In this document: in pieces, positions 1-53,626 of the stretch | How positions within the stretch are numbered: the first letter of the stretch is position 1 | How the letters are laid out: the number at the start of each line of letters is the position of its first letter | Source of the DNA: Candidatus Portnoybacteria bacterium | Lineage (GTDB): Bacteria; Patescibacteriota; Minisyncoccia; Portnoybacterales; GWB1-42-6 | Assembly: GCA_028688325.1 (NCBI GenBank) | Contig: JAQTYI010000001.1 | Span: 246,994-300,619 of the forward strand | Length of the DNA stretch: 53,626 nucleotides | Direction: 5' to 3' | Made by a program: the position numbers and the translations under genes | The notes under the pieces: generated by a model | What the model saw: the letters and a program-made list of their open reading frames with translations, nothing else | The model's database searches: none | Told to the model about the DNA's origin: nothing

Positions 1-213
1 CCTACCTCTTCCGCTTTGTACGGGAACTCGAAATGCGGTATGCCCGCAAGGGTATCAGGGGTTTAAATCCTCTACCCTCCGCTTTCTTACGGGGTAAAAT
101 ATACGGTAAAGATACAATTTTATTGTCTTTGTCCTACTATGCGAAATCACAGCATACACAATTCTCAAAAAATACGCTATAATGTTTTTATAATAGTTTA
201 ATTACTAAATCAT

Positions 214-1182
214 ATGGAAAACACCAATGTTTCCGCCAAAACAACCGGTCCAAAAGATATCTTTTTAGAACTTTGGGTTATGGGTTCGCTTTATTTAAGC
301 GCGTCTTTTGTTATTGCTCTACTTTTTCAGTATATAAATTATTTTTTTGTCGATCCCGCCAATCCTTATTCCTTCTCCATAGAAACGGTGCGCTGGATGG
401 TAGCTATCTTGGTTGCGGTTCTGCCAACACACGCCTTTGCCCTGCGCCTGCGGGAAAAGGATTACTTGGCAAACCCGGAAAAGCGCGAACATAAATTCCG
501 AAAATTGTTGGTCTATTTAACGCTTTTTGCGGCCGTTATTGCTTGTGTCGTTGACTTAGCCACCCTTGTTTACTACTTTTTGAACGGCGAATTATCCATA
601 AGATTTTTGCTTAAAGTGTTGTCGGTGGCGATAGTGGCAGGCGGTATATTTTGGTATTACCTGGCCGATCTTAAAAGAGATGCTTTTCAACTTCCCCAAA
701 TCGCTAAAATAGCCCGCTGGACGGCAATAATTGTTGCTACTATCATTATTATTGGTGCGTTCTTTATTAGTGGCTCTCCCTTCCGTGCAAATATGGAAAA
801 ACTGGACGCCAGACGCATAAACGACTTAAATAGCATTCAATCGCAGATCGTCTATTACTGGCAGAAGAAAGGCACAATTCCCGCTTCGTTAAACGAGTTG
901 ACCGACTCCATTTCCGGCTACAGCGCGCCGACAGATCCGGAAACCGGCATGGCATACGAATATAAGGACATTGGCAATTTGTCCTTTGAGCTCTGCGCGA
1001 CTTTTTCAGCCGTAAGCCCGAAAGATCAAGCGAATAGATATCCCTCGGAGATCGGGCCGATTGGCAAAGAAAATCTATCCTGGCAGCATGAAGCCGGCCG
1101 CATTTGTTTCACGCGAAATATCGACCCGGCGCTTTACGCACCGAACAGCCAAACATCTGTTAAGCCGGGGTTGGTCCAATAA
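214..1182 (+). CDS. Membrane protein with a DUF5671-like multi-TM N-terminal half and an extracytoplasmic C-terminal domain
   Basis: 322-aa ORF with several hydrophobic helices in the first ~190 aa. A TATAAT box lies at 176-181 upstream. No catalytic motif was recognised. The family name is recalled from similar CPR proteins. Confidence 0.6.
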   Translation: MENTNVSAKTTGPKDIFLELWVMGSLYLSASFVIALLFQYINYFFVDPANPYSFSIETVRWMVAILVAVLPTHAFALRLREKDYLANPEKREHKFRKLLVYLTLFAAVIACVVDLATLVYYFLNGELSIRFLLKVLSVAIVAGGIFWYYLADLKRDAFQLPQIAKIARWTAIIVATIIIIGAFFISGSPFRANMEKLDARRINDLNSIQSQIVYYWQKKGTIPASLNELTDSISGYSAPTDPETGMAYEYKDIGNLSFELCATFSAVSPKDQANRYPSEIGPIGKENLSWQHEAGRICFTRNIDPALYAPNSQTSVKPGLVQ

Positions 1183-1188
1183 AATTTT

Positions 1189-1261
1189 TATCGGCAATTC
1201 TATCGGCAAATACTATTTTTATCGGCAAGTTATCGGCAATCGGCAATTGCCGATAGAATTC
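1189..1261. repeat. Array of the word TATCGGCAA (4 direct copies, one partial copy, one inverted copy) forming a long imperfect hairpin
   Basis: TATCGGCAA occurs at 1189, 1201, 1220 and 1231. The inverted TTGCCGATA is at 1247-1255. AATTCTATCGGCAA pairs with TTGCCGATAGAATT. Confidence 0.8.
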
Positions 1262-1268
1262 TTAAAAA

Positions 1269-1298
1269 CAAAAAGACCCCCGTTAAGGGGTCTTTTTG
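1269..1298. terminator. Bidirectional rho-independent terminator between convergent genes
   Basis: AAAAAGACCCC-cgttaa-GGGGTCTTTTT: a GC stem flanked by an A-run and a T-run. Confidence 0.75.
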
Positions 1299-1314
1299 TT
1301 ATAACTGATAGAGA

Positions 1315-1650
1315 TTACCAGTTGTTTCTGCGTTGCTGACCGCCGCCGAATCCACCGCGGTTTCCACCACCGAATCCACCCTCTCTGCGAGGAGGACGGG
1401 CTTCCATCGGGCGAGCTTCGTTCACAGTCAGTTTGCGGCCTTCAAACTCCACACCATTGAACTGCTCGACAGCTTTCTGGGCCTCTTCGTCCGAGGACAT
1501 TTCCACGAACCCGAAACCCTTAGAACGGCCGGACATTTTGTCAATGATGATGGTCGCCGTATCCACACTGCCGGCCTGCGCGAAGTATTGCTTCAACGCA
1601 TCCTCGGTAGTGCTGTACGGCAAACCGCCTACATATAGTTTCTTTGCCAT
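1315..1650 (-). CDS. RRM-type RNA-binding protein with a Gly/Arg-rich tail
   Basis: 111 aa. RNP-2 motif LYVGGL, RNP-1 motif KGFGFVEM, and a C-terminal GGFGGGNRGGFGGG tail. Confidence 0.95.
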   Translation of the reverse strand: MAKKLYVGGLPYSTTEDALKQYFAQAGSVDTATIIIDKMSGRSKGFGFVEMSSDEEAQKAVEQFNGVEFEGRKLTVNEARPMEARPPRREGGFGGGNRGGFGGGQQRRNNW

Positions 1651-1857
1651 TTTGTTTTCCTTATATTTTTATTGGATTATACACAGCTATTTTCAGCTAT
1701 GTTGCCCTCCGCTTTGGGAGGACCCTCCTCGTCCCGATTACAGCTTATGACTACAATCAGCGAAGGAGAGTAAGACGACCTACTCTTTCTGCCTTACCCT
1801 TACTGCCGTTATCGCTAACGCATATAAGGAAAAACTTGAGAGAAAACTTACTATTAC

Positions 1858-1885
1858 AGTATACACCTTTTACAGAGGATGTCAA
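1858..1885 (-). promoter_or_regulatory. Sigma70-like promoter for the RRM gene (minus strand TTGACA-N16-TATACT), implying a ~200-nt 5' UTR
   Basis: The reverse complement reads cTTGACAtcctctgtaaaaggtgTATACTg. The same TTGACATCC...TATACT layout is seen upstream of the DEAD-box gene. Confidence 0.45.
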
Positions 1886-1963
1886 GTATGATCGGGCGGC
1901 AGCCGCTTTGATTGGACATCCACTAATTTTTAGCGTAGAATTTATTTTGTTATATAATTTTAT

Positions 1964-2049
1964 TTGTCATTCCCGTCCCGTATCAAGTACTGGATAAACT
2001 CCAGCGGGAATTCAGGGCCTGGATCCCGGGTCAAGCCCGGGATGACAAA
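1964..2049 (+). mobile_element. Palindromic MITE-like element, intergenic copy (family TGTCATTCCCG...CCCGGGATGACA)
   Basis: It shares its termini and its internal hairpins (ATCCAGGGCCTGGAT; CCCGGG-tcaag-CCCGGG) with 36932-37049 and 53370-53439. Confidence 0.7.
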
Positions 2050-2057
2050 ATATACTT

Positions 2058-2585
2058 ATGTTCTCAGCCATTTCAACCGCCATCACATTAAATCCGTTGC
2101 TGGGCCTCATAATCCTGGTGGCTTTGGTTTTTCTGGCCTGGAACTTAACACTGCACTGGCAGGTCTACCAGACCGGCAAAAAGATAAAGCTGATGTTCAA
2201 AGGAACCAAAGTGGCGGATTTGGAAGGCGTGATCTTTGAGCAAATAAAGCGCCTGCGCCAGACGGAAAAAAATCTGGAGGAGCTGACGCAATTTGCCAAA
2301 TATGTGGAAAAAATGGCGGTTAGCAGCATCCAGAAAGTCGGCGTGGTGCGCTTCAATCCCTTTTCCGACACGGGCGGCGACCAGAGCTTTTGCATCGCCT
2401 GCCTGGACGCGCAAAACAACGGGTTCACGCTAACAAGTTTATTCACCCGCGAAGGAACAAGGATTTATACCAAGCCCATTATTGCCAACGAGTCCAAATA
2501 TCCGCTCACGGAAGAAGAAAAGAGGGCGATAGAAGAAGCGGCAAACAACAATAAAACAATTAAAAAGGCAAAAAAGAAAGATTAG
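2058..2585 (+). CDS. DUF4446 family protein (N-terminal TM helix, coiled coil, conserved C-terminal domain)
   Basis: 175 aa. The VGVVRFNPFSDTGGDQSFCIACLD...TSLFTREGTRIYTKP pattern is typical of DUF4446. Confidence 0.75.
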   Translation: MFSAISTAITLNPLLGLIILVALVFLAWNLTLHWQVYQTGKKIKLMFKGTKVADLEGVIFEQIKRLRQTEKNLEELTQFAKYVEKMAVSSIQKVGVVRFNPFSDTGGDQSFCIACLDAQNNGFTLTSLFTREGTRIYTKPIIANESKYPLTEEEKRAIEEAANNNKTIKKAKKKD

Positions 2586-2619
2586 CGTTTATCTTTGGAA
2601 AAATAATAACCCGGATTAA

Positions 2620-2721
2620 AATGACTAATTTCCAATGACAAATGATCAATAAAATCACAAATCTCAATGCCTTTATGATTTGATATTTGGACATTTATTG
2701 GTCATTGGGATTTTGTCATTT
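2620..2721. repeat. 102-bp imperfect-hairpin intergenic repeat, family A copy 1 (upstream of infB)
   Basis: Near-identical (2 mismatches seen) to 4754-4855. The arms AATGACAAATGAyCAATAAA and TTTATTGGTCATTGGGATTTTGTCATT are reverse complements. Confidence 0.85.
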
Positions 2722-2749
2722 AGATTTTAGATCAACCCCTTGCAGAAAT

Positions 2750-4258
2750 ATGGAAAAAAATACAAATAAAACTGAACAATCTCGCCCACCGATAGTCGTG
2801 ATTCTCGGCCATGTTGACCATGGCAAAACCAGCATTCTGGACTTTATCCGCAAAAGCAAAGTGGCGGAAAAGGAAAGCGGCGGCATCACCCAGCATATCG
2901 GCGCGTATCAAGTTGAGCAGCAAGGCAAGATGATAACTTTCATTGATACGCCGGGCCACGAAGCGTTTTCCGCTATGCGCTCGCGCGGCGCCAAGGTGGC
3001 AGATATTGCCATTTTAGTCGTGGCGGCGGAAGAGGGCGTCAAGCCCCAGACCAAGGAAGCCATTGAGGTTATTTTACGCCAGAAACTTCCATTAATTGTG
3101 GCGATAAACAAAATGGACAAACCCAACGCCCTGCCTGACAAGGTTAAAAAGGAACTGGCCAACAATAATGTATTGGTGGAATCGATGGGTGGAGAAGTTC
3201 CTTCCATTTTTACCTCCACCAAGAGCGGCATCGGCATAGATGAACTCTTGGAAATGATATTGCTGATAGCGGAGATGGATAATTTTCAGGGCGACAAAAA
3301 CGCCCCCGCTAGCGGCGTCATTATTGAATCGCGAATGGATCAGCAACGCGGAGTCACGGCAACGCTCCTGGTTAAGGACGGCACGCTGACCAACAAAGAT
3401 ATCGTTGCGGCCGAATCAACCTACGGCCAGATAAAAACCATGGAGAACTTTTTGGGCAAACCCGTGCAAGAAGCCGGCCCGTCAACGCCGGTCCTGATTT
3501 CCGGGTTTGGCGAAGTGCCGCCGGTAGGGGAAACATGGCAGGCGATGAGTTCGATTGACAAAGCGCGCGCCAAAGTCGCGGTCAAAGGCCCGCAAGAAAA
3601 GCAAAAACGGGAACCGGCTGAAATCTTAAATATCAAAGATGGGCAAAGAATTTTTAATTTCATCATCAAGGCAGATGTTTTCGGCTCGCTGGAAGCCATC
3701 CGGGAAGTCATCAAGAATGTGCCGCAAGAAGAAGTTCTGCTGCGCGTTATCAAGGTGGAGGTTGGCGACATATTGGAAAATGACTTGAAGCTGGCCGAAT
3801 CGGCCAAAGCCAGGATCTACGGCTTCCGCGTGAAATGCCCGACCGGCATTCAAGAGTTGGCGGACCGGCGCGGAGTCAAGGTCGGCATCTCGCCGATAAT
3901 CTATGAGCTCATCCAAACTATCCGCCACGATGCCTCGCGACTGTTATCACCGGAGGTCGTGCGCCAAAAATTGGGTCAATTAAAGATTCTTGAGGTCTTT
4001 AAGGTTGACGGCCAAAAGCAGATAATCGGCGGCAAGGTTTTAAGCGGAAAGATTGAACGCAACGCTTTGGTGGATATTTTGCGCAACAAGGAATTCATCG
4101 GCACGGGCCGCATCGCCCAGCTCCAGCAGAACAAAAAAGAGGCGGCGGAAGTCGGCAAAGACCGCGAATGCGGCATAATGCTGGAAAGCAAAGATATGGC
4201 GGATAAAGGAGATATCCTGGATGTGTATAAGGAAGAGAAGAAGAAGAGAGAACTATAA
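2750..4258 (+). CDS. infB: Translation initiation factor IF-2 (short form)
   Basis: G-domain motifs GHVDHGKT, DTPGHEAF and NKMD, plus IF-2 C-terminal domains. The start is placed at ATG 2750 because the track ORF start (2687) lies inside repeat A. Confidence 0.95.
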   Translation: MEKNTNKTEQSRPPIVVILGHVDHGKTSILDFIRKSKVAEKESGGITQHIGAYQVEQQGKMITFIDTPGHEAFSAMRSRGAKVADIAILVVAAEEGVKPQTKEAIEVILRQKLPLIVAINKMDKPNALPDKVKKELANNNVLVESMGGEVPSIFTSTKSGIGIDELLEMILLIAEMDNFQGDKNAPASGVIIESRMDQQRGVTATLLVKDGTLTNKDIVAAESTYGQIKTMENFLGKPVQEAGPSTPVLISGFGEVPPVGETWQAMSSIDKARAKVAVKGPQEKQKREPAEILNIKDGQRIFNFIIKADVFGSLEAIREVIKNVPQEEVLLRVIKVEVGDILENDLKLAESAKARIYGFRVKCPTGIQELADRRGVKVGISPIIYELIQTIRHDASRLLSPEVVRQKLGQLKILEVFKVDGQKQIIGGKVLSGKIERNALVDILRNKEFIGTGRIAQLQQNKKEAAEVGKDRECGIMLESKDMADKGDILDVYKEEKKKREL

Positions 4259-4261
4259 CTC

Positions 4262-4369
4262 TAATAACCAAAACAACCAAGAAACAATAACCAAACCGAT
4301 TTGAATCTTTGAAATTTGATACTTATAATTTGTTTGTATCTTGCGTCTTGTTTCTTGTAGCTTGGTTAC
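4262..4369. repeat. Imperfect-hairpin intergenic repeat, family B copy 1 (AATAACCAA / CAAGAAACAA words)
   Basis: Homologous to 36186-36310 (AACCGrTTTGAATyTTTGAAATTTGAT...GTTTGTATCTTG). The left and right arms are complementary. Confidence 0.7.
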
Positions 4370-4376
4370 AAAACTT

Positions 4377-4712
4377 TTGTCTCACAAAATCGCTAAAGTT
4401 AACGAACTGATAAAGCAGGAATTGAACGGCATTTTGTTGCGCGAAGAAGAATTCGGCGAAGGAGTTTTGGCGACCATTCTGGCGGTGGAAACCACCGAAG
4501 ATCAGCTTGAAGCCAAAATAATTTTCAGCGTCTGGCCAGAAAATAAGGGCGCGGAGGTGCTCAAAAAATTGAACGCCCATATCTGGCATCTTCAACAAGC
4601 TATCAACAAGCGCCTGCAGATCCACCCGGTGCCGAAGATGCGATTCGTGATAAATACCGACGAAGCGGCCAGCCAGCACATTGAGGAGATAATAAAGAAA
4701 GTTGGCCTATAA
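4377..4712 (+). CDS. rbfA: Ribosome-binding factor A
   Basis: The KVNELIKQELNGILL... pattern and ~111-aa size fit RbfA. The start is uncertain: TTG 4377 is preferred because the track start (4341) lies in repeat B. Confidence 0.85.
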   Translation: MSHKIAKVNELIKQELNGILLREEEFGEGVLATILAVETTEDQLEAKIIFSVWPENKGAEVLKKLNAHIWHLQQAINKRLQIHPVPKMRFVINTDEAASQHIEEIIKKVGL

Positions 4713-4753
4713 TGGATCGAATTTTTACAAATACAAATATGATGTTCCCCCAT

Positions 4754-4855
4754 AATGACTAATTCCCAATGACAAATGACCAATAAAATCACAAATCTCA
4801 ATGCCTTTATGATTTGATATTTGGACATTTATTGGTCATTGGGATTTTGTCATTT
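4754..4855. repeat. 102-bp imperfect-hairpin intergenic repeat, family A copy 2 (upstream of the DHH gene)
   Basis: Near-identical to 2620-2721 and in the same orientation. Confidence 0.85.
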
Positions 4856-4888
4856 GATATTTTAACTCAAAAAGATAAATTCCTAAAA

Positions 4889-5857
4889 ATGACCGAACTT
4901 TTTCTTAAAGCCAAGTCTTTGATAGAAAAAGCCAACTATATCGCTCTCTCAACCCATGAAAAACCAGACCTTGACGGCCTGGGTTCTTTGTTAGCGCTGG
5001 AAGCGGTTCTGCGCGATATGGGAAAAACCACTTACGCTTTCAGCACGAGTCCGATATCCGAATCAATGAAAATTTTGCCCCATCAGTCGCTAACAAAAAA
5101 GCTGGATCCGGAAAAGATAGATCTCGTTATCGGACTGGATTACGGCAGCCCGGAACGCTTGGAAATATTGCAAGCATACCCGGAAATCAAGGCGAATTTT
5201 TTATCGTTTGACCATCATGCGGTTGGACGGCACCTGGGCTTCAAAATAGTCGACGGCGCGATATCTTCCACTTCCGAAATAATTCATAATTTCATAAATT
5301 TTCTCGGAGCACCCGCGGACAGAACGGTCGCGCTTTGCCTGCTGGCCGGCATTATGGACGATACGGGCGCGTTCCGCTACGCCAACACCTCGGCGCAAAC
5401 CCTGAAGGCGGCGGGCGAGCTTATGCTCAAGGGCGCTTCTCTGGCCAAAATTTCCCAGGCCTCGGGCAATCTTAATCTGGACGAGAAATTTTCCGCCCTC
5501 AACGAGGTTTTCGACCGGATCCAGACCGGCGCTAAAACCGAATTAGTTTTTGCCGTCATCGACAACGAACTTTTCGAACGCCTGTCGGCCGGCCTCAATG
5601 AGATCGGCATGGCCAGCATTTTGAGCGCCGCGCCCGAAGCGAAAATCGCGGCCACCATCACGGAAAAAACACCGGGAATCTTTGATGTTTCTTTGCGTTC
5701 CCAACAAGACAGGGGGGTGGATGTGGCGCGCCTCGCCGCGGCCTTTGGCGGCGGCGGCCACCGGCTGGCCGCGGCTTTTCGCTCAACAGAAATGCCCGAA
5801 AAAATCGTGGCTAAAATAGAGCAGCTCCTTTCGACCGCCGCCAAATTGAACGATTGA
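4889..5857 (+). CDS. nrnA: DHH/DHHA1 phosphoesterase, NrnA-like oligoribonuclease / pAp phosphatase
   Basis: Motifs HEKPDLDGLGS, DHH (FDHHAV), DDTGAFRY and GGGGH. The start is at ATG 4889, downstream of repeat A. Confidence 0.85.
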   Translation: MTELFLKAKSLIEKANYIALSTHEKPDLDGLGSLLALEAVLRDMGKTTYAFSTSPISESMKILPHQSLTKKLDPEKIDLVIGLDYGSPERLEILQAYPEIKANFLSFDHHAVGRHLGFKIVDGAISSTSEIIHNFINFLGAPADRTVALCLLAGIMDDTGAFRYANTSAQTLKAAGELMLKGASLAKISQASGNLNLDEKFSALNEVFDRIQTGAKTELVFAVIDNELFERLSAGLNEIGMASILSAAPEAKIAATITEKTPGIFDVSLRSQQDRGVDVARLAAAFGGGGHRLAAAFRSTEMPEKIVAKIEQLLSTAAKLND

Positions 5858-5885
5858 TTTTTTTGTGTTTAAATTGAGTCAGGCC

Positions 5886-5978
5886 GGCCTGGTCGCCCCG
5901 CTTTCGCTATCTCCTCCGCTAAAGCTCCGACGGGCAAGAAAGCTACGGCGGGCAAGCAAGCGGTAAAGCATTGGTTTG
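5886..5978 (+). pseudogene. Degenerate duplicate of the tRNA-Cys 5' half, interrupted by a ~60-bp insert
   Basis: GGCCTGGTCGC...[insert]...AGCGGTAAAGCATTGGTTTG matches GGCCTGGTTGCTAAGTGGTAAAGCATTGGTTTG of the intact tRNA-Cys 100 bp downstream. No anticodon 3' side or T-arm follows. Confidence 0.45.
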
Positions 5979-6077
5979 TCTCGCTACGCGAGGTCCCGCG
6001 AAGCGGTGAAAAGAGAGCGTTTTTTAAAAAGTCGTCAACAAAAAGATTTATTAAAAAAGAAATATAATATGTGATAC

Positions 6078-6149
6078 GGCCTGGTTGCTAAGTGGTAAAG
6101 CATTGGTTTGCAAAACCAATATACGGGAGTTCGATTCTCCCCCAGGCCT
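6078..6149 (+). tRNA. tRNA-Cys (GCA)
   Basis: Cloverleaf folded by hand: acceptor GGCCTGG/CCAGGCC, anticodon loop TTGCAAA, T-arm GGGAG-TTCGATT-CTCCC, discriminator U73. CCA is not encoded. Confidence 0.9.
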
Positions 6150-6229
6150 CATAGTTAGCCAAGAGCTAATAGCGAATGGCAAATAGCACAAAAGCCATAA
6201 GCTATCGGCCATACGCAATAAGCTAACTT

Positions 6230-6316
6230 GCCGCGGTGGTGGAACAGGTAGACACAAGGGATTTAAAATCCCTCGGTAGCGATACCGTGCGAGTTCGATT
6301 CTCGCCCGCGGCACCA
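6230..6316 (+). tRNA. tRNA-Leu (TAA), class II with a long variable arm
   Basis: Acceptor GCCGCGG/CCGCGGC, anticodon stem-loop AGGGA-TTTAAAA-TCCCT, variable arm CGGTAGCGATACCG, T-arm GCGAG-TTCGATT-CTCGC. CCA is encoded. Confidence 0.9.
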
Positions 6317-6319
6317 GAA

Positions 6320-6350
6320 TTAAAACCTCGTGATAAGGCGAGGTTTTAAT
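6320..6350 (+). terminator. Hairpin terminator after the tRNA pair
   Basis: AAAACCTCG-tgataagg-CGAGGTTTT followed by AT-rich sequence. Confidence 0.5.
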
Positions 6351-6359
6351 TATTCAGAT

Positions 6360-6650
6360 ATGAATACACCCCAAGATAAAAAAGAAATAGAATGCATCAT
6401 CACCGGCCGGGTGCAATTGGTAATGTTTCGCGACTTTGCCACCCGCCGCGGCCGCCGTCTTCATCTTGCGGGCACAGTTCAAAATTTACCCGATGGTTCG
6501 GTGCTCGTTGTCGCGCAAGGAACGGAAGACAAGCTTGCGAAGTTCATCGAGTTGCTGAAAAAGGGCCCGATATTATCCGAGGTGGAAAAAGTGCAAGTGG
6601 CTTGGCGCGAGCCAGGCGCGGCCCTTGCGGACTTTAAAATATTAAATTAA
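6360..6650 (+). CDS. acyP: Acylphosphatase
   Basis: The ITGRVQLVMFRDF...GTVQNLPDGSVLVVAQG pattern and ~96-aa size fit acylphosphatase. Start at ATG 6360. Confidence 0.85.
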   Translation: MNTPQDKKEIECIITGRVQLVMFRDFATRRGRRLHLAGTVQNLPDGSVLVVAQGTEDKLAKFIELLKKGPILSEVEKVQVAWREPGAALADFKILN

Positions 6651-6655
6651 TTCAC

Positions 6656-7345
6656 ATGCCAATATCACCTAAAAAAATCCCGAATTGCGTGGGTATGATT
6701 ATGGACGGCAACCGCCGGTGGGCGAAAGAGAAGGGCTTGCCCCAGCTTGAAGGCCATCGGCTGGGCTACGAAAAACTTAAAGAAGCGACAAAATGGGCAC
6801 GCGAAGCCGGTGTTCAAAATGTTATTGTCTACGCTTTTTCGACCGAAAATTGGAATCGGACAGAAAGTGAAGTTTCGTACCTTATGGATCTGATACGCCT
6901 CTTGCTTACCAGAGAGCTTGAACACCTCAAAAAAGAAAATATCCGCGTGCTGTGCCTTGGCGACCGCCGGCGCTTCTCGCAGGATATTCAGACACTCATG
7001 GATAAAGCGGAAAAAGAAACTGCGCGAAACAACGGCCTGACTCTCGGCCTCTGCTTGTCCTATGGCGGCCGTGCTGAAATTACTCAAGCCGCAAACCTGG
7101 CCATCTCCGCGAGCGAGCCGGTTGATGAGGAATCTTTTTCAAAATATCTCTGGACCAGCGGATTACCGGATCCCGACCTTATCATCCGCACAGGCGGGGA
7201 ACAGCGGCTTTCGGGGTTTTTAACCTGGCAGAGCGTCTACAGCGAACTTTTTTTTGCCAAAGCATATTGGCCGGCGTTCAGCAAGAAAGAATTCATGGAT
7301 ATCATCGATGAATTCTCAAACCGCGACCGGCGCAATGGGAAATAA
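6656..7345 (+). CDS. uppS: Isoprenyl transferase / undecaprenyl-diphosphate synthase
   Basis: Motifs MDGNRRWA, IRTGGEQRLSGFLTWQ and RRNG at the C-terminus. Confidence 0.95.
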   Translation: MPISPKKIPNCVGMIMDGNRRWAKEKGLPQLEGHRLGYEKLKEATKWAREAGVQNVIVYAFSTENWNRTESEVSYLMDLIRLLLTRELEHLKKENIRVLCLGDRRRFSQDIQTLMDKAEKETARNNGLTLGLCLSYGGRAEITQAANLAISASEPVDEESFSKYLWTSGLPDPDLIIRTGGEQRLSGFLTWQSVYSELFFAKAYWPAFSKKEFMDIIDEFSNRDRRNGK

Positions 7346-7347
7346 GC

Positions 7348-7381
7348 AAAAAACAGCCCCGCATTTGCGGGGCTGTTTTTG
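7348..7381. terminator. Bidirectional rho-independent terminator (uppS / 3D-domain gene)
   Basis: AAAAAACAGCCCCGCA-ttt-TGCGGGGCTGTTTTT. Confidence 0.8.
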
Positions 7382-7411
7382 ATCACTCAATCACTTAATT
7401 ACTGTATTTTA

Positions 7412-8020
7412 TTATTCCAGCACTACCTCATAGGCCAGCTTTTTCACGCCAAATTGCAAAGCCGCGCCGCGGGAAGTCATCCAGATGTCAATCTTGTTGT
7501 TGTGTTTTTTAGCCATGCGGTCGGTAACCGTGAAGACCTTATCGCCGGAAAATTCCGGAAATCTAATCTTGGTTCCGAAAGGCAAAAAGTTGGCGGCCAC
7601 AATCCCGTCGCGCACGAAAGTGCCGTTGGCGGTAATGAAAGGGGAATTGTCGGTCTGGTCCGGAGTTGAAGAATAAGCCGTCACGATAACCACCTTGCCC
7701 GGCGCCGTTTTGACAACGGGAGCGGGGACGGAAGCAGGAGCGGAAGCAGAACCGCTAATCCTGGCGATAAAACTGTTGGCCGCGATAAAAATATTGTTCT
7801 GTAAAAAAGAACCGTTATTGCCGTTCTCATCAGCAGACAAATTTTGCACGGTCAAAAAAGCATTGCTGCTATCAGGGACCCGCTCAGCCATGGCCGCCGG
7901 AACATTAACCGCCATAAAAGGCGATAAGCTGCCGATAATGGCCATAGACGCCACCAAGCGGCGTGAATTGCTCAGATTCAAATAGGTTGTTTTCTTGATA
8001 ATCAGGATAAGTTTGTTCAT
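7412..8020 (-). CDS. Secreted 3D-domain protein (MltA/RlpA-like double-psi beta-barrel)
   Basis: N-terminal signal/TM segment. The C-terminal VTAYSSTPDQTDNSPFITANGT...VTDRMAKKHNNKIDIWM pattern is typical of 3D domains. Confidence 0.8.
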   Translation of the reverse strand: MNKLILIIKKTTYLNLSNSRRLVASMAIIGSLSPFMAVNVPAAMAERVPDSSNAFLTVQNLSADENGNNGSFLQNNIFIAANSFIARISGSASAPASVPAPVVKTAPGKVVIVTAYSSTPDQTDNSPFITANGTFVRDGIVAANFLPFGTKIRFPEFSGDKVFTVTDRMAKKHNNKIDIWMTSRGAALQFGVKKLAYEVVLE

Positions 8021-8190
8021 AAGTTTATGCCTTATCTCGGACCATATAAGCTCCCTATATAAGGGGGCTAAAAGCCCTCAAATAAGGCATTTACCCCGTT
8101 AGAAATAACTCTATTCGGCTCTATTCCCTCATAAGAGTATCGGGTTATTTCTAACGGGGTTACCCAACAAAAAATCCCCTCATTGGGGAA
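8021..8190 (-). promoter_or_regulatory. Structured ~170-nt leader of the 3D-domain gene, with a 5' terminator-like hairpin + U6, a 17-bp perfect hairpin and a start-proximal hairpin
   Basis: The minus strand carries TCCCC-aatga-GGGGA-UUUUUU, then ACCCCGTTAGAAATAAC...GTTATTTCTAACGGGGT, then ATGCCTTAT...ATAAGGCAT just 5' of the ATG. Alternative GGGG/CCCC pairings are possible. Confidence 0.35.
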
Positions 8191-8196
8191 TTAAGA

Positions 8197-8225
8197 AGCA
8201 TAGCACAAGCTTGAGGCCGTGTCAA
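8197..8225 (-). promoter_or_regulatory. Sigma70-like promoter (minus strand TTGACA-N17-TATGCT) for the 3D-domain gene leader
   Basis: The reverse complement reads ccTTGACAcggcctcaagcttgtgcTATGCTt. Confidence 0.4.
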
Positions 8226-8263
8226 GGTTTGACGCAAGGAACCGATATCGTGCCCCCGATACC

Positions 8264-8289
8264 AAAAAAGCCCCTTCTGGGGGCTTTTT
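8264..8289 (-). terminator. Hairpin terminator downstream of tRNA-Gly
   Basis: AAAAAAGCCCC-ttct-GGGGGCTTTTT (bidirectional shape). Confidence 0.6.
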
Positions 8290-8313
8290 ATAGATAAGGT
8301 CTAGTGGATAGAG

Positions 8314-8385
8314 AGCGGGTGAGCGGAGTCGAACCGCCGTAATCTGCTTGGAAGGCAGAAGCACTAACCACTGTGCTACACCCGC
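8314..8385 (-). tRNA. tRNA-Gly (TCC)
   Basis: The reverse complement gives GCGGGTG...CACCCGC+U73, anticodon stem-loop TCTGC-CTTCCAA-GCAGA and T-arm GGCGG-TTCGACT-CCGCT. Confidence 0.9.
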
Positions 8386-8391
8386 AAGAAA

Positions 8392-9060
8392 TCATACCTG
8401 TTTGGTTACCGCCTCTATCAAGCCCATTATCTTACGATGCAAGCTTTTAACTCCAGTCAAATCGGTATCTCCTTTTTTAATATATAATTGGGCTGTTCCA
8501 TGCGGCAACTTTCTCTTATTGATGGACGATTTGTTAATTCTTCTATCTAAAACGCTTTCGGAAAATTGTTCAATCGGTATCTGTGTATATTTTGACCAAA
8601 AGATTTTATTGTTTTTTATATCATTATCAGGATAATCATGCAATGTTATCTTAAAATTTTTTATATCAAGATTAAAATAATCTTTGAACCATTTTATGGC
8701 TATCCTGATTATGTCCGGATCTGAATTGATTATTCTTACCTGTTCAAATGCTTTAGACCCCTCGCCCAGATACAAGCCGATGCCCAATATGAGCAGATCC
8801 CTATCGGACAAAATCCCGATATTCTTGATTCCATCCATTTTCCCTTTTTTTATGTCGGCAAGTTTTATTTTCTGTCTAAAAAGAGCCGATTTGAGTTTGG
8901 CCCGGCCAACCCTTTTTACGAGCTCTTTATTTGGAAAAAATTTAATATCATTCAACCAATTACTTAGAGTGCTTTTGGATACATTAAGCCGCTGGCCGAT
9001 CATGGCATACGAATAACCGGCTTTTCGCAATTTTACAGCTTTTATCTTTAATTCATTCAT
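8392..9060 (-). CDS. HTH + LAGLIDADG-like homing-endonuclease-family protein, free-standing between two tRNA genes
   Basis: 222 aa. N-terminal resolvase-type HTH (AGYSYAMIGQRLNVSKSTLSNWL), then a LILGIGLYLGEGS motif resembling LAGLIDADG. The coding DNA is visibly more AT-rich than its flanks. Confidence 0.55.
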   Translation of the reverse strand: MNELKIKAVKLRKAGYSYAMIGQRLNVSKSTLSNWLNDIKFFPNKELVKRVGRAKLKSALFRQKIKLADIKKGKMDGIKNIGILSDRDLLILGIGLYLGEGSKAFEQVRIINSDPDIIRIAIKWFKDYFNLDIKNFKITLHDYPDNDIKNNKIFWSKYTQIPIEQFSESVLDRRINKSSINKRKLPHGTAQLYIKKGDTDLTGVKSLHRKIMGLIEAVTKQV

Positions 9061-9139
9061 CTATCTTATCGTATCATAAGATATTGAGGGGTTCAATATT
9101 TATTTATTAGCAATTTTAAAAAATGACAAGGGTGTTTGT

Positions 9140-9213
9140 TGGTCGGGCTGCTGGGAATTGAACCCAGTCTGCCTGCTCCCAAAGCAGGTGTACTACCGGT
9201 ATACGACAGCCCG
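9140..9213 (-). tRNA. tRNA-Pro (TGG)
   Basis: The reverse complement gives acceptor CGGGCTG/CAGCCCG+A+CCA, anticodon stem-loop CCTGC-TTTGGGA-GCAGG and T-arm CTGGG-TTCAATT-CCCAG. Confidence 0.9.
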
Positions 9214-9385
9214 CGAAAACAAAAGTATTCTCATCTTAACTAAAAAATCACTTTTTTTCAATCCCGCCGGAAATCATCTACGGCCTGCGCCGAACGATAG
9301 GGAAGCGCCCAACGATCTTTAATTGGGTCTAAACCAAAACTGTGAATTGTTGCCCCTCTTATATATATGGTATAATTCCCATAAG

Positions 9386-10330
9386 ATGGAGGTTAAAGTT
9401 TTATTTGTAAAATTAAATCTTTTTCGGGAATGCCGAGAATACGGGTTGAGCCCCTGGCAATGCCCGAGTTTTATTTTTCTTGTTTTGGGCGTGGTCAATA
9501 TCGTGGCGATGCTGAGCACCTATGCCATAGCGAACCGCTATACGGACCAGCCGGAGATCGCCGCGCTGATAGTTATCGGCGTTTCGGCTTTCATTTTTAT
9601 TGTCTCCCAATCCGTAACTCAGGGCTTTGACAAGCTGGCTCAGGCCAATAAACTGAAAACGGAATTCGTCAGCATCGCCTCGCATCAATTGAGAACCCCG
9701 CTGTCAGCCATCCGCTGGTCTTTGAATCTGCTCAAGGGCGGGCGTTGCAGTCCGTCTGAAACCGCTTCTTTTTTGGATCTTATCCAAGAAAACTCTGAGC
9801 GTATGATAAAGCTCGTTAGCGACCTGCTTGATGTTTCGCGGATTGAAATGGGTAAAAACACTTTTATGCCCCGCCAGACAAATATTTATGTCTTGGCGCA
9901 AAAAATCGTCAATGCCTCCGCCCTTTTCGCCAAGGCCAACAATGTTTCAATCTCGCTTGAGGCGCCGGAAAGCTTGCCTAATGTTTATACCGACCCCGAC
10001 AAAATTTTCATCGTCATCCAAAACCTGATAGACAATTCTGTCAAATACATCAAGGGGAAAGGCGAGATTCGCGTCGCGTTGCAACAAGATGACGGCTTTG
10101 TCAGAATGGCCGTCCGGGACACGGGCGTCGGCATCCCCAAATTGCAACAAAAACATATTTTTCAAAAATTTTTCCGCTCCGACAATATAATGAAGCACCA
10201 GACGGTCGGCACGGGGCTGGGCCTGTTTATTTCCAAGGCGGTGGTGGAGCAAAGCGGCGGCAAAATATGGTTTGAATCGGAAGAGGGCAAGGGAACAACT
10301 TTTTATTTTACTTTGCCGATTTATAAATAG
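9386..10330 (+). CDS. Sensor histidine kinase (two TM helices with a minimal loop, HisKA + HATPase_c)
   Basis: H-box SIASHQLRTPL, N-box NLIDNSVKY, G-boxes DTGVGI and GTGLGL. An extended -10 (TGgTATAAT, 9368-9376) lies only ~10 nt before ATG 9386. Confidence 0.9.
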   Translation: MEVKVLFVKLNLFRECREYGLSPWQCPSFIFLVLGVVNIVAMLSTYAIANRYTDQPEIAALIVIGVSAFIFIVSQSVTQGFDKLAQANKLKTEFVSIASHQLRTPLSAIRWSLNLLKGGRCSPSETASFLDLIQENSERMIKLVSDLLDVSRIEMGKNTFMPRQTNIYVLAQKIVNASALFAKANNVSISLEAPESLPNVYTDPDKIFIVIQNLIDNSVKYIKGKGEIRVALQQDDGFVRMAVRDTGVGIPKLQQKHIFQKFFRSDNIMKHQTVGTGLGLFISKAVVEQSGGKIWFESEEGKGTTFYFTLPIYK

Positions 10331-10424
10331 TAAGTTCTAATAACGCGAACTTAAATCCTAATAGCGCGAATAATCCGATTGGCATTATTCGCTAATAATT
10401 AGCGATATTCGCGAACGCTGCACC

Positions 10425-10790
10425 ATGAAAACAATTTTACTCATTGAAGACGAGCCGACCCTTCAAAAGGCCTTGAGCACGGCCCTTTCCCAGGAAGGAT
10501 ATGATGTGAAAAACGCCCTGGATGGAGAGATTGGCTTGCGCCTGGCGCGCGAGACGAAACCGAACATCATTTTACTGGATCTCATCCTGCCCAAAATGGA
10601 CGGCTTTGAGGTCTTGGAAGAATTGAAAAAAGACGATTCGGTCAAGGATATTCCGGTAATCGTTTTAACGAATTTGGAAAGCACCCAGGACATCGAAAGG
10701 GCGCTGGCTTTGGGCGCGACCAATTATCTGGTAAAAGCGAATTATGACTTAAAGGACATCGTGGAAAAAGTCAGAGACAATATCAAATAG
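10425..10790 (+). CDS. Single-domain response regulator (CheY-like receiver only)
   Basis: 121 aa with DE at 8-9, the phospho-acceptor context LLDLILPKMDG and a conserved K near the end. No output domain. Confidence 0.9.
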   Translation: MKTILLIEDEPTLQKALSTALSQEGYDVKNALDGEIGLRLARETKPNIILLDLILPKMDGFEVLEELKKDDSVKDIPVIVLTNLESTQDIERALALGATNYLVKANYDLKDIVEKVRDNIK

Positions 10791-10884
10791 TAACGCCTGT
10801 AACGCGAATCGGGCGGCCAATAATGCGGGTATGAATATTTATCGGCATTGTTCGCCGGCGGTTGGCGTTATCCGCGAATGCTGC

Positions 10885-12645
10885 ATGCGCGTTGAACCGG
10901 AACAATTAAAGGCCTTCCTGTCGGACAGCGGCCTGGTCAACAAAAAACAACTGGAACAGGCCGAAAAAGACGCCGCCGCATCGGGTCAGTCCCTGGATGA
11001 TATTTTGATTAAGTCGGGCCTGGTCAAGCAGGAGGAGATAGTCAAGCTCAAAGCGTATATTCTGGGAATTCCCTTTGTTAATCTGGAGGATGAAAAAATT
11101 CCAGTCGAGGTTTTGCAAATAATTCCCGAGCCCATCGCTAAAAAACAAAATATCGTGGCCTTCCGCAAGGCCGACCGGAATTTGGAAGTGGCCATGCTCG
11201 ACCCGGACGACCTGCAGACCATTGATTTCATCAAGAAAAAAGCCAACCTGCGAATTCTACCGCGCCTAACTTCGGCCGCCAGCATCAAAAACGCCATCCG
11301 GCAATACCAAAAAAGCTTGCAAGCGGAATTCGGCGAGATAATCGGCAACGAAACGAAAGAATTGGCCACCATCGCCGAAAGCAAAGCGGAGGAAGCCGAT
11401 CTGCCCAAAGAAGACCTGGAAAAAGCCGCCCAGGGCTTGCCCATAATTAAAATTGTGGACACGCTGTTGAAGCACGCCATTTTGCAAAAGGCGTCCGACA
11501 TCCATATTGAGCCCATGGAAAAAGACATCATCGTGCGCTACCGGCTCGACGGAATCCTGCATGAGGCCATGACGCTGCCGAAGCAAATCGCCATGGGAGT
11601 GGTCGCTAGAATCAAGGTCTTAGCCAACTTGAAGCTTGACGAACACCGCTTGCCGCAGGACGGCCGGTTCAAAATTGAGGACGGCAACAACAAGATCTCC
11701 TTCCGCGTTTCCGTTCTGCCTGTTTATGACGGAGAAAAGATCGTTATGCGTTTATTGCTGGAAAACTCTCAGGGCTTCACCCTGGAAAAACTCGGTTTTT
11801 GGGGCAGGAACCTGGAAATTTTGCACCGCCAGATAAAAAAACCCACCGGACTCGTTTTGGTCACCGGCCCGACCGGCTGCGGCAAAACCACCACGCTCTA
11901 CACCGTCATGGATATCATCAATACGCCGGAAGTCAATATTTCCACGGTGGAAGACCCGATAGAATACCGCATGCCGCGCATCAACCAAACCCAGGTCAAT
12001 CCCAAGATCGGCCTGACCTTCGCCAACGGCCTGCGCTCTTTGCTGCGCCAGGATCCCGACATCGTAATGGTGGGAGAAATTCGCGATAACGAAACGGCGG
12101 GTTTGGCCATCAACGCATCGCTCACCGGCCATCTTGTGCTTTCAACGCTCCACACCAATTCCGCGGCCGGCGCTTTACCGCGGCTCCTGGATATGGAAGT
12201 TGAGCCGTTTTTAATATCTTCCACCATCAATTGCATTGAAGCCCAGCGGCTGGTGCGCCGGCTTATCCCGGAAAGCCGGGAAAAATATCGCTTGAGCAAA
12301 GACGAGATAAAATCGCTCCGTGACAATATCAACGAAGCCAAGGTGCTTGAAATGTTGCGCGAAGAAAAGCTCATCTCCGCCAACCAGGGCCTTGAAGATA
12401 TTGATTTTTACCGGCCCAAGGCAACGCCGGAAAATCCAGAAGGGTTCAGCGACCGTATCGGCATTCAAGAAGTCATTGAAATATCCGAGTCCATTAAAGA
12501 CCTTATCGTAAAACACGCCACCGCCGACGCTATCGCCAAACAAGCCAAAGCCGAAGGGATGATCACTATGATGGAAGATGGCTTGATCAAGGCCGCCCGC
12601 GGCATCACCTCTCTTGAAGAAGTGTTGCGGGTAACGCAGGAATAG
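10885..12645 (+). CDS. pilB: Type IV pilus assembly ATPase PilB / GspE family
   Basis: N-terminal T2SSE_N-like repeat, Walker A GPTGCGKTT, Asp box, Walker B IVMVGEIRD and His box LSTLHTN. Start at ATG 10885. Confidence 0.9.
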   Translation: MRVEPEQLKAFLSDSGLVNKKQLEQAEKDAAASGQSLDDILIKSGLVKQEEIVKLKAYILGIPFVNLEDEKIPVEVLQIIPEPIAKKQNIVAFRKADRNLEVAMLDPDDLQTIDFIKKKANLRILPRLTSAASIKNAIRQYQKSLQAEFGEIIGNETKELATIAESKAEEADLPKEDLEKAAQGLPIIKIVDTLLKHAILQKASDIHIEPMEKDIIVRYRLDGILHEAMTLPKQIAMGVVARIKVLANLKLDEHRLPQDGRFKIEDGNNKISFRVSVLPVYDGEKIVMRLLLENSQGFTLEKLGFWGRNLEILHRQIKKPTGLVLVTGPTGCGKTTTLYTVMDIINTPEVNISTVEDPIEYRMPRINQTQVNPKIGLTFANGLRSLLRQDPDIVMVGEIRDNETAGLAINASLTGHLVLSTLHTNSAAGALPRLLDMEVEPFLISSTINCIEAQRLVRRLIPESREKYRLSKDEIKSLRDNINEAKVLEMLREEKLISANQGLEDIDFYRPKATPENPEGFSDRIGIQEVIEISESIKDLIVKHATADAIAKQAKAEGMITMMEDGLIKAARGITSLEEVLRVTQE

Positions 12646-12732
12646 CCAGCCAGCTTATCGGTTTGTCAGTCGGTTAGTTTGTCAGTTAAAATTTAAACTG
12701 AAAAACTGAAAAACTGAAAAACTGAATTTATA

Positions 12733-13980
12733 TTGTCCGTATTCATCTACGCCGCAAAATCAATGGCCGGAGAGGAAAAGACCGGCTCGCAGGAAGCCGC
12801 CTCTGAAGCGGATTTGGCTCATGCTCTGCGAGAGCAAGGGTTTATTTTGACTTCCGTGCATCTGGCCGGACAGGCGGCCCCAAGCCAAAAATTGTTTCCG
12901 TCGTTGCTTTCGTTGTTTTCGGCGGATTTTTTATCATTTTTGCTTTCCGTTCCTTTATCGGAAAAGATGATCTTCGCTCGGCATTTGTCCGTGATGATCG
13001 GCGCCGGGCTGGCCATGAATCGGGCGCTGGAGATTTTGGGGCTGCAAACCAAAAATAAATATTTCTCAAAGGTCATCAAAGAAGTCAATATCAGCGTGAA
13101 ACAGGGCCAGGCGCTGGCCGATTCAATGAGCAGATACCCGATGGTTTTTTCCGAGCTTTTCGTCAATATGGTGCGGGTGGGCGAGGCAGGCGGAAATCTG
13201 GAAGAAACATTGAAAATCCTGGCCGGCCAGATGGAAAAGGACTATGAGCTCAAATCAAAAGTCCGCAGCGCCATGATATACCCGGCGATAATCGTCACTG
13301 TTATGCTCGGCATCGGCTTGCTAATGATGGTCGCGGTAGTGCCAAAGCTGACCCAAATTTTCAAAGAAATGGCGATTGATCTGCCTTTAAGCACGCGCCT
13401 TATCATCGGCACCAGCGATATTTTAAGCCAATATTGGGCATTCGGGATATTGGGCCTGATCGCCTTGATCGCCGCATCGCGCCTGGCCGCCAAAACAACA
13501 ACCGGCAAAACATATATTGACTGGGTCATTTTGCGCCTGCCCGTAATCGGCGGCATCAGCAAAAAGATCAATTCCGCGCGGCTGGCCCGGACTTTAAGCG
13601 CACTGATTGAAAGCAGCGTGCCTATTGTCCAGGCATTGCAAATAATCGCCGGCACGCTGAGCAATTCTTTTTTCCGCCGCTCGCTGGAAGAAGCCGCGGT
13701 TATAGTGCAAAAAGGCGCCCAGCTGAGCAAATTCATTGACGACTATCCGCAGCTTTACCCGGCGATGGTGAGCCAGATGATAACCGTGGGGGAGGAAACC
13801 GGAACCTTGGGCAATGTCTTGGCAAAACTGGCGGACTTCTACGAAGAAGAGGTGAGCGATATCACCAAAAGCATCGCCTCCATAATTGAACCGGCCCTGA
13901 TGGTGGCTGTCGGCGCGGCAGTCGGCTTTTTTGCCATATCGATGCTCCAGCCGATGTATTCTCTGATGCAGGGGATGTAG
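12733..13980 (+). CDS. pilC: Type IV pilus platform protein PilC / GspF family
   Basis: Two GspF-like repeats and 3 TM segments, and the gene is adjacent to pilB. The N-terminus FIYAAKSMAGEEKTG fits a TTG start. Confidence 0.9.
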   Translation: MSVFIYAAKSMAGEEKTGSQEAASEADLAHALREQGFILTSVHLAGQAAPSQKLFPSLLSLFSADFLSFLLSVPLSEKMIFARHLSVMIGAGLAMNRALEILGLQTKNKYFSKVIKEVNISVKQGQALADSMSRYPMVFSELFVNMVRVGEAGGNLEETLKILAGQMEKDYELKSKVRSAMIYPAIIVTVMLGIGLLMMVAVVPKLTQIFKEMAIDLPLSTRLIIGTSDILSQYWAFGILGLIALIAASRLAAKTTTGKTYIDWVILRLPVIGGISKKINSARLARTLSALIESSVPIVQALQIIAGTLSNSFFRRSLEEAAVIVQKGAQLSKFIDDYPQLYPAMVSQMITVGEETGTLGNVLAKLADFYEEEVSDITKSIASIIEPALMVAVGAAVGFFAISMLQPMYSLMQGM

Positions 13981-14074
13981 GAGCCTTCTCTGAATTTTCA
14001 ATCCAAGCGGCAACGAAAAGAAAACCTTGCCTTGCGCCATTTTTCCCCAAACAAAAATGTAATTAGAAGTTGAT

Positions 14075-14920
14075 ATGAAAAATCTCGGCTTTACATTGAT
14101 AGAACTGGTGGTCGTGATAGCAATTGCGGTGTTGCTGTTGGGCATAGTCCTGCCCAATTTTAATTTTTTCCAGCGGCAAAGCGCGCTGGAAAGCGCGGCC
14201 CAAGAGGCAATCGGTGTTTTGCGCCTGGCGCAAAACAAAACCCTGTCCTCCGAAGGCGCCAGCTCTTTCGGAGTTTATTTTGAAAGCAATAAATTCACCC
14301 TTTTCAAAGGAACCACTTTCTATCCGTCCTCTCCCGACAACATCGTCTACAACATCAACTCCTCCCTGAAAATTTCCGATGTTAATTTAGGCGGAGGCAA
14401 CTTTTTGGTCTTCAGCCGCTTAAGCGGCGAGACGGCCGATTACGGCTCAATTAAAATCGAAGAGGCAAACAACAGCGCCAGAAATAAAATAATTTTCGTC
14501 GACTCCTCGGGCAATGTTTCGCTGGGGTCTTCTCCGCCCAGCGACCTGAGCCGCAAAAGCGATTCCCGCCATACCGAGTTTTCTTTCAGTCAAAACACCG
14601 CCAACGCGACCACCTTGAAATTATACTGGCCGGGCAACGATGTCACCAAGAACATTGATTATCAGTCCTACTTAAACAGCGACAAAACCGCTTTTTCATG
14701 GGCGGAGACAGTGAGCATAGGCGGCTCTGACCAAGACCTGGAGATTCACACCCACAGTTTAACCTCGTCCAATACGGTTTTTTGCGTGCTTCGCGACCAC
14801 CAAGACAAATACCCGGGGCTGAACATTTATTTGGACAATCAAAATTTGCTGAATTATTCCTATACCGGCACCACCACCAAAGGAACTTCCGTTTGGGCGG
14901 AAAACCCGACCAATCTGTGA
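14075..14920 (+). CDS. Prepilin-type N-terminal cleavage/methylation domain protein (GspH/FimT-like minor pilin)
   Basis: Class III signal MKNLG|FTLIELVVVIAIAVLLL with Glu at +5. Confidence 0.8.
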   Translation: MKNLGFTLIELVVVIAIAVLLLGIVLPNFNFFQRQSALESAAQEAIGVLRLAQNKTLSSEGASSFGVYFESNKFTLFKGTTFYPSSPDNIVYNINSSLKISDVNLGGGNFLVFSRLSGETADYGSIKIEEANNSARNKIIFVDSSGNVSLGSSPPSDLSRKSDSRHTEFSFSQNTANATTLKLYWPGNDVTKNIDYQSYLNSDKTAFSWAETVSIGGSDQDLEIHTHSLTSSNTVFCVLRDHQDKYPGLNIYLDNQNLLNYSYTGTTTKGTSVWAENPTNL

Positions 14921-15006
14921 AACCCGATTGAAAAAAATAAACATAATACGAAAAACGCGCCATTAAAATTAGTGGGTTGTTCAAAGATTTTTAACCGGGC
15001 AAAACG

Positions 15007-15510
15007 ATGAAAAAATTCACCGAAATAAAAATCAAACCGCGCCCCGAACTGGGCATCGGCCTGATAGAAATCCTGGTGGTAGTTTCAATTATCGGCTTAT
15101 CGCTGGTTTCCTTGACGGGGCTTGGCAATTTCGCGCTAAAAATCCAAACTCGCTTAAAACAGAACGCCGTTGCGGCAAACCTGGCCAGCGAAGCCCTGGA
15201 AGCGGCCCGATCCATCAGAGACGGGGGCTGGTCGGATTTGGCCAATATGACCGTTGACGCCCCTTTTCATCCGGCAAAAAACCCTTCGCTCTATCAATGG
15301 ACCATGGCGAGCGGAGAAGAAACCATAGGCGGCTTTACGCGCCGCCTGACCATCAGCAATGTTTTTCGCGACAGCGGTTTTAATATCGTTGAAAGCGGCG
15401 GGACGCAAGACGCGGGCACAAAAAAAATAACCGCCGCCGTTTCCTGGAGCTATAACGGACAAAATTTGCAAATAATCCTTGTTGACTATTTAACCAACTG
15501 GAAACCATAA
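15007..15510 (+). CDS. Pseudopilin-like protein with a divergent class III signal
   Basis: MKKFTEIKIKPRPELG|IGLIEILVVVSIIGL (Gly -1, Glu +5). The stop overlaps the next start by 1 nt. Confidence 0.6.
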   Translation: MKKFTEIKIKPRPELGIGLIEILVVVSIIGLSLVSLTGLGNFALKIQTRLKQNAVAANLASEALEAARSIRDGGWSDLANMTVDAPFHPAKNPSLYQWTMASGEETIGGFTRRLTISNVFRDSGFNIVESGGTQDAGTKKITAAVSWSYNGQNLQIILVDYLTNWKP

Positions 15511-16061
15511 TGATAAATTTTCAATTTTTAAAAAACCGGGGAATAACCGCGGGATTTACATTGATCGAGATGTTGGTTTATATTGCGCTCGTGACCATCA
15601 TCGTTTCGGTCATTGTGGCCTTCAGTTTTTGGATGATCCAGATCAGCGCCAAAGCGAAAGTTAATTCCGAAGTGCTGGCCAATGCCAGGCGCGCCATGGA
15701 AATAATGACTTACGAGATCAGAAAGTCCAAAAGTGTTTACGCCCCGACATCCGTCTTTGATAAAAATCCCGGCCAACTGGGCCTGCAACAGACCGCCGCC
15801 GCCGGCTCCGAAGAGACGACAACCTTTGCGGATTTTTTCATTTGCAACCAGGCCTTGTGTCTGAAAAGAGAAAAAACCCCGCCCATCGCCTTGACCGGCA
15901 GCTCTGTCCGCGTTACCAATTTTTTATTCAACCGGCGGCTAAATTCGCTAAACGCCGAATCCATCCGGATAACGCTGAAAGTTGAATCCCTCGCCTCAAA
16001 CAAACCCGAATACACCAACTCAATAGAGCTGACGGGCGCGGCCAATTTGCGCTCCTACTAA
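15510..16061 (+). CDS. Prepilin-type N-terminal cleavage/methylation domain protein (PilW-like minor pilin)
   Basis: Class III signal ...GITAG|FTLIEMLVYIALVTIIV. Confidence 0.8.
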   Translation: MINFQFLKNRGITAGFTLIEMLVYIALVTIIVSVIVAFSFWMIQISAKAKVNSEVLANARRAMEIMTYEIRKSKSVYAPTSVFDKNPGQLGLQQTAAAGSEETTTFADFFICNQALCLKREKTPPIALTGSSVRVTNFLFNRRLNSLNAESIRITLKVESLASNKPEYTNSIELTGAANLRSY

Positions 16062-16062
16062 A

Positions 16063-17814
16063 ATGATCAAGTCACCAAACAAAAAAATTTGCGGCCAACG
16101 AGGATTTGCAGCGCTTTTTTCGGTTATGATAATAATGTCAATCGTTCTAATTATCGTCGCCGGGTTGGGGTTGGTCACAATAATAGAGCAAAAAATAATC
16201 GCCAACTCGGCCTATTCGGCCCAGGCCTACTATGCGGCTGAATCAGGGATAGAGGATTCTCTTTACCGACTCATAAAAAACAAAAGTTATTCGGCCAGCA
16301 CCACATTGCCGGTCGGCGCAGGCAGCGCGGCCATCGCCATTTCCGATGTCGGAACGCAAAAATATATTTTGTCCAAAGGACAAGAACGCGGACACTTTCG
16401 CAGTTTGCGCGCCAAACTAAACACCGGCGGCCAAAACATTTCCGCTTCTTTTTCTTACGGCGTCCAAGTGGGAAGGGGAGGGTTAAAAATGGATAACGGC
16501 AGCCAGGTGGAGGGCAATATCTTTTCCAACGGCCCAATTCTGGGGAGCGCTGGCGCAACCGTCACGGGAAATGCCTGGGTGGCCAACGATTCCTTGAGCG
16601 CAAACCAGCAAAGCATTGTAAATTCATCCGATTTTTCTTTCGGCCAAGCCAACCCGGTTATCGATGCGGCGCAAAGCTTCGTCCCTTCCGCCTCAAGCAA
16701 TCTGATCAAGATCAGTTTGCTGTTAAAAAAATTCGGTTCGCCCGGCAACAAAACGGTCCGCATCCTAACCGACAACGCCGGCCAGCCGTCAAAAACCCTG
16801 GTCAATTCCGGCGCATACGGAACGCTGCTTGCCAGCCAAGTTGGCAATTCTTCTTATGCTTGGGTTGACATAAAATTAAACAATCCGGCTTCTCTGCAAG
16901 CTGGCGTTAAGTATTGGATACTGATTGATTCTTCTTTAAACGAAGATGCTTATTTCATTTCGGCCCGAGATGCGAACGATTCTTACGCCGGCGGAACCGG
17001 CAAATACAGCCAAAATTGGAATACTTCCTCGCCCGCCTGGACCGATATCGGCGGAGATCTGGCCTTTAAGGCCTGGCTGGGCAGCGCCAATAATTTTTTG
17101 GACAGGGTTCTGGTCGGCGGCAATGCGCACGCCAACACGATTTCCGACTCAAGCATCACCGGCGACGCCTATTTTCAGACACTAACGAATTCCACCGTCG
17201 GCGGAACCAAGTATCCTGGCAGCTCCGATCCGACGATCCAAGATCTCCCTTTGACCCAAGCCATCATTGACGGCTGGAAAACAGAAGCGGCCAACGGAGG
17301 CGTCATAACCGGGGACTATATCGTTGACGCAGGAGCCGTTAAAATATTGGGGCCGAAAAAAATAGAAGGAAATCTCACTATTTCAAACCGGGGCGACTTG
17401 ACGGTCAGCGGGACAATTTTCGTAACCGGGAACATCAATATTTTCAACAATGCTAAGGTGCGACTTTCGTCCGAGTTTAACGGCAACAGCGGCGCCGTCA
17501 TCACCGACGGACTGATTTCGGTTACCAATAGCTGTTCCTTTTTCGGCGCCTCCGCCGGCAGCTATGTTCTGCTGCTTTCAACAAAATCCGGCCAAGCCAT
17601 CAACTTAGCCAACAATTCCGACACCGCGATCTTTTATGCGGCCAACGGCTCCGTTGATGTCAGCAACAATACCGTATTGAAAGAGTTGATCGGCCAACAG
17701 ATCCATTTAAACAACGGTTCCAGAATAGTTTACGAGGCCGCGCTGGCGGCGGTGAAATTTTCCAGCAGCGTCAGCGGCTCGTGGAAAGTGACGGCCTGGG
17801 AAGAAGTGCCGTAG
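16063..17814 (+). CDS. Large PilX-N-like pilus-associated protein (candidate tip or adhesin subunit)
   Basis: 583 aa. N-terminal QRG|FAALFSVMIIMSIVLII hydrophobic segment without Glu5, followed by a Gly/Asn/Ser-rich, beta-helix-like remainder. Confidence 0.5.
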   Translation: MIKSPNKKICGQRGFAALFSVMIIMSIVLIIVAGLGLVTIIEQKIIANSAYSAQAYYAAESGIEDSLYRLIKNKSYSASTTLPVGAGSAAIAISDVGTQKYILSKGQERGHFRSLRAKLNTGGQNISASFSYGVQVGRGGLKMDNGSQVEGNIFSNGPILGSAGATVTGNAWVANDSLSANQQSIVNSSDFSFGQANPVIDAAQSFVPSASSNLIKISLLLKKFGSPGNKTVRILTDNAGQPSKTLVNSGAYGTLLASQVGNSSYAWVDIKLNNPASLQAGVKYWILIDSSLNEDAYFISARDANDSYAGGTGKYSQNWNTSSPAWTDIGGDLAFKAWLGSANNFLDRVLVGGNAHANTISDSSITGDAYFQTLTNSTVGGTKYPGSSDPTIQDLPLTQAIIDGWKTEAANGGVITGDYIVDAGAVKILGPKKIEGNLTISNRGDLTVSGTIFVTGNINIFNNAKVRLSSEFNGNSGAVITDGLISVTNSCSFFGASAGSYVLLLSTKSGQAINLANNSDTAIFYAANGSVDVSNNTVLKELIGQQIHLNNGSRIVYEAALAAVKFSSSVSGSWKVTAWEEVP

Positions 17815-17906
17815 CGCCGGGCCCGCCTTTTTGCCTGACAATCAACCGGGTTTTGTGGTAAAATAAGATAAATAATCCGTTTGCATTATTGTTAAAACCT
17901 CAAAAG

Positions 17907-18995
17907 ATGTTCAATTTGCCGAACTCCAGCATCCACGGCTTTGGCATAGATCTAAGCGACCTGTCGATTAAAATAATCGACCTGAAAAAAAAGGGCGGGA
18001 ATTTTGAATTGGCGAGTTTTGGCCGCCAGGAAATCCCGGCCGGCCTCATTGAAAACGGCGAAATAAAAAAAGAAGAAGAGCTGATCGCGCTCATAAAAAA
18101 ATCCGTTAAAGAAGTGAAGGGAAGGGGATTAAAAAGCGATTATTGCATCGTTTCTTTGCCGGAAACCGAATCGTTCGTGCGCCTGGTGCACTTGCCGCTG
18201 ATGAAAAAAGAAGAGATGGCTGAGGCCATCAAATGGGAGATAGAAGCCAATATCCCTTTGTCGCTGCCGGAAATTTATTATGATTGGCGCGTTATTGAGA
18301 CGGCTGCCGGCGCCCGCCAAGATTATCTGGATATTTTAATCGGCGTGCTGCCTCAAAGAACCGTTGACCCGTATTTAAGCGTTCTGAAAAAAGCCGGTTT
18401 AAAGCCGTTTGTTTTTGAGATTGAGTCGCTGGCTATCGCCCGGGCGCTGGTTCCGGGAGGATGCTGCGACAAGCCCCTGCTCATTATCGATGTCGGCGCC
18501 AAAAGAACCAGTTTGGCGATTTTTTCCGGCCAAACGGTTTATTTCACCGCCAGCTTGCCGATTTCAAATTCCTCTATTGTTGAAACAATGAGTGAAAAAC
18601 TGAATATTGACCAAGAAAAGGCCAAACAAATAAAAATAGAGCAGGGCCTTGATTACAAAAATCCTGGCAGCTTAACGCTGCGGGCGTTGGCTCCGCTGAT
18701 GGACGAAACAACAAAAAAAATTAAGGATTATATTGATTACTATCAGGAACATTTGCCGGCCGCACCCAATGCTCAGAGCAACAAAATAAGCAGTGCCTTG
18801 CTTTGCGGCGGAGGGGCCAATTTTGCCGGACTGCCGGAATTTTTAACCGAAAAATTGGGCTTCCCCGTTTTCCCGGGCAATCCGTGGTCCAATGTTTTCA
18901 AGGGCGCGCCAAAAAATATTTCGGGGCTCTCTTCCGGCGAGGCCTTGAGTTTTGCCACGGCCATCGGACTGGCCATCAGGGGGTTGAAAGAATAA
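17907..18995 (+). CDS. pilM: Type IV pilus assembly protein PilM (actin-like ATPase fold)
   Basis: GIDLSDLSIKIIDL start, size and position upstream of pilN/pilO-like genes. Confidence 0.85.
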   Translation: MFNLPNSSIHGFGIDLSDLSIKIIDLKKKGGNFELASFGRQEIPAGLIENGEIKKEEELIALIKKSVKEVKGRGLKSDYCIVSLPETESFVRLVHLPLMKKEEMAEAIKWEIEANIPLSLPEIYYDWRVIETAAGARQDYLDILIGVLPQRTVDPYLSVLKKAGLKPFVFEIESLAIARALVPGGCCDKPLLIIDVGAKRTSLAIFSGQTVYFTASLPISNSSIVETMSEKLNIDQEKAKQIKIEQGLDYKNPGSLTLRALAPLMDETTKKIKDYIDYYQEHLPAAPNAQSNKISSALLCGGGANFAGLPEFLTEKLGFPVFPGNPWSNVFKGAPKNISGLSSGEALSFATAIGLAIRGLKE

Positions 18996-18997
18996 AT

Positions 18998-19549
18998 ATG
19001 ACCGAACTTAATTTGCTTCCACCGCAAGAAAAAGAGCTGCTCAACCTGGAAAAAACCCGGCGCTGGGTATCTTTTTACGGCGCCGGCTTCCTGATCGTTG
19101 TTTTGGGCTTTGCCATTCTGCTGGGTTTTGTCTGGTTTTTCATTTTGATCCAGCTTAAAAGCTACGCCCTGACAGCGCAAAACATCAAAGCAAGCTTTCA
19201 AGGACAAGGCGTTGACAAGGAAAAACAGCTTGTCGGAGAACTCAATCAATATTTGGAAAAAGTCGGCCAAATCCAAAAAAATCACAAATACTTTTCGCCG
19301 GTCCTGATCGAAATCGCCAATATCACTCCGGCCGGTGTCCGCATCGAAGGCCTGTCCATTGACGAGAAAGGCCGGGTGGAAATAACAGGATTCGCCCCCA
19401 TGAGAACGCAAGTTTTGATGCTGCAGGAGGCCCTGGTCAAATCAAAGTTATTCGCCGGAATAGAAAACCCCCTAGCCAATCTGACCAAGCAGACAAACAT
19501 CAATTTTAATTTTAAATTCGGCCTCAAGCCGGAAGAGCTCGTCAAATGA
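18998..19549 (+). CDS. pilN: PilN-like bitopic pilus alignment protein
   Basis: LNLLPPQEK motif followed by one TM helix. Start at ATG 18998, 2 nt after the pilM stop. Confidence 0.65.
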   Translation: MTELNLLPPQEKELLNLEKTRRWVSFYGAGFLIVVLGFAILLGFVWFFILIQLKSYALTAQNIKASFQGQGVDKEKQLVGELNQYLEKVGQIQKNHKYFSPVLIEIANITPAGVRIEGLSIDEKGRVEITGFAPMRTQVLMLQEALVKSKLFAGIENPLANLTKQTNINFNFKFGLKPEELVK

Positions 19550-20103
19550 TAAGCACCGTCAATTTGAGCCCCAAACAAAGGATTTATCTTACCGCCGCTT
19601 TTTGGCTGGCCGTTTTGGCGTTAGCCGTCTTTACGCTTGTCGCGCCGCTAATATCACAAATAAAAAACGACGGCCTGGAATTGGCGCAAAAAAAACAAGA
19701 AATGGAAATATTTTCCGGCGCCTGGCAAGCGCTGGGCGAGGTTAAAAACGAATATAAAAATATGCAAAACGAACTTTACGCGCTGCCCGCGCTGCTGGAC
19801 GGCAGCGAAGCCCTGAAATTCATTGTGCTGATGGAAAAATTCGCCCAGGCCACCGATAACCGCCAGGAGGTTTCGGTCGTCGCACCGGCAGCCGGTGAAA
19901 AAACACCCGCGGCGAAAAAGACGACCGACTTTCAGGTTAATCTGAGCGGCAATTTTCCCAATTTGATAAAATTTCTCATTTATCTCGAAAACGCGCCCTA
20001 CTATAACAATCTCGTCTCGCTGCAAACCCAGCGCTTGCCGGAAAAAGACGGCGCCGGCAACGGCGAAATCAACACTGTTTTAAAAATATCCGTCTACCAA
20101 TAA
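19546..20103 (+). CDS. pilO: PilO-like bitopic pilus alignment protein
   Basis: One N-terminal TM helix plus a coiled coil. ATGA start/stop overlap with pilN. Confidence 0.55.
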   Translation: MISTVNLSPKQRIYLTAAFWLAVLALAVFTLVAPLISQIKNDGLELAQKKQEMEIFSGAWQALGEVKNEYKNMQNELYALPALLDGSEALKFIVLMEKFAQATDNRQEVSVVAPAAGEKTPAAKKTTDFQVNLSGNFPNLIKFLIYLENAPYYNNLVSLQTQRLPEKDGAGNGEINTVLKISVYQ

Positions 20104-20148
20104 ATCCGCTGGCAGGAGCTATAAAAAATAATCCGGGAATATAACCGA

Positions 20149-20430
20149 ATGAACATCCCAAACGCCTTAAAATTCAAAAAAACTCGCGACTTGCTGGTTT
20201 CTCTGTTAACCCGCCATCCGGCATGGTGCCTTTGGACGCTGGCTTTTTTACTGACAATTTACGCGCTGGTGATTTTTGGCGCCTATGCCGTAAAAAATCC
20301 CAACACCGGCGCGCAAACCGGCCTGCAAATAAAAAAAGATATCTACCAGGAAGTCCTGTCGCGCCTGAAAGCGCGCGATACCAATATCCAGCAGGGGATA
20401 GGGCAAACTTATCCGGATATTTTTAAATAA
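20149..20430 (+). CDS. Small single-pass membrane protein, last gene of the pilus operon
   Basis: 93-aa ORF with one TM helix (AWCLWTLAFLLTIYALVIFGAYA), followed by a terminator. Confidence 0.5.
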   Translation: MNIPNALKFKKTRDLLVSLLTRHPAWCLWTLAFLLTIYALVIFGAYAVKNPNTGAQTGLQIKKDIYQEVLSRLKARDTNIQQGIGQTYPDIFK

Positions 20431-20443
20431 TGTTTCGCAAAAC

Positions 20444-20474
20444 AAAAAAACTCCCGCTGAAATGGGAGTTTTTT
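20444..20474. terminator. Bidirectional rho-independent terminator (pilus operon / DEAD-box gene)
   Basis: AAAAAAACTCCC-gctgaaat-GGGAGTTTTTT. Confidence 0.75.
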
Positions 20475-20486
20475 AATAAACTACAA

Positions 20487-21710
20487 TTACCTTCTGCGGC
20501 CTCGGCCGCCGCGGCGGTTCGCCCAGCCAAAGCTCATGGTGCTGCCGCGCCTTGAGTAGGTCGGCCGCATATTGGCTTGTTCAAGCTTGGAAATTTCCGT
20601 CAAATCTAATTTTTTATTCACCAGCCGCTCAATGCTGCGGATATCCTTGCCTTGGTCCGGCATAGCGAAAGAAATGGCTTTGCCGGCGTTTCCCGCCCGG
20701 GCGGTGCGGCCGATACGGTGGACATAGTCCTCGGAATTGTCCGGCAGGTCGAAATTTACCACCAGTTCAATATTGTTGACATCTATGCCCCGGGCGGCGA
20801 TATCCGTGGCCACCAGTATCCGGTATTTTTTGCTCTTAAAACCCGCCATAGCTTCGCATCGGCGGCCGAATGAAAGATTGGAATGAATTTCCGCCACTTT
20901 GTGACCGGCCCGCTCGAGTTTCCCGGCCAAAGACCCGGCGCCGTGCTTGGTGCGGGTGAAGATCAAAACCGCGCCGTTGTATTGCCTGAGTATCTTTTCC
21001 AGCTCAACATATTTTTCTTCTTTTCTCACCACGAATATTTCCTGGTCAACGAACTCGGCGGTCGTGCCGGAAGGGGCTATCTCAATGTGCACGGGCGTCG
21101 TCATATATATGGAAGCGAGTTTCAGAATCTCATTAGGCATGGTCGCGGAAAAAAGCACGGTCTGGCGTCCCTGCGGAACGCGTTTCATTATTTCTTTCAG
21201 TTGCGGAGCAAAACCCATATCCAGCATCCTGTCGGCTTCATCCAGCACCAAAATTTTAACATCGTCCAATTTTACCGAACCTCTTTTCAAATGGTCTATC
21301 AAACGGCCCGGCGTCGCCACAATAATATGCGGGTTCCTTTTCAATCCTTGCAGCTGCCGCCCCATCGCTTCGCCGCCGATCAAGGAGACGGTCCGCAACC
21401 CCAATTTTTCACCCAGCTTTACCAGATTTTCATCCACCTGCAAAGCCAGCTCGCGGGTCGGCAAAATGACCAAACCGCAGCCCTTATTGAGCATCAGCCG
21501 CTCCAGCATCGGGATACCAAAAGCGAAGGTCTTGCCCGTGCCGGTCTGCGCTACGCCAATCAGGTCTTGCCCCGCCAAGACAATCGGGATGGACTTGGCT
21601 TGAATAGGCGTGGGGACTTCCAACTTCAAGCTTTCCAATACCCTTAAAATGGACGCGTTAACGCCCAAACCTTTAAAACCATTTTCGATTTGTTTAGTTT
21701 GTTCTAACAT
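20487..21710 (-). CDS. DEAD-box ATP-dependent RNA helicase with an RGG tail
   Basis: Q-motif PTPIQ, AQTGTGKT, DEAD, SAT, HRIGRTARAG and C-terminal RRGGRGRRR. Confidence 0.95.
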   Translation of the reverse strand: MLEQTKQIENGFKGLGVNASILRVLESLKLEVPTPIQAKSIPIVLAGQDLIGVAQTGTGKTFAFGIPMLERLMLNKGCGLVILPTRELALQVDENLVKLGEKLGLRTVSLIGGEAMGRQLQGLKRNPHIIVATPGRLIDHLKRGSVKLDDVKILVLDEADRMLDMGFAPQLKEIMKRVPQGRQTVLFSATMPNEILKLASIYMTTPVHIEIAPSGTTAEFVDQEIFVVRKEEKYVELEKILRQYNGAVLIFTRTKHGAGSLAGKLERAGHKVAEIHSNLSFGRRCEAMAGFKSKKYRILVATDIAARGIDVNNIELVVNFDLPDNSEDYVHRIGRTARAGNAGKAISFAMPDQGKDIRSIERLVNKKLDLTEISKLEQANMRPTYSRRGSTMSFGWANRRGGRGRRR

Positions 21711-21789
21711 AAAATAATAAAAAAATAAGCGACCCGTTTCTGCGGATCACTTTCAATGACACCCGAGAGGCGAATCTATTAACTGTTTA

Positions 21790-21818
21790 AGTATAGCACT
21801 AATAGATTGGGATGTCAA
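21790..21818 (-). promoter_or_regulatory. Sigma70-like promoter (minus strand TTGACA-N17-TATACT) for the DEAD-box helicase
   Basis: The reverse complement reads tTTGACAtcccaatctattagtgcTATACTt, implying a ~70-nt leader. Confidence 0.5.
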
Positions 21819-21836
21819 ATATTGTTTGCCGAAGGG

Positions 21837-21909
21837 TGCACCCGGCAGGGATCGAACCTGCGACCTTCTCGTTAAGAGCGAGCAGCTCTACCAACTGAGC
21901 TACGGGTGC
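21837..21909 (-). tRNA. tRNA-Lys (CTT)
   Basis: The reverse complement gives GCACCCG...CGGGTGC+A, D-arm AGCTCAGTTGGTAGAGC, anticodon loop CTCTTAA and T-arm GCAGG-TTCGATC-CCTGC. Confidence 0.9.
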
Positions 21910-21961
21910 AAAATATAATTTTTAACTATAAACTACGAACTAAAAACTAACAACTATTTTG

Positions 21962-22033
21962 TCTCCCCGATAGGAATCGAACCTATATAAGCAGCTTAGA
22001 AGGCTACTGCTCTATCCATTGAGCTACGGGGAG
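21962..22033 (-). tRNA. tRNA-Arg (TCT)
   Basis: The reverse complement gives CTCCCCG...CGGGGAG+A, D-arm AGCTCAATGGATAGAGC, anticodon stem-loop GTAGC-CTTCTAA-GCTGC and T-arm ATAGG-TTCGATT-CCTAT. Confidence 0.85.
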
Positions 22034-22050
22034 AGATTCTGCTCCTCCCC

Positions 22051-22431
22051 TTAATTTAAGGGGAGGTTGGGAGGGGTTATGTGTTCCAAAATTTTTAAAA
22101 TCACTCCATCCGTATTTTTCAAAATATCGTTATCCCAGAATCTTAATATATTTATATTAAATTGCTCTAAATAGCAAGTGCGTTTTGTGTCATGTTCTTT
22201 TTGCGATATATCGTGCTGACTCCCATCAGCTTCAATGCCCAATCTTATTGCCGGACAATAAAAATCCAGGATATATGGGCCGACGCTGTATTGGCGGAAA
22301 AACTTTACTCCGGCTAATTGCCTATTTCGTAATTTTGACCAAAGCTTTCGTTCAGCATCGGTTGATGCTTTCCTTAAATCACGCCGGTGTATTTTAACAG
22401 AAGATTTGTTAAAAACAAATTTTTTGTTCAT
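22051..22431 (-). CDS. DUF559 (Vsr-like) endonuclease domain protein
   Basis: The pattern FFRQYSVGPYILDFYCPAIRLGIEADGSQH...LRFWDNDI is typical of DUF559. It is AT-rich and bracketed by G/C-rich hairpins at 22040-22075 and 22440-22480. Confidence 0.85.
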   Translation of the reverse strand: MNKKFVFNKSSVKIHRRDLRKASTDAERKLWSKLRNRQLAGVKFFRQYSVGPYILDFYCPAIRLGIEADGSQHDISQKEHDTKRTCYLEQFNINILRFWDNDILKNTDGVILKILEHITPPNLPLN

Positions 22432-22485
22432 TTTCTAACTCCCCCTAACCCCCTCTTAATCTAAGAGGGGGAATTAGATCAATCG

Positions 22486-23466
22486 TTATCCTCTTTTCTT
22501 CCCGTGAAAATTCTTGTGTATCTCGCGCAATTGCTTGTCGGTGATATGAGTGTATATCTGAGTGGTGGTGATAGAGGAGTGACCCAGCATCGCTTGCACG
22601 GACCTGATATCCGCGCCGCTCATTAAAAGATCAGTGGCAAAAGAGTGGCGCATAGTATGCGGGGTGACGCGGCGAGTAATGCCGGCTTTGATGGCATACT
22701 GTTTGATTATCCTTTGCACGGAACGCGGTGTCAAGCGCATCTCCGACAATCGGACCTTCTGGGCCTTGCCGGTCTTAACCTGGATCGCGTCCACCTTGCC
22801 CAGCGACCCCTTGCCTTTGGGCGTACGCACAAACAGCGCCGGCTCGATATCCTTGCGCTTGGCCAGATAAGTTTTTACGGCTGCTTTGGCGGTATCGGAA
22901 ATAAAAACAACCCTGATCTTTTCGCCTTTACCGCGCACAGAAAATTCGCCTTTATCCAGGTTAAAGCTGTCTCGGTTCAATCTGCAAATTTCCGAAACGC
23001 GCAGGCCGGTGGAAAAAAGCATTTCCAGCAACGCCCGGTCGCGCAGGGAACGAAGCGAGTCCCCGTCGGGGGAGCGCAGAAGCCGCGCTAGTTCGTCGCC
23101 CTCCAGAAATTCCACTTCGCGCGGCGCCTGCCTGGCCAGCTCAATCTTGTCGGCCGCCATGGATTTGACATCCCGTTTGGCCAGATATTTCAAAAAATTG
23201 CGCAGGGCGATAATATGATAATTCTGGGTTATCTTTTTCAGGCCCTTGCCCTTCGAAGCTTTAGCGGAGGAGGGTTCCAGGCGATTCAGGTGTAGCCGGT
23301 AGTCGCGGATGAGGTCCGCGTTGATGTCATCCGCGCTTTTTATCTTGGCAAACGCCAAAAACCGCCGCAAATAATGGCCGTAATTTTCCGTGGTCTTAAT
23401 TGACCGGCCGCGTTCAACTTCCAAATAAGCCAGATAATCCGCTAATAATTTTTCTATGTCCTGCAT
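22486..23466 (-). CDS. xerC: Site-specific tyrosine recombinase, XerC/XerD family
   Basis: N-terminal SAM-like domain (YLAYLEVERGRS), catalytic region R...HTMRHSFATDLL...GHSSITTTQIYTH. Start at ATG 23466. Confidence 0.9.
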   Translation of the reverse strand: MQDIEKLLADYLAYLEVERGRSIKTTENYGHYLRRFLAFAKIKSADDINADLIRDYRLHLNRLEPSSAKASKGKGLKKITQNYHIIALRNFLKYLAKRDVKSMAADKIELARQAPREVEFLEGDELARLLRSPDGDSLRSLRDRALLEMLFSTGLRVSEICRLNRDSFNLDKGEFSVRGKGEKIRVVFISDTAKAAVKTYLAKRKDIEPALFVRTPKGKGSLGKVDAIQVKTGKAQKVRLSEMRLTPRSVQRIIKQYAIKAGITRRVTPHTMRHSFATDLLMSGADIRSVQAMLGHSSITTTQIYTHITDKQLREIHKNFHGKKRG

Positions 23467-23835
23467 TTTTTTGCCGAGATTTTGCGATGTTTGAAAAATG
23501 TCGCAACAATCTCGGCGCATATTGCGATACAATTTTAACTGCGTTGTAATATGTTCATTTTACGACATAAAAATCTTCCGCGCAATCCCAAAATACTCCG
23601 GGCAGTTACCCCAGCCAGAAATTCAACCATGCTCCACAATAAACCAAGCGGGAAAGCGATTTCGCCTGCTCGCCTCGCTAAAGCGAGAGCAAAGCGGGTG
23701 GCTTTGTTCTAAATAATCCGGATTTCAAGGCAAACTTCCAGCGGGGCATTGCATTTTTTCCCAATCCGTGTTATCTTCAAACCAATAAAGATAACCGATC
23801 ATTTTTGGAACTTCGCCCCAGAAATATCCATATCA

Positions 23836-23969
23836 ATGCCAGGTAGTGAAAATTCGGTAGTTTATCCGAATCATAAATATACTTGGCAAATCAATAAAAT
23901 AGAAAGAAATAGCGGCTTAAATTTACTTTATCATTTGAATTAAATACAGCCGAATTTCTACTACCTGGA
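23836..23969 (+). promoter_or_regulatory. Start-codon-abutting inverted-repeat leader cassette, copy 1 (rpsO)
   Basis: ATGCCAGGTAGTGAAAATTCGG ... CCGAATTTCTACTACCTGGA|ATG. The 19-bp arms at 23839-23857 and 23950-23968 are complementary. The same architecture occurs at 30582-30714 and 34061-34191. Confidence 0.6.
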
Positions 23970-24236
23970 ATGTTAAAAAAAGCCAAGAAAAGCAAAATTA
24001 TAGAAGAATTCAAGGCCCACGATACCGATACGGGCTCGCCCGAAGTGCAGACGGCCATCTTGACCGAGCAGATAAAAAAACTGACGGGCCATTTGAAAAA
24101 ACACGCCAAAGACAATCATTCCCGTTTCGGCTTGCTGAAAATGGTCGCCAAACGCAAAAAGCTTATCGACTATTTGTCCAAAGAAGACCCTGAGAGGCAT
24201 AAAAAACTTTTGAAAAAGCTGGACTTGAAAAAATAA
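23970..24236 (+). CDS. rpsO: 30S ribosomal protein S15
   Basis: 88 aa. The pattern DTGSPEVQTAILTEQIKKLTGHLKKHAKDNHSRFGLLKMVAKRKKLIDYL is typical of S15. Confidence 0.97.
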   Translation: MLKKAKKSKIIEEFKAHDTDTGSPEVQTAILTEQIKKLTGHLKKHAKDNHSRFGLLKMVAKRKKLIDYLSKEDPERHKKLLKKLDLKK

Positions 24237-24323
24237 TTTATTTCCCCCTTTTCGTAAAGGGGGATTAAGGGGGATTTAAATCCTCCCTAACCCTCCTTTA
24301 CCAAAAGGAGGGTATTTAATAAA

Positions 24324-24833
24324 ATGAGCGTCATCAAACACAGAGATCAACGAGTAGGGGTTTTTATCGATGTTGCCAATTTATACCACTCGGCTAAAAA
24401 TCTCTACCGCGCCAAAGTCAATTTCAAAGAAGTCCTGAAAACCGCCATCGCCGGCCGCCATCTTATCCGGGCCATGGCTTATTCGGTTCGCACGGAAGGC
24501 GGAGAAGAGCAGGCGTTTGTTGAGGCGCTAACAAAATCCGGCATTGAAGTGCGGCTGAAGGACTTGCAGATTTTTCCCGGCGGAATGAAGAAGGGCGACT
24601 GGGATGTGGGCTTGGCCATAGACGCAATAAAGCTCGGCGCCAAGTTGGATGCGATAGTGCTGGTGACGGGGGACGGCGACTTTGCGCCGCTCGTTGAATT
24701 CTTAAAAGTGAATTTCGGCAGCCAGGTGGAAGTCATCGGTTTTGGCCGCAGCACTTCCGGGCTCCTAAAAGAAGTGGCTGACGATTTTACTGATTTGGGA
24801 GACAACATTAAAAAGTACCTGATAAATCAATAA
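24324..24833 (+). CDS. NYN-domain (LabA/DUF88-like, PIN-fold) protein
   Basis: VGVFIDVANLYHS ... VLVTGDGDFAPLVEFLK acidic motifs typical of NYN ribonuclease-like domains. Confidence 0.8.
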   Translation: MSVIKHRDQRVGVFIDVANLYHSAKNLYRAKVNFKEVLKTAIAGRHLIRAMAYSVRTEGGEEQAFVEALTKSGIEVRLKDLQIFPGGMKKGDWDVGLAIDAIKLGAKLDAIVLVTGDGDFAPLVEFLKVNFGSQVEVIGFGRSTSGLLKEVADDFTDLGDNIKKYLINQ

Positions 24834-25000
24834 CGAGGAGAAGAAAGTTTTTGGCGGGCGACGAGCGGGAAGGGAAGAAGAAAAAAATACGCAATTATTC
24901 AATTTTCAATTGCTTAATCAGCCGGTTGTTGATTGCGAATTGTTTTCTTTTACTCTTTCGCCGAATCTTCCGCCAAGGCGAATTTTTCTCTCAAAGAAAA

Positions 25001-27124
25001 ATGAACAAGAAGGTTTTTTCCCGCGAATTTGCGGGACGCACGCTCAGCGTGGAAGTGGGGGAGCTGGCCCAGCAAGCCAATGGCTCTGTTTTACTGCATT
25101 ATGGCGATTCAACGGTGCTGGCCACGGCCGTTATAAATCCCAAGGCGAAAGAAAAATGCGATTACTTGCCTCTCTCCGTCGAATATGAAGAAAAACTTTA
25201 CGCGGCCGGAAAAATCAAAGGCAGCCGCTTTATCAAGCGCGAAGGCAAAGCGCAGGACAGCGCTGTTTTAAAAGGCCGCTTCATCGACCGGACGCTGCGG
25301 CCCCGCTTTAACAATGCCATCCGGAACGAAATCCAGGTGGTGGTTACCGTGCTTTCCTACGACCGAACCAACGATACGGATGTTTTGGGTATCGTAGCCG
25401 CCTCCCTCGCTTTATCAATCTCGGATATTCCCTGGGACGGCCCGGTATCGGGAGTAAGGGTCGGACGGAAAGACGGCCAAATGTTAATCAACCCGACCTT
25501 TGATGAGCGCGCCGGCAGCGACCTGGAAGTGGTAGTGGCCGGCACCGCCAAAAAAATAAATATGATGGAGGCCGGAGCCAAAGAGATGCCGGAAGAGATT
25601 ATGCTGGAAGCGATCAGCGCAGGGCAAAAGGCCTACGAAGAGCTGATTGCGTTTCAAAACGAGATTATCGCGCAGCTCAAGCCGGAAAAAAGGGTTTTGG
25701 AGATCAAAAACACTCCGGCTGATTTTGAAACCAAGGTGATAAAATTTTTGGAAAACAAACTTGAAGAAGCGATTTATGTCAAAGAAAAACACACTCGCAT
25801 GAACCGCTTGGGACAACTGCACAACGATCTGGTTCAATTCGTTAAAGAAAGCGAAACTGAAAACATTGACGAGAAGGTTTTGGCGGCCGGTTCTTTGTTG
25901 GAAAAAAAGATAGATGAAACCGTGCACGCCAATATCCTGAAAAACGACAAGCGGCCGGACGGGCGTAAAAACAACGAAGTCCGGGAATTGTCTTGCCGCG
26001 CCGGAGTGCTGGCGCGCACCCACGGCTCCGCCATTTTCAACCGCGGCAACACTCAAGCTCTCTCAACCGTGACTCTGGGCTCGCCGGGAGACAAACAAAC
26101 CATTGACGGGCTGGATGAAGAATATGAAAAAAGATTCATCCATCATTATAATTTCCCGCCGTTTTCCGTAGGCGAGACAGGCGGTTTTCGCGGCCCCGGC
26201 CGGAGAGAAATAGGGCACGGCGCGCTGGCTGAACGAGTGCTGACCCAAATTATTCCGGCTGAAGCCGACTTTCCTTATACTATTCGCGTTGTCTCGGAAA
26301 TTTTATCATCCAACGGCTCCTCCTCCATGGCCTCGGTTTGCGGCTCTTCCATGGCGCTGATGGACGCGGGCGTACCGATAAAAGCGCCGGCGGCCGGCAT
26401 TGCCATGGGCTTAATGATGGACGATAAAGGAAATTATAAAGTTTTGACGGATATCCAAGGCCCCGAAGACCATCACGGCGATATGGATTGCAAAGTGGCC
26501 GGCACAGCCAACGGAGTTTGCGGCCTGCAGATGGATGTAAAGATTGAAGGCGTTGACCTGAATATCTTGCGCGACACGCTGGCTCAAGCCAAAGAAGCGC
26601 GCCTGCATATTCTAAAAAGCATGAACGAGGCCATTTCCGCCCACCGCGCCAACTTGTCTCCATTCGCTCCGAGAATTGTCACCATCCAAATAAATCCCGA
26701 TAAGATTCGCGATGTCATCGGCCCTGGCGGCAAAGTAATCAATGAAATAACCGCCCAAACCGGCGTCAAAATCGACATTGAGGACTCAGGCCTTATTTTT
26801 GTCACCTCGGCGGACGAGCCCTCTTCGCAAAAAGCCGTCGAGTGGATAAAAAATCTCACCCATGAAGTAACGGCTGGCGAAGAGTACCAGGGCAGGGTCA
26901 CGCGCATTATAAATTTCGGCGCATTCGTGGAAATTTTGCCGGGACAGGAAGGACTTGTCCACATTTCCGAACTTGCCCCCTTCCGCGTGGAGCGAGTTGA
27001 TGATATAGTAAAAGTGGGAGACAAAGTTACGGTAAAAGTGAAGGCCATCGACGACATGGGGCGCATCAACCTCACTATGCGCAACTCCCAAAAGAACAAC
27101 TTTCCCGAATCCTCAAGCAAATAA
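25001..27124 (+). CDS. pnp: Polyribonucleotide nucleotidyltransferase (PNPase)
   Basis: Two RNase PH-like domains, then KH (GPGGKVINEI) and S1 (GRVTRIINFGAFVEILPGQEGLVHISE). Start at ATG 25001. Confidence 0.97.
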   Translation: MNKKVFSREFAGRTLSVEVGELAQQANGSVLLHYGDSTVLATAVINPKAKEKCDYLPLSVEYEEKLYAAGKIKGSRFIKREGKAQDSAVLKGRFIDRTLRPRFNNAIRNEIQVVVTVLSYDRTNDTDVLGIVAASLALSISDIPWDGPVSGVRVGRKDGQMLINPTFDERAGSDLEVVVAGTAKKINMMEAGAKEMPEEIMLEAISAGQKAYEELIAFQNEIIAQLKPEKRVLEIKNTPADFETKVIKFLENKLEEAIYVKEKHTRMNRLGQLHNDLVQFVKESETENIDEKVLAAGSLLEKKIDETVHANILKNDKRPDGRKNNEVRELSCRAGVLARTHGSAIFNRGNTQALSTVTLGSPGDKQTIDGLDEEYEKRFIHHYNFPPFSVGETGGFRGPGRREIGHGALAERVLTQIIPAEADFPYTIRVVSEILSSNGSSSMASVCGSSMALMDAGVPIKAPAAGIAMGLMMDDKGNYKVLTDIQGPEDHHGDMDCKVAGTANGVCGLQMDVKIEGVDLNILRDTLAQAKEARLHILKSMNEAISAHRANLSPFAPRIVTIQINPDKIRDVIGPGGKVINEITAQTGVKIDIEDSGLIFVTSADEPSSQKAVEWIKNLTHEVTAGEEYQGRVTRIINFGAFVEILPGQEGLVHISELAPFRVERVDDIVKVGDKVTVKVKAIDDMGRINLTMRNSQKNNFPESSSK

Positions 27125-27147
27125 ATTCGTTTTATCCTGGAGGGACC

Positions 27148-28536
27148 ATGGATATAAAACCGACTCGACCAACTCTCGCTCAAGAAGCCGGCGCCGCCCT
27201 TGACCAAAAAGGCAGCCCGTCTTCCGGTGCGCAACCTTTTATGTCGCAATTTGTCATCAGGACAATGGCCGGCGACTTAAAAAATCATCCCCAATCCGTT
27301 TCCGGATCGGCATCGGGTTCTTCGATTTCGGAGATCCCGCCCGCGCCAAAACCGCCCGCGCCGGCAATTACCACACAGCCGCAACCGGCATTAAAACCTC
27401 TTGCAGCGACTCCGGCCGCGCAACAGCCCGCATTGAAAATGCCGGCCCAAACAATAGCCGAGGAGCCCGGCGCACCCGCCGGCCTTCCTGTAATACCCTT
27501 AACGAAAGAACCGGAATTATTTTTTGAGACCAGACCCGAACCCCCAAAAATACCGATCCCGGCTCCGCCCGCGCCGGTTGAAAAACCGCTTGCGTCGGCT
27601 CAGTTAATTCCATCGACTCCGGTCGCGCCATCAGCACCGGCTAAAATTTCAACTGCGCCCCCCAAAATACCGGCCGGATTAACATTTGAAGCACCCGAAG
27701 AAAAAGAGCTGGATGTCAAAAAAATCTTAACGATCGGACTGTCGTCAGTCGCTGTTTTGGCGCTGATCATCGGCGGAATTTGGTTTTTATTGAAAAGCCC
27801 CGCCCAACAACCGGCCCAAATATCGCAAACGCCAACCCCAAGCCCAAGCCAGACAATCGCTCCACCTGCCGCCGAAACGCCATCGGCCATATTTGAAACC
27901 GACGCGCAAAAAATATTTTTATTAAAAGACAACCAAGAAAAAGCCGACTTGCAAGATGCCTTGCTTCAGATGACCGAGACGGAAGAGCCGGTCGGCGACT
28001 TTATCCACCTTGCGTTCAAAAATAGCCGGGGCGAATTTTTATCTTTGGATAAAGTAGCGCTGCTGATTGGATCCGATTTTTTTGACCTGCCGACTCAAAC
28101 GAGCGCCGGCAACCTGAAAAAACAGCTAAATTTAGCCCAATCATCCTTTTTCGCATACTCGCAAAGCTCAAACAAAAACAGCGATTCTCCTTTTAATCCT
28201 TCACTTGCCAATCTCGGTCGGCTGGGGCTGACTGTAGCCGCAAGCGCCGCTTCCGCGGATGAACTTGGCAGGTCATTGAAAGACCTGGAGCAGATGATGC
28301 TCAACGGCCTCGGCATCTTGCTGCCAAGCGCCAAAAATAATTTTCCTGCCAATCCGGTTTTTTCTGACAACATCCACAGCGGCGTAGCCATCCGTTATAT
28401 CAACCTGCCCAATTCCGACCTGTCTTTGGACTACGCCATTTTAAACAATAAACTTATTTTCGCCACCTCGAAAGAAAGCATGTTCGCCATCATCGACCGG
28501 ATATTATCGGCAAACGAACAATCAAATCAACCCTAA
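27148..28536 (+). CDS. Membrane-anchored protein with a Pro/Ala-rich cytoplasmic N-terminus and an extracytoplasmic domain (possibly DUF3352-like)
   Basis: GGAGGG SD before the ATG. PAPKPPAP-type low-complexity region, one TM helix (ILTIGLSSVAVLALIIGGIWFLL), and a C-terminal ...NNKLIFATSKESMFAIIDRIL resembling the C-terminus of the 29495-30178 product. Confidence 0.55.
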   Translation: MDIKPTRPTLAQEAGAALDQKGSPSSGAQPFMSQFVIRTMAGDLKNHPQSVSGSASGSSISEIPPAPKPPAPAITTQPQPALKPLAATPAAQQPALKMPAQTIAEEPGAPAGLPVIPLTKEPELFFETRPEPPKIPIPAPPAPVEKPLASAQLIPSTPVAPSAPAKISTAPPKIPAGLTFEAPEEKELDVKKILTIGLSSVAVLALIIGGIWFLLKSPAQQPAQISQTPTPSPSQTIAPPAAETPSAIFETDAQKIFLLKDNQEKADLQDALLQMTETEEPVGDFIHLAFKNSRGEFLSLDKVALLIGSDFFDLPTQTSAGNLKKQLNLAQSSFFAYSQSSNKNSDSPFNPSLANLGRLGLTVAASAASADELGRSLKDLEQMMLNGLGILLPSAKNNFPANPVFSDNIHSGVAIRYINLPNSDLSLDYAILNNKLIFATSKESMFAIIDRILSANEQSNQP

Positions 28537-28545
28537 TTTTAACCG

Positions 28546-29484
28546 ATGGACAGCCGAGCCAAAGCCATTCTGGCGCCATTGATCTACTACGACCTGCTTG
28601 ACCGGCCTCTCACGGCCCTTGAAGCGTTTAAGTATCTCCGGGCCGAAACGCCGGAGATATCTTTTTTTAATTTTCGGCGGGAGCTGAAAAACTCAAAAGA
28701 ACTGCCGAGTTTCATCGGACAAAAAAACGGTCTTTGTTTTTTGACCGGCCGGCAAGAGATCGTAAATATTCGCGAAAAGCGGCTAAAGCTGGCTCAGCTT
28801 AAATGGAAAAAACTGAAAGCTGCCGGCAAATATTTGTCCTTGGTGCCATTTCTGCGCTTGGCCGCGATCACCGGTTCCCTCACCAGCTACAACACAAAAG
28901 AACAAAGCGATTTCGATTTGTTGATTATCTTTAAAAACAAGCGGCTGTGGCTCGGCCGAATTCTGCTGACGGGCCTTATCGGACTGCTGGGTAAGCGCCG
29001 CCACGGAAATCTGACTCAAGACCGGATCTGCCTGAACTGCTATCTGACGGAAGAAGATCTGGAAATTACCGAACAAGCCAAAAAACATAATTTCCATTCC
29101 GCCCAAGAATACGGACGGCTCACCCCGATCCTGGAAATTAAAAAAGGGGCTCACGAAGATTTCACCCGGGCCAATGGTTGGCTGGCTGATTTTTTAAAAA
29201 ATTATCCCTGGCCGGCTGAACGCAGCGCAAAAAAAATAAAACCGCCGATGCTTTTTTCCTGGCTGCGCCAGGCGCTGGAATGGCTTCTTGGCGGCACAAT
29301 GGGGGACCGGCTGGAAAAAATTGCCGGCCAATGGCAGAATGAACGCATCAATAAAAAAAGGCGAGGCGAGCGGTCAGACCGAGATCAAGTGTTTGTCAGC
29401 AACAGCTGCTTAATGTTCCACCCGCAATCAAAAAGTGATAAGCTAATGAAAGAATTCGATAAAAAAATGCGGCTATTCAATTAA
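28546..29484 (+). CDS. Hypothetical protein with a Pol-beta-type nucleotidyltransferase-like motif
   Basis: GSLTSYNTKEQSDFDLLII fits the G[SG]-x(9-13)-D-x-[DE] pattern. Otherwise unrecognised. Confidence 0.45.
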   Translation: MDSRAKAILAPLIYYDLLDRPLTALEAFKYLRAETPEISFFNFRRELKNSKELPSFIGQKNGLCFLTGRQEIVNIREKRLKLAQLKWKKLKAAGKYLSLVPFLRLAAITGSLTSYNTKEQSDFDLLIIFKNKRLWLGRILLTGLIGLLGKRRHGNLTQDRICLNCYLTEEDLEITEQAKKHNFHSAQEYGRLTPILEIKKGAHEDFTRANGWLADFLKNYPWPAERSAKKIKPPMLFSWLRQALEWLLGGTMGDRLEKIAGQWQNERINKKRRGERSDRDQVFVSNSCLMFHPQSKSDKLMKEFDKKMRLFN

Positions 29485-29494
29485 AAAACTGCTT

Positions 29495-30178
29495 ATGCAA
29501 CCGACTCAAATAAAAATAAACAAAGCGCCGAACGACCGGAACGGAGAAACAAAAAACATTTTAAATTTAAACGATTCTCCCGCCAAGCCGCGGCCCAGCC
29601 AAGAGACAAAAAAATATCTGTGGATTTTTATCGCCTTGATCATTCTTGAAGGCGCCGCGATAATCTGGTTGTCTCTGGCTAATCCCGTCTCGCCGTATTT
29701 TAAACTCCTGCCGCAAAATTTAGTCGCTTCTTCTTATTTTAACCAATCGTCTCTTCTGGCGCTTTTAAAAAACGGGGGGGGCGGCTGGCCCCTGCTCGAC
29801 CAAGGAAATGGCGCCTTGCGCTCTTTGTTGAACAAGATAAACATAGAACAACCGGAACGGTTATCGGAGCTGTTTGAGGACCGGATGGCGCTGGCCGTCC
29901 TGCCGCAAGATACCGATAAAAATCCGACTTGGCTGATCTTGGCCGCCATCAAGGCCTCGCCCGACATCTTTTCACAAACGCAAAATGCGGCCGAGCAGGC
30001 CTTGAAACAGAATTATGACCTGACCGTCGAACCGTACCGGCAAATAAAAATCGTCCGGGTCAAGCCCTTGAACCAGAACCAAAACAGTATATTTTACGCG
30101 CAAACAAAAAACTATTTTATTTTAAGCGACAATAACGAAACCTTAAAAGAAGCGCTGGATAAAATCATCGGTCGATAG
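29495..30178 (+). CDS. Membrane-anchored hypothetical protein (possibly DUF3352-like), architectural paralog of 27148-28536
   Basis: One TM helix (YLWIFIALIILEGAAIIWLSL) and a C-terminal NYFILSDNNETLKEALDKII. Confidence 0.5.
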   Translation: MQPTQIKINKAPNDRNGETKNILNLNDSPAKPRPSQETKKYLWIFIALIILEGAAIIWLSLANPVSPYFKLLPQNLVASSYFNQSSLLALLKNGGGGWPLLDQGNGALRSLLNKINIEQPERLSELFEDRMALAVLPQDTDKNPTWLILAAIKASPDIFSQTQNAAEQALKQNYDLTVEPYRQIKIVRVKPLNQNQNSIFYAQTKNYFILSDNNETLKEALDKIIGR

Positions 30179-30217
30179 GGGAGCCGCCGAATGTGGAGAA
30201 TGTGTGCATAACAGTTC

Positions 30218-30246
30218 TTGACCGATTTTTACGGAATAGTTAAAAT
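30218..30246 (+). promoter_or_regulatory. Sigma70-like promoter (TTGACC-N17-TAAAAT) in a gene-free region
   Basis: cTTGACCgatttttacggaatagtTAAAATaac. Confidence 0.45.
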
Positions 30247-30252
30247 AACAAT

Positions 30253-30538
30253 GTTCCTTGAAGCTGGCTACCGCAGTTATAATAATTGATTTGTTCTTTT
30301 AACGCCCAACGGGGCATAGCTGGCCGAGGAATATTCGTTTTCCTTTTTGTAGCTTATATAGTCCGGCGGGCCGCATATAAAAAAGGCCTAATGGCTTTCT
30401 GTTTTTAGATAAGGTACAAAGGGGCTGAGGGGCGTTAGCCCCATTAAATCATATTTTTCGGGCCTTAACGCCCCTCAAACAGTTTATCCCTCAGCGCACA
30501 GTATGAAGAAAAAACCACCCGGAATGGGGTGTTTTTTG
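30253..30538 (+). ncRNA. Candidate ~286-nt structured ncRNA of unknown class, or a long structured 3' UTR
   Basis: Bounded by the promoter above and by the terminator CACCC-ggaat-GGGTG+T6 (30513-30538). It has no credible ORF. It contains an 11-bp perfect helix GAGGGGCGTTA/TAACGCCCCTC extended by CTGTTT/AAACAG, and a mutually exclusive GGGGCT/AGCCCC hairpin. Confidence 0.3.
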
Positions 30539-30581
30539 TTTGCGCCCTTGCCTTATCCGCCTTTTTTACCATATACTATAT

Positions 30582-30714
30582 ATGCCGGGTAGTGAAAATT
30601 TGACAGGTTATATTTTGCAAAAATAACTTGCCAAGCTCTCACAACTTAGGCAGAATATAAGCATATTAATCCACTTATTATATTAATTATTCGGTCAAAT
30701 TTCTACTACCCGGT
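30582..30714 (+). promoter_or_regulatory. Start-codon-abutting inverted-repeat leader cassette, copy 2 (dksA-like gene)
   Basis: ATGCCGGGTAGTGAAAATTTGAC ... GTCAAATTTCTACTACCCGGT|ATG. Arms at 30585-30604 and 30694-30713. A TTGCCT-N18-TATACT promoter ends 4 nt upstream (30572-30577). Confidence 0.6.
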
Positions 30715-31080
30715 ATGGATAAGAAAACTATGGATAGATTCAAAAAGATATTGGAAGAGCGCAAAGCCAAGCTGGAAAACGAGTTGGCTTCTTTCGCCAA
30801 GAAAGACGAGAAGGTGAAGGGGGACTACGACACCCAATTCCCTGATTTTGGCACGGCTCAAAGCTCGGACGAAGAGGCATTTGAAGTGGCGGCTTATGAC
30901 AGCGCCCTGCCGGTTGAATACGCGCTGGAACTGCGCCTGGCAGACATCAACAAGGCCCTGGAAAAGATAAAAAATGGCACCTACGGCCAATGCGAAAACT
31001 GCGCCGGCGAGATGGACCCGCGACGACTGGAGGCCATGCCGGAAGCCCGCCTCTGCCTTAAATGCCGCAAAGGTAAATAA
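30715..31080 (+). CDS. DksA/TraR family C4-type zinc-finger protein
   Basis: Coiled-coil N-terminus plus CENCAGEMDPRRLEAMPEARLCLKC (CxxC-x17-CxxC). Confidence 0.9.
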   Translation: MDKKTMDRFKKILEERKAKLENELASFAKKDEKVKGDYDTQFPDFGTAQSSDEEAFEVAAYDSALPVEYALELRLADINKALEKIKNGTYGQCENCAGEMDPRRLEAMPEARLCLKCRKGK

Positions 31081-31107
31081 TTATGATTCGCCTTATTTTT
31101 ATTCTTT

Positions 31108-31136
31108 GACCATCTCCCCGGGTGGTCTTTTTGTTT
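31108..31136 (+). terminator. Rho-independent terminator after the dksA-like gene
   Basis: GACCA-tctccccggg-TGGTC followed by TTTTTGTTTT. Confidence 0.55.
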
Positions 31137-31175
31137 TAAAGCGCTTAAACATTAATAAACATTGATACTTTTCCT

Positions 31176-32717
31176 ATGCCGAGTCCCGCAAAAGTTTTCT
31201 CAGCCGCCATGCTGGGGCTCCATTGTCTGCCCATAGAGGTTGAGGTAGATATGTCGCCCGGCCTTTATAATTTCCAGATAGTCGGGTTGCCGGATGCCGC
31301 AGTTAACGAATCCAAGGAACGGGTCTCTTCGGCCATAAAAAACTCCGGCGCTTCGCCGCCCCACCATACCAACCGCCGCGTCATAGTCAATTTGGCCCCG
31401 GCCGACATAAAGAAAGAAGGGCCGGCCTATGATCTGCCTATAGCGGTGGCTTTTCTGCTGGCCTCTGACCAGCTTTTAGCCAGCGGGGTGGCCGATAAGA
31501 TATTCGTGGGCGAGCTATCACTTGAAGGCAAGCTCAGGCCCGTCAGCGGGGCTTTGCCAATCGCCATAATGGCGCGGGACAAAGGATTTAAAGAGGTATT
31601 TGTGCCCAAAGCCAACGCAGCCGAGGCAGCTCTGATAAAAGAGATAACTGTTTTCGGCATAGATTCCCTTGAACAGCTGTTTCTGCACCTGGAACAAAAA
31701 GAAACTCTTGAGCCGCAGACGCCGACCGAACTGGATTTTATTTCCGACGCATTTGAGTCAAGCGCGGATTTTGCCTATATCCGCGGCCAGGAACACGCCA
31801 AGCGCGCGCTGGAAATAGCTGCGGCCGGACACCACAATATCTTGATGAGCGGACCTCCCGGAACCGGCAAAACTTTGCTGGCCAGAGCATTGCCCGCAAT
31901 ACTACCCAATTTATCTTTTGAAGAAGCGCTGGAAACCACCAAAATATTCAGTATCGCCGGCCGCCTAAGCCCTGAAAAACCCATTCTCACCCGGCGCCCA
32001 TTCCGCAGCCCCCACCACACCTCTTCGGCAGTCGCTTTGGTCGGCGGCGGCAATCATCCAAAACCCGGAGAAATAACTCTGGCGCACCGAGGAGTGCTGT
32101 TTCTGGATGAATTACCGGAATTTCACCGCGATGTTTTGGAAGCGTTGCGCCAACCCTTGGAAGACGGCGTCATAACTGTTTCCCGCGCTTTGGGCGCCCT
32201 GGAATTTCCCGCGCAATTTATGCTCGTAGCAGCCATGAATCCCTGCCCTTGCGGGCACGCCACCAATCCCGACAAGCAGTGCGTCTGCTCGCCCGCGCAA
32301 GTCAGTAAATACAAGCGCCGGATTTCCGGGCCGCTGATAGACAGGATTGATCTGCATATAGATGTGCCGGCCATAAAATACGACAAGTTGGCCGCGGAAA
32401 AAATGGGGGAGGATTCGCAAGCCGTGCGCGAACGAGTGCAAGCGGCCAGAGCGCGCCAGCAAGAGCGGTTTAAAAACGACAAAATAAAGACCAATTCCGA
32501 GATGAACTTGCAACTGATGAAAAAACACTGCCAACTGGACTCGGCGGGCCAGGAAATATTAAAAACCGCGGCGCAGAATCTTCATCTTTCCGCCCGCTCA
32601 TACCATCGCATTTTAAAGCTGTCCCGCACCATCGCAGATCTTGTTGGCGCACCGAATATCCAATCCCGGCACCTGGCTGAAGCATTGCAATACCGGCCGA
32701 AAGAAGATGCATTCTAA
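31176..32717 (+). CDS. YifB/ComM family Mg-chelatase-like AAA+ ATPase
   Basis: N-terminal Lon-protease-like (ChlI) domain, Walker A GPPGTGKT, Walker B LFLDELPEF, a CPCG zinc-ribbon-like insert and a C-terminal Mg_chelatase_C helix bundle. Confidence 0.95.
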   Translation: MPSPAKVFSAAMLGLHCLPIEVEVDMSPGLYNFQIVGLPDAAVNESKERVSSAIKNSGASPPHHTNRRVIVNLAPADIKKEGPAYDLPIAVAFLLASDQLLASGVADKIFVGELSLEGKLRPVSGALPIAIMARDKGFKEVFVPKANAAEAALIKEITVFGIDSLEQLFLHLEQKETLEPQTPTELDFISDAFESSADFAYIRGQEHAKRALEIAAAGHHNILMSGPPGTGKTLLARALPAILPNLSFEEALETTKIFSIAGRLSPEKPILTRRPFRSPHHTSSAVALVGGGNHPKPGEITLAHRGVLFLDELPEFHRDVLEALRQPLEDGVITVSRALGALEFPAQFMLVAAMNPCPCGHATNPDKQCVCSPAQVSKYKRRISGPLIDRIDLHIDVPAIKYDKLAAEKMGEDSQAVRERVQAARARQQERFKNDKIKTNSEMNLQLMKKHCQLDSAGQEILKTAAQNLHLSARSYHRILKLSRTIADLVGAPNIQSRHLAEALQYRPKEDAF

Positions 32718-32733
32718 ACAAATACATTTAATC

Positions 32734-32775
32734 AAAAAGCTCTTGTTCCGCGACATGGAACAAGGGCTTTTTTTC
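32734..32775. terminator. Bidirectional rho-independent terminator between convergent genes
   Basis: AAAAAGCTCTTGTTCC-gcgacat-GGAACAAGGGCTTTTTTT. Confidence 0.75.
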
Positions 32776-32792
32776 TTGTTTTGTTTTAATCG

Positions 32793-42001: not shown

Positions 42002-44548
42002 ATGTCTTGTCATAATAGAAAATTCCTTCTTTCCGCCGTTCTGATAATTTTTATTGTCGGAGGATTTTTTGTTTGGCAATCCAATGTCGCCAAAGCTACA
42101 GATGTCGTACCAGCGCCGGCCGAAAATTTGAGTCCTGCGCAAGAGCTGCAAGAGGCCGACTATAAATCAAAGGCCTCTGCCCAAAATAATAATACAATCA
42201 CCGTCAACAATGCCAATAAAAACAATAATCCCGCCGATTGGGACCTGTATATACCGGTAGTTTTTCATATTGTCGGCGGATTGCTTTTCATGATCTTAAA
42301 ATTTTTAAACGGCATGGTCTGGCTTGGCGCCAATTTAGCCGATAAAATATTAGGCATTACTTCTTTTACCAGCGCTACTGTGGTTACTATCGGCTGGGGA
42401 ATAACGCGGGATCTGGCCAATATGTTTTTCGCCTTGATATTGCTCGTTATGTCTATCTCCACGATTTTGCAAATTGAAGGTTTTACCTACAAACAAATCC
42501 TTAAGCGCCTGATAATCGCCGCCCTGCTCATCAATTTCAGTTTGATGTTTGCCGGCATCATTATTGATTTTGCCCAGGTGATGACCAGTTTTTTTCTGAC
42601 CGCCGGCGCCGGCGAAGCGGGAATTTCGGCCAATTTAACCAACGGTTTAAAAATTGTCCAGGTTTTTAATTTCAGCGATGTTGACCGGTCAATTTTCCAG
42701 AAAGTGTCCGGTGCAATTTGGGGCCCAAGTTTGAAAATGATTATTGAACAAATCATGGCTGTAATTCTTTTCACCGCCGCAGCTTTTTCTTTTTTCGCTA
42801 TGAGTTTTTTTCTGATAGCCAGGATTGTCTGGATTTGGCTGCTTTTAATTGGCGCCCCCTTGGCCTGGATAGCGTTCATAGTGCCGAACGCTCCCGGAGA
42901 GCTGGGCGGTCTCTGGAACAGATGGTGGAAGGAATTCTTAAATTGGGTGTTTTTTGCGCCGATTTATTCTTTTTTCCTTTATCTGGCTTTAACCATCGCC
43001 AACATCCAAAATGGCCTTGGCCTGAATAATGCCTCAAATGAACTTGGTGCTTGGGGAAAGATGGGGACAGCTAATACTTTGCCGTTGCAATCTAAGTTTT
43101 TTGAAGCCCCGGAAACCATCCTAAAATATATAGTCATAATTATGATTCTGCTTGGCGGACTGACAGCAGCCAGAAAAATGGGCATAACCGGCGCGAACAC
43201 GGCCATGGGTTTGGTGGATAAAGCCGGCAACTGGATGAAAAATAAAGCTTGGGATTATTCCAAGCGGCCGGGGCAATGGGCCTACGATAGCTTAGCCAAC
43301 AAAGCCGCGCAGGGAACCGGCAAGATGTTTAGCGCCATCGGCTTTAAGAAATTCGGCAACCGCCTGACAGCCCAAGGCGTGCAGATGGAGTTGGAGCCGG
43401 CCGAACGGGAACGCCAAAAGGACTACGCCAAACGGCTTGGTTTTATGTCCGATAAAGACCTGCTGTATGAAACGAACAACGCTTACGGCATCAAGAAATT
43501 ACTGGCTGTGCGCCAAGCCAAAGAAAGAGGACTGCTGGAAAAAGGGCTCCCTACGGCGTTTGACGACACGCCAGAAGGCAAAAACAATTACAGCCAGGAA
43601 GCCAAGAACTTCAAAGAAGATTTATATAGCGATGAAGAGAAAAAGGATCCCGACCGCAACTCCAAATACAACACCGCCAAAAACGGCCACGCCAAGTACA
43701 TTGAAGACAAAAACAAGTATGACGAAAGTGAAGAAAACCAAGAAAAAACTAAAGAGTCAAAAGAAAGAGTTAACCAGGCGCTGTCAGTTCTTAATTCTTA
43801 CGGCCTCAAAGACGATAAAGGAAAGACCAAGGAAGGCCGAGATCTGGAGGATGTGCGCTTTGACGCCATAGCTGACGACACGGAAAGAGAGAAAGTTATC
43901 CGCCGGTCCAAAGAAAACGGCAACATAGAAAAAATAAAGCCGATTGTTTTTAACGACCCGAAAGCGGTGGCGTCATTTGTCAAAGAACTGTCGCCGCCCG
44001 AGCAAAACGAGGTCTACAAAAAATTAGGCAAGCAAACCAAAAAAGCCCTCGAGGAAGGATTGCGCAAATCTTTTGCCGAACTGCAGGGATTGACCGGCGG
44101 CCAACTGGCCGAAGAGTTGAAAAAACGCAATGCTTTTGCCGATATTACAGGCAAAGTGCACACAGCTTTTGCCAATAAAAACGGAATGCTGGACAATGAA
44201 GGAAAGAGGCAATTGGCAAAGTATGTTAGCACGATGACCGCGGCCAAATTGGCGGAGTTGAGGCACCCGGGCAGCGAACACGACATCGGCTTTGTGGCCC
44301 GCTACGCTTCCAGTGATTTAATTAACAGCGTGGGCAGAGAAAAAAGCATCAACACGACGCAAAAAGCAGCTTTCTATAACGGCGCGCAGGGCACCGTAAA
44401 GAGCGCCGGAGGCGGAAACATAAATATCGGTAAAAATGAAAATCCCGGCGCCTTAAATGCCTTTGAAGCGCCCGGCTGGAAAACATTTTCCGAACCAAAA
44501 AACAAGGCCGATGATAAATTCACCCAAAATGACATCGCCACAGCTTAA
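42002..44548 (+). CDS. Polytopic membrane protein, VirB6/TrbL-like, with a long Lys/Glu-rich C-terminal domain
   Basis: 848 aa, signal-like N-terminus, at least 6 TM helices between ~aa 80 and 400, then a charged hydrophilic tail. It sits beside PrgI/VirB4-like genes. Confidence 0.5.
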   Translation: MSCHNRKFLLSAVLIIFIVGGFFVWQSNVAKATDVVPAPAENLSPAQELQEADYKSKASAQNNNTITVNNANKNNNPADWDLYIPVVFHIVGGLLFMILKFLNGMVWLGANLADKILGITSFTSATVVTIGWGITRDLANMFFALILLVMSISTILQIEGFTYKQILKRLIIAALLINFSLMFAGIIIDFAQVMTSFFLTAGAGEAGISANLTNGLKIVQVFNFSDVDRSIFQKVSGAIWGPSLKMIIEQIMAVILFTAAAFSFFAMSFFLIARIVWIWLLLIGAPLAWIAFIVPNAPGELGGLWNRWWKEFLNWVFFAPIYSFFLYLALTIANIQNGLGLNNASNELGAWGKMGTANTLPLQSKFFEAPETILKYIVIIMILLGGLTAARKMGITGANTAMGLVDKAGNWMKNKAWDYSKRPGQWAYDSLANKAAQGTGKMFSAIGFKKFGNRLTAQGVQMELEPAERERQKDYAKRLGFMSDKDLLYETNNAYGIKKLLAVRQAKERGLLEKGLPTAFDDTPEGKNNYSQEAKNFKEDLYSDEEKKDPDRNSKYNTAKNGHAKYIEDKNKYDESEENQEKTKESKERVNQALSVLNSYGLKDDKGKTKEGRDLEDVRFDAIADDTEREKVIRRSKENGNIEKIKPIVFNDPKAVASFVKELSPPEQNEVYKKLGKQTKKALEEGLRKSFAELQGLTGGQLAEELKKRNAFADITGKVHTAFANKNGMLDNEGKRQLAKYVSTMTAAKLAELRHPGSEHDIGFVARYASSDLINSVGREKSINTTQKAAFYNGAQGTVKSAGGGNINIGKNENPGALNAFEAPGWKTFSEPKNKADDKFTQNDIATA

Positions 44549-44556
44549 TCTTTTTT

Positions 44557-45576
44557 ATGGCTAACTTAACCGCCCAAAAAATGCCGACCAGCCAACAAAG
44601 TTATCTTGCGCGCCTTGATACATTATTTTCGCAGCTGCCCGATCATGTTTACGACTGGCTGTTTTCCAGCCAAACCGGTCAAAGCGTAAAAACTATGGCC
44701 AAAAGATTCGGCTTAACCGAACAGCAAACAAGCCAGCTCTCCCGAGTTATCGGTCTAGCTGTTCTTAAAGATTTTCCCTTGCCTCAAATAATTCCAGAGA
44801 TAAGAGAATCGTTGAATATCAATGATTCTTTGGCCAAAGAAATCGCTTTGGCCGTCGCGCAAACGCAATTTTTATCTTTGCGCGACCACTTGATAGATGT
44901 TGAAAATTTTATCAGGCAGACAGGCGGGTCTTTGCCCGTCGCTCTGCCGCCAACACTAAAATCTTCTTTTGTCCCCGGCTCCATGGCTTCCAATGCGCCT
45001 GCTTCTCAAACGCCGCAAGTTAATATTATTCAAAAAACGCTCCGCCATCTGGCCAAAGATAACAAAGACGCGCTCAACCAGAATCTGACTACCGCGCCGA
45101 TAAAGATCGCCGACTTTGACCAGCCCGTGCGGCCCACCATAAAAAATTGGCTGGTGGATTATGTCAAACAAAAAGGAGCGGGACATCATGAAGCCATGGA
45201 GCGCGGCGACTATTTGTTCAATAGCATCAACAGCCGGCCGTTGCCGGAAAAAGAAAAATCACTGCTGGCGGAAATTTTACGGGCCTACGATGACGATACG
45301 CCTTTACCGATTAATGAGGCCGACCAAATGATTTTGCTGGATAAATTAACTCTTTCCGCCGCAAGCGCACCGGCATTGCCAAAACCAGAACCCGCGGCAA
45401 GACCGATGCCGGTTCCGCCAAAGATTCCCGTCCCGCCGCCTCCGCCCGCGCCAAACACAAATTACCGCGAACCGATATCCGAAATGGACATAACGGGACC
45501 GCTGACCAAGCCGGCACCTCCGCGGCCGGCGCCGCGCCTGAGCGGAAACATTATCGATTTAAAAGATTTGCAATAA
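44557..45576 (+). CDS. Hypothetical soluble protein with a Pro-rich C-terminus
   Basis: 339-aa ORF tightly packed in the operon, with a PKPEPAARPMPVPPKIPVPPPPPAP tract. Confidence 0.5.
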   Translation: MANLTAQKMPTSQQSYLARLDTLFSQLPDHVYDWLFSSQTGQSVKTMAKRFGLTEQQTSQLSRVIGLAVLKDFPLPQIIPEIRESLNINDSLAKEIALAVAQTQFLSLRDHLIDVENFIRQTGGSLPVALPPTLKSSFVPGSMASNAPASQTPQVNIIQKTLRHLAKDNKDALNQNLTTAPIKIADFDQPVRPTIKNWLVDYVKQKGAGHHEAMERGDYLFNSINSRPLPEKEKSLLAEILRAYDDDTPLPINEADQMILLDKLTLSAASAPALPKPEPAARPMPVPPKIPVPPPPPAPNTNYREPISEMDITGPLTKPAPPRPAPRLSGNIIDLKDLQ

Positions 45577-45652
45577 AGCGGCGCCAATACGCCAATGGCA
45601 CACGAACAACACCAATAAATTTGTGGGGATTCGCGTATTAGCGCCAGATTAA

Positions 45653-45940
45653 ATGAATTTCAATGTTCCGCAATTCATAGACATTGAAGATACCATCTTA
45701 GGGCCTCTGACGCTCAAGCAATTCTTATTGCTGATTGCCGCAGGAGCGTTCATAGCCCTTCTTTGGTGGGCCTTCAAGCTTTGGTTCGTGATTCTGATCG
45801 GCGGGCCTATTATCGCGGCCATTTTGGCCTCCATTTTCATTAAAATTAACGACCGGCCGTTGCCCAAAATTTTTTCCGCCTGGTTCAACTTTCAAACAAA
45901 ACCGAGGTTTTACATTTGGAAAAAAGATACAAAAAACTAA
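45653..45940 (+). CDS. PrgI family (VirB3-like) small membrane protein
   Basis: FNVPQFIDIEDTILGPLTLKQFLLLIAAG followed by two TM helices. It lies immediately upstream of VirB4. Confidence 0.75.
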   Translation: MNFNVPQFIDIEDTILGPLTLKQFLLLIAAGAFIALLWWAFKLWFVILIGGPIIAAILASIFIKINDRPLPKIFSAWFNFQTKPRFYIWKKDTKN

Positions 45941-45964
45941 AAACTACCAACTAAAAACTTATTC

Positions 45965-46597
45965 ATGCCCGCTTCTATACAACAAAAAATCATCATTGAA
46001 GACATTAAAGATGGCGTTATTATTTTGCAAGGCGGCGATTTGCGCGGTATTTTGATTGCGTCTTCCGTCAACTTTTCCTTGAAATCGGCGGATGAACAGG
46101 ATTCCATCATATTCAAATACCAAGGTTTTTTGAACTCGCTTGATTTTCCCGTCCAGATTTTAACGGTTTCGCGCCACCTGAATATTGATGGGTATTTGGC
46201 TTCCATTGAACAAAAAAGGAAAGAGCAAACCAGCGAGTTGTTGCGCATCCAGATCGCCGAATATCTTGATTTCATAAAAAACTTGGTGCAGGTGGGCAAT
46301 ATTATGGACCAGGCCTTTTATGTCGTCGTGCCCCTGTCAAGGGTTGAAAAAAAAGAAGCGGGTGTGCTGGAAAAATTAGGACTGACCCAAAAGCCGGCCG
46401 CCAGCGAAGAACTTAAAAGTTTTGACGAATTGAAATCCCAGCTCTGGCAGCGGCTGGAATACCTGTCCGGCGGGCTGGCTGGAATGGGCATAAAATCAAC
46501 GCCGCTTAATACCGAAGAAATCACCCAGCTTTTTTACCGGCTGTATAATATGGGGGTCAAAGTCGCGCCGACCGCGCCGGCCAAAGAGGAAATTTAA
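45965..46597 (+). CDS. VirB4/TrsE-like N-terminal segment (first part of a VirB4 split by an in-frame TAA)
   Basis: IIIEDIKDGVIILQGGDLRGILIASSVNFSLKSADEQDSIIFKYQGFLNSLDFPVQIL resembles the extreme N-terminus of Gram-positive-type VirB4 proteins. It is in the same reading frame as 46607-48424, separated by TAA + 3 codons. Confidence 0.55.
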   Translation: MPASIQQKIIIEDIKDGVIILQGGDLRGILIASSVNFSLKSADEQDSIIFKYQGFLNSLDFPVQILTVSRHLNIDGYLASIEQKRKEQTSELLRIQIAEYLDFIKNLVQVGNIMDQAFYVVVPLSRVEKKEAGVLEKLGLTQKPAASEELKSFDELKSQLWQRLEYLSGGLAGMGIKSTPLNTEEITQLFYRLYNMGVKVAPTAPAKEEI

Positions 46598-46606
46598 AAA
46601 AACCGT

Positions 46607-48424
46607 ATGGATTTCAGCTTTTTAATGAAAAAAAAGACAGCACCAACCGGCCAGCCGGCGCCTTCCGGCCAGCTTTTTGACGGCGCGTCCCAAACCGCCG
46701 GCCCGTCAATAAAAGATTTGATTTCGCCGGCTGGCATCAAAATTGATTCCAGCTCAATGCAAATTAACAATAAATTCGCCCGCTCCCTTTTTGTTTTCAC
46801 TTATCCCAGATATCTGGCCACCAACTGGTTTTCGCCGGTAATGTCGATGGACAAAGAATTCAATGTATCTATGTTCGTCTATCCGGTCGAAACGCCCTGG
46901 ATAATGAACCAGTTGAAAAAAAAGGTGGCGCAGGTGCAGTCGCAGATAAATGAACGCGAGACAAAAGGCCAAGTGCGCGACCCGATGCTGGAAACGGCGC
47001 TCAATGATATAGAAAATCTTCGGGACAGCTTGCTTCAAGGTAATGAAAAGTTTTTCAAATTCGGCCTCTACTTGACGATCTTCGGCGACAGCGCCAAAGA
47101 ACTGGACGATACGGAAAACGAGATTCGCTCCCTGCTTGAAGGCCGTATGGTCTACATAAAACCGGCTTCATTCCAGCAGGAACAGGGATTTAATTCAACG
47201 CTGCCGCTGGTCAAGGATGAATTGCAGATAAACACTTCGATGAACACGGGGCCGGTTTCCAGCGCCTTTCCTTTCGTGTCGGTCAACCTTTCCGACAACA
47301 AGGGAGTGCTCTATGGCATCAACCGCCACAACAACTCCCTGATAATCTTCGACCGCTTCTCGCTGGAAAACGCCAATGCCGTGGTTTTTGCTAAATCCGG
47401 CTCGGGTAAAAGCTATACCGTAAAACTTGAGGTCTTGCGCTCCTTAATGATGGGGACCGATGTTATCATCATTGACCCGGAAAACGAATATCAATATTTA
47501 ACGGAAACCGTTGGCGGCTCATTTATAAAAATTTCCCTGAATTCACCGCACCGGTTAAACCCCTTTGACCTGCCGGTGCCGCCGAAGGGGGAGCAGCCAG
47601 GAGATATTTTGCGCTCAACCATAATCAATTTGGTGGGGCTGCTGCGCATTATGCTGGGCGGAATTTCGCCGGAAGAAGATGCTATTTTAGACCGCGCCAT
47701 CGGAGAGACCTATGCTTCGCGCGATATCACCCCCCAGTCGGATTTTTCCAAGATAACCCCGCCGTTGCTTTCAGACCTCCATTCTATTTTAAAAAATATG
47801 CAGGGCGGATCCTCCCTGGCTTCGCGCCTGGAGCGCTTCACCACCGGCTCTTATTCTGGCCTATTCAACCAGCAAACCAATGTTGAGTTAAAAAATAAAT
47901 TAGTGACTTTTTCCATCCGCGACCTGGAAGAAGAATTGCGGCCGATTGCCATGTATATCGTTCTGCACTATATCTGGAATATTATCCGCTCCGAGCTCAA
48001 ACGGCGCATCTTGGTGGTAGACGAGGCCTGGGTTATGATGCGCCACGATGACGCCGCCTCTTTCCTTTTTGGCATCGCCAAGCGCTGCCGTAAATATTAT
48101 CTTGGTCTCACCACCATCACCCAGGATGTGGCCGACTTTATGAATTCTCCCTACGGCAAGCCCATTGTTTCCAATTCTTCCATGCAAATCCTGCTGCGCC
48201 AGTCGCCGGCTACGATAGATGTCATCCAAAAAACCTTCAACTTGACCGACCAGGAAAAGTATCTCCTGCTTGAAGGCAGCGTGGGGGAAGGAATATTTTT
48301 TGCGGGCTTGCAGCATGCGGCGATAAAAGTTATCGCTTCCTACACCGAAGACCAGATAATCACCTCCGACCCGCGGCAATTATTGGAGATACAAAAAGCC
48401 AAAGAAGAATTAGCGGAACAATAA
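46607..48424 (+). CDS. VirB4/TrsE-like T4SS ATPase (middle and C-terminal part)
   Basis: Walker A FAKSGSGKSY and Walker B ILVVDEAW. The Walker A sits at only ~aa 265, so about 200 N-terminal residues appear to be supplied by the preceding ORF. Confidence 0.8.
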   Translation: MDFSFLMKKKTAPTGQPAPSGQLFDGASQTAGPSIKDLISPAGIKIDSSSMQINNKFARSLFVFTYPRYLATNWFSPVMSMDKEFNVSMFVYPVETPWIMNQLKKKVAQVQSQINERETKGQVRDPMLETALNDIENLRDSLLQGNEKFFKFGLYLTIFGDSAKELDDTENEIRSLLEGRMVYIKPASFQQEQGFNSTLPLVKDELQINTSMNTGPVSSAFPFVSVNLSDNKGVLYGINRHNNSLIIFDRFSLENANAVVFAKSGSGKSYTVKLEVLRSLMMGTDVIIIDPENEYQYLTETVGGSFIKISLNSPHRLNPFDLPVPPKGEQPGDILRSTIINLVGLLRIMLGGISPEEDAILDRAIGETYASRDITPQSDFSKITPPLLSDLHSILKNMQGGSSLASRLERFTTGSYSGLFNQQTNVELKNKLVTFSIRDLEEELRPIAMYIVLHYIWNIIRSELKRRILVVDEAWVMMRHDDAASFLFGIAKRCRKYYLGLTTITQDVADFMNSPYGKPIVSNSSMQILLRQSPATIDVIQKTFNLTDQEKYLLLEGSVGEGIFFAGLQHAAIKVIASYTEDQIITSDPRQLLEIQKAKEELAEQ

Positions 48425-48428
48425 AAAA

Positions 48429-48809
48429 ATGCCTGAAGACACTAAATCACCGAATACAAAACAAGGACAAAAAACGAAACCGGCCGTTGCGCCGGACGAA
48501 GAGATTTTTTTTCCTTGGGGAATGCTTTTTGTCGCCATTCTTTTTGACTTTATCGGGCTGATCCCTCTGTTAAATTTTCTCTCGGAAATACTGGCCGGTT
48601 TGATTTTCGGCCTGTGGCAAAAATTTTATAACCCTAAACTTGATCCGGTATTGACATTCGTCGTCGCCAAAATAATTGATGCCCTATCTCTGGGGTTTCT
48701 TCCCAGCAACACCGGCATCGTGGTTTATGCTTATATCAAGAAAAAATCCCTGCAAGCGGCGTCAATTCCCTTAGGCCAAAAAGCAATGGGAAAAGTTTCT
48801 TCATCTTAA
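48429..48809 (+). CDS. Small polytopic membrane protein of the T4SS-like locus
   Basis: 126 aa with 3 hydrophobic helices. The start is 5 nt after the VirB4 stop. Confidence 0.5.
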   Translation: MPEDTKSPNTKQGQKTKPAVAPDEEIFFPWGMLFVAILFDFIGLIPLLNFLSEILAGLIFGLWQKFYNPKLDPVLTFVVAKIIDALSLGFLPSNTGIVVYAYIKKKSLQAASIPLGQKAMGKVSSS

Positions 48810-48820
48810 TCTCAACAAAT

Positions 48821-49561
48821 ATGAAAAAAACGGGGTCGCTCCATAAAATATTATTTCTGGCCGGCGTAATTGTTCTGATGGGTTTTGCCGCGCTGCCAGC
48901 CAAGCCGACGCTGTCGGCCAACAGCGATTTTATTTTGACTTGGTCTACCAGCTCATATGTTCCCCAAACATACGAAGGCAAGGCCCTGCCCGTGCGAGGC
49001 AGCGCCATAACTGTCTTCGCTCTGCCTGTCAAAAAATTAGCCCAAAATCCCGACTATCTGTATTACCGCTGGCTGCTGGACGACGATGTGGTCGGCTGGG
49101 CGGGCGGCATGGGAAAGTCCTCCTTTAAATTCTCGGCCGAAAAATGGGCCGGCGATTTTCATAAAGTAGAATCCCAAATTCTCGATTCCCAGCAACGAGC
49201 AGTATTATCGCAAGATTTCATTTATATAAAAATCGTTAACCCGGAGATTTTGATATCCGGCCCAGACAACAGCAATTATTCTCTTATAGAAAAAATAAGC
49301 GCCGGCACGGGAAAAAACATAAAACTGACCGCCCAGCCGTTTTTCTTCAATATCGGCAAGCTTTCCGACCTGAACTTTAGTTGGCAACTCAACGATCAGG
49401 AGCTTCCCAGCCAAGGAGACAATGATCAAAATATCCTCTCGTTGACGACGCCCAAAGGAATTCTTAGCGAAGCGATTTATAAAAACATCCGCCTGACGGT
49501 CAGCAGTAAAAATAACGATATGGAATGGGGCAGCATTAATTTATCCCTTGAAATACGCTGA
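48821..49561 (+). CDS. Secreted hypothetical protein
   Basis: Signal peptide (ILFLAGVIVLMGFAALPA), beta-rich composition, no motif recognised. Confidence 0.5.
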   Translation: MKKTGSLHKILFLAGVIVLMGFAALPAKPTLSANSDFILTWSTSSYVPQTYEGKALPVRGSAITVFALPVKKLAQNPDYLYYRWLLDDDVVGWAGGMGKSSFKFSAEKWAGDFHKVESQILDSQQRAVLSQDFIYIKIVNPEILISGPDNSNYSLIEKISAGTGKNIKLTAQPFFFNIGKLSDLNFSWQLNDQELPSQGDNDQNILSLTTPKGILSEAIYKNIRLTVSSKNNDMEWGSINLSLEIR

Positions 49562-49566
49562 TAATT

Positions 49567-50472
49567 TTGAAAAAAACACATGCCATTATTTTTCTTGCGG
49601 TATTTCTTTGCTTGTTGATCGGCGGCAAAGTTTTTGCCGCCGACTACAAAATAGAAGTTCCGCTACCCGGGCTCCCGTCCGGCTCTTCCATTTCCGACCC
49701 GGGCCAATATGTTAAATATCTTTTCATCTTCGGTTTGGCTTTAGCGGGATTTCTGGCGGTGGCAGCCATCGCCTACGGCGGGATAAAATATATGCTGTCG
49801 GGAACCACTATCACCAATGTGCAAGACGCCAAGGACTTGATCTACGGGGCATTGATAGGCATTGGCTTCCTGTTGGGCTCATACCTTTTGCTGTATACAA
49901 TAGACCCGACTTTGACGAATCTGTCTCTTGTGTCATTGAATAAAATAAATATCCCGAAAATCATTGAGGACTATGACCTGCCGGCGAATATAACTGCCGG
50001 CAAAACCGCAGACGAACTGAATGCCATAATAAGTAGCGGAAAAATAAACGGGCAGGCCACGGCCTCTTGCTCCATCGGAACTTGCGGCAGCCAAACGGTG
50101 CAAGGACATACGCTTTCCTCCGGAGCGGCGGCAAAATACTCCGATCTACGGCAAAACATTCAACAGGCATGCGCCGAGCAGGGATTATCATGCGATACCT
50201 CAATATCTTCTTCCGTTGACGGCCAGCACGCTTCAAGCTGCCACAAGCAAGGCACCGCCACCAGCGGCACCTGCGGCGACTTTGTCATCACCGCGCCGGA
50301 ATGCGGCGGCAGCATCAAGTCCTGCTCCCCGGCGGTTAAAGAAAAATATATCCAAGTCGCTTCCGGTGTTTTAAGCGGCTCCGGAGCCAAAGATATCCGC
50401 ACCTGCCTGAATGAATACAAGGTTAAGGGCTCAAGCTATTCGACCGGCGGACACTTCCATTGTAATTTTTAA
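49567..50472 (+). CDS. TrbC/VirB2-like T4SS pilin-family protein with Cys-rich C-terminal domain (paralog 1)
   Basis: Signal peptide, then a two-TM hairpin module (YVKYLFIFGLALAGFLAVAAIAYGG...GALIGIGFLLGSYLLLYTIDP), then a 170-aa tail with multiple Cys. Confidence 0.6.
   Translation: MKKTHAIIFLAVFLCLLIGGKVFAADYKIEVPLPGLPSGSSISDPGQYVKYLFIFGLALAGFLAVAAIAYGGIKYMLSGTTITNVQDAKDLIYGALIGIGFLLGSYLLLYTIDPTLTNLSLVSLNKINIPKIIEDYDLPANITAGKTADELNAIISSGKINGQATASCSIGTCGSQTVQGHTLSSGAAAKYSDLRQNIQQACAEQGLSCDTSISSSVDGQHASSCHKQGTATSGTCGDFVITAPECGGSIKSCSPAVKEKYIQVASGVLSGSGAKDIRTCLNEYKVKGSSYSTGGHFHCNF
49663..49925 (+). repeat. 263-bp near-identical direct repeat, copy 1 (N-terminal module of pilin paralog 1)
   Basis: Matches 50581-50843 with a single mismatch seen (gttaaAtatc vs gttaaGtatc). 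Confidence 0.9.
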
Positions 50473-50478
50473 TCTCTT

Positions 50479-51153
50479 ATGGATATTCTGAATAAAAAAT
50501 TATTTATCTTCTTTGGCCTCATATTATGCGCCTGGCTTTTTGCCTTGCCGGCGCAAGCGGCCTATGAGGTTCAAATCGCCCTACCCGGGCTCCCGTCCGG
50601 CTCTTCCATTTCCGACCCGGGCCAATATGTTAAGTATCTTTTCATCTTCGGTTTGGCTTTAGCGGGATTTCTGGCGGTGGCAGCCATCGCCTACGGCGGG
50701 ATAAAATATATGCTGTCGGGAACCACTATCACCAATGTGCAAGACGCCAAGGACTTGATCTACGGGGCATTGATAGGCATTGGCTTCCTGTTGGGCTCAT
50801 ACCTTTTGCTGTATACAATAGACCCGACTTTGACGAATCTGTCGCCCAGGGTGCCGCCAGTCATCAATATTTCCGCGCCAGCCGCGCCGACGCCAGGAAC
50901 CCAAAACTGCAATCCGAGTTGCCAAACCGGATATAGATGCGATCCTTACAGAAACTATACTTGTGTTAAAATAGAAGTGACCACCCCTGGAATGACAGGG
51001 AATCAAACTCCCGGCCAATGCCAAGAATTCAAAACAATACCAAGCGGATGCGCGCAAGGCCATAAGGTGTGGAATCCTAATACCTGTATGTGCGAGGGAT
51101 GCGGTGACAGCTATAAATGGGATTACTCGACAAAAAGTTGCGTGCTCAAATAA
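50479..51153 (+). CDS. TrbC/VirB2-like T4SS pilin-family protein with a different Cys-rich C-terminal domain (paralog 2)
   Basis: The two-TM module is identical to that of 49567-50472. The unrelated ~100-aa tail carries multiple Cys residues (NCNPSCQTGYRCD...CMCEGCGDSYKWDYSTKSC). Confidence 0.6.
   Translation: MDILNKKLFIFFGLILCAWLFALPAQAAYEVQIALPGLPSGSSISDPGQYVKYLFIFGLALAGFLAVAAIAYGGIKYMLSGTTITNVQDAKDLIYGALIGIGFLLGSYLLLYTIDPTLTNLSPRVPPVINISAPAAPTPGTQNCNPSCQTGYRCDPYRNYTCVKIEVTTPGMTGNQTPGQCQEFKTIPSGCAQGHKVWNPNTCMCEGCGDSYKWDYSTKSCVLK
50581..50843 (+). repeat. 263-bp near-identical direct repeat, copy 2 (N-terminal module of pilin paralog 2)
   Basis: See 49663-49925. Confidence 0.9.
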
Positions 51154-51169
51154 TAAATAATATCCGCGT

Positions 51170-52351
51170 ATGAACACAAAAAAAATTCTCATTATTGCTT
51201 CTGTTTTACTGGCTCTATCGCTGGCTACACTGTTGGTTTATAATTTCTTTTTTAAGGCGCCAACCGGAACTGCTCCCCGGGAAACCGGCGTCGGAGCGCT
51301 GCCGAGTGGAAGCGCCGGGAAGGGAAGCGGCGGATCTTCTTTGCCCGGAGACACCAATGGAACCCAAGGCCAGGCGGCCTTGAAAATAAGGCCTGTCAGC
51401 AAAGAGCCGGTTCTGTCGCCGACCATCGGCGCCGACGGCCAGACGGTAAAATATTACACCCTCTCCAACGGCAATATTTTTGAGTCGGATTTTTTGGGCG
51501 GCAACCTTAAAAAAATATCCTCGGTCACCCTAAACGGCCTGCTTAAAGCGCTCTGGTCGCCGGATAAAAACGGGGTTATCGGCGTTTTTTCCGATAACAA
51601 TAAAATCAAAAAATATTTTTACAATTATATAAACAACCAGTCGTCGCTCCTCAATGAAAAAATCGGCTATGCGGCTTTCTCGCCGGACAGCAAGAAAATC
51701 TCTTACCAGTTCATCGACAATCAAAGCGGCCAAAATAACATCAGCACGGCAAATCCGGATGGCTCAAATTATAAGACCATCTTCAAAACCCGACTGGATA
51801 ATCTCATCGTTGAGTGGCCTGTCAAAGAAAAAATTTCCTTGCGCCAACCGCCAAGCGGCCTGGCCCAGGGCATACTTTATGCCATAAATTCCGAGACAGG
51901 GGATTTCACCAAGGTGCTGAGCGATATTTTCGGGCTCAGCGCGAAGTGGTCGCCCAAGGCCGACAAGATCCTTTATTCCTCAACGGACGACAGAGGAAAA
52001 AATCCCAAATTAACCCTATCCGACAGCACCGGCGCCAACTTTAAAAACCTAAAGCTGGCCGGCCTGGCTGATAAATGCGTCTGGGGCAAAGACGACCGGA
52101 CAATTTTTTGCGCCCTGCCCCAGGAGATATCAGAGAACGCCGTCTGGCCCGATGACTATTATAAAGGACTCGTCATTTTAGAGGATGATTTTTACAAGAT
52201 TAACCTGGAGACGGACACCAAAACAAAAATCCTGGGCTCTTCCGACCAAGGAAGCTATGACGCCCAGGAGCTGTTCCTCTCACCCAAAGAAGATTACCTG
52301 TTTTTCGTCAATAAGCGCGATGGCCTGCTTTATAGCATAAAAACACAATAA
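51170..52351 (+). CDS. Membrane-anchored TolB-like beta-propeller (PD40 repeat) protein
   Basis: N-terminal TM helix. Repeats such as FSPDSKKISYQF...NPDGSNYKTIF and WSPKADKILYSS. Confidence 0.6.
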   Translation: MNTKKILIIASVLLALSLATLLVYNFFFKAPTGTAPRETGVGALPSGSAGKGSGGSSLPGDTNGTQGQAALKIRPVSKEPVLSPTIGADGQTVKYYTLSNGNIFESDFLGGNLKKISSVTLNGLLKALWSPDKNGVIGVFSDNNKIKKYFYNYINNQSSLLNEKIGYAAFSPDSKKISYQFIDNQSGQNNISTANPDGSNYKTIFKTRLDNLIVEWPVKEKISLRQPPSGLAQGILYAINSETGDFTKVLSDIFGLSAKWSPKADKILYSSTDDRGKNPKLTLSDSTGANFKNLKLAGLADKCVWGKDDRTIFCALPQEISENAVWPDDYYKGLVILEDDFYKINLETDTKTKILGSSDQGSYDAQELFLSPKEDYLFFVNKRDGLLYSIKTQ

Positions 52352-53621
52352 TCCAGAAAACCAGCGCCAGGTCGTTTTTCCAAAAAGTGGTGTCTGCCAA
52401 GCCGTGAACCAGAACATATACCATCATAGCCGCCAAAAATATTGCCGGCCATGATGGTATTTTGTTTAATGATTTGAACGCCTGCCGGAAAAAAATCACC
52501 AGCAGCCAAATAAAACCGGCCAGGCCCAAAAGTCCCGCCTGCATCCACCAGGCCAGAAATAAGTTCTGGGGCTGAGGCACGGCCCACTCAAGATACGGCA
52601 CGGAAAAATATTTTTGGTATTCCAAATAATATCGCTGGAACATTCCCGGCCCGATACCCAAAATCCAGCTATCTTCCAAGATCTTTCCGGCCGCTTGCCA
52701 GATCATCAGGCGCGACTGCCAAGAAGAACGGGAAGAAGTAAACAGGCCGGCTAATTTATCGCTGTGCGCGCCATACATCTGAGAAAATAGCATAAACGCA
52801 AACGCAAGAAACAAGAAACAAGAAATAAGAAATAAATGCTTGCGATTTATTATTTTATATTTCCAAAAATAAAACAAAACGAAGGCCGCGGCCGCAAACA
52901 GTCCCAGCCAGGCGCCATAAGAATAAGTGAAACATAAAACAAGAAGCAAGAAGCAAGAAACAAAAAACAAGAAAGCTTTTTGATAAATTCTTTTTGTTTC
53001 CAACCACAAACCAACTCCAGCCAAAAGACCCGGCGCTAAAAACATTGCCAAGTGGTTGGGCGACAGATAAAAAGCCGACAAACGGCCATCAAAGGTCAGC
53101 CGGCTAAAAAAGAAATACCCCGCACTTATCGTCGCCACCGCGGCGCCGGAAGCCAACAAGGCCGAAAAAAATACTTTTACGCCGTCTTTTTCTCCCAGCA
53201 CATTATTAAAAATAGCGGCAAAGATTATCGGCGCTAAAAACCATGACTTTAAAATGCCTAACCCTGCCTTCAAGTCGGGCGAGAAGATCGTTGAAATAAG
53301 AACCCCCGCCAAGACCAATAATATCGGCCAAAATAATTTACTTTTTATAATTCTCTCGGTTCCTTTTTTTGTCATTCCCGCGAAGGCGGGAATCCAGGCC
53401 CGAATTAACCTGGATCCCGGGTCAAGCCCGGGATGACAATATAGCTGAATCTTTTTTATAAGCCAGACAAAAACAAAAACCCAAATCAGCGCCTCCAAAA
53501 CAGTCAGGGGCCACGAGCCGATCTTCAGCAAATAAAGCGGCGAGCAGAAGATGATCAGCCAGCCGCCCCAAACCGGCTTTTTCCAGGAAATAAATGCAAA
53601 AATCGCTAAGCCAAAAAACAA
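52308..53621 (-). CDS. O-antigen ligase (Wzy_C)-like polytopic membrane protein carrying an in-frame palindromic-element insert. The N-terminus may extend beyond the window.
   Basis: At least 10 TM helices and a YSYGAWLGLFAAAAF segment typical of Wzy_C. Its 3' end overlaps the convergent 51170-52351 gene by 44 bp. Confidence 0.65.
   Translation of the reverse strand: MFFGLAIFAFISWKKPVWGGWLIIFCSPLYLLKIGSWPLTVLEALIWVFVFVWLIKKIQLYCHPGLDPGSRLIRAWIPAFAGMTKKGTERIIKSKLFWPILLVLAGVLISTIFSPDLKAGLGILKSWFLAPIIFAAIFNNVLGEKDGVKVFFSALLASGAAVATISAGYFFFSRLTFDGRLSAFYLSPNHLAMFLAPGLLAGVGLWLETKRIYQKAFLFFVSCFLLLVLCFTYSYGAWLGLFAAAAFVLFYFWKYKIINRKHLFLISCFLFLAFAFMLFSQMYGAHSDKLAGLFTSSRSSWQSRLMIWQAAGKILEDSWILGIGPGMFQRYYLEYQKYFSVPYLEWAVPQPQNLFLAWWMQAGLLGLAGFIWLLVIFFRQAFKSLNKIPSWPAIFLAAMMVYVLVHGLADTTFWKNDLALVFWIIVFLCYKAGHRAY
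53370..53439 (-). mobile_element. Palindromic MITE-like element inserted in-frame within the O-antigen-ligase-like gene
   Basis: TGTCATTCCCGCGAAGGCGGGAATCCAGG...CCTGGATCCCGGGTCAAGCCCGGGATGACAA. It is translated on the minus strand as CHPGLDPGSRLIRAWIPAFAGMTKK. Confidence 0.75.
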
Positions 53622-53626
53622 TAAAA

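What the first reader, a model, noticed from the sequence alone, without database searches (positions are those of the whole stretch)
23836..23969. Conserved ~133-nt inverted-repeat cassette that ends exactly at a start codon (copy 1, rpsO)
Three stretches (23836-23969, 30582-30714, 34061-34191; 134, 133 and 131 bp) share one architecture. Each opens with ATGCCrGGTAGTGAAAATT (copy 3: ATGCGGGCAGTGAAAATT) and closes with AATTTCTACTACCyGG(a/t) (copy 3: ATTTCCCTTGCCCGGT). In each case the very next three bases are the ATG of a + strand gene: rpsO at 23970, the dksA-like gene at 30715, and pcrA at 34192. The two arms are reverse complements over 19-20 bp. Copies 1 and 2 keep the same irregularity (GTGAAAA opposite TTTCTAC, which gives one G.U and one A.C). 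Where their 5' arms differ (ccAgg..ttCGG vs ccGgg..ttTGAC), the 3' arms carry the compensating change (CCGaa..ccTgg vs GTCAaa..ccCgg), so pairing is conserved rather than sequence. The ~95-nt AT-rich interior is poorly conserved. No Shine-Dalgarno sequence lies between the 3' arm and the gene ATG. TATACT -10-like boxes end 4-8 nt upstream of copies 2 and 3, so the whole cassette could be transcribed as a leader that begins at its own AUG. That AUG opens short, non-conserved uORFs (MPGSEN..., MRAVK...). The three downstream genes are functionally unrelated. I do not recognise this as any described riboswitch, leader or MITE family. Possible roles are: a 5'-end-to-start-codon clamp protecting the mRNA, an RNase III substrate whose cleavage would create a leaderless mRNA, uORF-coupled unmasking of the start codon, or a MITE that targets NATG (flanks AATG/AATG, TATG/TATG, CATG/TATG).
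Basis: seen in the sequence. Interest (0 to 1): 0.85.

Follow-up and report, generated by a model that had tools for sequence, protein, structure and literature searches.

The report
Start-codon-seeking MITE of GIY-YIG micro-transposons
The three 130-nt inverted-repeat cassettes are non-coding copies of a tiny mobile element, apparently undescribed, whose full version (about 305 bp) carries only an 86-residue GIY-YIG nuclease gene and which lands on start codons or ribosome-binding sites and duplicates them, so the host gene stays intact.

Summary
Three copies (23839-23968, 30585-30713, 34064-34190) have 20-bp inverted arms and end one base before the ATG of rpsO, a dksA-like gene and a UvrD/PcrA helicase gene.

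They are not a conserved leader RNA. The ATG in front of each cassette and the gene's own ATG are the two copies of a 3-4 bp target-site duplication. Close relatives carry empty sites with a single AATG or TATG.

More than 111 further stretches turned up in at least 45 Patescibacteria assemblies. Sixty-nine of 77 TATG-flanked copies abut a long ORF. One subfamily sits in GGAG/GAGG Shine-Dalgarno sites instead.

Elements of 303-331 bp with the same arms carry one ORF, an 85-98 aa GIY-YIG nuclease of the UPF0213/Slx1 type. That ORF always points the same way as the host gene. The inverted-repeat family and the target 4-mer both track the nuclease phylogeny.

Best reading: these are MITEs (miniature inverted-repeat transposable elements) mobilised in trans by a GIY-YIG nuclease. 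No insertion-sequence family I know of uses that enzyme, and I found no paper describing these elements.

Whether the transcribed hairpin also affects host expression is open. So is how start codons are singled out.

The parts
23835..23838 (+). Distal copy of the target-site duplication (AATG) of copy 1. This was the original rpsO start codon.
   Evidence: Flank pair AATG/AATG. The empty sites in L200 and L201 show ...ccccaaaaaatat..ttttcAATGytaaaaaaa with a single AATG.
23839..23968 (+). MITE copy 1 (130 bp). 5' arm 23839-23858, 3' arm 23949-23968. A small local hairpin follows the 5' arm.
   Evidence: Strain-level relatives L002 and L003 are identical apart from one C>T at arm position 1.
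23969..23972 (+). Proximal copy of the duplication (AATG). ATG 23970-23972 is the rpsO start codon now in use.
   Evidence: (Ribosomal_S15).
30548..30577 (+). Native promoter of the dksA-like gene (TTGCCT-18 nt-TATACT). It now lies 4 nt upstream of the distal ATG. A terminator of the upstream gene lies at 30516-30531.
   Evidence: The same promoter lies 6-7 nt before the single ATG in the empty sites L196, L197 and L198.
30581..30584 (+). Distal copy of the target-site duplication (TATG) of copy 2.
30585..30713 (+). MITE copy 2 (129 bp). 5' arm 30585-30604, 3' arm 30694-30713.
   Evidence: An orthologous filled site in L195 has arms 38/40 and interior 78/89 identical.
30714..30717 (+). Proximal TATG. 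ATG 30715-30717 is the start of the dksA-like gene.
   Evidence: The homologues begin MDKK... at the same residue.
34047..34052 (+). TATACT, a -10-like box 8 nt before the distal ATG of copy 3. It probably belongs to the pre-insertion promoter of the helicase gene.
   Evidence: Sequence read directly. The consensus promoter scan did not call it.
34060..34063 (+). Distal flank CATG of copy 3. It is the decayed copy of the duplication.
34064..34190 (+). MITE copy 3 (127 bp), degenerate. The 5' arm is CGGGCAGTGAAAATTCGAC and the 3' arm is GCCGGATTTCCCTTGCCCGG. A strong hairpin GGGATATTTTTTTTCAAAAATATCCC follows the 5' arm.
   Evidence: The profile matches only its 5' part (E = 0.002).
34191..34194 (+). 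Proximal TATG. ATG 34192-34194 is the start of the UvrD/PcrA-type helicase gene.
   Evidence: The UvrD-helicase Pfam match starts at residue 6.

Best explanation
Each cassette is a non-autonomous copy (a MITE) of a family of very small inverted-repeat elements found in Patescibacteria.

The autonomous form is about 305 bp. It consists of the same two 20-bp arms around a single ORF for an 85-98 aa GIY-YIG nuclease of the UPF0213/Slx1 type.

The elements insert with a 3-4 bp target duplication into (T)ATG. One sublineage inserts into GAGG instead. The surviving copies sit on the start codon or Shine-Dalgarno sequence of a host gene. The duplication regenerates that signal directly after the 3' arm, so the host ORF stays intact. 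The host gene continues to be transcribed from its own promoter, now through the element.

Shown:
- inverted arms, flanking duplications and insertion polymorphism;
- restriction to true gene starts;
- coding relatives with the same arms, always co-directional with the host gene;
- arm family and target 4-mer both tracking the nuclease phylogeny.

Inferred:
- The GIY-YIG protein is the enzyme that cuts the element ends and the target, and it mobilises the MITEs in trans.
- A folded (hairpin or cruciform) form of the arms, with its conserved tandem mismatch, is what the protein recognises.
- Read-through transcription, rather than a promoter inside the MITE, expresses the host gene.
For: Flanking duplications. 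Among 126 copies in loci L004-L114 plus the window, flank pairs are TATG/TATG 52, CATA/CATA 13, TATA/TATA 4 and CCTC/CCTC 4, with single cases of AAAA, CAAA, CGTG, CTTG and ATAA.

Empty sites.
- dksA-like gene: L196, L197 and L198 (77-79% identical protein) show TATACT, then 6-7 nt, then a single ATG. L195 (86%) is filled.
- rpsO: L200 and L201 (92-94% identical S15) show a single AATG.

Gene starts.
- 69 of 77 outward-reading TATG flanks open an ORF of at least 60 codons, against 26% of all TATG sites (p = 3e-31).
- Only about 19% would be expected among non-coding plus start-codon TATG sites (p = 2e-41).
- Pfam matches of 15 of the 20 sampled host proteins begin at residues 1-12 (S6, aminoacyl-tRNA synthetases, PGK, enolase, SecA, RpoD).

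Autonomous relatives.
- L083:5220-5526 has the same arms, CATA/CATA flanks and an 86-aa ORF matching PF01541 GIY-YIG (E = 4.6e-16).
- A protein-based metagenome scan, blind to the arms, gave 12 more elements of 303-423 bp (all but one 303-331 bp) with arms of this family. In each the ORF starts 25-29 nt from the 5' end. A long host ORF starts 0-1 nt (ATG duplication) or 7-9 nt (GAGG duplication) after the 3' arm in 9 of the 12.

Co-evolution.
- GIY-YIG homologues about 45-55% identical are flanked by other repeat families (CCCCGTTAGAGAT, CCCGCCTAAATTTTT, CCCCGTrGGA).
- The nearest protein neighbour has the same repeat class in 37 of 37 cases.
- The four GAGG-targeting copies cluster together.

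The protein.
- Catalytic-type residues are invariant in 36 homologues.
- The AlphaFold model has pLDDT 92.
- The nearest solved relatives are UPF0213 proteins and the Slx1 nuclease domain.

Decay. Arms pick up mutations in old copies (window copy 3; L195 arms 38/40), as expected of a parasite rather than a required RNA.
Against: - No GIY-YIG nuclease is known to act as a transposase (my knowledge). No activity was tested here. A conventional transposase acting in trans cannot be excluded from sequence alone.
- No GIY-YIG gene lies in the window, and the other 735 kb of the source genome could not be searched.
- Most MITE copies were collected with an exact arm pattern, so arm conservation and the GA/AG asymmetry in that set are biased by ascertainment. 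Only the 12 protein-found copies, L195 and window copy 3 are unbiased.
- The 4-mer target does not explain why start codons are chosen. No extended motif exists (at most 0.3 bit per position).
- The orthologous MITE in L195 is 88% (interior) to 95% (arms) identical to window copy 2, while third codon positions of the adjacent gene are only 57-60% identical. That points to constraint, concerted evolution or later re-insertion, not simple neutral decay.
- In MITEs a GC-rich covarying hairpin lies next to the gene-distal arm in 47 of 52 cases. This orientation bias is unexplained for a non-coding parasite.
Confidence: 0.8

Rival explanations
1. The cassette is mainly a cis-acting RNA leader kept by the host. 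Its 20-bp helix would join the mRNA 5' end to the start codon, would be cut by RNase III to give a leaderless mRNA, or would be opened by translation of the uORF that begins at the first AUG.
For: - Every copy ends at a start codon.
- The arms covary: 21 of 27, 32 of 38 and 36 of 40 non-consensus bases are compensated at positions 3, 17 and 20.
- Folding is better than shuffles.
- -10 boxes lie 4-8 nt before the first ATG in copies 2 and 3.
- Orthologous copies at the dksA-like gene are more conserved than synonymous sites.
- Essential genes tolerate the insert, so it must be compatible with translation.
Against: - Close orthologues lack it and have a plain promoter followed by ATG.
- The flanks are target duplications of varied sequence.
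- The same arms enclose a nuclease gene.
- rpsO has an upstream leader, so the first AUG is not the 5' end there.
- uORF stops are scattered.
- No Rfam family matches.
- Arms decay in old copies.
Confidence: 0.07
2. It is an ordinary MITE moved by a conventional (DDE-type) transposase that makes 4-bp duplications. The GIY-YIG ORF would be only a passenger or a homing-type hitch-hiker inside some copies.
For: - Inverted arms plus a 3-4 bp duplication are the classic signature of DDE transposition (established knowledge).
- A DDE_Tnp_1/DUF4096 gene is present next to rpsO in one relative, L202.
- No GIY-YIG transposase is known (my knowledge).
Against: - In 13 of 13 coding copies the only ORF between the arms is the GIY-YIG gene, which fills the interior.
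- Three or more unrelated arm families each go with their own GIY-YIG clade, 37 of 37 by nearest neighbour.
- Target choice (TATG or GAGG) tracks the GIY-YIG clade.
- No element of 1-2 kb with these arms was seen. Only 15 of 265 arm matches were unpaired within 200 bp.
- The sequence upstream of rpsO in L202, next to that DDE gene, shows no similar arms.
Confidence: 0.1
3. The MITE has been domesticated as a portable promoter and leader cassette: an insulating hairpin, then an extended -10 box, then an AT-rich leader that drives the downstream gene.
For: - Many copies of one subfamily carry CTGGTAtaat-like motifs after the distal hairpin. These resemble the TGnTAnAAT boxes seen in native flanks.
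- The GC hairpin is distal to the gene in 47 of 52 copies.
Against: - A -10 weight-matrix scan of the interiors shows no strand bias towards the gene (mean best score 4.43 vs 4.41).
- The consensus scan finds no promoter in copies 1 and 3, and only weak ones in copy 2.
- The CTGG motif is also the complement of the 5' arm end, so it may be structural.
- Coding copies have no room for a promoter, yet they sit before essential genes.
Confidence: 0.08
4. It is an invertible promoter switch (inverton): the inverted repeats would be recombination sites for the tyrosine recombinase encoded next to copy 1.
For: - Inverted repeats flank a short AT-rich segment.
- A Phage_integrase gene lies at 22486-23532.
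- The interior and the arm asymmetry are found in both relative arrangements across copies.
Against: - Copies 2 and 3, and nearly all others, have no recombinase nearby.
- Three assemblies of the same strain show one orientation only.
- The flanks are target duplications and empty sites exist.
- No clear promoter lies inside.
Confidence: 0.02

Closest known systems
Bacterial MITEs that are co-transcribed with genes, e.g. Correia elements of Neisseria (also RUP, ERIC, Nezha)
   Same: - 100-150 bp with terminal inverted repeats and short target duplications.
- Many dispersed copies, and no coding capacity.
- They lie next to genes and form long hairpins in transcripts. For Correia elements these hairpins are RNase III substrates and can carry promoter pieces (established knowledge).
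   Different: - Correia elements duplicate TA, lie at varied distances from genes, and have no known matching coding partner.
- Here the duplication is the start codon or the Shine-Dalgarno sequence itself. About 90% of TATG-flanked copies abut a gene start. The matching coding element has a GIY-YIG nuclease, not a DDE transposase.
Free-standing and intron-encoded GIY-YIG homing endonuclease genes (I-TevI, Seg and Mob proteins of T4-like phages)
   Same: - A selfish gene whose only product is a GIY-YIG nuclease.
- It is inserted between or in front of host genes and co-transcribed with them.
   Different: - Homing endonucleases have a long DNA-binding tail and recognise one long target in a cognate allele. 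They spread by recombinational repair and have no terminal inverted repeats or target duplications (established knowledge).
- Here the protein is the bare 85-98 aa catalytic domain. The elements have 20-bp arms and 3-4 bp duplications and occupy dozens of unrelated sites.
- Sequence and fold matches to I-TevI are weak (E = 3e-3, TM 0.46-0.48).
UPF0213 (YhbQ/BH0048/EF2693) and Slx1 structure-specific GIY-YIG nucleases
   Same: These are the closest relatives by sequence and by fold: 1ywl E = 7.6e-12; 1zg2; Slx1 TM 0.61-0.71. Slx1 cuts branched DNA such as flaps and four-way junctions. That fits recognition of a hairpin or cruciform formed by the arms.
   Different: UPF0213 proteins are single-copy genes of unknown role, and Slx1 is a repair enzyme that works with Slx4. 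Neither is known to be flanked by inverted repeats or to be mobile (my knowledge).
IS200/IS605 elements with their palindrome-associated MITEs, and REP/REPIN sequences moved by RAYT (HUH single-strand transposases)
   Same: - Very small elements.
- The ends are recognised as imperfect hairpins.
- Short (4-5 nt) specific target sequences.
- Non-autonomous hairpin derivatives are present in high copy number.
   Different: - Those use a Y1 HUH transposase, make no target duplication and have subterminal hairpins rather than long-range inverted arms.
- Here varied identical flank pairs show a true duplication, and no HUH gene is present between the arms.
Integron gene cassettes with attC sites
   Same: - A promoterless small unit placed just downstream of a host promoter.
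- Imperfect inverted repeats whose conserved unpaired bases matter in the folded single strand.
   Different: Cassettes are moved by a tyrosine integrase into one attI site and form arrays. Here there is no integrase or array, and insertion is at many gene starts.
Penelope-like retroelements
   Same: They are the one known class of transposable element that uses a GIY-YIG endonuclease for integration.
   Different: They are eukaryotic retroelements in which reverse transcriptase does the copying and the nuclease only nicks the target. Here no reverse transcriptase is present.

Membership tests
MITE (non-autonomous inverted-repeat transposable element) | Terminal inverted repeats | tested here: met
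   20-bp arms, complementary at 18 of 20 positions in essentially all copies.
MITE (non-autonomous inverted-repeat transposable element) | Short direct duplication of the target at both ends | tested here: met
   Identical 4-bp flank pairs of at least 10 different sequences, and some 3-bp pairs.
MITE (non-autonomous inverted-repeat transposable element) | Small size, no coding capacity, many dispersed copies | tested here: met
   116-154 bp. 126 copies in at least 45 assemblies, more than 20 of them in one genome.
MITE (non-autonomous inverted-repeat transposable element) | Presence/absence polymorphism at orthologous sites, with a single target copy in the empty site | tested here: met
   dksA-like gene: L196, L197, L198 empty and L195 filled. 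rpsO: L200, L201 empty.
MITE (non-autonomous inverted-repeat transposable element) | A coding element with the same ends exists | tested here: met
   13 elements of 303-423 bp with the same arm family around a GIY-YIG ORF.
MITE (non-autonomous inverted-repeat transposable element) | Observed mobilisation | not testable with these tools
   This needs an experiment or read-level population data.
Known insertion-sequence families (DDE, DEDD, HUH, serine or tyrosine recombinase, Cas1) | The element encodes a transposase of one of these classes | tested here: not met
   The only ORF is PF01541 GIY-YIG. NCBIfam gives only a sub-threshold group I intron endonuclease match. The list of known classes is from my own knowledge.
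GIY-YIG homing endonuclease genes | GIY-YIG catalytic domain with conserved catalytic residues | tested here: met
   PF01541 E = 4.6e-16. Y4, Y6, G19, R27, H31, N32 and E63 are invariant in 36 homologues and Y17 is at least 90% conserved.
GIY-YIG homing endonuclease genes | An extra DNA-binding domain and a single long cognate target | tested here: not met
   The proteins are 85-98 aa, the catalytic domain only. Insertions lie at many unrelated genes.
Conserved cis-regulatory leader RNA or riboswitch | Match to a described RNA family | tested here: not met
   Rfam search at gathering and at E-value thresholds gave no relevant match.
Conserved cis-regulatory leader RNA or riboswitch | Kept upstream of orthologous genes in related genomes | tested here: not met
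   Absent from orthologues 77-94% identical.
Conserved cis-regulatory leader RNA or riboswitch | Base-pair covariation | tested here: inconclusive
   Covariation in the arms is strong, but matched transposon ends would show the same. Mismatches are mostly transitions with no clear strand preference.
IS200/IS605-type or REP/RAYT hairpin elements | No target duplication, and an HUH Y1 transposase | tested here: not met
   True duplications of varied sequence. No HUH ORF lies between the arms.
Inverton (invertible promoter) | Both orientations of the segment within one population, and an associated invertase | tested here: inconclusive
   Three assemblies of the strain agree in orientation, and a recombinase lies only near copy 1. 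Reads were not available.

The most novel reading that the evidence does not exclude
A bare Slx1/UPF0213-type GIY-YIG nuclease of about 86 residues is itself a transposase. That would be a sixth chemical class of prokaryotic transposase. It would make these 303-331 bp units the smallest autonomous transposable elements known. Under this reading the enzyme is aimed at translation start signals (TATG or GAGG), and its clade sets which signal is used. The element would thereby borrow the host promoter while regenerating the host's start codon or ribosome-binding site.
Probability: 0.45. Interest if true: 0.92.

Novelty: new variant of a known kind. Interest (0 to 1): 0.82.

Why it matters
If the GIY-YIG protein is the mobilising enzyme, this adds a new enzyme class to prokaryotic transposition. 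It would also define the smallest self-contained mobile element so far, less than half the size of IS200. The system is easy to test: one 86-aa protein, two 20-bp ends and a 4-bp target.

The insertion logic is unusual. The element lands on the start codon or the Shine-Dalgarno sequence, duplicates it, and so rides the host promoter without destroying the gene. This works even for essential genes such as secA, rpoD, aminoacyl-tRNA synthetase genes and rpsO.

It bears on annotation of Patescibacteria genomes. Gene callers extend ORFs into these cassettes or pick wrong starts. Homologues of the 121-aa DksA-like protein are called at 116-155 aa, and the one long call inspected (L199, 139 aa) has no cassette of this family.

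It bears on how leaderless or Shine-Dalgarno-less genes are translated when a 20-bp helix sits against the AUG.

It also offers a possible tool: a short-target, orientation-fixed insertion module.

Tried and rejected
- Rfam at curated thresholds (whole window) and at permissive thresholds (around copy 1): only tRNAs and noise.
- Target is the transcription start or open complex of leaderless genes. Many distal flanks do look like a -10 box, then 6-9 nt, then ATG. But rpsO has a roughly 95-nt leader, and Shine-Dalgarno-class copies lie at no fixed distance from a -10 box. Rejected.
- Internal promoter: no strand bias of -10-like motifs, and consensus scans are weak. Not supported.
- uORF coupling: stop positions are scattered.
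- In-frame capture of the host start codon to translate the nuclease: in frame in only 2 of 5 ATG-flanked coding copies, which is the chance rate. Rejected as a rule.
- Extended target motif: none beyond TATG.
- Recurrent hot-spot genes: 7 homologous host-gene pairs among 106. By my arithmetic that is about what chance gives.
- Simple inversion of the interior to explain the two arm arrangements: hairpin loops do not behave as a plain flip would predict, as judged by eye on L041 and L111. Left unresolved.
- Longer elements of 1-2 kb with these arms: none in the sampled loci.
- Carriage by phages: no match in the viral contigs.
- Literature: eight searches by keyword and by literal sequence found no description. 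The library lacks most subscription journals.
- Arm conservation in orthologous pairs from the pattern-selected loci was set aside as evidence of constraint, because those loci were chosen for intact arms.
Full report
**1. The observation**

The three stretches are as described.
- Each has a 5' arm CCrGGTAGTGAAAATTyGrC and a 3' arm GyCrAATTTCTACTACCyGG, around an AT-rich, poorly conserved interior.
- One base after each 3' arm comes the ATG of a + strand gene: ribosomal protein S15, a zf-dskA_traR protein, and a UvrD/PcrA-type helicase whose Pfam match begins at residue 6.
- Each stretch folds better than its dinucleotide shuffles (z = -4.1, -6.2, -4.3).
- Rfam has nothing for them.
- A profile built from the wider family finds only these three copies in the window. 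Copy 3 matches only in its 5' part (copies 1 and 2 were in the profile).

**2. The family is large and sits on gene starts**

They lie in at least 45 Patescibacteria assemblies, labelled Parcubacteria, Yanofsky-, Portnoy-, Gottesman-, Berkel-, Lipton- and Doudnabacteria among others. One genome (GW2011_GWB1_40_14) holds more than 20.

A relaxed arm search of those loci gave 126 copies of 116-154 bp. Their flanks are short direct repeats:
- TATG/TATG, 52 copies
- CATA/CATA, 13
- TATA/TATA, 4
- CCTC/CCTC, 4
- single cases of AAAA, CAAA, CGTG, CTTG and ATAA

The element proper is 23839-23968, 30585-30713 and 34064-34190.

Position relative to genes:
- In TATG copies the ATG opens a long ORF on the 3'-arm side. 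In CATA copies it opens one on the 5'-arm side.
- 69 of 77 outward-reading TATG flanks open an ORF of at least 60 codons, against 26% of all TATG sites in the same DNA (p = 3e-31).
- With crude gene calls, about 19% would be expected among TATG sites that are either intergenic or start codons (p = 2e-41).
- Twenty host proteins sampled at random are diverse, and many are essential: S6, three aminoacyl-tRNA synthetases, PGK, enolase, SecA, BipA, RpoD and RuBisCO. Fifteen of them match Pfam families, and those matches begin at residues 1-12. These are therefore true N-termini.
- A subfamily with arms ending in TTTGAy lies in GGAG/GAGG, with the ATG 3-8 nt further on. That is inside the Shine-Dalgarno sequence.
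- A few TATA-flanked copies lie inside the -10 box of a gene whose ATG follows 6-7 nt later.

**3. It is an insertion**

*dksA-like gene.* Homologues were taken.
- L195 (86% identical protein) has an orthologous cassette with TATG on both sides.
- L196/L197 (79%) and L198 (77%) have TTGCTT-N18-TATACT, then 6-7 nt, then a single ATG and the same MDKK... N-terminus. L199 has no arms.

*rpsO.*
- L200 and L201 (92-94% identical S15) join the window's left flank directly to the coding sequence...ccccaaaaaatat..ttttcAATGytaaaaaaa. They have a single AATG.

Copy 1 is therefore a lineage-specific insertion. It lies in a gene that has a conserved leader of roughly 95 nt. This rules out the idea that the cassette's first AUG is the transcript's 5' end there. 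It also rules out transcription start sites as the target.

**4. The coding partner**

One larger pair of arms in L083 (5220-5526, 306 bp, flanks CATA/CATA, abutting a start codon) encloses a single 86-aa ORF. That ORF is a GIY-YIG nuclease domain (PF01541, E = 4.6e-16).

A metagenome scan was made with an alignment of such proteins, so it was blind to the arms.
- The closest homologues (56-73% identical) are flanked by arms of this family.
- Twelve further elements of 303-331 bp (one of 423 bp) were found.
- In each the ORF starts 25-29 nt from the 5' end, on the same strand as the host gene downstream.
- A long host ORF starts 0-1 nt (ATG in the duplication) or 7-9 nt (GAGG duplication) after the 3' arm in 9 of the 12.

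More distant homologues (45-55% identical) are flanked by other inverted-repeat families, several again with ATG in the flanks. An example is ATG|CCCGCCTAAATTTTT...AAAAACTTAGGCGGG|TATG.
- Repeat class follows the protein tree. The nearest neighbour has the same class in 37 of 37 cases.
- The four GAGG-targeting elements cluster together.

The protein:
- It has hundreds of relatives in Patescibacteria, 69-98% identical, named only 'GIY-YIG nuclease family protein' or 'putative endonuclease'.
- Catalytic-type residues are invariant.
- The AlphaFold model is confident (pLDDT 92).
- Its nearest solved relatives by sequence and fold are UPF0213 proteins (1ywl, 1zg2) and the nuclease domain of Slx1, a structure-specific endonuclease.

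No GIY-YIG gene lies in the window itself.

**5. What the window copies are, and how they most likely work**

They are MITEs of this family. Their interiors are unrelated to the nuclease ORF, as is usual for MITEs.

*Shown:* arms, duplications, polymorphism, restriction to gene starts, coding relatives, and co-evolution of arms and target with the nuclease.

*Inferred:*
- The nuclease cuts the element ends and makes a cut in the target staggered by 3-4 nt. Host repair or ligation completes the insertion.
- The two arms always differ by a GA/AG swap at positions 10-11. This holds in 120 of 122 pattern-selected copies and in 12 of 12 protein-found copies. Which arm carries GA relative to the ORF differs between sublineages. 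That fits recognition of a folded strand with a tandem G.T/A.C pair by a structure-specific nuclease.
- Coding copies have no room for a promoter, yet they sit before essential genes. The host promoter must therefore read through the element. The same probably holds for the MITEs. For copy 2 the native terminator, the TTGCCT-18-TATACT promoter and the distal ATG are all intact.

**6. What remains unexplained**

- *Start-codon restriction.* The 4-mer specificity does not account for it. No extended target motif exists. Three candidate explanations remain:
  - Selection against insertions elsewhere.
  - Longer survival of copies that cannot be lost by imprecise deletion, because an essential start codon lies on one side and the promoter on the other.
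  - An unknown link to translation initiation.
- *Orientation of the MITE interior.* A GC-rich hairpin with covarying stems lies next to the gene-distal arm in 47 of 52 MITEs. This holds for all three window copies in a weaker form.
- *Conservation at the dksA-like site.* The orthologous MITE in L195 is 95% (arms) and 88% (interior) identical to copy 2. Third codon positions of the adjacent gene are only 57-60% identical. This suggests constraint, concerted evolution or re-insertion.
- *Internal alternative pairings.* In one subfamily each arm also has an internal complementary partner (CACTAnCTGG and TAGAAATTCGA). These could keep the start codon unpaired.

These points leave room for an RNA-level effect on the host gene, but they do not make it the primary explanation.

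**7. Tests of the RNA-leader ideas**

- uORFs that open at the distal ATG end at scattered positions, median 72 nt before the gene's AUG.
- Promoter-like motifs inside show no bias towards the gene.
- Arm covariation is strong (0 of 2000 shuffles reach the observed match at each variable position). Matched transposon ends predict the same.
- Old copies lose arm complementarity (copy 3; L195).

**8. Comparison with what is known**

The element works like a MITE with a very small autonomous partner. It meets every sequence-level criterion for a MITE.

It is not a member of any insertion-sequence family I know, because its only protein is a GIY-YIG domain.

It is not a classical GIY-YIG homing endonuclease gene. 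It has no DNA-binding tail and no single cognate site, and it does have inverted arms and target duplications.

Eight literature searches, including literal arm sequences, found no description. The library is incomplete, so prior description cannot be excluded.

**9. Caveats**

- All data are from metagenome-assembled genomes.
- The main copy set was selected with an exact arm pattern. Arm conservation in that set is therefore biased.
- Gene calls for the background statistics are crude.
- No activity has been shown.

**10. Verdict**

- Observation: confirmed.
- Best explanation: a start-codon-seeking MITE of GIY-YIG micro-transposons, confidence 0.8.
- Novelty: new variant of a known kind. 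There is a substantial chance that the enzyme class is new for transposition.

Noticed in passing
window 8094-8159 (flanks 8090-8093 TTTA, 8160-8163 TTAC): A 66-bp MITE of a second arm family (CCCCGTTAGAAATAAC...GTTATTTCTAACGGGG) with a TTA duplication. In metagenome loci the same arm family flanks other GIY-YIG genes. A sister copy with TTTA/TTTA flanks is present about 200 nt upstream of the dksA-like gene in L195, L196 and L197 but absent from the window, L198 and L199.
   Followed up: partly
window 1964-2051, about 36935-37050, and 53409-53443: A third repeat that looks like a MITE: TTTGTCATTCCCG...CCTGGATCCCGGGTCAAGCCCGGGATGACAAA, with a GC-rich internal hairpin. Similar GGGATCCAGG/GGAATGACAAA motifs flank a 96-aa GIY-YIG gene in L108.
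   Followed up: partly
window about 30380-30470: A GC-rich stretch (ggctgaggggcgttagcccc...cgggccttaacgcccctcaaacag) between the upstream gene and the terminator of the dksA-like region. It is conserved in L195-L199 and has no Rfam match at curated thresholds. It may be an unannotated small RNA or a structured 3' end.
   Followed up: no
L053:5810-6132; also L104:4413-4733 and L043:4847-5163: GIY-YIG genes of the same superfamily lie directly upstream of tRNA genes (Met-CAT, Asn, Gln). In L053 the gene is preceded by a duplicated 5' half of the tRNA-Met gene that ends at the anticodon loop CTCATA. CATA is the reverse complement of the TATG target.
   Followed up: partly
window 49663-49925 and 50581-50843: A perfect 263-nt direct repeat, spaced 918 nt apart.
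   Followed up: no
window 2620-2721 and 4754-4855: A 102-nt repeat, 98% identical, that contains a 44-nt imperfect palindrome (4754-4797 / 4811-4854). Possibly another small repeat element.
   Followed up: no
window 22051-23532 (- strand): A DUF559/MTES_1575 endonuclease-like gene and a tyrosine recombinase (Phage_integrase) gene lie directly upstream of rpsO. The relatives L200-L203 have other genes there, and L202 has an IS-type DDE_Tnp_1/DUF4096 pair. The region upstream of rpsO is therefore variable.
   Followed up: no
L124:79-400: A coding element whose 3' flank GTTG is followed at once by another arm (gttgCCCGGTAGTA...). This suggests tandem or nested insertion of two elements.
   Followed up: no
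window 30715-31080 and homologues P0003-P0030: Public gene calls for this 121-aa DksA-like protein range from 116 to 155 aa, so start-codon calls vary. The one long call inspected (L199, 139 aa) has no cassette of this family upstream, so a link to the cassettes was not shown.
   Followed up: no

What the first reader, a model, noticed from the sequence alone, without database searches (positions are those of the whole stretch)
30582..30714. Leader cassette copy 2 (dksA-like gene), with the clearest upstream promoter
This has the same architecture as 23836-23969. A good TTGCCT-N18-TATACT promoter ends at 30577, which predicts a TSS within a few nt of the cassette's first base (ATG at 30582). 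The 5' arm (30585-30604) and 3' arm (30694-30713) would then both be in the RNA, and the 5'-terminal AUG would start a leaderless 14-codon uORF (MPGSENLTGYILQK). The arm also contains TTGACA (30599-30604), so an internal promoter is an alternative reading.
Basis: seen in the sequence. Interest (0 to 1): 0.75.

Follow-up and report, generated by a model that had tools for sequence, protein, structure and literature searches.

The report
Start-codon-inserting miniature transposon copy
The "leader cassette" in front of the dksA-like gene is a 129-bp non-coding copy of a small mobile element from Patescibacteria that inserts at gene start codons and duplicates the ATG; its 0.3-kb relatives carry one gene, an ~88-residue GIY-YIG nuclease, and I found no description of the family in the searchable literature.

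Summary
Window 30585-30713 is a 129-bp element closed by a 20-bp imperfect inverted repeat and flanked by a direct TATG repeat. The downstream TATG holds the dksA-like start codon. Two more copies sit in front of rpsO and uvrD.

It is not a gene-specific leader RNA. It belongs to a mobile family found across Patescibacteria (CPR), with over 110 short copies in reference genomes. The evidence:
- 4-bp target-site duplications, mostly TATG.
- Empty sites at the same genes in close relatives.
- Insertion at the start codons of unrelated housekeeping genes, about 8-fold more often than expected for non-coding YATR sites.
- 81 distinct ~310-bp relatives with the same inverted repeats. Most encode an intact GIY-YIG nuclease under purifying selection.

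That nuclease ORF is in frame with the duplicated host ATG more often than chance allows. It stops 19-20 nt before the host ATG.

The "MPGSEN…" uORF is the leftover N-terminal leader of the nuclease.

Three points are inferred, not shown: that the nuclease moves the element, how start codons are targeted, and how the host gene is translated afterwards. I found no description of this family.

The parts
30548..30577 (+). The host gene's own promoter, TTGCCT-N18-TATACT. It predates the insertion.
   Evidence: Promoter scan. The same TTGCYT-N18-TATACT is present in the filled relative L114 and in the empty relative L115, where it sits 7 nt before the ATG.
30581..30584 (+). Upstream copy of the target-site duplication TATG. 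It contains the original start codon (30582-30584).
   Evidence: Identical TATG on both sides. Flanks are identical in 68 of 113 short copies, against 1 of 113 for the control tetramers.
30582..30626 (+). Vestigial 14-codon ORF MPGSENLTGYILQK. Codons 2-8 are the left inverted repeat read in frame.
   Evidence: Read from the sequence. In long relatives the same MPGSEN(S/L)T... reading continues into the nuclease ORF.
30585..30604 (+). Left terminal inverted repeat, the 5' strand of the 20-bp stem.
30605..30693 (+). Non-coding AT-rich interior. Its sequence varies between copies but its length is nearly constant. It contains a small hairpin (AGGTTAT...ATAACTT) just after the left arm.
   Evidence: The orthologous copy in L114 differs at about 10 interior positions.
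30694..30713 (+). Right terminal inverted repeat, the 3' strand of the stem.
30714..30717 (+). Downstream copy of the TATG duplication. It contains the working start codon (30715-30717).
30715..31080 (+). Host gene: a 121-aa DksA/TraR-type zinc-finger protein.
   Evidence: Pfam PF01258, E = 1.3e-5. Orthologues in L114-L117.
23839..23968 (+). Second copy of the element, flanked by AATG (23835-23838 and 23969-23972), in front of rpsO (ATG at 23970).
34063..34190 (+). Third, decayed copy in front of uvrD/pcrA (ATG at 34192). The left end has lost a base and the right arm is degenerate.
   Evidence: The same site is empty in relative L114 (TATACT-N7-ATGATTTTAAAAGG).

Best explanation
Window 30585-30713 is a non-autonomous copy (a MITE) of a mobile-element family from Patescibacteria.

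Shown:
- The family is defined by a 20-bp terminal inverted repeat, CCNGGTAGTGAAAATTCGAC...GTCGAATTTCTACTACCNGG, and a 4-bp target-site duplication.
- The preferred target is TATG, and in practice the TATG that holds a gene's start codon. After insertion the gene keeps an intact ATG, and a second ATG is left upstream next to the gene's original promoter and initiation signals.
- Members of about 310 bp carry between the same repeats a single ORF for an ~88-aa GIY-YIG nuclease. That ORF points the same way as the host gene.
- It is in frame with the upstream host ATG more often than chance allows, giving MPGSENSTAI-MFYYVY....
- It ends 19-20 nt before the downstream host ATG.
- The window copy inserted into a leaderless-type dksA-like gene before this genome split from relative L114.

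Inferred:
1. The GIY-YIG nuclease is the enzyme that moves both long and short copies.
2. The long element takes its transcription and translation start from the host. The host gene is then translated by termination-reinitiation, or by unmasking when a ribosome melts the stem.
3. In the short copy the leftover MPGSEN... ORF and the stem play the same relay role, or the stem is simply cut by RNase III.

In this genome the three copies are old and probably immobile.
For: Mobile element:
- Three copies in the window.
- More than 112 loci across Parcubacteria, Saccharibacteria, Berkelbacteria, Gottesman-, Moran-, Portnoy- and Yanofskybacteria. One genome, GW2011_GWB1_40_14, holds about 20 of these loci.
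- Identical 4-nt flanks in 68 of 113 short and 47 of 81 long copies, against 1 and 0 for the control tetramers. This includes non-ATG flanks such as CCTC, TATA, TGGA, AAAG, CGTG, TACG and TTGA.
- Empty sites. The dksA-like gene is filled in the window and L114 and empty in L115 and L117. uvrD is filled in the window and empty in L114. L117 carries a copy at a gene that is element-free in the window.

Start-codon preference:
- 66 copies lie forward at an ATG that opens a long ORF, and 14 abut the start of a gene on the other strand.
- Only 11.5% of non-coding YATR sites overlap a start codon, yet 80 of 86 YATR-flanked copies do (P about 1e-67).
- T at -1 is 88% at insertion sites against 48% at start codons in general. 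There is no longer target motif.
- Host genes are unrelated: S6, S9, S11, S15, GreA, Ndk, TrmD, enolase, FolD, HIT, UvrD and DksA-like.

Stem:
- Exactly 20 pairs, with compensatory changes at positions 1, 3, 6 and 15-20.
- Covariation score 0.244 against 0.106 for shuffles (0 of 500 reach it). Slid controls score at most 0.061.

Long form:
- 98 metagenome loci give 81 distinct elements of 292-320 bp. 64 have an intact ORF of 82-97 aa.
- Pfam GIY-YIG, E = 7.5e-17.
- Median dN/dS 0.12.
- 30 of 47 ORFs are in frame with the flanking host ATG (P = 1.8e-5), and 4 have no other start codon.
- The stop codon lies 19-20 nt from the element's end in nearly all in-frame copies.
- 46 of 64 are directly followed by a co-directional host ORF.
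- Database homologues are called at 98-102 aa, which includes the extension.
- Elements reached through the protein rather than the DNA pattern have the same arms and flanks.

Promoter: conserved in filled and empty relatives.

Relay: for copy 2, opening -15..+15 around the gene AUG costs 16.3 kcal/mol. This falls to 5.1 if the first 33 nt are held single-stranded.
Against: - No experiment or transcript data exist. Transposition, nuclease activity and the transcription start are all inferred.
- A GIY-YIG protein of 88 residues has no known precedent as a transposase, and a 4-nt staggered target cut is not what characterised GIY-YIG homing enzymes make (my own knowledge).
- No long copy or nuclease gene was found in the 53.6-kb window, and the rest of this genome could not be searched.
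- The window copies are diverged from each other (72% column identity). Copy 2 is shared with a relative, so these are old insertions.
- The start-codon preference has no sequence explanation beyond TATG.
- 17 of 47 long copies are out of frame with the host ATG.
- The in-silico unmasking effect is absent for copies 1 and 3.
- Part of both arms was fixed by my search patterns: stem positions 7-16 on the left and most of 1-16 on the right. Their invariance is therefore partly circular. The A.C at position 11 was forced in the pattern scans, although it is also seen in elements found through the protein.
Confidence: 0.75

Rival explanations
1. A host-evolved cis-regulatory leader RNA (riboswitch, attenuator or thermosensor) that controls translation of dksA, rpsO and uvrD through its long helix and a leader peptide.
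For: The helix is very stable. The arms and an inner hairpin show compensatory changes. The element always abuts the start codon.
Against: - The downstream genes have no functional link.
- The same genes lack the element in close relatives.
- The element has target-site duplications, including at non-ATG sites.
- The interior is not conserved.
- Relatives of the element carry a nuclease gene.
- There is no Rfam match at gathering score, and E-value hits are only generic hairpin models far below threshold.
Confidence: 0.04
2. A mobile promoter cassette. The element carries its own outward promoter (TTGACA in the arm, or an extended -10 such as cTGGTATAAT inside), and this is why insertion between a gene and its promoter is tolerated.
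For: - TTGACA at 30600-30605, and TTGCCA-N17-CAGAAT at 30628-30656, which is conserved in L114.
- A YTGGYA motif occurs in gene sense in 19 forward-ATG copies and in antisense in 4.
- In the hairpin subfamily TGG is often followed by TATAAT-like bases.
Against: - Best promoter scores in gene sense equal those on the reverse strand and in shuffled interiors: 5.73, 5.57 and 5.88.
- -10-like hexamers show no preferred position.
- 73% of copies have TTCGAC rather than TTTGAC in the arm.
- Long copies have no room for a promoter.
Confidence: 0.12
3. An intervening-sequence-like hairpin. The 20-bp stem in the mRNA is cut by RNase III, which removes the element and leaves a short-leader mRNA. The central G.U/A.C pair of mismatches sets the cleavage. 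This can coexist with the mobile-element identity. It competes only with the ribosome-relay account of host-gene expression.
For: - The stem is exactly 20 bp, and the tandem mismatch sits at its centre in every copy, in either order.
- RNase III is among the few RNases retained in Patescibacteria (PMC12641178, read).
- Patescibacteria rRNA genes hold non-intron insertions, some encoding GIY-YIG proteins, and short ones at known RNase III intervening-sequence sites (PMC11270868).
Against: - There is no cleavage data.
- Six long copies with non-ATG flanks that I checked are not in rRNA or tRNA genes.
- Cutting the stem of a long copy would separate the nuclease ORF from the host start codon it appears to use.
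Confidence: 0.25
4. A single-strand (HUH-type) element of the IS200/IS605 or REP/RAYT kind, in which the flanking TATG is a recognition tetranucleotide rather than a duplication.
For: - There are hairpins near both ends in one subfamily, about 20 nt and about 9 nt from the termini.
- GTAG motifs occur in the arms.
- The covariation implies a folded nucleic acid.
Against: - At least 15 different tetramers occur, each identical on both sides, which fits duplication and not a fixed cleavage site.
- Long terminal inverted repeats are not a feature of those families.
- The associated ORF is GIY-YIG, not a Y1 HUH protein.
Confidence: 0.03

Closest known systems
Correia / NEMIS elements of Neisseria (my own knowledge of the literature)
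   Same: MITEs of about 100-150 bp with terminal inverted repeats of about 26 bp. They have many copies close to gene starts, are co-transcribed with the gene, fold into a long RNA hairpin, and are reported to be cut by RNase III and to affect expression.
   Different: Correia elements duplicate TA and do not sit exactly on start codons. No autonomous partner carrying the same repeats has been established for them. Here the duplication is 4 bp (TATG), 93% of YATR-flanked copies are at start codons, and the partner encodes a GIY-YIG nuclease.
Free-standing and intron-encoded GIY-YIG homing endonuclease genes (I-TevI, Seg and Mob proteins of phage T4)
   Same: A selfish element whose only gene is a GIY-YIG nuclease. 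The catalytic motifs are conserved.
   Different: Homing enzymes carry a separate DNA-binding domain, recognise one long cognate site, and spread by repair into the same locus, without inverted repeats or duplications. Here the protein is the bare ~88-aa domain. Its nearest solved relatives are UPF0213 proteins, followed by SLX1. The element has inverted repeats and duplications and sits at hundreds of different loci.
Rickettsia palindromic elements (RPE; my own knowledge)
   Same: Short palindromic mobile repeats from a reduced genome whose sequence is compatible with being read by the ribosome. Insertions therefore survive inside expressed genes.
   Different: RPEs insert in frame within coding regions and become part of the protein. 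This element sits at the start codon, duplicates it, and is separated from the host protein by stop codons.
Translational bypassing elements ('byps') of Magnusiomyces mitochondria and T4 gene 60 (my own knowledge)
   Same: Mobile inserts flanked by matching codons (take-off and landing), with a hairpin between them, that stay in the mRNA while the host protein is still made.
   Different: Those lie inside ORFs and are skipped by an elongating ribosome. Here the repeated codon is the initiator, and the same duplication occurs at non-coding targets, so it results from insertion. Bypassing is not needed to explain it and was not tested.
RNase III-processed intervening sequences of 23S rRNA, and the non-intron GIY-YIG-encoding insertions in Patescibacteria rRNA genes (PMC11270868)
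   Same: Horizontally spread inserts that form a stem and are tolerated because the stem is cut out. That paper notes GIY-YIG ORFs in rRNA insertions that are not introns and do not look like homing.
   Different: I did not show that those rRNA insertions carry these inverted repeats. The copies studied here are at protein-gene starts.

Membership tests
MITE (non-autonomous inverted-repeat transposon) | Terminal inverted repeats | tested here: met
   20-bp arms at 30585-30604 and 30694-30713. 87% of cells pair across 54 distinct arm pairs, and pairing stops at position 21.
MITE (non-autonomous inverted-repeat transposon) | Target-site duplication of fixed length | tested here: met
   4 bp. Flanks are identical in 68 of 113 copies against 1 of 113 controls, including 14 non-ATG cases.
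MITE (non-autonomous inverted-repeat transposon) | Small size, no coding capacity, many copies per genome | tested here: met
   Mostly 127-140 bp. The only ORFs are short and not conserved. Three copies in 53.6 kb of the window, and about 20 loci from one Parcubacteria genome.
MITE (non-autonomous inverted-repeat transposon) | Presence/absence polymorphism at orthologous sites | tested here: met
   Empty dksA-like site in L115 and L117, and empty uvrD site in L114.
MITE (non-autonomous inverted-repeat transposon) | An autonomous relative with the same ends that encodes the transposase | tested here: inconclusive
   Elements of about 310 bp with the same arms and flanks encode a conserved GIY-YIG nuclease. 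Whether that protein performs transposition was not tested.
Known prokaryotic IS families (DDE, DEDD, HUH, serine or tyrosine recombinase) | A transposase of one of those catalytic classes inside the element | tested here: not met
   The only ORF matches Pfam GIY-YIG (PF01541) with weaker T5orf172 and MUG113 hits, and no transposase family. No kb-sized copy was found in 0.9 Mb of held loci.
GIY-YIG homing endonuclease gene | GIY-YIG catalytic domain | tested here: met
   For long relatives only: E = 7.5e-17 and conserved catalytic-type motifs. The window copy has no such ORF.
GIY-YIG homing endonuclease gene | Spread into one cognate site by homing, with no inverted repeats or duplication | tested here: not met
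   Hundreds of different host genes, inverted repeats, and 4-bp duplications.
Cis-regulatory leader RNA or riboswitch | Conserved structured core upstream of functionally related genes; vertical inheritance | tested here: not met
   Unrelated host genes, variable interior, empty orthologous sites, and no Rfam family.
IS200/IS605 derivatives or REP/RAYT | No terminal inverted repeats and no duplication; fixed flanking tetranucleotide; Y1 HUH protein | tested here: not met
   Long inverted repeats, variable duplicated tetramers, and a GIY-YIG ORF.
Correia-like RNase III-processed MITE | The hairpin in the transcript is cleaved by RNase III | not testable with these tools
   I can only show that a 20-bp stem would be present in a transcript from the mapped promoter.

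The most novel reading that the evidence does not exclude
The family would be a previously unrecognised class of prokaryotic transposon, and at about 310 bp the smallest autonomous one. Its sole product is a bare ~88-aa GIY-YIG nuclease. It targets the initiator codon of host genes, so the nuclease is transcribed and translated from the host's own promoter and ATG. The duplicated ATG, 20 nt past the nuclease stop codon, restores host expression by reinitiation. The window's 129-bp copy would be its MITE, and the stem together with the leftover MPGSEN... ORF would still relay ribosomes to the dksA-like start codon.
Probability: 0.45. Interest if true: 0.9.

Novelty: new variant of a known kind. 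Interest (0 to 1): 0.8.

Why it matters
If the inference holds, three things follow.

1. **A new transposase class.** GIY-YIG nucleases would join the enzymes that move prokaryotic transposons, in an element far smaller than IS200.
2. **A selfish element that uses the host start codon.** It would borrow a host gene's promoter and start codon, and repair the damage by duplicating the ATG. This bears on how leaderless and Shine-Dalgarno-less initiation works in Patescibacteria, which cannot yet be studied genetically.
3. **Practical effects on annotation.**
   - Dozens of housekeeping genes per Patescibacteria genome would carry a 130-nt hairpin leader that gene callers and RNA-motif screens could mistake for regulatory RNA.
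   - The 98-102-aa "excinuclease ABC subunit C", "endonuclease" and "GIY-YIG nuclease family protein" annotations in these genomes would be element genes fused to a host ATG.

If it does not hold, the window feature is still explained as an old MITE insertion and needs no regulatory role.

Tried and rejected
- **Rfam.** There were no family hits at gathering score in the window except tRNAs. The E-value search gave only generic miRNA-precursor or hairpin models far below threshold.
- **Internal promoter.** Position-specific -10 counts and PWM scoring against the reverse strand and shuffles showed no signal.
- **Extended target motif.** There is nothing beyond T at -1.
- **Leaderless genes as the specific target.** A -10 box 4-9 nt upstream is present in 27% of element-bearing starts and 20% of other starts, so there is no clear preference.
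- **A kb-sized autonomous copy.** None in 0.9 Mb of held loci; only the ~0.3-kb form exists.
- **Homology between short-copy interiors and the nuclease ORF.** Almost none. One copy (L030) keeps the AAAGAATATTTTTAT stretch that encodes KEYFY.
- **Grouping interiors by BLAST to settle orientation.** They are too diverged.
- **rRNA or tRNA location of long copies with non-ATG flanks (four TGGA, one CCCA, one CGAA/GAAA).** No Rfam hits.
- **Other GIY-YIG genes in the loci.** They are not flanked by these repeats and sit in tRNA genes instead.
- **Strand test by wobble counts** (G.T against A.C intermediates, 27 against 17). This is my hand tally and is not decisive on whether the stem is selected in RNA of the gene strand.
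- **Literature.** Nine searches found no description of the element, of MITEs in Patescibacteria, or of a GIY-YIG transposase.

Full report
**What is at the coordinates**

- An ATG at 30582 is followed by a 20-nt arm (30585-30604, CCGGGTAGTGAAAATTTGAC).
- An 89-nt AT-rich interior follows.
- The complementary arm is at 30694-30713 (GTCAAATTTCTACTACCCGG).
- One T and the ATG of a 121-aa DksA/TraR-type zinc-finger gene follow (30715-31080; Pfam PF01258).

The arms form 18 Watson-Crick pairs plus a G.U and an A.C at stem positions 10 and 11. The transcript from 30582 folds to -40.5 kcal/mol, z = -5.5 against shuffles. The promoter TTGCCT-N18-TATACT ends at 30577.

The window holds exactly three copies:
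- 23839-23968, in front of rpsO;
- 30585-30713, in front of the dksA-like gene;
- a decayed copy at 34063/4-34190, in front of uvrD.

The window is part of GCA_028710785.1, a 789-kb contig of a Patescibacteria genome.

**It is a repeat family with flanking duplications**

Nearly all are from Patescibacteria lineages: Parcubacteria, Saccharibacteria, Berkel-, Gottesman-, Moran-, Portnoy- and Yanofskybacteria. One Parcubacteria genome contributed about 20 loci. Two hits (L036, L110) look like chance matches.

In the 113 real non-identical copies:
- The four bases outside the left arm equal the four outside the right arm in 68 cases. The next four bases outward match in 1 case.
- The commonest flank is TATG/TATG (44).
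- Other flanks include CATA/CATA, TATA/TATA, CCTC/CCTC, AAAG, CGTG, TACG and TTGA, each matching on both sides.

Because non-ATG tetramers are also duplicated, the repeat results from insertion and is not a functional need for two ATGs.

**Empty sites**

I used the neighbouring YifB gene to fetch syntenic DNA from relatives and compared the sites.
- dksA-like gene, relative with 91% identical YifB (L114): filled. It carries the same insertion, about 9% diverged.
- dksA-like gene, L115 and L117: empty. L115 reads ...TTGCTT-N18-TATACTgtaagtaATGGATAAA.
- uvrD, L114: empty (TATACTtaatcgtATGATTTTAAAAGG). The window has the element between two ATGs there.
- L117 has a copy at the DUF3352-like gene, which is element-free in the window.

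So the element came and went at the DNA level.

**Start-codon preference**

- 66 copies have a right flank NATG that opens a long ORF.
- 14 have a left flank CAT that is the start of a gene on the other strand.
- 11 sit in CCTC, the reverse complement of a GAGG Shine-Dalgarno site.
- Several split a TATAAT box that lies 6-7 nt before an ATG.

In the 0.9 Mb of held Patescibacteria DNA, only 11.5% of non-coding YATR sites overlap a start codon, yet 80 of 86 YATR-flanked copies do. Insertion sites show T at -1 in 88%, against 48% for start codons in general, and no longer motif.

Host genes are unrelated housekeeping genes: S6, S9, S11, S15, GreA, Ndk, TrmD, enolase, FolD, HIT, UvrD and DksA-like. 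This rules out a ligand- or pathway-specific leader. Rfam has nothing matching.

**The stem**

Pairing is exactly 20 bp and collapses at position 21. Positions 1, 3, 6 and 15-20 change on both sides. The covariation score is 0.244 against 0.106 in shuffles (0 of 500 reach it), and slid controls score at most 0.061.

Position 10 is G.T in 113 of 115 copies, even though my pattern allowed G-C. The A.C at position 11 was imposed by the pattern, but it is also present in elements reached through the protein.

Copies within one genome differ at the covarying positions. Pairing itself is therefore maintained, in RNA or in single-stranded or cruciform DNA. I cannot tell which.

**The coding relatives**

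One locus (L089) held a 306-bp version with the same arms, whose interior is a single 86-codon ORF. A metagenome scan for arms 260-290 nt apart gave 98 loci and 81 distinct elements of 292-320 bp.
- 64 have an intact ORF of 82-97 aa.
- The ORF matches Pfam GIY-YIG at E = 7.5e-17.
- Its nearest solved relatives are stand-alone UPF0213 proteins, then SLX1.
- Median dN/dS is 0.12.
- The flanks are again TATG/TATG (37), TGGA/TGGA, CATA/CATA and others.
- 46 of the 64 are followed within 8 nt by a co-directional host ORF.

Reading from the duplicated host ATG gives MPGSENSTAI-MFYYVYVLQS... in 30 of 47 testable cases. One third would be expected by chance (P = 1.8e-5). Four elements have no other start codon. 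The stop codon overlaps the first base of the right arm, 19-20 nt before the element's end, which puts it about 20 nt before the host ATG.

Public gene calls for this protein family are often 98-102 aa, which includes the extension. They are named only "GIY-YIG nuclease family protein", "endonuclease" or "excinuclease ABC subunit C".

The window's MPGSENLTGYILQK is therefore the leftover start of that reading frame.

**How it most likely works**

Shown:
- It is a mobile element with inverted repeats and a 4-bp duplication.
- It prefers start codons.
- Nuclease-coding relatives exist that are in frame with the host ATG more often than chance allows.

Inferred:
- The nuclease mobilises long and short copies.
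- The long element is transcribed and translated from host signals.
- The host gene is translated by reinitiation 20 nt after the nuclease stop, or once a ribosome has melted the stem.

For the short copy 2, opening -15..+15 around the gene AUG costs 16.3 kcal/mol in the folded leader and 5.1 kcal/mol if the first 33 nt are held open. The effect is absent for copies 1 and 3, so this support is weak.

RNase III cutting at the centrally mismatched stem is an alternative that I cannot test. Patescibacteria retain RNase III (PMC12641178, read). Their rRNA genes hold non-intron insertions, some encoding GIY-YIG proteins (PMC11270868).

An internal promoter has no statistical support.

**What remains unexplained**

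- Why TATG at start codons is hit rather than other TATG sites.
- How an 88-aa GIY-YIG domain would make a 4-nt staggered cut and join ends.
- Why the G.T/A.C pair occurs in either order relative to the ORF. Type A is the majority. Type B is seen in L138, L162, L176, L220 and others.
- Whether this genome still has a coding copy.

**Comparison and novelty**

The window feature meets the tested MITE criteria. Whether its coding relative supplies the transposase is unresolved. In behaviour it is closest to Correia elements, but it differs in the duplication, the exact start-codon position and the partner.

The partner fits no known IS class and is not a classical homing endonuclease gene. Nine literature searches found no description. 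Subscription-only literature was not searched.

I rate it a new variant of a known kind, with a substantial chance that the parent element is a new class of transposon.

Noticed in passing
L109:3300-3750; L057:5700-6170; also L111:4290-4760 and L045:4730-5200: Small GIY-YIG genes (36-45% identical to the element's nuclease) that lack the inverted repeats sit inside or next to tRNA genes. In L109 and L057 the tRNA 5' half is duplicated on both sides. This looks like a second kind of mobile GIY-YIG cassette in Patescibacteria.
   Followed up: partly
L096:~5700-6300; L054; L071; L080; L103; L154/L170 right flanks: Tandem or nested copies at a single start codon. The flank of one element runs straight into the arm of another, for example ...ACCTGG TATG CCAGGTAG.... 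This fits repeated insertion into the duplicated TATG.
   Followed up: no
L138, L162, L173, L176, L177, L183, L214, L220/L222 versus the majority: The central G.T/A.C mismatch pair of the stem occurs in either order relative to the nuclease ORF or interior (type A and type B). The ORF stays co-directional with the host gene. I have no mechanism for this flip.
   Followed up: partly
L011, L027, L048, L060, L067, L084, L097, L100, L101, L108, L113: Copies flanked by CCTC (the GAGG Shine-Dalgarno site of a gene on the other strand) almost all have TTTGAY inner arms. They may be a subfamily with a different target preference.
   Followed up: no
L203 (296-bp copy) and L088 (reverse strand, ~3530-3600): Odd sizes. 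L203 is a 'long' copy built from four tandem 75-nt units. L088 has a 61-nt mini copy flanked by CAAG on both sides.
   Followed up: no
window 1986-2052, 36954-37053, 53409-53443: Another short repeat family (...CAGGGCCTGGATCCCGGGTCAAGCCCGGGATGACAA...). The first copy lies just upstream of the gene start at 2058.
   Followed up: no
window 49663-49925 and 50581-50843; 2620-2721 and 4754-4855: A 263-nt exact direct repeat 918 bp apart. Also a 102-nt repeat (98% identical) whose 4754-4855 copy is internally palindromic (arms 4754-4797 and 4811-4854).
   Followed up: no
held Patescibacteria loci L002-L117 (378 long ORF starts): About 20% of long ORFs have a strong -10 hexamer ending 4-9 nt (peak 6-7) before the ATG, and only about 11% have GGAG or GAGG upstream. 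Leaderless starts therefore appear common in these genomes. T precedes the ATG in 48%.
   Followed up: partly
window 24244-24311: A G+C-rich overlapping palindrome (CCCCCTTTTCGTAAAGGGGG...) lies directly after rpsO. It is probably its terminator.
   Followed up: no

What the first reader, a model, noticed from the sequence alone, without database searches (positions are those of the whole stretch)
45965..48424. VirB4-like ATPase split by a single in-frame TAA within a TTTAAAAAAAC run
ORFs 45965-46597 (210 aa) and 46607-48424 (605 aa) are in the same reading frame. They are separated only by TAA (46595-46597) and three sense codons (AAA AAC CGT) before the ATG. The upstream ORF looks like the extreme N-terminus of Gram-positive-type VirB4/TrsE proteins (IEDIKDGVIIL..G.LRGIL..SSVNF.LKS..EQ). 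In the downstream ORF the Walker A (GSGKS) sits at only ~aa 265. Joined, the two give ~818 aa with Walker A near aa 480, which is the usual VirB4 geometry. This could be a recent nonsense mutation (a decaying locus), a genuine two-polypeptide VirB4, stop-codon readthrough, or a sequencing or assembly error next to an A7 homopolymer.
Basis: partly seen in the sequence, partly recalled or inferred. Interest (0 to 1): 0.7.

Follow-up and report, generated by a model that had tools for sequence, protein, structure and literature searches.

The report
Two-gene VirB4 ATPase (TrsD plus TrsE)

Summary

It is not a broken gene.
- ORF1 has more than 1,400 homologues. The best 120, at 52-100% identity, are all 196-230 aa stand-alone proteins of the Pfam TraC-like family.
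- In 79 of 79 analysable loci from different Patescibacteria species, the ORF1-like gene ends in a stop and the ATPase gene follows.
- The relative frames are 20/27/32, the stops are of all three kinds, and the gaps range from -35 to 448 nt.
- The closest relative (86% identity) has a 4-nt gap and a different frame.
- Both genes are under strong purifying selection (dN/dS 0.03-0.10).

ORF1 matches the TrsD/TraD profile end to end. ORF2 matches pSK41 TraE/TrsE from residue 1, and pSK41 has the same VirB3-like, trsD, ATPase gene order.

A rare fused relative (797 aa) aligns colinearly with ORF1+ORF2, so the two do make up one VirB4.

Quinonero-Coronel et al. 2025 already report TrsD as the most abundant T4SS component of Patescibacteria, usually next to virB4.

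Verdict: already known. The shared frame is coincidence.

The parts
45653..45940 (+). PrgI-family (VirB3-like) small membrane protein, 95 aa, with two hydrophobic segments. It sits directly upstream of the TrsD-like gene.
   Evidence: Pfam PF12666 PrgI, E 5.4e-8, 33.7 bits against a cut-off of 27. TM-like segments at residues 25-43 and 45-63. A PrgI-family gene lies just upstream of the TrsD-like gene in relatives, directly in most; in L083 a bAvd-like gene sits between them.
45965..46597 (+). TrsD-like / Pfam 'TraC-like' protein, 210 aa: the separately encoded N-terminal module of VirB4.
   Evidence: NCBIfam TrsD/TraD NF041427: residues 4-195 match profile positions 14-200 of 201 (E 1.6e-7, below the curated cut-off). 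It also matches positions 11-129 of the CD1110 VirB4 profile. There are 1,412 homologues, and the best 120 are all 196-230 aa with PF26593. Pairwise match to pSK41 TrsD residues 33-216, E 3e-5. The top 14 Foldseek PDB hits of the AF2 model are all TrwK/VirB4 chains. dN/dS 0.08-0.10.
46595..46597 (+). TAA, the genuine stop codon of the TrsD-like gene.
   Evidence: Relatives stop in the variable tail 8-20 residues after the conserved YN motif. 79 of 79 related loci have a stop there: TAA 55, TAG 13, TGA 11.
46598..46606 (+). 9-nt intergenic spacer (AAAAACCGT).
   Evidence: The median gap in 78 related loci is 11 nt, range -35 to 448. The closest relatives have gaps of 4, 95 and 30 nt.
46607..48424 (+). 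VirB4 / TrsE(TraE)-like ATPase, 605 aa: the rest of the N-terminal domain plus the C-terminal RecA-like ATPase domain.
   Evidence: NCBIfam CD1110 VirB4-like ATPase, 380.9 bits against a cut-off of 325, residues 30-567 matching profile positions 182-728 of 752. Pfam P-loop_TraG, AAA_10, DUF87 and CagE_TrbE_VirB. PDB 4ag5 VirB4 C-terminal domain, E 9e-43, and TrwK residues 445-735. pSK41 TraE aligned from residue 1, E 4e-41. dN/dS 0.03-0.04.
47390..47413 (+). Walker A motif AKSGSGKS (ORF2 residues 262-269).
   Evidence: GSGKS starts at residue 265.
48008..48025 (+). Walker B-like motif ILVVDE (ORF2 residues 468-473).
   Evidence: DEAW starts at residue 472.
42002..44548 (+). Context: an 848-aa polytopic membrane protein with 8 hydrophobic segments in its first 390 residues. 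It is a candidate VirB6-like channel subunit (inferred only).
   Evidence: No Pfam or NCBIfam hit. Hydropathy scan. A large gene in the same position (849, 724 and 613 aa) is present in L081, L083 and L085.
49567..51153 (+). Context: two tandem paralogues (301 and 224 aa). They share a 123-residue N-terminus with a signal-like segment and two hydrophobic helices. They are candidate VirB2-like pilins (inferred only).
   Evidence: 79% identity over 123 residues. Hydropathy scan. VirB2-like pilins are reported near virB4 in Patescibacteria (PMC12102498 abstract).

Best explanation
[quoted passage not shown] Gene 1 (45965-46597) encodes a soluble 210-aa TrsD-like / 'TraC-like' protein that corresponds to roughly the first 180-200 residues of a full-length VirB4. 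Gene 2 (46607-48424) encodes the remaining about 600 residues: the rest of the N-terminal domain and the Walker A/B ATPase domain. Each gene is translated from its own ATG, and the TAA is the real end of gene 1. Inferred, not shown: the 9-nt gap favours translational coupling and similar amounts of both chains. Also inferred: the two chains associate non-covalently to rebuild a VirB4-like hexameric motor that docks on the PrgI/VirB3-like protein encoded just upstream and on the polytopic membrane protein of the locus. The split lies at the same point as between TrsD and TrsE/TraE of the staphylococcal plasmids pSK41 and pGO1, so it is old and inherited rather than a lesion of this genome. The shared reading frame is a one-in-three coincidence.
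For: - Conservation of a stand-alone ORF1: 1,412 homologues, with the best 120 at 52-100% identity all 196-230 aa. Of the best 150 representatives of 50%-identity clusters, only 2 are about 800-900 aa.
- Gene pairs in other species: in 79 of 79 analysable loci from distinct species a stop follows ORF1 and the ATPase gene comes next. Relative frames are 20/27/32, stops are TAA 55, TAG 13, TGA 11, and the median gap is 11 nt.
- Closest relatives: at 86% identity the gap is 4 nt in frame +1. At 82% the stop is TGA, the gap 95 nt and the frame +2. At 74% the gap is 30 nt in frame, but with a second in-frame TAA.
- Variable C-terminal tails after the conserved YNMG motif, and a recurrent N-terminal M-x-(L/F)-F-x-KKK motif on the ATPase proteins, also seen in pSK41 TraE. 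Both point to real termini.
- Purifying selection on both genes: dN/dS 0.08-0.10 and 0.03-0.04.
- The two parts add up to one VirB4: profile positions 11-129 plus 182-728 of 752, a colinear 48% alignment to the fused 797-aa P0234, and Foldseek top hits for ORF1 that are all TrwK/VirB4.
- Precedent: pSK41 has a TrsC-like gene, trsD (227 aa), a 14-nt gap, then a 672-aa ATPase, with pairwise homology to both window ORFs. Geobacillus pLW1071 and a Miltoncostaea plasmid show the same split.
- Literature: TrsD is remotely homologous to the VirB4 N-terminus, is the most abundant T4SS component in Patescibacteria (2,272 homologues, 1,664 next to virB4), and is listed as essential in Ca. S. epibionticum ML1 (PMC12102498).
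Against: - No protein-level evidence here shows that the two chains associate, or in what ratio.
- The match to the curated TrsD model is far below its cut-off (31 against 200 bits), and the Foldseek E-values (2.8e-3 at best) are weak taken alone.
- No clear Shine-Dalgarno sequence precedes ORF2: a GAGG lies 17 nt upstream, but the other genes of this locus lack one too.
- dS is at or above 1, so the dN/dS values are rough.
- The local Pfam copy did not reproduce the precomputed PF26593 hit.
Confidence: 0.93

Rival explanations
1. A recent nonsense mutation (or other decay) has interrupted a formerly single virB4 gene, making this a pseudogene in a degenerating locus.
For: In this window the two ORFs are in the same frame and only 12 bases apart. 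Rare fused relatives exist: P0234 at 797 aa and P0264 at 898 aa.
Against: - The stop is present in 79 of 79 related species, in all three relative frames, and in every one of the best 120 homologues.
- A relative at 86% identity has a different frame.
- Both ORFs are under strong purifying selection.
- The same split occurs in pSK41.
Confidence: 0.01
2. A sequencing or assembly error next to the A7 homopolymer created a false stop.
For: A homopolymer run (46596-46602) directly follows the stop.
Against: - An indel in the A run would shift the frame rather than create an in-frame TAA.
- Independent assemblies of many relatives end the gene in the same short variable tail.
- The exact 210-aa product is recorded on two contigs (P0001).
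Confidence: 0.01
3. Programmed stop-codon readthrough at UUU-UAA-AAA-AAC produces some fused 819-aa VirB4 in addition to the two separate chains.
For: The frame is shared, no further stop lies between TAA and the ATG, and the stop is followed by A. Fused proteins are functional in some relatives.
Against: - The in-frame arrangement is not conserved. 59 of 79 relatives are out of frame, including the closest one.
- An in-frame relative has a second TAA in the spacer.
- UAA is generally the least leaky stop codon (established knowledge).
- No downstream structure or conserved motif was looked for or seen.
Confidence: 0.03
4. ORF1 is an unrelated accessory protein that merely sits next to a naturally short VirB4, so the two do not make up one VirB4.
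For: No Pfam hit for ORF1 in the local library. No sequence match to any solved structure. [quoted passage not shown]
Against: - ORF1 and ORF2 hit consecutive, non-overlapping parts of two different full-length VirB4 profiles.
- There is a colinear alignment to a fused protein.
- The structure model's top 14 PDB hits are all VirB4.
- ORF2 lacks about the first 180 positions of the VirB4 profiles.
Confidence: 0.02

Closest known systems
TrsD + TrsE (TraD + TraE) of the staphylococcal conjugative plasmids pSK41/pGO1 (MPF-FATA, pGO1 subclass)
   Same: - The gene order is the same: VirB3-like, then a roughly 210-230-aa TrsD, then a short gap (14 nt against 9 nt here), then a roughly 600-670-aa ATPase.
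- ORF1 aligns over nearly the whole of TrsD.
- ORF2 aligns with TraE from residue 1, including the N-terminal FLKKK motif.
- The split is therefore at the same point.
   Different: - Identity is only 21-23%.
- The pSK41 system is plasmid-borne and conjugative, with a relaxase and a VirD4-like protein nearby.
- This locus is chromosomal, among housekeeping genes, and none of the 20 window ORFs scanned, which include every gene of the T4SS cluster, matched a relaxase or VirD4 family; the other ORFs of the window were not scanned.
- The ORF1 score is below the curated TrsD cut-off.
The Patescibacteria T4SS described by Quinonero-Coronel et al. 2025 (PMC12102498) and Wang et al. 2023 (Ca. Southlakia epibionticum ML1)
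   Same: This is the same system: TrsD homologues next to virB4, PrgI-type VirB3, VirB2-like pilin candidates and a chromosomal location. The relatives found here are Parcubacteria, Portnoybacteria, Moraniibacteriota and others.
   Different: Nothing substantive. The paper treats TrsD as a separate component and does not discuss junction frames. This window is one more member.
Full-length VirB4 (CD1110 family of Bacillota ICEs; TrwK of R388; TraC of F)
   Same: ORF1+ORF2 cover the same profile positions in the same order. The ATPase domain is homologous to 4ag5 and TrwK, and Walker A falls near residue 479 of the joined reading.
   Different: Here the protein is made as two polypeptides. The break lies in a variable linker of the N-terminal domain.
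Rare fused VirB4 of some Patescibacteria (P0234, MAG GCA_964615945.1)
   Same: 48% identity and colinear over 823 columns, with a PrgI gene upstream.
   Different: It is a single 797-aa chain with a shorter linker.

Membership tests
TrsD/TraD family (NCBIfam NF041427; CONJScan TrsD) / Pfam PF26593 TraC-like | Sequence match to the family profile over its full length. | tested here: inconclusive
   NF041427 is matched over positions 14-200 of 201 with E 1.6e-7, but at 31.4 bits against a curated cut-off of 200. Precomputed Pfam PF26593 'TraC-like' is listed for ORF1 itself and for all 120 best homologues. The local Pfam scan did not reproduce this.
TrsD/TraD family | A stand-alone protein of about 200-230 aa encoded directly upstream of the VirB4-type ATPase gene and downstream of a VirB3-like gene. 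| tested here: met
   Window order: PrgI 45653-45940, ORF1, ORF2. The order is the same in pSK41 and in 79 of 79 related loci.
TrsD/TraD family | Remote homology to the N-terminal part of VirB4. | tested here: met
   Positions 11-129 of the CD1110 profile and 129-235 of VirB4_plasma. Colinear alignment with the fused P0234. Foldseek top hits are all TrwK/VirB4.
VirB4 family ATPase (NCBIfam NF045971 CD1110 family) | Score above the curated cut-off. | tested here: met
   ORF2 scores 380.9 bits against a cut-off of 325.
VirB4 family ATPase | Walker A and Walker B motifs in a C-terminal RecA-like domain. | tested here: met
   AKSGSGKS at residues 262-269 and ILVVDE at 468-473. 4ag5 match at E 9e-43.
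VirB4 family ATPase | A single polypeptide covering the whole profile, N-terminal domain included. | tested here: not met
   ORF2 starts at profile position 182 of 752, 294 of 894, 227 of 800 and 237 of 792 in four models. The missing part is supplied by ORF1.
Pseudogene / recent gene disruption | An interruption absent from close relatives, with relaxed selection on the fragments. | tested here: not met
   The stop is present in all relatives. dN/dS is 0.03-0.10.
Programmed stop-codon readthrough | An in-frame downstream ORF and a stop context conserved among relatives. | tested here: not met
   Relative frames are 20/27/32 and all three stop codons are used. A second in-frame stop is present in L085.
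Programmed stop-codon readthrough | A detectable fused product. | not testable with these tools
   This needs proteomics or a reporter assay.

The most novel reading that the evidence does not exclude
In this lineage the chance in-frame arrangement (UUU UAA AAA AAC CGU AUG, with no second stop) might allow a low level of UAA readthrough. The cell would then make a little fused 819-aa VirB4 besides the two separate chains. Fused forms do work in a few Patescibacteria.
Probability: 0.03. Interest if true: 0.35.

Novelty: already known. Interest (0 to 1): 0.1.

Why it matters
It matters mainly for annotation. A TrsD-like gene followed by a roughly 600-aa VirB4 gene should not be flagged as a pseudogene, a frameshift or an assembly error in Patescibacteria or in pGO1-type Gram-positive systems. 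The one point of wider interest is that the break sits at the same place in Staphylococcus plasmids and in Patescibacteria. This fits the published view that the Patescibacteria T4SS derives from the monoderm conjugation machinery. The function of the detached N-terminal module is still unassigned.

Tried and rejected
- **Local Pfam scan of ORF1:** no hit, although precomputed tables list PF26593 for it.
- **Sequence search of ORF1 against the PDB:** only chance-level hits, EpiD at E 0.31. The link to VirB4 needed profiles, a fused relative and a structure model.
- **AF2 model of ORF1:** only moderate quality, pLDDT 70 and pTM 0.57. No Foldseek hit reached E <= 0.001, so the result is used as supporting evidence only.
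- **Shine-Dalgarno signal before ORF2:** a GAGG lies 17 nt upstream, too far, and the other genes of the locus also lack an SD. Nothing follows from this.
- **FEMS 2025 T4SS review (PMC12857230):** does not mention TrsD or a split.
- **Nonsense mutation, sequencing error and readthrough:** each considered and rejected from the comparative data.
- **Not attempted:** a structure prediction of the ORF1-ORF2 complex, because the tool takes single chains only.
Full report
**Observation**

The sequence is exactly as described.
- ORF1 runs 45965-46597 (210 aa) and ORF2 runs 46607-48424 (605 aa), both on the + strand.
- TAA lies at 46595-46597, followed by AAA AAC CGT and then ATG. The A7 run is 46596-46602.
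- Both start coordinates are 2 mod 3, so the frame is shared.
- GSGKS starts at residue 265 of ORF2 and at residue 479 of the 819-codon joined reading.

**What the two ORFs are**

ORF2 is a VirB4-type ATPase that lacks the N-terminal end.
- It passes the curated cut-off of the CD1110 VirB4-like family: 380.9 bits against 325.
- Its residues 30-567 cover only positions 182-728 of that 752-position profile. It starts equally late in three other full-length VirB4/TraC models.
- Pfam finds P-loop_TraG, AAA_10, DUF87 and the tail of CagE_TrbE_VirB.
- Residues 227-586 match the crystallised C-terminal domain of Thermoanaerobacter VirB4 (4ag5, E 9e-43). Residues 256-553 match TrwK residues 445-735.

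ORF1 supplies the missing end.
- It matches positions 11-129 of the CD1110 profile and positions 129-235 of the mycoplasma VirB4 profile.
- It covers the TrsD/TraD family profile from position 14 to 200 of 201 (E 1.6e-7, well below that model's curated cut-off).
- An AlphaFold2 model built from 20 homologues has pLDDT 70. Its 14 best PDB matches are all R388 TrwK/VirB4 chains. The E-values are weak, 2.8e-3 at best.

A natural 797-aa protein from another Patescibacteria MAG (P0234) aligns colinearly with ORF1-X-KNR-ORF2 at 48% identity over 823 columns. It is a real gene, encoded next to a PrgI gene.

**Is the split a lesion?**

It is not.
- ORF1 has 1,412 homologues in the 5.8-billion-protein collection. 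The best 120 range from 100% down to 52% identity. All are 196-230 aa stand-alone proteins carrying Pfam PF26593 ('TraC-like'), and those that a source names are from Parcubacteria, Portnoybacteria or other Patescibacteria.
- Among the best 150 representatives of 50%-identity clusters, only two are about 800-900 aa.
- A scan of species-representative genomes gave 80 loci from different species. In all 79 that could be analysed, the ORF1-like gene (207-255 aa) ends in a stop codon and the ORF2-like gene follows.
- In those loci the relative reading frame is 0, +1 or +2 in 20, 27 and 32 cases. The stop is TAA in 55, TAG in 13 and TGA in 11. The gap has a median of 11 nt and ranges from -35 to 448.

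The closest relatives settle the matter.

| Relative | ORF1 identity | Stop | Gap | Relative frame |
|---|---|---|---|---|
| L081 | 86% | TAA | 4 nt | +1 |
| L083 | 82% | TGA | 95 nt | +2 |
| L085/L086 | 74% | TAA | 30 nt | 0, with a second in-frame TAA |

- The C-terminal tails of the ORF1 proteins vary in length and sequence after a conserved YNMG motif.
- Many ATPase proteins begin with a similar M-x-(L/F)-F-x-KKK motif. Both observations fit real termini.
- dN/dS against three relatives is 0.08-0.10 for ORF1 and 0.03-0.04 for ORF2. These values are rough, because dS is at or above 1.
- An indel in the A run could not create an in-frame TAA.

Nonsense mutation, decay, assembly error and conserved readthrough are therefore all excluded. 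The shared frame is the one-in-three coincidence.

**Precedent and literature**

pSK41 of Staphylococcus aureus has the same arrangement.
- Its genes run in this order: a TrsC-like gene, trsD (227 aa, annotated as a TrsD/TraD family conjugative transfer protein), a 14-nt gap, then a 672-aa DUF87 ATPase (TraE/TrsE).
- ORF1 aligns with TrsD residues 33-216 (E 3e-5).
- ORF2 aligns with the ATPase from residue 1 to residue 1, including MDFSFLMKKK against MIMAFLKKKK (E 4e-41). The break is at the same place.

The same split is seen in Geobacillus plasmid pLW1071 and in a Miltoncostaea plasmid: PrgI, then a 337-aa protein, then a DUF87 ATPase.

Quinonero-Coronel et al. 2025 (PMC12102498) make the following points.
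[quoted passage not shown] 2014.
- It was the most abundant T4SS component they found in Patescibacteria: 2,272 homologues, 1,664 of them associated with virB4.
- The TrsD homologue of Ca. Southlakia epibionticum ML1 is listed as essential, citing Wang et al. 2023.

The feature is therefore already described.

**How it most likely works**

Shown:
- There are two conserved genes, each with its own start and stop.
- Together they cover a VirB4.
- They sit in a conserved locus with a PrgI/VirB3-like gene upstream.

Inferred:
- The short spacer gives translational coupling.
- The 210-aa chain binds the N-terminal region of the 605-aa chain to rebuild the VirB4 N-terminal domain.
- In the solved R388 machine that domain contacts VirB3 and the membrane complex (my knowledge of Mace et al. 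2022, not tested here).
- The assembled hexamer powers a chromosomal T4SS.

The published work suggests this T4SS has been co-opted for a function other than conjugation, and in Saccharimonadia its genes are essential for epibiotic growth. None of the 20 window ORFs I scanned, which include every gene of the T4SS cluster, matched a relaxase or a VirD4 family; the other ORFs of the window were not scanned.

**Context of the window**

The T4SS-like cluster spans about 38.9-52.3 kb. Its gene order is conserved in L081, L083 and L085.

| Coordinates | Feature |
|---|---|
| 38915-39895 | TSP3-repeat protein |
| 39920-41932 | Protein with one hydrophobic segment |
| 42002-44548 | 848-aa protein with eight hydrophobic segments |
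| 44557-45576 | 339-aa soluble protein |
| 45653-45940 | PrgI-family protein |
| 45965-46597 | TrsD-like protein (ORF1) |
| 46607-48424 | VirB4 ATPase (ORF2) |
| 48429-52351 | Small membrane proteins, including two pilin-like paralogues |

Elsewhere the window carries housekeeping genes (IF-2, PNPase, UvrD, a ComM-like Mg-chelatase) and a type IV pilus cluster. The locus is therefore chromosomal.

**Verdict**

The feature is already known and of low interest.

Noticed in passing
window 49567-50472 and 50479-51153 (+): Two tandem paralogues (301 and 224 aa) share an N-terminal 123 residues at 79% identity, almost identical from residue 34 to 120. This part has a signal-like segment and two hydrophobic helices, and the C-terminal parts are unrelated. 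They look like VirB2-type pilin candidates with swapped tails. There is no Pfam hit.
   Followed up: partly
window 42002-44548 (+): An 848-aa protein with 8 hydrophobic segments in its first 390 residues and no family hit. A large gene (849, 724 and 613 aa) holds the same position in the relatives. It is a possible VirB6-like channel subunit.
   Followed up: partly
L081 7344-7655; L083 7596-7982: Close relatives carry an extra small gene with Pfam 23S_rRNA_IVP / bAvd hits (a four-helix-bundle protein of the kind that accompanies diversity-generating retroelements). It sits before PrgI in L081 and between PrgI and the TrsD-like gene in L083. The window has no such gene there.
   Followed up: no
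L019, L021, L032, L041, L045, L053, L054, L057, L062, L063, L070, L071 (ATPase genes): In a subset of species the VirB4-part protein is 716-900 aa. It has an extra N-terminal region of about 150-250 residues, often starting MDRIVFRDNKGP, ahead of the part that matches ORF2. The nature of this region is unknown.
   Followed up: no
P0136, P0157, P0172, P0188 and others; L087 3542-4588; L088 3917-4930: Many TrsD-like proteins are 300-440 aa, carrying a C-terminal or N-terminal extension beyond the ~200-aa module. These include the versions on a Geobacillus conjugative plasmid (348 aa) and a Miltoncostaea plasmid (337 aa).
   Followed up: no
plasmid hits H19-H22; L089 3866-5536: Weak ORF1 matches (22-26% identity) occur on haloarchaeal plasmids (Haloarcula, Salinigranum, Halobacterium, Salinibaculum). 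In Haloarcula pelagica (L089), the only one whose annotation was looked at, the hit lies in a 556-aa protein followed by a 761-aa protein.
   Followed up: no
window ~9300-17800 (+), e.g. 10831-12645 and 16063-17814: A type IV pilus gene cluster lies in the same window as the T4SS: a PilB-type T2SSE ATPase with an MshEN domain (E 2e-121) and a PilX_N protein.
   Followed up: partly
window 45965-46594 (protein level): The local Pfam library gives no hit for ORF1, yet the precomputed tables give PF26593 'TraC-like' for it and all its relatives. Some sources name homologues 'ribosomal protein S16' (P0035, P0037), which looks like a mis-annotation.
   Followed up: no
L004, L009, L016, L018, L019, L022 and others (record titles): Several MAG records carrying this typical Patescibacteria locus are titled 'uncultured Bdellovibrionales' or 'Micavibrio sp.'. 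The taxonomic labels are probably wrong.
   Followed up: no

What the first reader, a model, noticed from the sequence alone, without database searches (positions are those of the whole stretch)
49567..51153. Tandem pilin-like paralogs with a near-identical 263-bp N-terminal module and unrelated Cys-rich C-terminal domains
49663-49925 and 50581-50843 differ at a single position (A/G). The signal peptides upstream of the repeat and the C-terminal tails downstream show no similarity. Both tails are rich in Cys, which suggests disulfide-knotted, surface-exposed domains. The sharp identity boundaries at both ends point to recent gene conversion or cassette-type recombination. This would keep the membrane or polymerisation module identical while displaying alternative tip or surface domains. 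Canonical VirB2/TrbC pilins have no such appended domains.
Basis: seen in the sequence. Interest (0 to 1): 0.7.

Follow-up and report, generated by a model that had tools for sequence, protein, structure and literature searches.

The report
Pilin genes sharing one identical module
Two neighbouring genes in the secretion-system cluster of an ultrasmall (Patescibacteria) bacterium carry the same pilin-like membrane module, kept almost base-for-base identical by repeated copying between them, joined to two unrelated outer domains, one of which looks like a cell-wall-cutting enzyme.

Summary
Window 49663-49925 and 50581-50843 match at 262 of 263 bases, and the one difference is synonymous.

The shared module is a VirB2-like T4SS_pilin (PF18895) helical hairpin. 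It sits in a chromosomal, Gram-positive-type (MPF-FATA-like) type IV secretion cluster of a Patescibacteria genome.

The same tandem arrangement at the same locus occurs in ten genomes, counting the window. Within a genome, module DNA identity is 78-100%. Between genomes it is 59-74%. Orthologous tails diverge between genomes about as fast as the modules do, and intermediate genomes show mosaic tracts. This is recurrent, homology-driven gene conversion confined to the module.

Tail A is a rare domain found only fused to this module. Its confident model best matches the Hedgehog/DD-peptidase (LAS) zinc-hydrolase fold, and it has invariant His/Asp/Glu/His. Relatives carry SLT, YkuD or M15-like tails instead. 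Tail B is a small 10-Cys domain of unknown fold.

There are no silent cassettes and no dedicated recombinase. A near-identical metagenome contig lacks exactly one repeat period, which is either a deletion or an assembly collapse.

Verdict: a new variant of the known Patescibacteria pilin arrays. Incorporation into a pilus and enzymatic activity are both inferred, not shown.

The parts
42002..44548 (+). 848-aa polytopic membrane protein with a large hydrophilic C-terminal half; VirB6-like candidate, first gene of the conserved cluster
   Evidence: 8 hydrophobic segments within residues 5-384. The syntenic ortholog in L030 has a faint TrbL_3 hit. The window protein has no Pfam hit. The assignment is weak.
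44557..45576 (+). 339-aa conserved soluble protein of unknown function, with a Pro-rich C-terminus
   Evidence: Syntenic in L001, L002, L026 and L029. No family hit.
45653..45940 (+). PrgI/VirB3-like small membrane protein (95 aa)
   Evidence: ORF with two hydrophobic segments. The 95-aa gene at the matching position in L001 carries PF12666 PrgI (L001 aligns to the window).
45965..46597 (+). TraC-like/TrsD-like protein; the N-terminal domain of VirB4 encoded as a separate ORF (210 aa)
   Evidence: NCBIfam TrsD/TraD 1.6e-7 and matches to the N-terminal part of the VirB4 models. Orthologs carry PF26593 TraC-like.
46607..48424 (+). VirB4-like T4SS ATPase, CD1110 (Gram-positive conjugation) family, 605 aa
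   Evidence: NF045971 E=1.2e-113, 380.9 bits against a cut-off of 325. Pfam P-loop_TraG, AAA_10, DUF87.
48429..48809 (+). 126-aa membrane protein of unknown function, conserved in synteny
   Evidence: Two hydrophobic segments. A gene of 108-159 aa occupies the same position in all related loci.
48821..49561 (+). 246-aa secreted or anchored protein of unknown function, conserved in synteny directly before the pilin-like genes
   Evidence: N-terminal hydrophobic segment 4-29. A gene of 224-248 aa occupies the same position in all related loci.
49567..50472 (+). ORF A (301 aa): signal peptide (49567-49638, cleavage after VFA inferred), T4SS_pilin hairpin module, linker, and C-terminal tail A (T1), a Hedgehog/DD-peptidase-like putative zinc hydrolase (domain ~50008-50469)
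   Evidence: ORF. E=5.4e-39 against an HMM of 119 short PF18895-type pilins. AF2 helices 45-77 and 82-112. Tail model pLDDT 91.2. Foldseek top 27 hits are Hedgehog N-domains, followed by VanY. Invariant H226, D238, E283, H298.
49663..49925 (+). Repeat copy 1: converted tract covering the pilin module (LPG...TNLS)
   Evidence: 263 nt with 1 synonymous mismatch to copy 2.
50479..51153 (+). ORF B (224 aa): signal peptide (50479-50559, cleavage after AQA inferred), identical T4SS_pilin module, Pro-rich linker, and tail B (T2), a ~100-aa domain with 10 Cys and unknown fold
   Evidence: ORF. E=5.6e-37 against the short-pilin HMM. Cys positions. Only a weak CXCXC hit. No PDB sequence match. T2-like tails occur in P0021, P0023, P0031, P0053, P0055 and inside P0012.
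50581..50843 (+). Repeat copy 2: converted tract covering the pilin module
51170..52351 (+). 393-aa signal-anchored beta-propeller protein (TolB/Tricorn-like), last gene of the conserved + strand block
   Evidence: TIGR02800 TolB propeller 5e-9, below the cut-off. Orthologs have faint or weak Tricorn_N/Tricorn_2nd hits. N-terminal hydrophobic segment.

Best explanation
ORF A and ORF B are two co-transcribed members of a Patescibacteria-specific class of 'tailed' VirB2-like pilins. They sit in a chromosomal T4SS cluster of the monoderm (MPF-FATA-like) type.

Anatomy. Each protein has a Sec signal peptide, a two-helix T4SS_pilin hairpin, a linker, and a C-terminal domain. With this topology the C-terminal domain ends up outside the membrane.

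What keeps the modules identical. The pilin module of the two genes is homogenised by recurrent RecA-type intrachromosomal gene conversion between the tandem copies. The tract is limited on both sides by loss of homology: diverged signal peptides at the 5' end and unrelated tails at the 3' end. This step is shown by comparative evidence.

What the tails are. They are interchangeable extracytoplasmic domains.
- Tail A is most likely a LAS-type (Hedgehog/DD-peptidase fold) zinc peptidoglycan peptidase.
- Relatives carry SLT lytic transglycosylase, YkuD L,D-transpeptidase or M15-like tails in the same position.
- Tail B is a small disulfide-rich domain, probably for binding or adhesion.

Inferred function. 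The common module is the platform that inserts these domains into the membrane and docks them to, or builds them into, the T4SS pilus or channel. The array would then supply the VirB1-like cell-wall-remodelling function, and possibly target contact, for the secretion system. Keeping the module identical keeps every tailed subunit compatible with the same assembly machinery.
For: Pilin family:
- An HMM built from 119 short pilins, most annotated PF18895, matches ORF A and ORF B at E=5e-39 and 6e-37.
- The module profile retrieves 264 proteins. The 120 listed are mostly 97-156 aa and annotated PF18895.
- P0007, an ortholog of A, passes the Pfam cut-off (28.9 bits against 26.6), as do P0049 and P0050.
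- Signal peptide plus two hydrophobic helices.

T4SS context:
- VirB4 of the CD1110 family at E=1e-113, with TraC-like and PrgI-like neighbours, in the same order in every related locus. This matches the published Patescibacteria T4SS (PMC12102498).

Gene conversion:
- Within-genome repeats: 263 bp at 99.6% (window), 239 bp at 100% (L002 core), 260 bp at 100% (L003), ~255 bp at 97% with all 7 differences synonymous (L006), 291 bp at 99.7% (L031), 284 bp at 100% (L032), and 78-89% in L026, L027, L029 and L033.
- Between-genome module DNA identity is 59-74%.
- Orthologous tails in different genomes are 64-83% identical at protein level, against 67-76% for the modules of the same genes. The module is therefore not intrinsically slower-evolving.
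- The three genes of L027 show mosaic identity blocks.

Tail A:
- Only 17 cluster representatives among 1.84 billion proteins. All the full-length ones inspected follow a pilin module.
- Invariant CH, GTCxD, EY, TG and H across 18 sequences.
- Model pLDDT 91.2, pTM 0.87.
- The top 27 PDB fold hits are Hedgehog N-domains (probability up to 0.98, E from 7e-3), followed by VanY.

Enzyme tails in relatives:
- YkuD at 3e-17 and SLT at 7e-24; the T3 tail has weak Peptidase_M15_3 hits.
Against: - The window proteins themselves score only 12.6 bits against the Pfam PF18895 model, below the cut-off of 26.6.
- The tail A fold match is modest: TM about 0.40 and Foldseek E above 1e-3.
- No sequence or profile method links tail A to M15/LAS families or to the T3 tail.
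- The putative His-Asp spacing is 11 residues, longer than the 3-6 I recall for LAS enzymes.
- Nothing here shows that the module polymerises, that the tails stay attached after maturation, or that any enzyme is active.
- No tail-less pilin was found in the 53 kb window, but the remaining ~735 kb of the genome was not examined.
- Gene conversion could be a neutral by-product of tandem similarity, with no selection for compatibility.
Confidence: 0.7

Rival explanations
1. A very recent tandem duplication of one pilin gene was followed by replacement of one tail. The identity then reflects the youth of the duplicate, and there is no ongoing gene conversion.
For: For the window alone, one synonymous difference in 263 bp fits a young duplicate equally well. 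Arrays vary in size from 2 to 3 genes, so duplications do happen.
Against: The same tail types recur across genomes at 64-83% identity (T3 in L003/L006/L027, T6 in L003/L026, SLT in L027/L029), and each is attached to the module sequence of its own genome. This rival would need an independent recent duplication plus re-acquisition of the same old tails in at least six lineages. Mosaic identity blocks among the three L027 genes indicate partial tracts. The signal peptides are also diverged while the module is not.
Confidence: 0.07
2. This is a programmed variation system of the pilE/pilS or shufflon kind. The identical module acts as a recombination handle to switch which tail is expressed, and the deletion form seen in contig L001 is one switched state.
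For: L001 is 99.6-99.8% identical to the window but lacks exactly one 918-bp period. It encodes an in-frame chimera of signal peptide A, the module and tail B (P0011). Different genomes pair tail A with different partner tails.
Against: Both genes are complete, with a signal peptide and a start codon, 6 bp apart in one operon-like block. No further copies or silent cassettes exist in the window. No other junction variants turned up in the metagenome scan. No invertase or reverse transcriptase is nearby. A deletion between direct repeats is irreversible, so it is not a switch. Collapse of a 263-bp repeat is also a common short-read assembly error.
Confidence: 0.08
3. The module is only a membrane anchor and never forms a filament. 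The proteins are membrane-tethered cell-wall enzymes or binders that happen to reuse a pilin-derived hairpin, and their homogenisation is neutral.
For: From my own knowledge, Gram-positive T4SS peptidoglycan hydrolases such as PrgK, TraG of pIP501 and CwlT have N-terminal membrane anchors. PMC12102498 notes that VirB1 homologues are associated with virB4 in Paceibacteria. Bulky 100-180 aa tails on every subunit might hinder helical packing. Conversion needs no selection.
Against: The module retains the full T4SS_pilin domain at high significance, including the conserved C-terminal TIDPxLxNLSP end that short pilins share. In the window these are the only VirB2-like genes of the cluster. In Southlakia the pilin array is essential and is considered pilus-forming. 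This rival overlaps the best explanation and differs only on polymerisation.
Confidence: 0.3
4. The duplicated module in the window is an assembly artefact.
For: The collapsed form exists in another assembly (L001). MAG assemblies can mis-join repeats.
Against: The two copies differ by a SNP and have unique flanks that each encode a conserved, orthologous tail. The identical architecture is found in independent assemblies from NCBI, JGI and ENA. ORF A and ORF B are both intact.
Confidence: 0.02

Closest known systems
VirB2-like pilin arrays of Patescibacteria T4SS (Quinonero-Coronel et al. 2025, PMC12102498; Wang et al. 2023, PMC10633639)
   Same: The same protein family (PF18895/VirB2-like). 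The same MPF-FATA-like cluster with VirB4, TraC/TrsD-like and PrgI. The same chromosomal setting close to dnaA, seen in relatives L002 and L003. Tandem arrays of 2-11 pilin genes.
   Different: Published arrays are described as sequence-divergent within an array, with mean 25% and maximum 54% amino-acid identity. Here the module is 99-100% identical. The published pilins are treated as small proteins. Here each carries a 100-180 aa C-terminal domain. I found no mention of fusions or gene conversion in those papers.
Concerted evolution and diversification of tandem T4SS pilus genes in Bartonella Trw (Nystedt et al. 2008 Mol Biol Evol; reference 82 of PMC12102498; content recalled from my own knowledge)
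   Same: Tandemly amplified T4SS pilus-component paralogs whose copies are homogenised within a genome by recombination while the surface-exposed parts diversify.
   Different: That system is Gram-negative (MPF-T) with plain VirB2/VirB5 homologues and no appended enzyme domains. Here homogenisation is confined to a sub-genic module, and variability lies in wholly unrelated domains and not in point substitutions.
VirB1-type peptidoglycan hydrolases of Gram-positive T4SS (PrgK, TraG of pIP501, CwlT, TcpG)
   Same: Membrane-anchored cell-wall hydrolases encoded beside virB4. Relatives of ORF A and ORF B carry SLT domains in the same gene position.
   Different: The anchor here is a complete pilin domain and not a simple transmembrane helix. 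The window's own tails are not SLT, CHAP or NlpC/P60. Tail A is a new LAS-like domain, and tail B has no recognisable enzyme features.
Flagellinolysin / proteolytic flagellins (Eckhard et al. 2017, PMC5595980)
   Same: A filament subunit with conserved polymerisation regions and an enzyme (metallopeptidase) domain in its surface-exposed part, giving an enzymatically active filament. This is an analogy for the 'enzymatic pilus' reading.
   Different: A different filament system. The flagellin enzyme is an insertion in the middle of the protein, not a C-terminal fusion. Filament incorporation is shown for flagellinolysin and is not shown here.
LAS zinc hydrolases (Hedgehog N-domain / D-Ala-D-Ala peptidases, MEROPS M15, VanX/VanY)
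   Same: Predicted fold of tail A. Conserved His...Asp...His-x-His pattern with an acidic residue. A cell-wall-related context.
   Different: No significant sequence or profile similarity. A longer His-Asp spacing. Five putative disulfides. Found exclusively fused to a pilin module.

Membership tests
T4SS_pilin (Pfam PF18895; VirB2-like pilins of Patescibacteria) | Significant match to the family profile | tested here: met
   The curated Pfam model gives only 12.6 bits, below the cut-off of 26.6. An HMM built from 119 short family members, most annotated PF18895, gives E=5.4e-39 for A and 5.6e-37 for B. The module profile retrieves PF18895 proteins. P0007, an ortholog of A, passes the Pfam cut-off.
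T4SS_pilin (Pfam PF18895; VirB2-like pilins of Patescibacteria) | Signal peptide followed by two hydrophobic helices forming a hairpin | tested here: met
   Hydropathy segments 1-27, 47-75 and 90-110 in A, and 3-29, 49-77 and 92-112 in B. AF2 helices 4-24, 45-77 and 82-112.
T4SS_pilin (Pfam PF18895; VirB2-like pilins of Patescibacteria) | Encoded within or next to a virB4-containing T4SS cluster | tested here: met
   VirB4 (46607-48424) lies 1.1 kb upstream on the same strand. The synteny is conserved in all related loci.
T4SS_pilin (Pfam PF18895; VirB2-like pilins of Patescibacteria) | Small single-domain protein (~100-150 aa) | tested here: not met
   A is 301 aa and B is 224 aa, with 180-aa and 101-aa tails. 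The 119 newly retrieved family hits that were fetched are 97-156 aa.
T4SS_pilin (Pfam PF18895; VirB2-like pilins of Patescibacteria) | Polymerises into an extracellular pilus | not testable with these tools
   This needs microscopy or biochemistry. It has not been shown directly even for the plain Patescibacteria pilins.
LAS / Hedgehog-DD-peptidase fold zinc hydrolases (tail A) | Hedgehog/DD-peptidase fold | tested here: inconclusive
   High-confidence model (pLDDT 91.2). The top 27 PDB hits are all Hedgehog N-domains (probability 0.69-0.98, E 0.007-0.16, TM ~0.40), followed by VanY. The ranking is consistent, but the scores fall short of the usual significance levels.
LAS / Hedgehog-DD-peptidase fold zinc hydrolases (tail A) | His, Asp, His metal ligands plus a catalytic acidic or His residue, conserved | tested here: met
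   H226, D238, E283 and H298 are invariant in 18 sequences down to 25% identity, and H296 is nearly so. The His-Asp spacing is 11.
LAS / Hedgehog-DD-peptidase fold zinc hydrolases (tail A) | Sequence or profile match to an M15/Hedgehog family | tested here: not met
   Pfam gives no consistent hit: one of 18 members hits Peptidase_M15_4 at E=0.055. PDB profile searches are empty. hhalign against the T3 tail gives E=0.14-0.21.
VirB1-like T4SS peptidoglycan hydrolase (functional class) | Recognised muralytic domain (SLT, CHAP/NlpC-P60, M23) | tested here: not met
   Neither window protein has one. Relatives in the same gene position do: SLT in P0019, P0044, L027, L029 and L032, and YkuD in P0015 and P0022.
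Silent-cassette pilin variation (Neisseria pilE/pilS type) | One expression locus plus promoterless, truncated silent copies that donate variable segments | tested here: not met
   Both copies are full ORFs with a start codon and a signal peptide. No other copies exist in the window. The homogenised part is the constant region, not the variable one.
Concerted evolution by gene conversion of tandem paralogs | Paralogs within a genome are more similar than orthologs between genomes, over a bounded tract, with mosaicism | tested here: met
   Within-genome 78-100% against between-genome 59-74% module DNA identity. Tails follow orthology. Mosaic tracts in L027. In L006 all 7 differences are synonymous.

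The most novel reading that the evidence does not exclude
These proteins are true pilus subunits. The T4SS of this Patescibacteria clade would then build an 'enzymatic pilus' whose surface is studded with peptidoglycan-cleaving and binding domains, a pilus counterpart of flagellinolysin. An epibiont would use it to breach the cell wall of its host. Gene conversion keeps every differently armed subunit able to co-polymerise in one lattice. This would give a concrete, testable function for the essential but unexplained Patescibacteria T4SS.
Probability: 0.2. Interest if true: 0.85.

Novelty: new variant of a known kind. Interest (0 to 1): 0.6.

Why it matters
The T4SS and its pilin array are essential in the one genetically tractable Patescibacteria species. 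Even so, the role of the system is described as completely unknown (PMC11665869; PMC10633639).

This locus shows that, in a Parcubacteria/Paceibacteria-type clade, the only VirB2-like genes of the cluster are fusions. A constant pilin module is joined to interchangeable extracytoplasmic domains, several of them recognisable cell-wall enzymes (SLT, YkuD, M15-like, and a new LAS-like domain). The module is actively homogenised within each genome.

Three things follow:
- It links the 'missing VirB1' and the 'unexpected VirB2' of these monoderm systems in a single protein.
- It points to cell-wall remodelling or penetration as part of what the machine does.
- It provides a clean natural example of sub-genic concerted evolution that separates a platform from its payloads.

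It also defines a new, rare domain family (tail A) with a predicted metal site that can be tested biochemically.

Tried and rejected
- **Direct family scans of ORF A and ORF B.** Pfam and NCBIfam gave nothing significant. Membership had to be established through orthologs and custom profiles.
- **Full-length AF2 model of A.** It was poor (pLDDT 65) and its fold search was uninformative. The best pilin-like hit was the Aeropyrum conjugation pilus 8dfu at E=3.1.
- **Sequence and profile searches of tail A against PDB.** All were empty.
- **hhalign of tail A against the M15-like T3 tail.** Not significant. Homology between tail A and T3 is therefore not claimed.
- **Per-member Pfam scan of the tail A alignment.** Only noise.
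- **Tail B.** No PDB sequence match and only a marginal CXCXC hit.
- **Metagenome scan for other junctions downstream of the module.** It returned only the L001 contig, so there is no evidence for extra cassettes at strain level.
- **A dedicated diversification system.** A DGR reverse transcriptase or invertase was looked for across the window and not found. The only recombinase is a Xer-type integrase 26 kb away.
- **Tail DNA identities from forced global alignment.** These were discarded as meaningless for unrelated sequence. Protein comparisons were used instead.
- **One script timed out** and was redone.
Full report
**1.

Window 49663-49925 and 50581-50843 are direct repeats of 263 nt, 918 nt apart. 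They differ only at 49716 (A) versus 50634 (G), which changes AAA to AAG, both lysine. Identity ends abruptly on both sides. A 30-mer from the repeat occurs twice in the window and never in 100 shuffles.

The repeats lie in frame inside two adjacent + strand ORFs. ORF A is 49567-50472 (301 aa, TTG start). ORF B is 50479-51153 (224 aa), and the two are separated by 6 nt. Each protein has 11 cysteines, one in the signal peptide and ten in the C-terminal tail. The tails are unrelated to each other.

**2. Genomic context**

The window is chromosomal DNA. It carries IF-2, PNPase, UppS, KsgA, UvrD, a ComM-like Mg-chelatase-family protein, a type IV pilus cluster and a Xer-type recombinase. Its source is a 788,852-bp contig of assembly GCA_028710785.1. 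All relatives found come from Patescibacteria (Parcubacteria/Paceibacteria-type) MAGs.

ORF A and ORF B sit in a tightly packed + strand block, in this order:
- an 848-aa polytopic protein (VirB6-like candidate)
- a 339-aa protein
- a PrgI/VirB3-like protein
- a TraC/TrsD-like protein
- a VirB4 ATPase of the CD1110 family (E=1e-113)
- a 126-aa membrane protein
- a 246-aa secreted protein
- ORF A, then ORF B
- a 393-aa propeller protein

The same gene order is found in every related locus. In L002 and L003 it lies a few kb from rnpA, yidC and dnaA. This is the MPF-FATA-like T4SS of Patescibacteria described by Quinonero-Coronel et al. 2025 (PMC12102498).

**3. The shared module is a VirB2-like pilin domain**

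The curated PF18895 model only grazes the window proteins: 12.6 bits against a cut-off of 26.6. Other evidence establishes the family:
- P0007, an ortholog of A, passes the cut-off, as do P0049 and P0050.
- A profile of the module alone retrieves 264 proteins. The 120 listed are almost all 97-156 aa and annotated PF18895.
- An HMM built from 119 of those short pilins matches ORF A and ORF B at E=5e-39 and 6e-37. It matches nothing else in the window.

The topology is a signal peptide plus a two-helix hairpin. This places the N-terminus and the tail outside the cell, which fits the many paired cysteines. Ordinary family members end about 10-40 residues after the conserved TI(D/N)PxLxNL motif.

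**4. Why the module is identical: concerted evolution**

I compared arrays at the same locus in ten genomes, counting the window. The within-genome repeats are:

| Genome | Repeat | Identity |
|---|---|---|
| window | 263 bp | 99.6% |
| L002 | 239-bp core | 100% |
| L003 | 260 bp | 100% |
| L006 | ~255 bp | 97% (all 7 differences synonymous) |
| L031 | 291 bp | 99.7% |
| L032 | 284 bp | 100% |
| L026, L027, L029, L033 | module | 78-89% |

Between genomes, module DNA identity is only 59-74%.

The tails follow orthology instead. The T3, T6 and SLT tails are 64-83% identical at protein level between genomes. The modules of those same genes are 67-76% identical. The module is therefore not intrinsically slower-evolving, and purifying selection alone cannot make the paralogs identical. 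Each old tail type is attached to the module version of its own genome.

The three genes of L027 show alternating identical and divergent blocks, shared by different pairs. These are partial conversion tracts. The tract ends move by up to about 30 bp between lineages. That fits homology-limited recombination and not a site-specific mechanism.

In related genomes the paralogous modules have not diverged along with the tails.

**5. The tails**

*Tail A (T1).* This domain is rare, with 17 cluster representatives among 1.84 billion proteins. Every full-length example inspected follows a pilin module. Across 18 sequences down to 25% identity, the invariant residues are C-H, G-T-C-x-D, E-Y, T-G and the last H. 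In ORF A these are H226, D238, E283 and H298.

With that alignment, AlphaFold gives a confident model (pLDDT 91.2, pTM 0.87). Its 27 best PDB matches are all Hedgehog N-terminal domains (probability up to 0.98, E from 0.007, TM about 0.40), followed by VanY D,D-peptidases. That is the LAS zinc-hydrolase fold predicted from the motif.

No sequence or profile method confirms the link. I rate 'LAS-like peptidoglycan peptidase' at about 0.6.

*Tails in relatives.* In the same gene position, relatives carry:
- SLT lytic transglycosylase (E=7e-24)
- YkuD L,D-transpeptidase (E=3e-17)
- a Cys-rich domain with SxHxxGxAxD...DHIH motifs and weak Peptidase_M15_3 hits (T3)
- small Cys-rich domains

*Tail B (T2).* This is a ~100-aa, 10-Cys domain with no detectable relatives of known structure. 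T2-like domains recur in the family. In P0012 one is inserted between the module and a T1 domain, which suggests an accessory or binding role.

Tail A is partnered with T2 in the window and in L033, with a different small tail in L031, and with SLT in L032. On an evolutionary scale the tails are combinatorial payloads on a constant platform.

**6. The L001 contig**

A JGI metagenome contig (Ga0265297_10013754) is 99.6-99.8% identical to window 42900-53269. It lacks exactly one 918-bp period and encodes an in-frame chimera: signal peptide A, the module, then tail B (P0011). At the SNP position it carries the copy-2 allele (G).

This is either a real deletion by recombination between the repeats in a sister strain, or a short-read collapse of a 263-bp repeat. 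Reads are needed to decide. A scan of metagenome contigs for the 3' end of the module found no other junctions.

**7. What it is not**

- There are no silent cassettes.
- There is no nearby reverse transcriptase or invertase.
- Both genes are complete and appear co-transcribed. Gaps are 4-25 nt and there is no convincing terminator between them.

A programmed switching system is therefore unlikely.

**8. Comparison with what is known**

Tandem VirB2-like pilin arrays next to virB4 are already described for Patescibacteria. They are reported as sequence-divergent within arrays, with mean 25% and maximum 54% identity, and as essential in Southlakia. Concerted evolution of tandem T4SS pilus genes is known from Bartonella Trw (Nystedt 2008, cited; content from my own knowledge). 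Enzyme-bearing filament subunits are known from flagellinolysin (PMC5595980).

I did not find any of the following in the literature searched:
- fusion of the pilin domain to cell-wall-active or Cys-rich domains
- sub-genic homogenisation of only the pilin module
- the tail A domain family

Hence the rating 'new variant of a known kind'.

**9. Mechanism and confidence**

| Status | Claim | Confidence |
|---|---|---|
| Shown | Repeat, gene structure, family membership, T4SS context, comparative signature of gene conversion | ~0.9 |
| Probable | Tail A is a LAS-type metallohydrolase acting on peptidoglycan | ~0.6 |
| Inferred | The array supplies VirB1-like wall remodelling and contact functions, via a module that docks to or builds into the T4SS pilus or channel | see below |

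Within the inferred part, true incorporation into a filament (an 'enzymatic pilus') rates about 0.2. A non-polymerising anchor role rates about 0.3, and the remainder is undecided.

Noticed in passing
L001 (JGI Ga0265297_10013754) 6684-7352, against window 49567-51153: A contig 99.6-99.8% identical to the window lacks exactly one 918-bp repeat period. It encodes an in-frame chimera (P0011): signal peptide A, the module (G allele), then tail B. It is either a natural deletion variant or an assembly collapse.
   Followed up: partly
window 45965-46597 and 46607-48424: VirB4 is split. The N-terminal TraC/TrsD-like domain (210 aa) and the ATPase (605 aa) are separate ORFs 9 nt apart. The split is conserved in all related loci, so it is not a frameshift error.
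   Followed up: partly
window ~10831-18995: A type IV pilus cluster lies in the same window: PilB-like T2SSE ATPase, PilC-like T2SSF, PilM, and unannotated ORFs between them that may be pilins. This genome therefore has both T4P and T4SS surface machineries within 40 kb.
   Followed up: no
L003 463-828 and 1195-1596; L026 1655-2041; L027 1302-1697; L029 1353-1721; L033 1-179 and 655-1050: Small PF05635 (23S_rRNA_IVP / Avd-like four-helix bundle) and PDDEXK_3 genes are inserted next to the PrgI-like gene, upstream of the TraC-like gene, in several relatives. They are absent from the window. They may be selfish or mobile ORFs. No reverse transcriptase was seen.
   Followed up: no
P0012 (411 aa), P0064 (2879 aa), P0070 (1152 aa): P0012 fuses the module, a T2-like Cys-rich domain and the T1 domain in one protein. 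P0064 and P0070 are very long proteins with 18 and 11 separate matches to part of the tail A profile, so a sub-motif of tail A occurs as a repeat elsewhere.
   Followed up: no
P0017 against P0016 (Parcubacteria GW2011_GWA2_43_9b and a relative): P0017 equals P0016 apart from a 46-residue internal deletion in the T3 tail, between two 'LTE/TET' microhomologies. It is another length variant in this gene family.
   Followed up: no
L003 4232-4286 and 4387-4441: A perfect 55-bp direct repeat lies in the intergenic region between VirB4 and the following small membrane-protein gene of a relative.
   Followed up: no
window 38915-39895: A 326-aa protein with a bacterial thrombospondin type 3 (TSP3_bac) calcium-binding repeat lies just upstream of the T4SS block. 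It is followed by a 670-aa protein with no family match.
   Followed up: no
window 49567 (and L001 6684): ORF A starts with TTG. The nearby ATG is out of frame. The TTG start is conserved in the L001 strain.
   Followed up: partly

What the first reader, a model, noticed from the sequence alone, without database searches (positions are those of the whole stretch)
53370..53439. The same palindromic element lies in-frame in the O-antigen-ligase-like gene, in the opposite orientation but the same relative frame
This copy lies in a minus-strand gene, so it is read in the opposite orientation to the rsmA copy. Even so, translation again enters as TGT CAT (C-H) and leaves as GGN ATG ACA AA (G-M-T-K), giving CHPGLDPGSRLIRAWIPAFAGMTKK. 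The terminal inverted repeats therefore give the same stop-free frame from either side. This looks like an adaptation for tolerated insertion into coding DNA, here in a loop between TM helices. Two of the three copies in 53 kb lie inside genes.
Basis: seen in the sequence. Interest (0 to 1): 0.65.

Follow-up and report, generated by a model that had tools for sequence, protein, structure and literature searches.

The report
Selfish hairpin repeat inside ligase gene
A 69-base double-hairpin repeat of a known selfish kind (the Neisseria NTS / "Ssn-related motif" type) is read through as a floppy loop in a cell-envelope enzyme of a tiny-genome bacterium. The reading frame it shares with another copy is the one left open by the repeat's own stop codons and by selection, so it is not a special adaptation.

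Summary
Window 53370-53438 is a 69-nt (23-codon) palindromic element in frame in a minus-strand WaaL/Wzy_C-like gene. It is read in the orientation opposite to the rsmA copy (36932-37048), and both are read TGT CAT...ATG ACA.

The element is a head-to-head doublet of two GTCAT-tagged hairpins. One unit matches the Neisseria NTS consensus with one mismatch, and both fit the published Ssn-related-motif pattern. In relatives the same units flank small GIY-YIG nuclease genes; in this genome they flank a decayed copy.

The 911-kb Patescibacteria genome holds about 117 such loci, 67 of them doublets. Twenty doublets lie in frame in real housekeeping genes.

The "adaptation" reading is not supported:
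- Intergenic copies have no fewer stop codons than shuffles.
- Two entry and two exit phases are used genome-wide.
- The open frame is fixed by length mod 3 and by the TGA in the ATGACA tag.
- The ligase copy, read the other way in the same frame, hits TAA.

The insert lies in a variable, K/R-rich loop that is the only low-confidence stretch of the structure model.

This is a new host for a known kind: CGTC-type REP / SRM doublets, RPE-like. One curiosity is that congeneric species carry flipped or different doublets at the same codon.

The parts
53370..53438 (.). 69-nt head-to-head doublet of two GTCAT-tagged hairpin units. It is translated on the minus strand as CHPGLDPGSRLIRAWIPAFAGMT.
53370..53398 (+). 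Unit 1: TGTCATTCCCGCGAAGGCGGGAATCCAGG. This is the NTS consensus (CGTCATTCCCGCGMAVGCGGGAATCYRG) with one mismatch, and it fits the SRM pattern.
   Evidence: consensus from PMC11893778
53399..53408 (.). 10-nt spacer CCCGAATTAA. It occupies the position where the GIY-YIG gene sits in full cassettes. It carries the TAA that closes the TGT|CAT frame on the + strand.
53409..53438 (-). Unit 2, read on the minus strand: TGTCATCCCGGGCTTGACCCGGGATCCAGG. It fits the SRM pattern.
52308..53626 (-). Host gene, a WaaL/Wzy_C-like O-antigen-ligase-family membrane protein. Its 5' end runs 27 nt past the window; the full gene is 450 aa. The insert is at residues 75-97, in the loop at residues 70-103.
36932..37048 (+). 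117-nt doublet of the same subtype, with extra nested hairpins, in frame in rsmA/ksgA (CHSRPVS...SKPGMT).
1965..2047 (.). 83-nt intergenic doublet of the same subtype (length not a multiple of 3), 10 nt upstream of a DUF4446 gene.

Best explanation
The element is a gene-less head-to-head doublet of GTCAT-tagged hairpin repeats. This kind is known under several names: CGTC-tagged REPs, Neisseria dRS3/NTS, and Ssn-related motifs.

Its anatomy is TGTCAT + hairpin + ATCCAGG, a 10-nt spacer, then the mirror image (CCTGGAT + hairpin + ATGACA). The full form of the same cassette carries a roughly 95-aa single-domain GIY-YIG (Ssn-type) nuclease gene in place of the spacer.

The doublet entered the ligase gene within this genus. 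It landed in a short, lysine-rich, length-variable loop between two TM helices, most likely on the cytoplasmic side. It persists there as selfish DNA and is translated as a 23-residue Pro/Gly/Ser/Arg-rich floppy loop.

The shared reading frame is a filter effect:
- One exit phase is always closed by the TGA inside ATGACA.
- The TG|TCA entry phase is usually closed by TCC-TGA or CTTGA.
- Length mod 3 then decides which single frame stays open.
- Only insertions that use that frame, add a multiple of three bases in net, and sit in a permissive loop survive.

Shown here: anatomy, family match, census, frames, insertion polarity, nuclease linkage and loop location. Inferred: trans-mobilisation by the nuclease, the actual insertion chemistry, and neutrality for the protein.
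For: - Motif: unit 1 equals the NTS consensus with 1 mismatch, and both units fit the SRM pattern. The genome has 35 pattern hits against 1.5 in shuffles (definitions from PMC11893778).
- Nuclease link in this genome: there are 15 GIY-YIG hits in 911 kb. C3:56230-56660 is TCATGCCGGGCTTGACCCGGCATCCAGG - GIY-YIG pseudogene - CCTGGATTCTGGCTTTCGCCAGAATGACA. Two intact 92-95-aa genes are flanked by the sister subtype.
- Nuclease link in relatives: 18 of 30 small GIY-YIG loci have GTCAT upstream and ATGAC downstream within 150 nt. Six of these have the ATCCAG...CTGGAT core, including NTS-type units identical to the ones here.
- Census: 117 loci, 67 doublets, 20 of them intragenic. The hosts are real genes with Pfam domains on both sides of the insert: LeuRS, UvrA, PriA, TopA, Mfd, MnmA, MiaA, GluRS, RsmA and three Wzy_C paralogues.
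- Frames.
- Insertion polarity: G002 and about 75 of 80 homologues lack the insert.
- Loop location: the AF2 model has pLDDT 88.2 and pTM 0.90, and its only stretch below 50 lies inside the insert. The fold matches WaaL 7tpg. The flanks are K/R-rich.
- No TSD.
- Literature: CGTC REPs form head-to-head dimers, occur inside uvrA, tRNA synthetase and other genes where they encode 20-30 aa, and include dRS3 and RPE-4/-6 (PMC3733652).
Against: - No transcript or peptide data exist for this organism; only DNA runs from landfill metagenomes were found. Translation of the insert is inferred from the intact frame and its conservation in G001 and G003.
- The nuclease nearest to this subtype is a pseudogene in this genome. 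Current mobility here is therefore doubtful, or depends on the sister-subtype enzymes.
- Membership of these nucleases in the Ssn clade (cd10448) was not shown directly. The evidence is Pfam GIY-YIG only, and the best PDB sequence hit is UPF0213 at 4.7e-6.
- Tag-to-tag lengths of intragenic copies are not enriched for multiples of 3 (8/7/5). The true junctions are therefore variable and not understood.
- Different doublets at the same codon in sister species hint at targeting or replacement, which a purely 'random insertion plus filter' account does not explain.
Confidence: 0.8

Rival explanations
1. The element has evolved symmetric, stop-free ends so that it can land in coding DNA in either orientation and be tolerated, a coding-compatible design.
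For: - Both window copies use TGT CAT...ATG ACA in opposite orientations.
- Frame 1 is open in 31 of 46 strand-readings of doublets whose length is a multiple of 3.
- 40% of doublets of this subtype are intragenic.
- G003 has the doublet flipped at the same codon and still in frame.
Against: - Stops are not depleted against shuffles or against random DNA (1.87 vs 2.22 and 2.31).
- The conserved tag itself contains TGA and TCA.
- Two phases are used at each end.
- This copy has TAA in the same frame on the other strand.
- Published mutagenesis shows that the nuclease needs the bases upstream of the palindrome (PMC11893778). That explains conservation of the tag without invoking coding.
Confidence: 0.1
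2. It is a classical MITE, a deletion derivative of a DDE-type or Y1 (RAYT/IS200) transposon, moved by cut-and-paste at its terminal inverted repeats.
For: - It has inverted termini, is small and has many copies.
- Two Y1_Tnp ORFs exist in the genome.
Against: - There is no target-site duplication for k = 2-8.
- No long copy carries a transposase; the only gene found between the units is GIY-YIG.
- The two Y1_Tnp ORFs have no GTCAT or ATGAC within 400 nt.
- The units also occur singly.
Confidence: 0.05
3. The hairpin is removed or acts at the RNA level, as a mini-intron, an RNase target or a translational pause site, so that the protein lacks the insert or its expression is tuned by the fold.
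For: The RNA fold is strong (-41.8 kcal/mol, z = -4.5).
Against: - All 20 intragenic doublets keep an open frame, and in 14 it is the only open frame. That is needless if the RNA were excised.
- Published SsnA does not bind RNA (PMC11893778).
- There are no RNA data.
Confidence: 0.03
4. The in-gene copies are kept because they serve the host. They could be Ssn cleavage sites that police incoming single-stranded DNA during transformation (the Neisseria model), or recombination hotspots that diversify envelope genes.
For: - The Neisseria NTS/SsnA system modulates transformation (PMC11893778).
- The genome has comEC.
- Three Wzy_C paralogues each carry inserts.
Against: - The hosts are mostly housekeeping enzymes with no common theme.
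- The insert is absent in G002 and in most homologues.
- Nothing here tests function.
Confidence: 0.07

Closest known systems
NTS / Ssn-related motifs (SRM) with SsnA-family GIY-YIG ssDNA nucleases (Chenal et al. 2025, Nat Commun, PMC11893778)
   Same: - The unit has the same sequence: 27 of 28 positions of the NTS consensus.
- It has the same oriented tag plus hairpin.
- It has the same motif-gene-motif cassette with a roughly 95-aa single-domain GIY-YIG gene, and the same genome-wide over-representation.
   Different: - The host phylum is Patescibacteria, which the paper does not mention.
- The tag is mostly TGTC rather than CGTC.
- Many units have long or nested loops that the SRM pattern misses.
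- The paper does not treat in-frame intragenic copies.
- Nuclease activity and clade membership are untested here.
CGTC-tagged REP superfamily, head-to-head dimers (Di Nocera, De Gregorio and Rocco 2013, PMC3733652). It includes Neisseria dRS3 and Rickettsia RPE-4/RPE-6.
   Same: - Tagged palindromic units are mostly paired tag-outward with 1-100-bp spacers.
- No dedicated transposase is known.
- Copies occur inside uvrA, tRNA-synthetase and other genes, where they encode 20-30 aa.
   Different: - About 30% of doublets are intragenic here, in a 0.9-Mb genome.
- The first tag base is T in 88% of ends.
- The link to a GIY-YIG gene was not known in 2013.
Rickettsia palindromic elements (Ogata et al. 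2000, 2002; summarised in PMC10969869)
   Same: Selfish palindromic DNA is inserted in frame in many unrelated functional genes. It is read through, and it sits at sites compatible with the fold.
   Different: - The classic RPE-1 is about 150 bp and belongs to a different sequence family.
- The elements here are modular doublets of 55-165 nt.
- Sequence kinship to RPE-4/-6 rests on the 2013 paper and was not tested here.
REP/REPIN doublets with RAYT (Y1) transposases
   Same: The logic is the same: a hairpin unit, inverted doublets as the replicating unit, a single-copy enzyme gene flanked by the units, and no TSD.
   Different: The enzyme is a GIY-YIG nuclease, not an HUH/Y1 transposase. The tag is GTCAT, not GTAG. 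The Y1 genes of this genome are not flanked by the units.
Bacterial MITEs such as Correia/NEMIS
   Same: They are small, have inverted ends and many copies, and can fuse with ORFs.
   Different: Correia elements make TA duplications and derive from IS-like elements. Here there is no TSD and no IS parent.

Membership tests
Ssn-related motif (SRM) / NTS | Sequence fits the published degenerate SRM pattern HGTCWYN(0-2)YYVSBRHN(0-5)WNVSBRGN(0-2)RNCYNB | tested here: met
   Both units of the element match, one on each strand.
Ssn-related motif (SRM) / NTS | NTS consensus CGTCATTCCCGCGMAVGCGGGAATCYRG with at most 1 mismatch (the paper's search rule) | tested here: met
   Unit 1, TGTCATTCCCGCGAAGGCGGGAATCCAG, has one mismatch (C1 to T). 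There are 4 such hits in the genome.
Ssn-related motif (SRM) / NTS | Over-represented relative to dinucleotide-preserving shuffles of the genome | tested here: met
   35 hits observed against 1.5 +/- 1.3 (maximum 4) in 20 first-order Markov resamplings of the genome, which keep dinucleotide frequencies approximately.
Ssn-related motif (SRM) / NTS | Units flank small single-domain GIY-YIG (ssn) genes on both sides | tested here: met
   In this genome there are three cassettes: one pseudogene with this subtype and two intact genes with the sister subtype. In relatives, 18 of 30 loci are flanked on both sides, 6 with the ATCCAG...CTGGAT core.
Ssn-related motif (SRM) / NTS | The nuclease belongs to the Ssn clade (cd10448, homologous to N. 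meningitidis SsnA) | tested here: inconclusive
   Pfam GIY-YIG at 4e-17, 92-95 aa, single domain. The best PDB sequence hit is UPF0213 BH0048 at 4.7e-6. There is no informative NCBIfam hit. Neither CDD nor the SsnA sequence was at hand.
Ssn-related motif (SRM) / NTS | The cognate nuclease binds the unit as ssDNA and cuts a few nt upstream of the tag | not testable with these tools
   This needs a biochemical assay.
CGTC-tagged REP superfamily | Terminal CGTC tag next to a 6-9-bp stem | tested here: inconclusive
   GTC is invariant (99%), but the preceding base is T in 88% of ends and C in 7%. This is a TGTC variant of the tag.
CGTC-tagged REP superfamily | Units mostly arranged as head-to-head dimers (tags outward) | tested here: met
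   There are 67 doublets with outward tags, alongside solo units.
Rickettsia palindromic elements (RPE-like behaviour) | In-frame insertion in many unrelated, apparently functional genes | tested here: met
   20 doublets and about 9 further tagged units lie in 22 genes that have Pfam domains on both sides of the insert.
Rickettsia palindromic elements (RPE-like behaviour) | Sequence homology to a named RPE family | not tested
   The only basis is the statement in PMC3733652 that CGTC-1 and CGTC-4 correspond to RPE-6 and RPE-4.
Classical MITE | Target-site duplication flanking the terminal inverted repeats | tested here: not met
   Direct-repeat matches for k = 2-8 are at the chance level: 3/67, 1/67, 2/67, 0, 0, 0.
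Classical MITE | A parent IS with the same ends that encodes a transposase | tested here: not met
   The only gene found between these ends is GIY-YIG. The Y1_Tnp ORFs are not flanked by the units. DDE families were not searched exhaustively.
O-antigen ligase / Wzy_C (host gene) | Wzy_C domain and WaaL-like multi-TM fold | tested here: met
   Pfam PF04932 at 1.8e-17. The AF2 model has pTM 0.90. The best PDB fold match is WaaL 7tpg_B, E 1.4e-6, TM 0.59-0.63. The substrate is unknown.

The most novel reading that the evidence does not exclude
Once a GTCAT doublet occupies a codon, the site may become a landing pad. An Ssn-type nuclease cutting just outside the two outward tags would let the resident doublet be inverted, or swapped for another family's doublet, in place. 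This would be a homing-like cassette exchange on single-stranded DNA.

That would explain three observations:
- The ligase codon holds the same doublet flipped in G003 compared with G000 and G001.
- The rsmA codon holds three different GTCAT doublets in three congeneric species, and an unrelated palindrome family in two more genera. All are in frame and all abut the same AAA ATA codons, while G002 is empty at both sites.
- There is no TSD.

In-frame peptide loops of CPR proteins would then be continually rewritten by a nuclease-driven mobile system of a mechanistic class not yet described.
Probability: 0.15. Interest if true: 0.7.

Novelty: new member of a known kind. Interest (0 to 1): 0.3.

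Why it matters
In-frame palindromic inserts are a main source of the odd lineage-specific loops seen in proteins of ultra-small (CPR/Patescibacteria) bacteria, and they can mislead annotation, alignment and structure prediction.

This case ties such an insert to a repeat family with a biochemically characterised partner enzyme in other bacteria (Ssn). It also gives a simple rule for which frame can be read: length mod 3, plus the TGA in the tag. And it removes the need to invoke a coding adaptation.

The same-codon flips and swaps between sister species are the one aspect that could lead to new mechanism.

Tried and rejected
- Adaptation for open frames. I counted stops in six frames for all 67 doublets and compared the intergenic copies with dinucleotide shuffles and with random genomic segments. 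There was no depletion.
- Multiples of three. Tag-to-tag lengths are not enriched for multiples of 3 in genes (8/7/5 against 13/11/7).
- TSD or target motif. No duplication was found, only a T-rich, G-poor 2-3 nt next to the tag.
- RAYT/Y1 driver. The two Y1_Tnp ORFs are not flanked by the units.
- Population variants. Four landfill DNA runs are held only as assembler contigs, and these break at the repeat. They show the reference orientation in X1, X2 and X4 and no empty or flipped site, but contigs cannot show absence.
- RNA evidence. No RNA runs were found.
- More flips. 80 Patescibacteria homologues of the ligase yielded no further occupied sites beyond G001, G003 and one other element in L120/L122.
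- Naming the nuclease. NCBIfam gave nothing useful.
- Truncated genes. Only about 3-4 elements overlap real 3' ends, so there is no sign of many truncated genes. Most 'edge' cases are 6-nt overlaps in which my ORF caller started at the ATG of ATGACA.
Full report
**1. What is there**

Window 53370-53438 reads TGTCATTCCCGCGAAGGCGGGAATCCAGG-CCCGAATTAA-CCTGGATCCCGGGTCAAGCCCGGGATGACA. It is 69 nt long, which is 23 codons. It lies inside a minus-strand ORF that runs off the window end; the gene is 450 aa in the genome (C3:299301-300653). The ORF hits Pfam Wzy_C at 1.8e-17.

On the gene strand the element is translated as CHPGLDPGSRLIRAWIPAFAGMT. Single-stranded, it folds as a three-way junction at -41.8 kcal/mol, z = -4.5.

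There are two more copies of the same subtype in the window:
- 36932-37048 (117 nt) lies in frame in the plus-strand rsmA gene.
- 1965-2047 (83 nt) is intergenic.

On the + strand both genic copies have the same polarity. The two genes therefore read them in opposite orientations, and both read TGT CAT...ATG ACA.

**2. What kind of element it is**

The window is C3:246994-300619 of a 911-kb, 8-contig genome. Its relatives carry Patescibacteria, Parcubacteria and Candidatus Portnoybacteria titles.

The element is a pair of oriented hairpin units facing each other: TGTCAT + stem-loop + ATCCAGG, a spacer, then CCTGGAT + stem-loop + ATGACA. Unit 1 equals the Neisseria Transformation Sequence consensus CGTCATTCCCGCGMAVGCGGGAATCYRG with one mismatch. 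Both units fit the degenerate "Ssn-related motif" pattern of Chenal et al. 2025 (PMC11893778). That pattern hits this genome 35 times, against 1.5 +/- 1.3 in 20 Markov resamplings that keep dinucleotide frequencies approximately.

Di Nocera et al. 2013 (PMC3733652) had already described this superfamily as CGTC-tagged REPs. According to that paper, these REPs:
- mostly form head-to-head dimers;
- include Neisseria dRS3 and Rickettsia RPE-4/RPE-6;
- have no known transposase;
- occur inside genes such as uvrA and tRNA synthetases, where dimers encode 20-30 residues.

**3. Link to a nuclease gene**

The genome has 15 GIY-YIG matches. At C3:56230-56660, a CCGGG-type unit ending in ATCCAGG is followed by a decayed GIY-YIG ORF (a frameshift and two stops) and then by CCTGGAT-hairpin-ATGACA. 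This is the doublet architecture with a gene in place of the spacer.

Two intact 92-95-aa GIY-YIG genes (C5:11536-11814 and C5:32573-32860) are flanked in the same way by the sister subtype, which has the GTCATCCTGAG...GGATCT core.

In 60 related genomes, 18 of the 30 best small GIY-YIG loci have GTCAT within 150 nt upstream and ATGAC within 150 nt downstream. Six of these have the ATCCAG...CTGGAT core. They include units identical to those studied here, for example L089: TGTCATTCCCGCGAAAGCGGGAATCCAG...gene...CTGGATTCCCGCCTTCGCGGGAATGACA.

The two Y1-transposase-like ORFs of the genome have no such units within 400 nt. There is no target-site duplication at the tags.

The element is therefore best filed as a gene-less SRM / CGTC-type REP doublet and not as a classical MITE. 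I could not test whether these nucleases fall in the Ssn clade proper. The evidence is Pfam GIY-YIG only, and the best PDB sequence match is UPF0213.

**4. Genome census**

TIR pairing plus BLAST of the copies found gives 117 repeat loci, 67 of them doublets. I called genes greedily from ORFs and obtained 945 genes covering 89% of the genome. Against these:
- 20 doublets are well inside genes;
- 31 are intergenic;
- 16 touch gene ends.

Of the 25 doublets of the ATCCAGG subtype, 10 are intragenic.

The hosts are real genes with Pfam domains on both sides of the insert. They are: RNase HII, PMT, MiaA, LeuRS (2-3 inserts), FemAB, three Wzy_C paralogues, a ThiI-like protein, TopA, Mfd, ComEC, GluRS, a GT2, a GT4, PriA (3), Lgt, UvrA (3), MnmA (2) and RsmA.

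Per kb, copies are still about 15 times denser between genes than within them. All loci counted, 57 sit in roughly 98 kb of intergenic DNA and 31 in roughly 814 kb of coding DNA.

**5. The frame claim**

Intragenic copies enter as TGT|CAT (C-H) or T|GTC|AT (V-I). They leave as ATG|ACA (M-T) or GAT|GAC|A (D/N-D). They never leave as A|TGA|CA. Open frames follow the tag-to-tag length L mod 3 almost deterministically, where f1, f2 and f3 are the frames starting at bases 1, 2 and 3 of TGTCAT:

| L mod 3 | strand-readings | f1 open | f2 open | f3 open |
|---|---|---|---|---|
| 0 | 46 | 31 | 3 | 8 |
| 1 | 42 | 30 | 22 | 0 |
| 2 | 46 | 3 | 31 | 8 |

The cause is the TGA inside the ATGACA tag, together with TCC-TGA and CTTGA near the other end.

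In 14 of 20 intragenic doublets, including both window copies, the frame used is the only open frame on the gene strand.

The 31 intergenic doublets average 1.87 open frames of six. Their own dinucleotide shuffles give 2.22 +/- 0.18, and random genomic pieces of the same lengths give 2.31 +/- 0.2. There is no depletion of stop codons.

The ligase copy itself, read the other way in the TGT|CAT frame, meets TAA at 53406-53408.

Tag-to-tag lengths of genic copies are not enriched for multiples of three: 8/7/5, against 13/11/7 for intergenic copies.

So palindromic ends make both orientations look alike, and selection then keeps only read-through insertions. The evidence does not support a coding adaptation. 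Tag conservation is explained more simply by the nuclease's published need for the bases upstream of the stem.

**6. The insertion site**

Among four congeneric genomes:
- G001 has the doublet at the same codon in the same orientation.
- G003 has it at the same codon but flipped (CHSRESGNPGS...PGSRVKPGMT), still in frame.
- G002 has a short loop with no element.

Of 80 Patescibacteria homologues, only these plus one other GTCAT element (L120/L122) have an enlarged loop.

The loop (residues 70-103 of 450) lies between hydrophobic segments at about residues 45-69 and 104-130 and has K/R-rich flanks.

An AlphaFold2 model built on 44 sequences has pLDDT 88.2 and pTM 0.90. Its only stretch below 50 is residues 74-82 of the 437-aa window protein, inside the insert at residues 62-84. 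The fold matches the WaaL O-antigen ligase 7tpg. Seven predicted TM helices separate this loop from the large Wzy_C loop, which is periplasmic in WaaL. Together with the positive flanks, this places the insert on the cytoplasmic side. That placement is an inference.

**7. The rsmA site**

The codon before AAA ATA holds:
- a type-A doublet in G000;
- a type-B doublet in G003;
- a third composite in G001;
- an unrelated CCCCC...GGGGG palindrome family in G006 and G012;
- nothing in G002.

A second site, near residue 120, is occupied in several relatives. Permissive loops are therefore hit or rewritten repeatedly. Whether this reflects targeting, in-place exchange, or only tolerance remains open. 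It is the basis of the novel case.

**8. Limits**

Only DNA runs from landfill metagenomes hold this sequence, and they are kept as contigs that break at the repeat. No RNA run was found. Translation of the insert, trans-mobilisation by the nuclease and neutrality for the enzyme are inferences.

I found no paper on such repeats in Patescibacteria. Earlier notes of this scan describe the same phenomenon in many CPR genomes. They pointed me to the two key papers, and I re-tested their claims here.

**Verdict**

The "adaptation" reading is not supported. This is a new host and a clear example, with one open mechanistic curiosity.

Noticed in passing
L031 (G003) versus window 53370-53438; L030 (G001): In a congeneric genome the same two hairpin units sit at the same ligase codon but in flipped order (NTS unit first), still in frame. 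The spacers are both 10 nt but are unrelated in sequence. This could be an in-place inversion or a second hit at the same site.
   Followed up: partly
window 36932-37048 and L050, L051, L052, L054, L068: The rsmA codon just before AAA ATA carries different repeat elements in five lineages (three GTCAT doublet types and one CCCCC/GGGGG palindrome family) and is empty in G002. A second occupied site lies near residue 120 in several relatives.
   Followed up: partly
genome C3:56230-56660 (outside the window, about 190 kb upstream): A GIY-YIG pseudogene (one frameshift and two stops) lies exactly between a CCGGG-type unit and a TCTGGC-type unit of the ATCCAGG subtype. An intact counterpart is in L090 (G010).
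   Followed up: partly
window 53375-53399: In four landfill metagenomes the summed contig depth over the NTS-like unit is 29,000-90,000, against 4-26 for the flanking gene. This unit must therefore be extremely common across many organisms in those samples.
   Followed up: no
genome, e.g. C3:350452-350511, C5:38095-38186, C7:60007-60110, C8:224407-224496: At least six doublets end flush with the first in-frame ATG of the downstream ORF, and that ATG is the ATG of the ATGACA tag. This may be an artefact of calling the longest ORF, or the tag may donate a start codon.
   Followed up: no
genome L005, L007, L019 (C3:299301-300653, C3:343079-344461, C8:172402-174471): All three Wzy_C paralogues of this genome carry GTCAT doublets, at different positions. 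There are four inserts in all.
   Followed up: no
window 49663-49925 and 50581-50843: An exact 263-nt direct repeat, with copies 918 nt apart.
   Followed up: no
window 24244-24311: A CCCCCTTTTCGTAAAGGGGG...-type palindrome. It resembles the family that occupies the rsmA site in G006 and G012.
   Followed up: no
genome C1:7920-8597 and C3:157703-158422: Two paralogous Y1_Tnp (IS200/RAYT-like) ORFs of 225 and 239 aa with an intact HUH motif. Neither is flanked by GTCAT units.
   Followed up: partly
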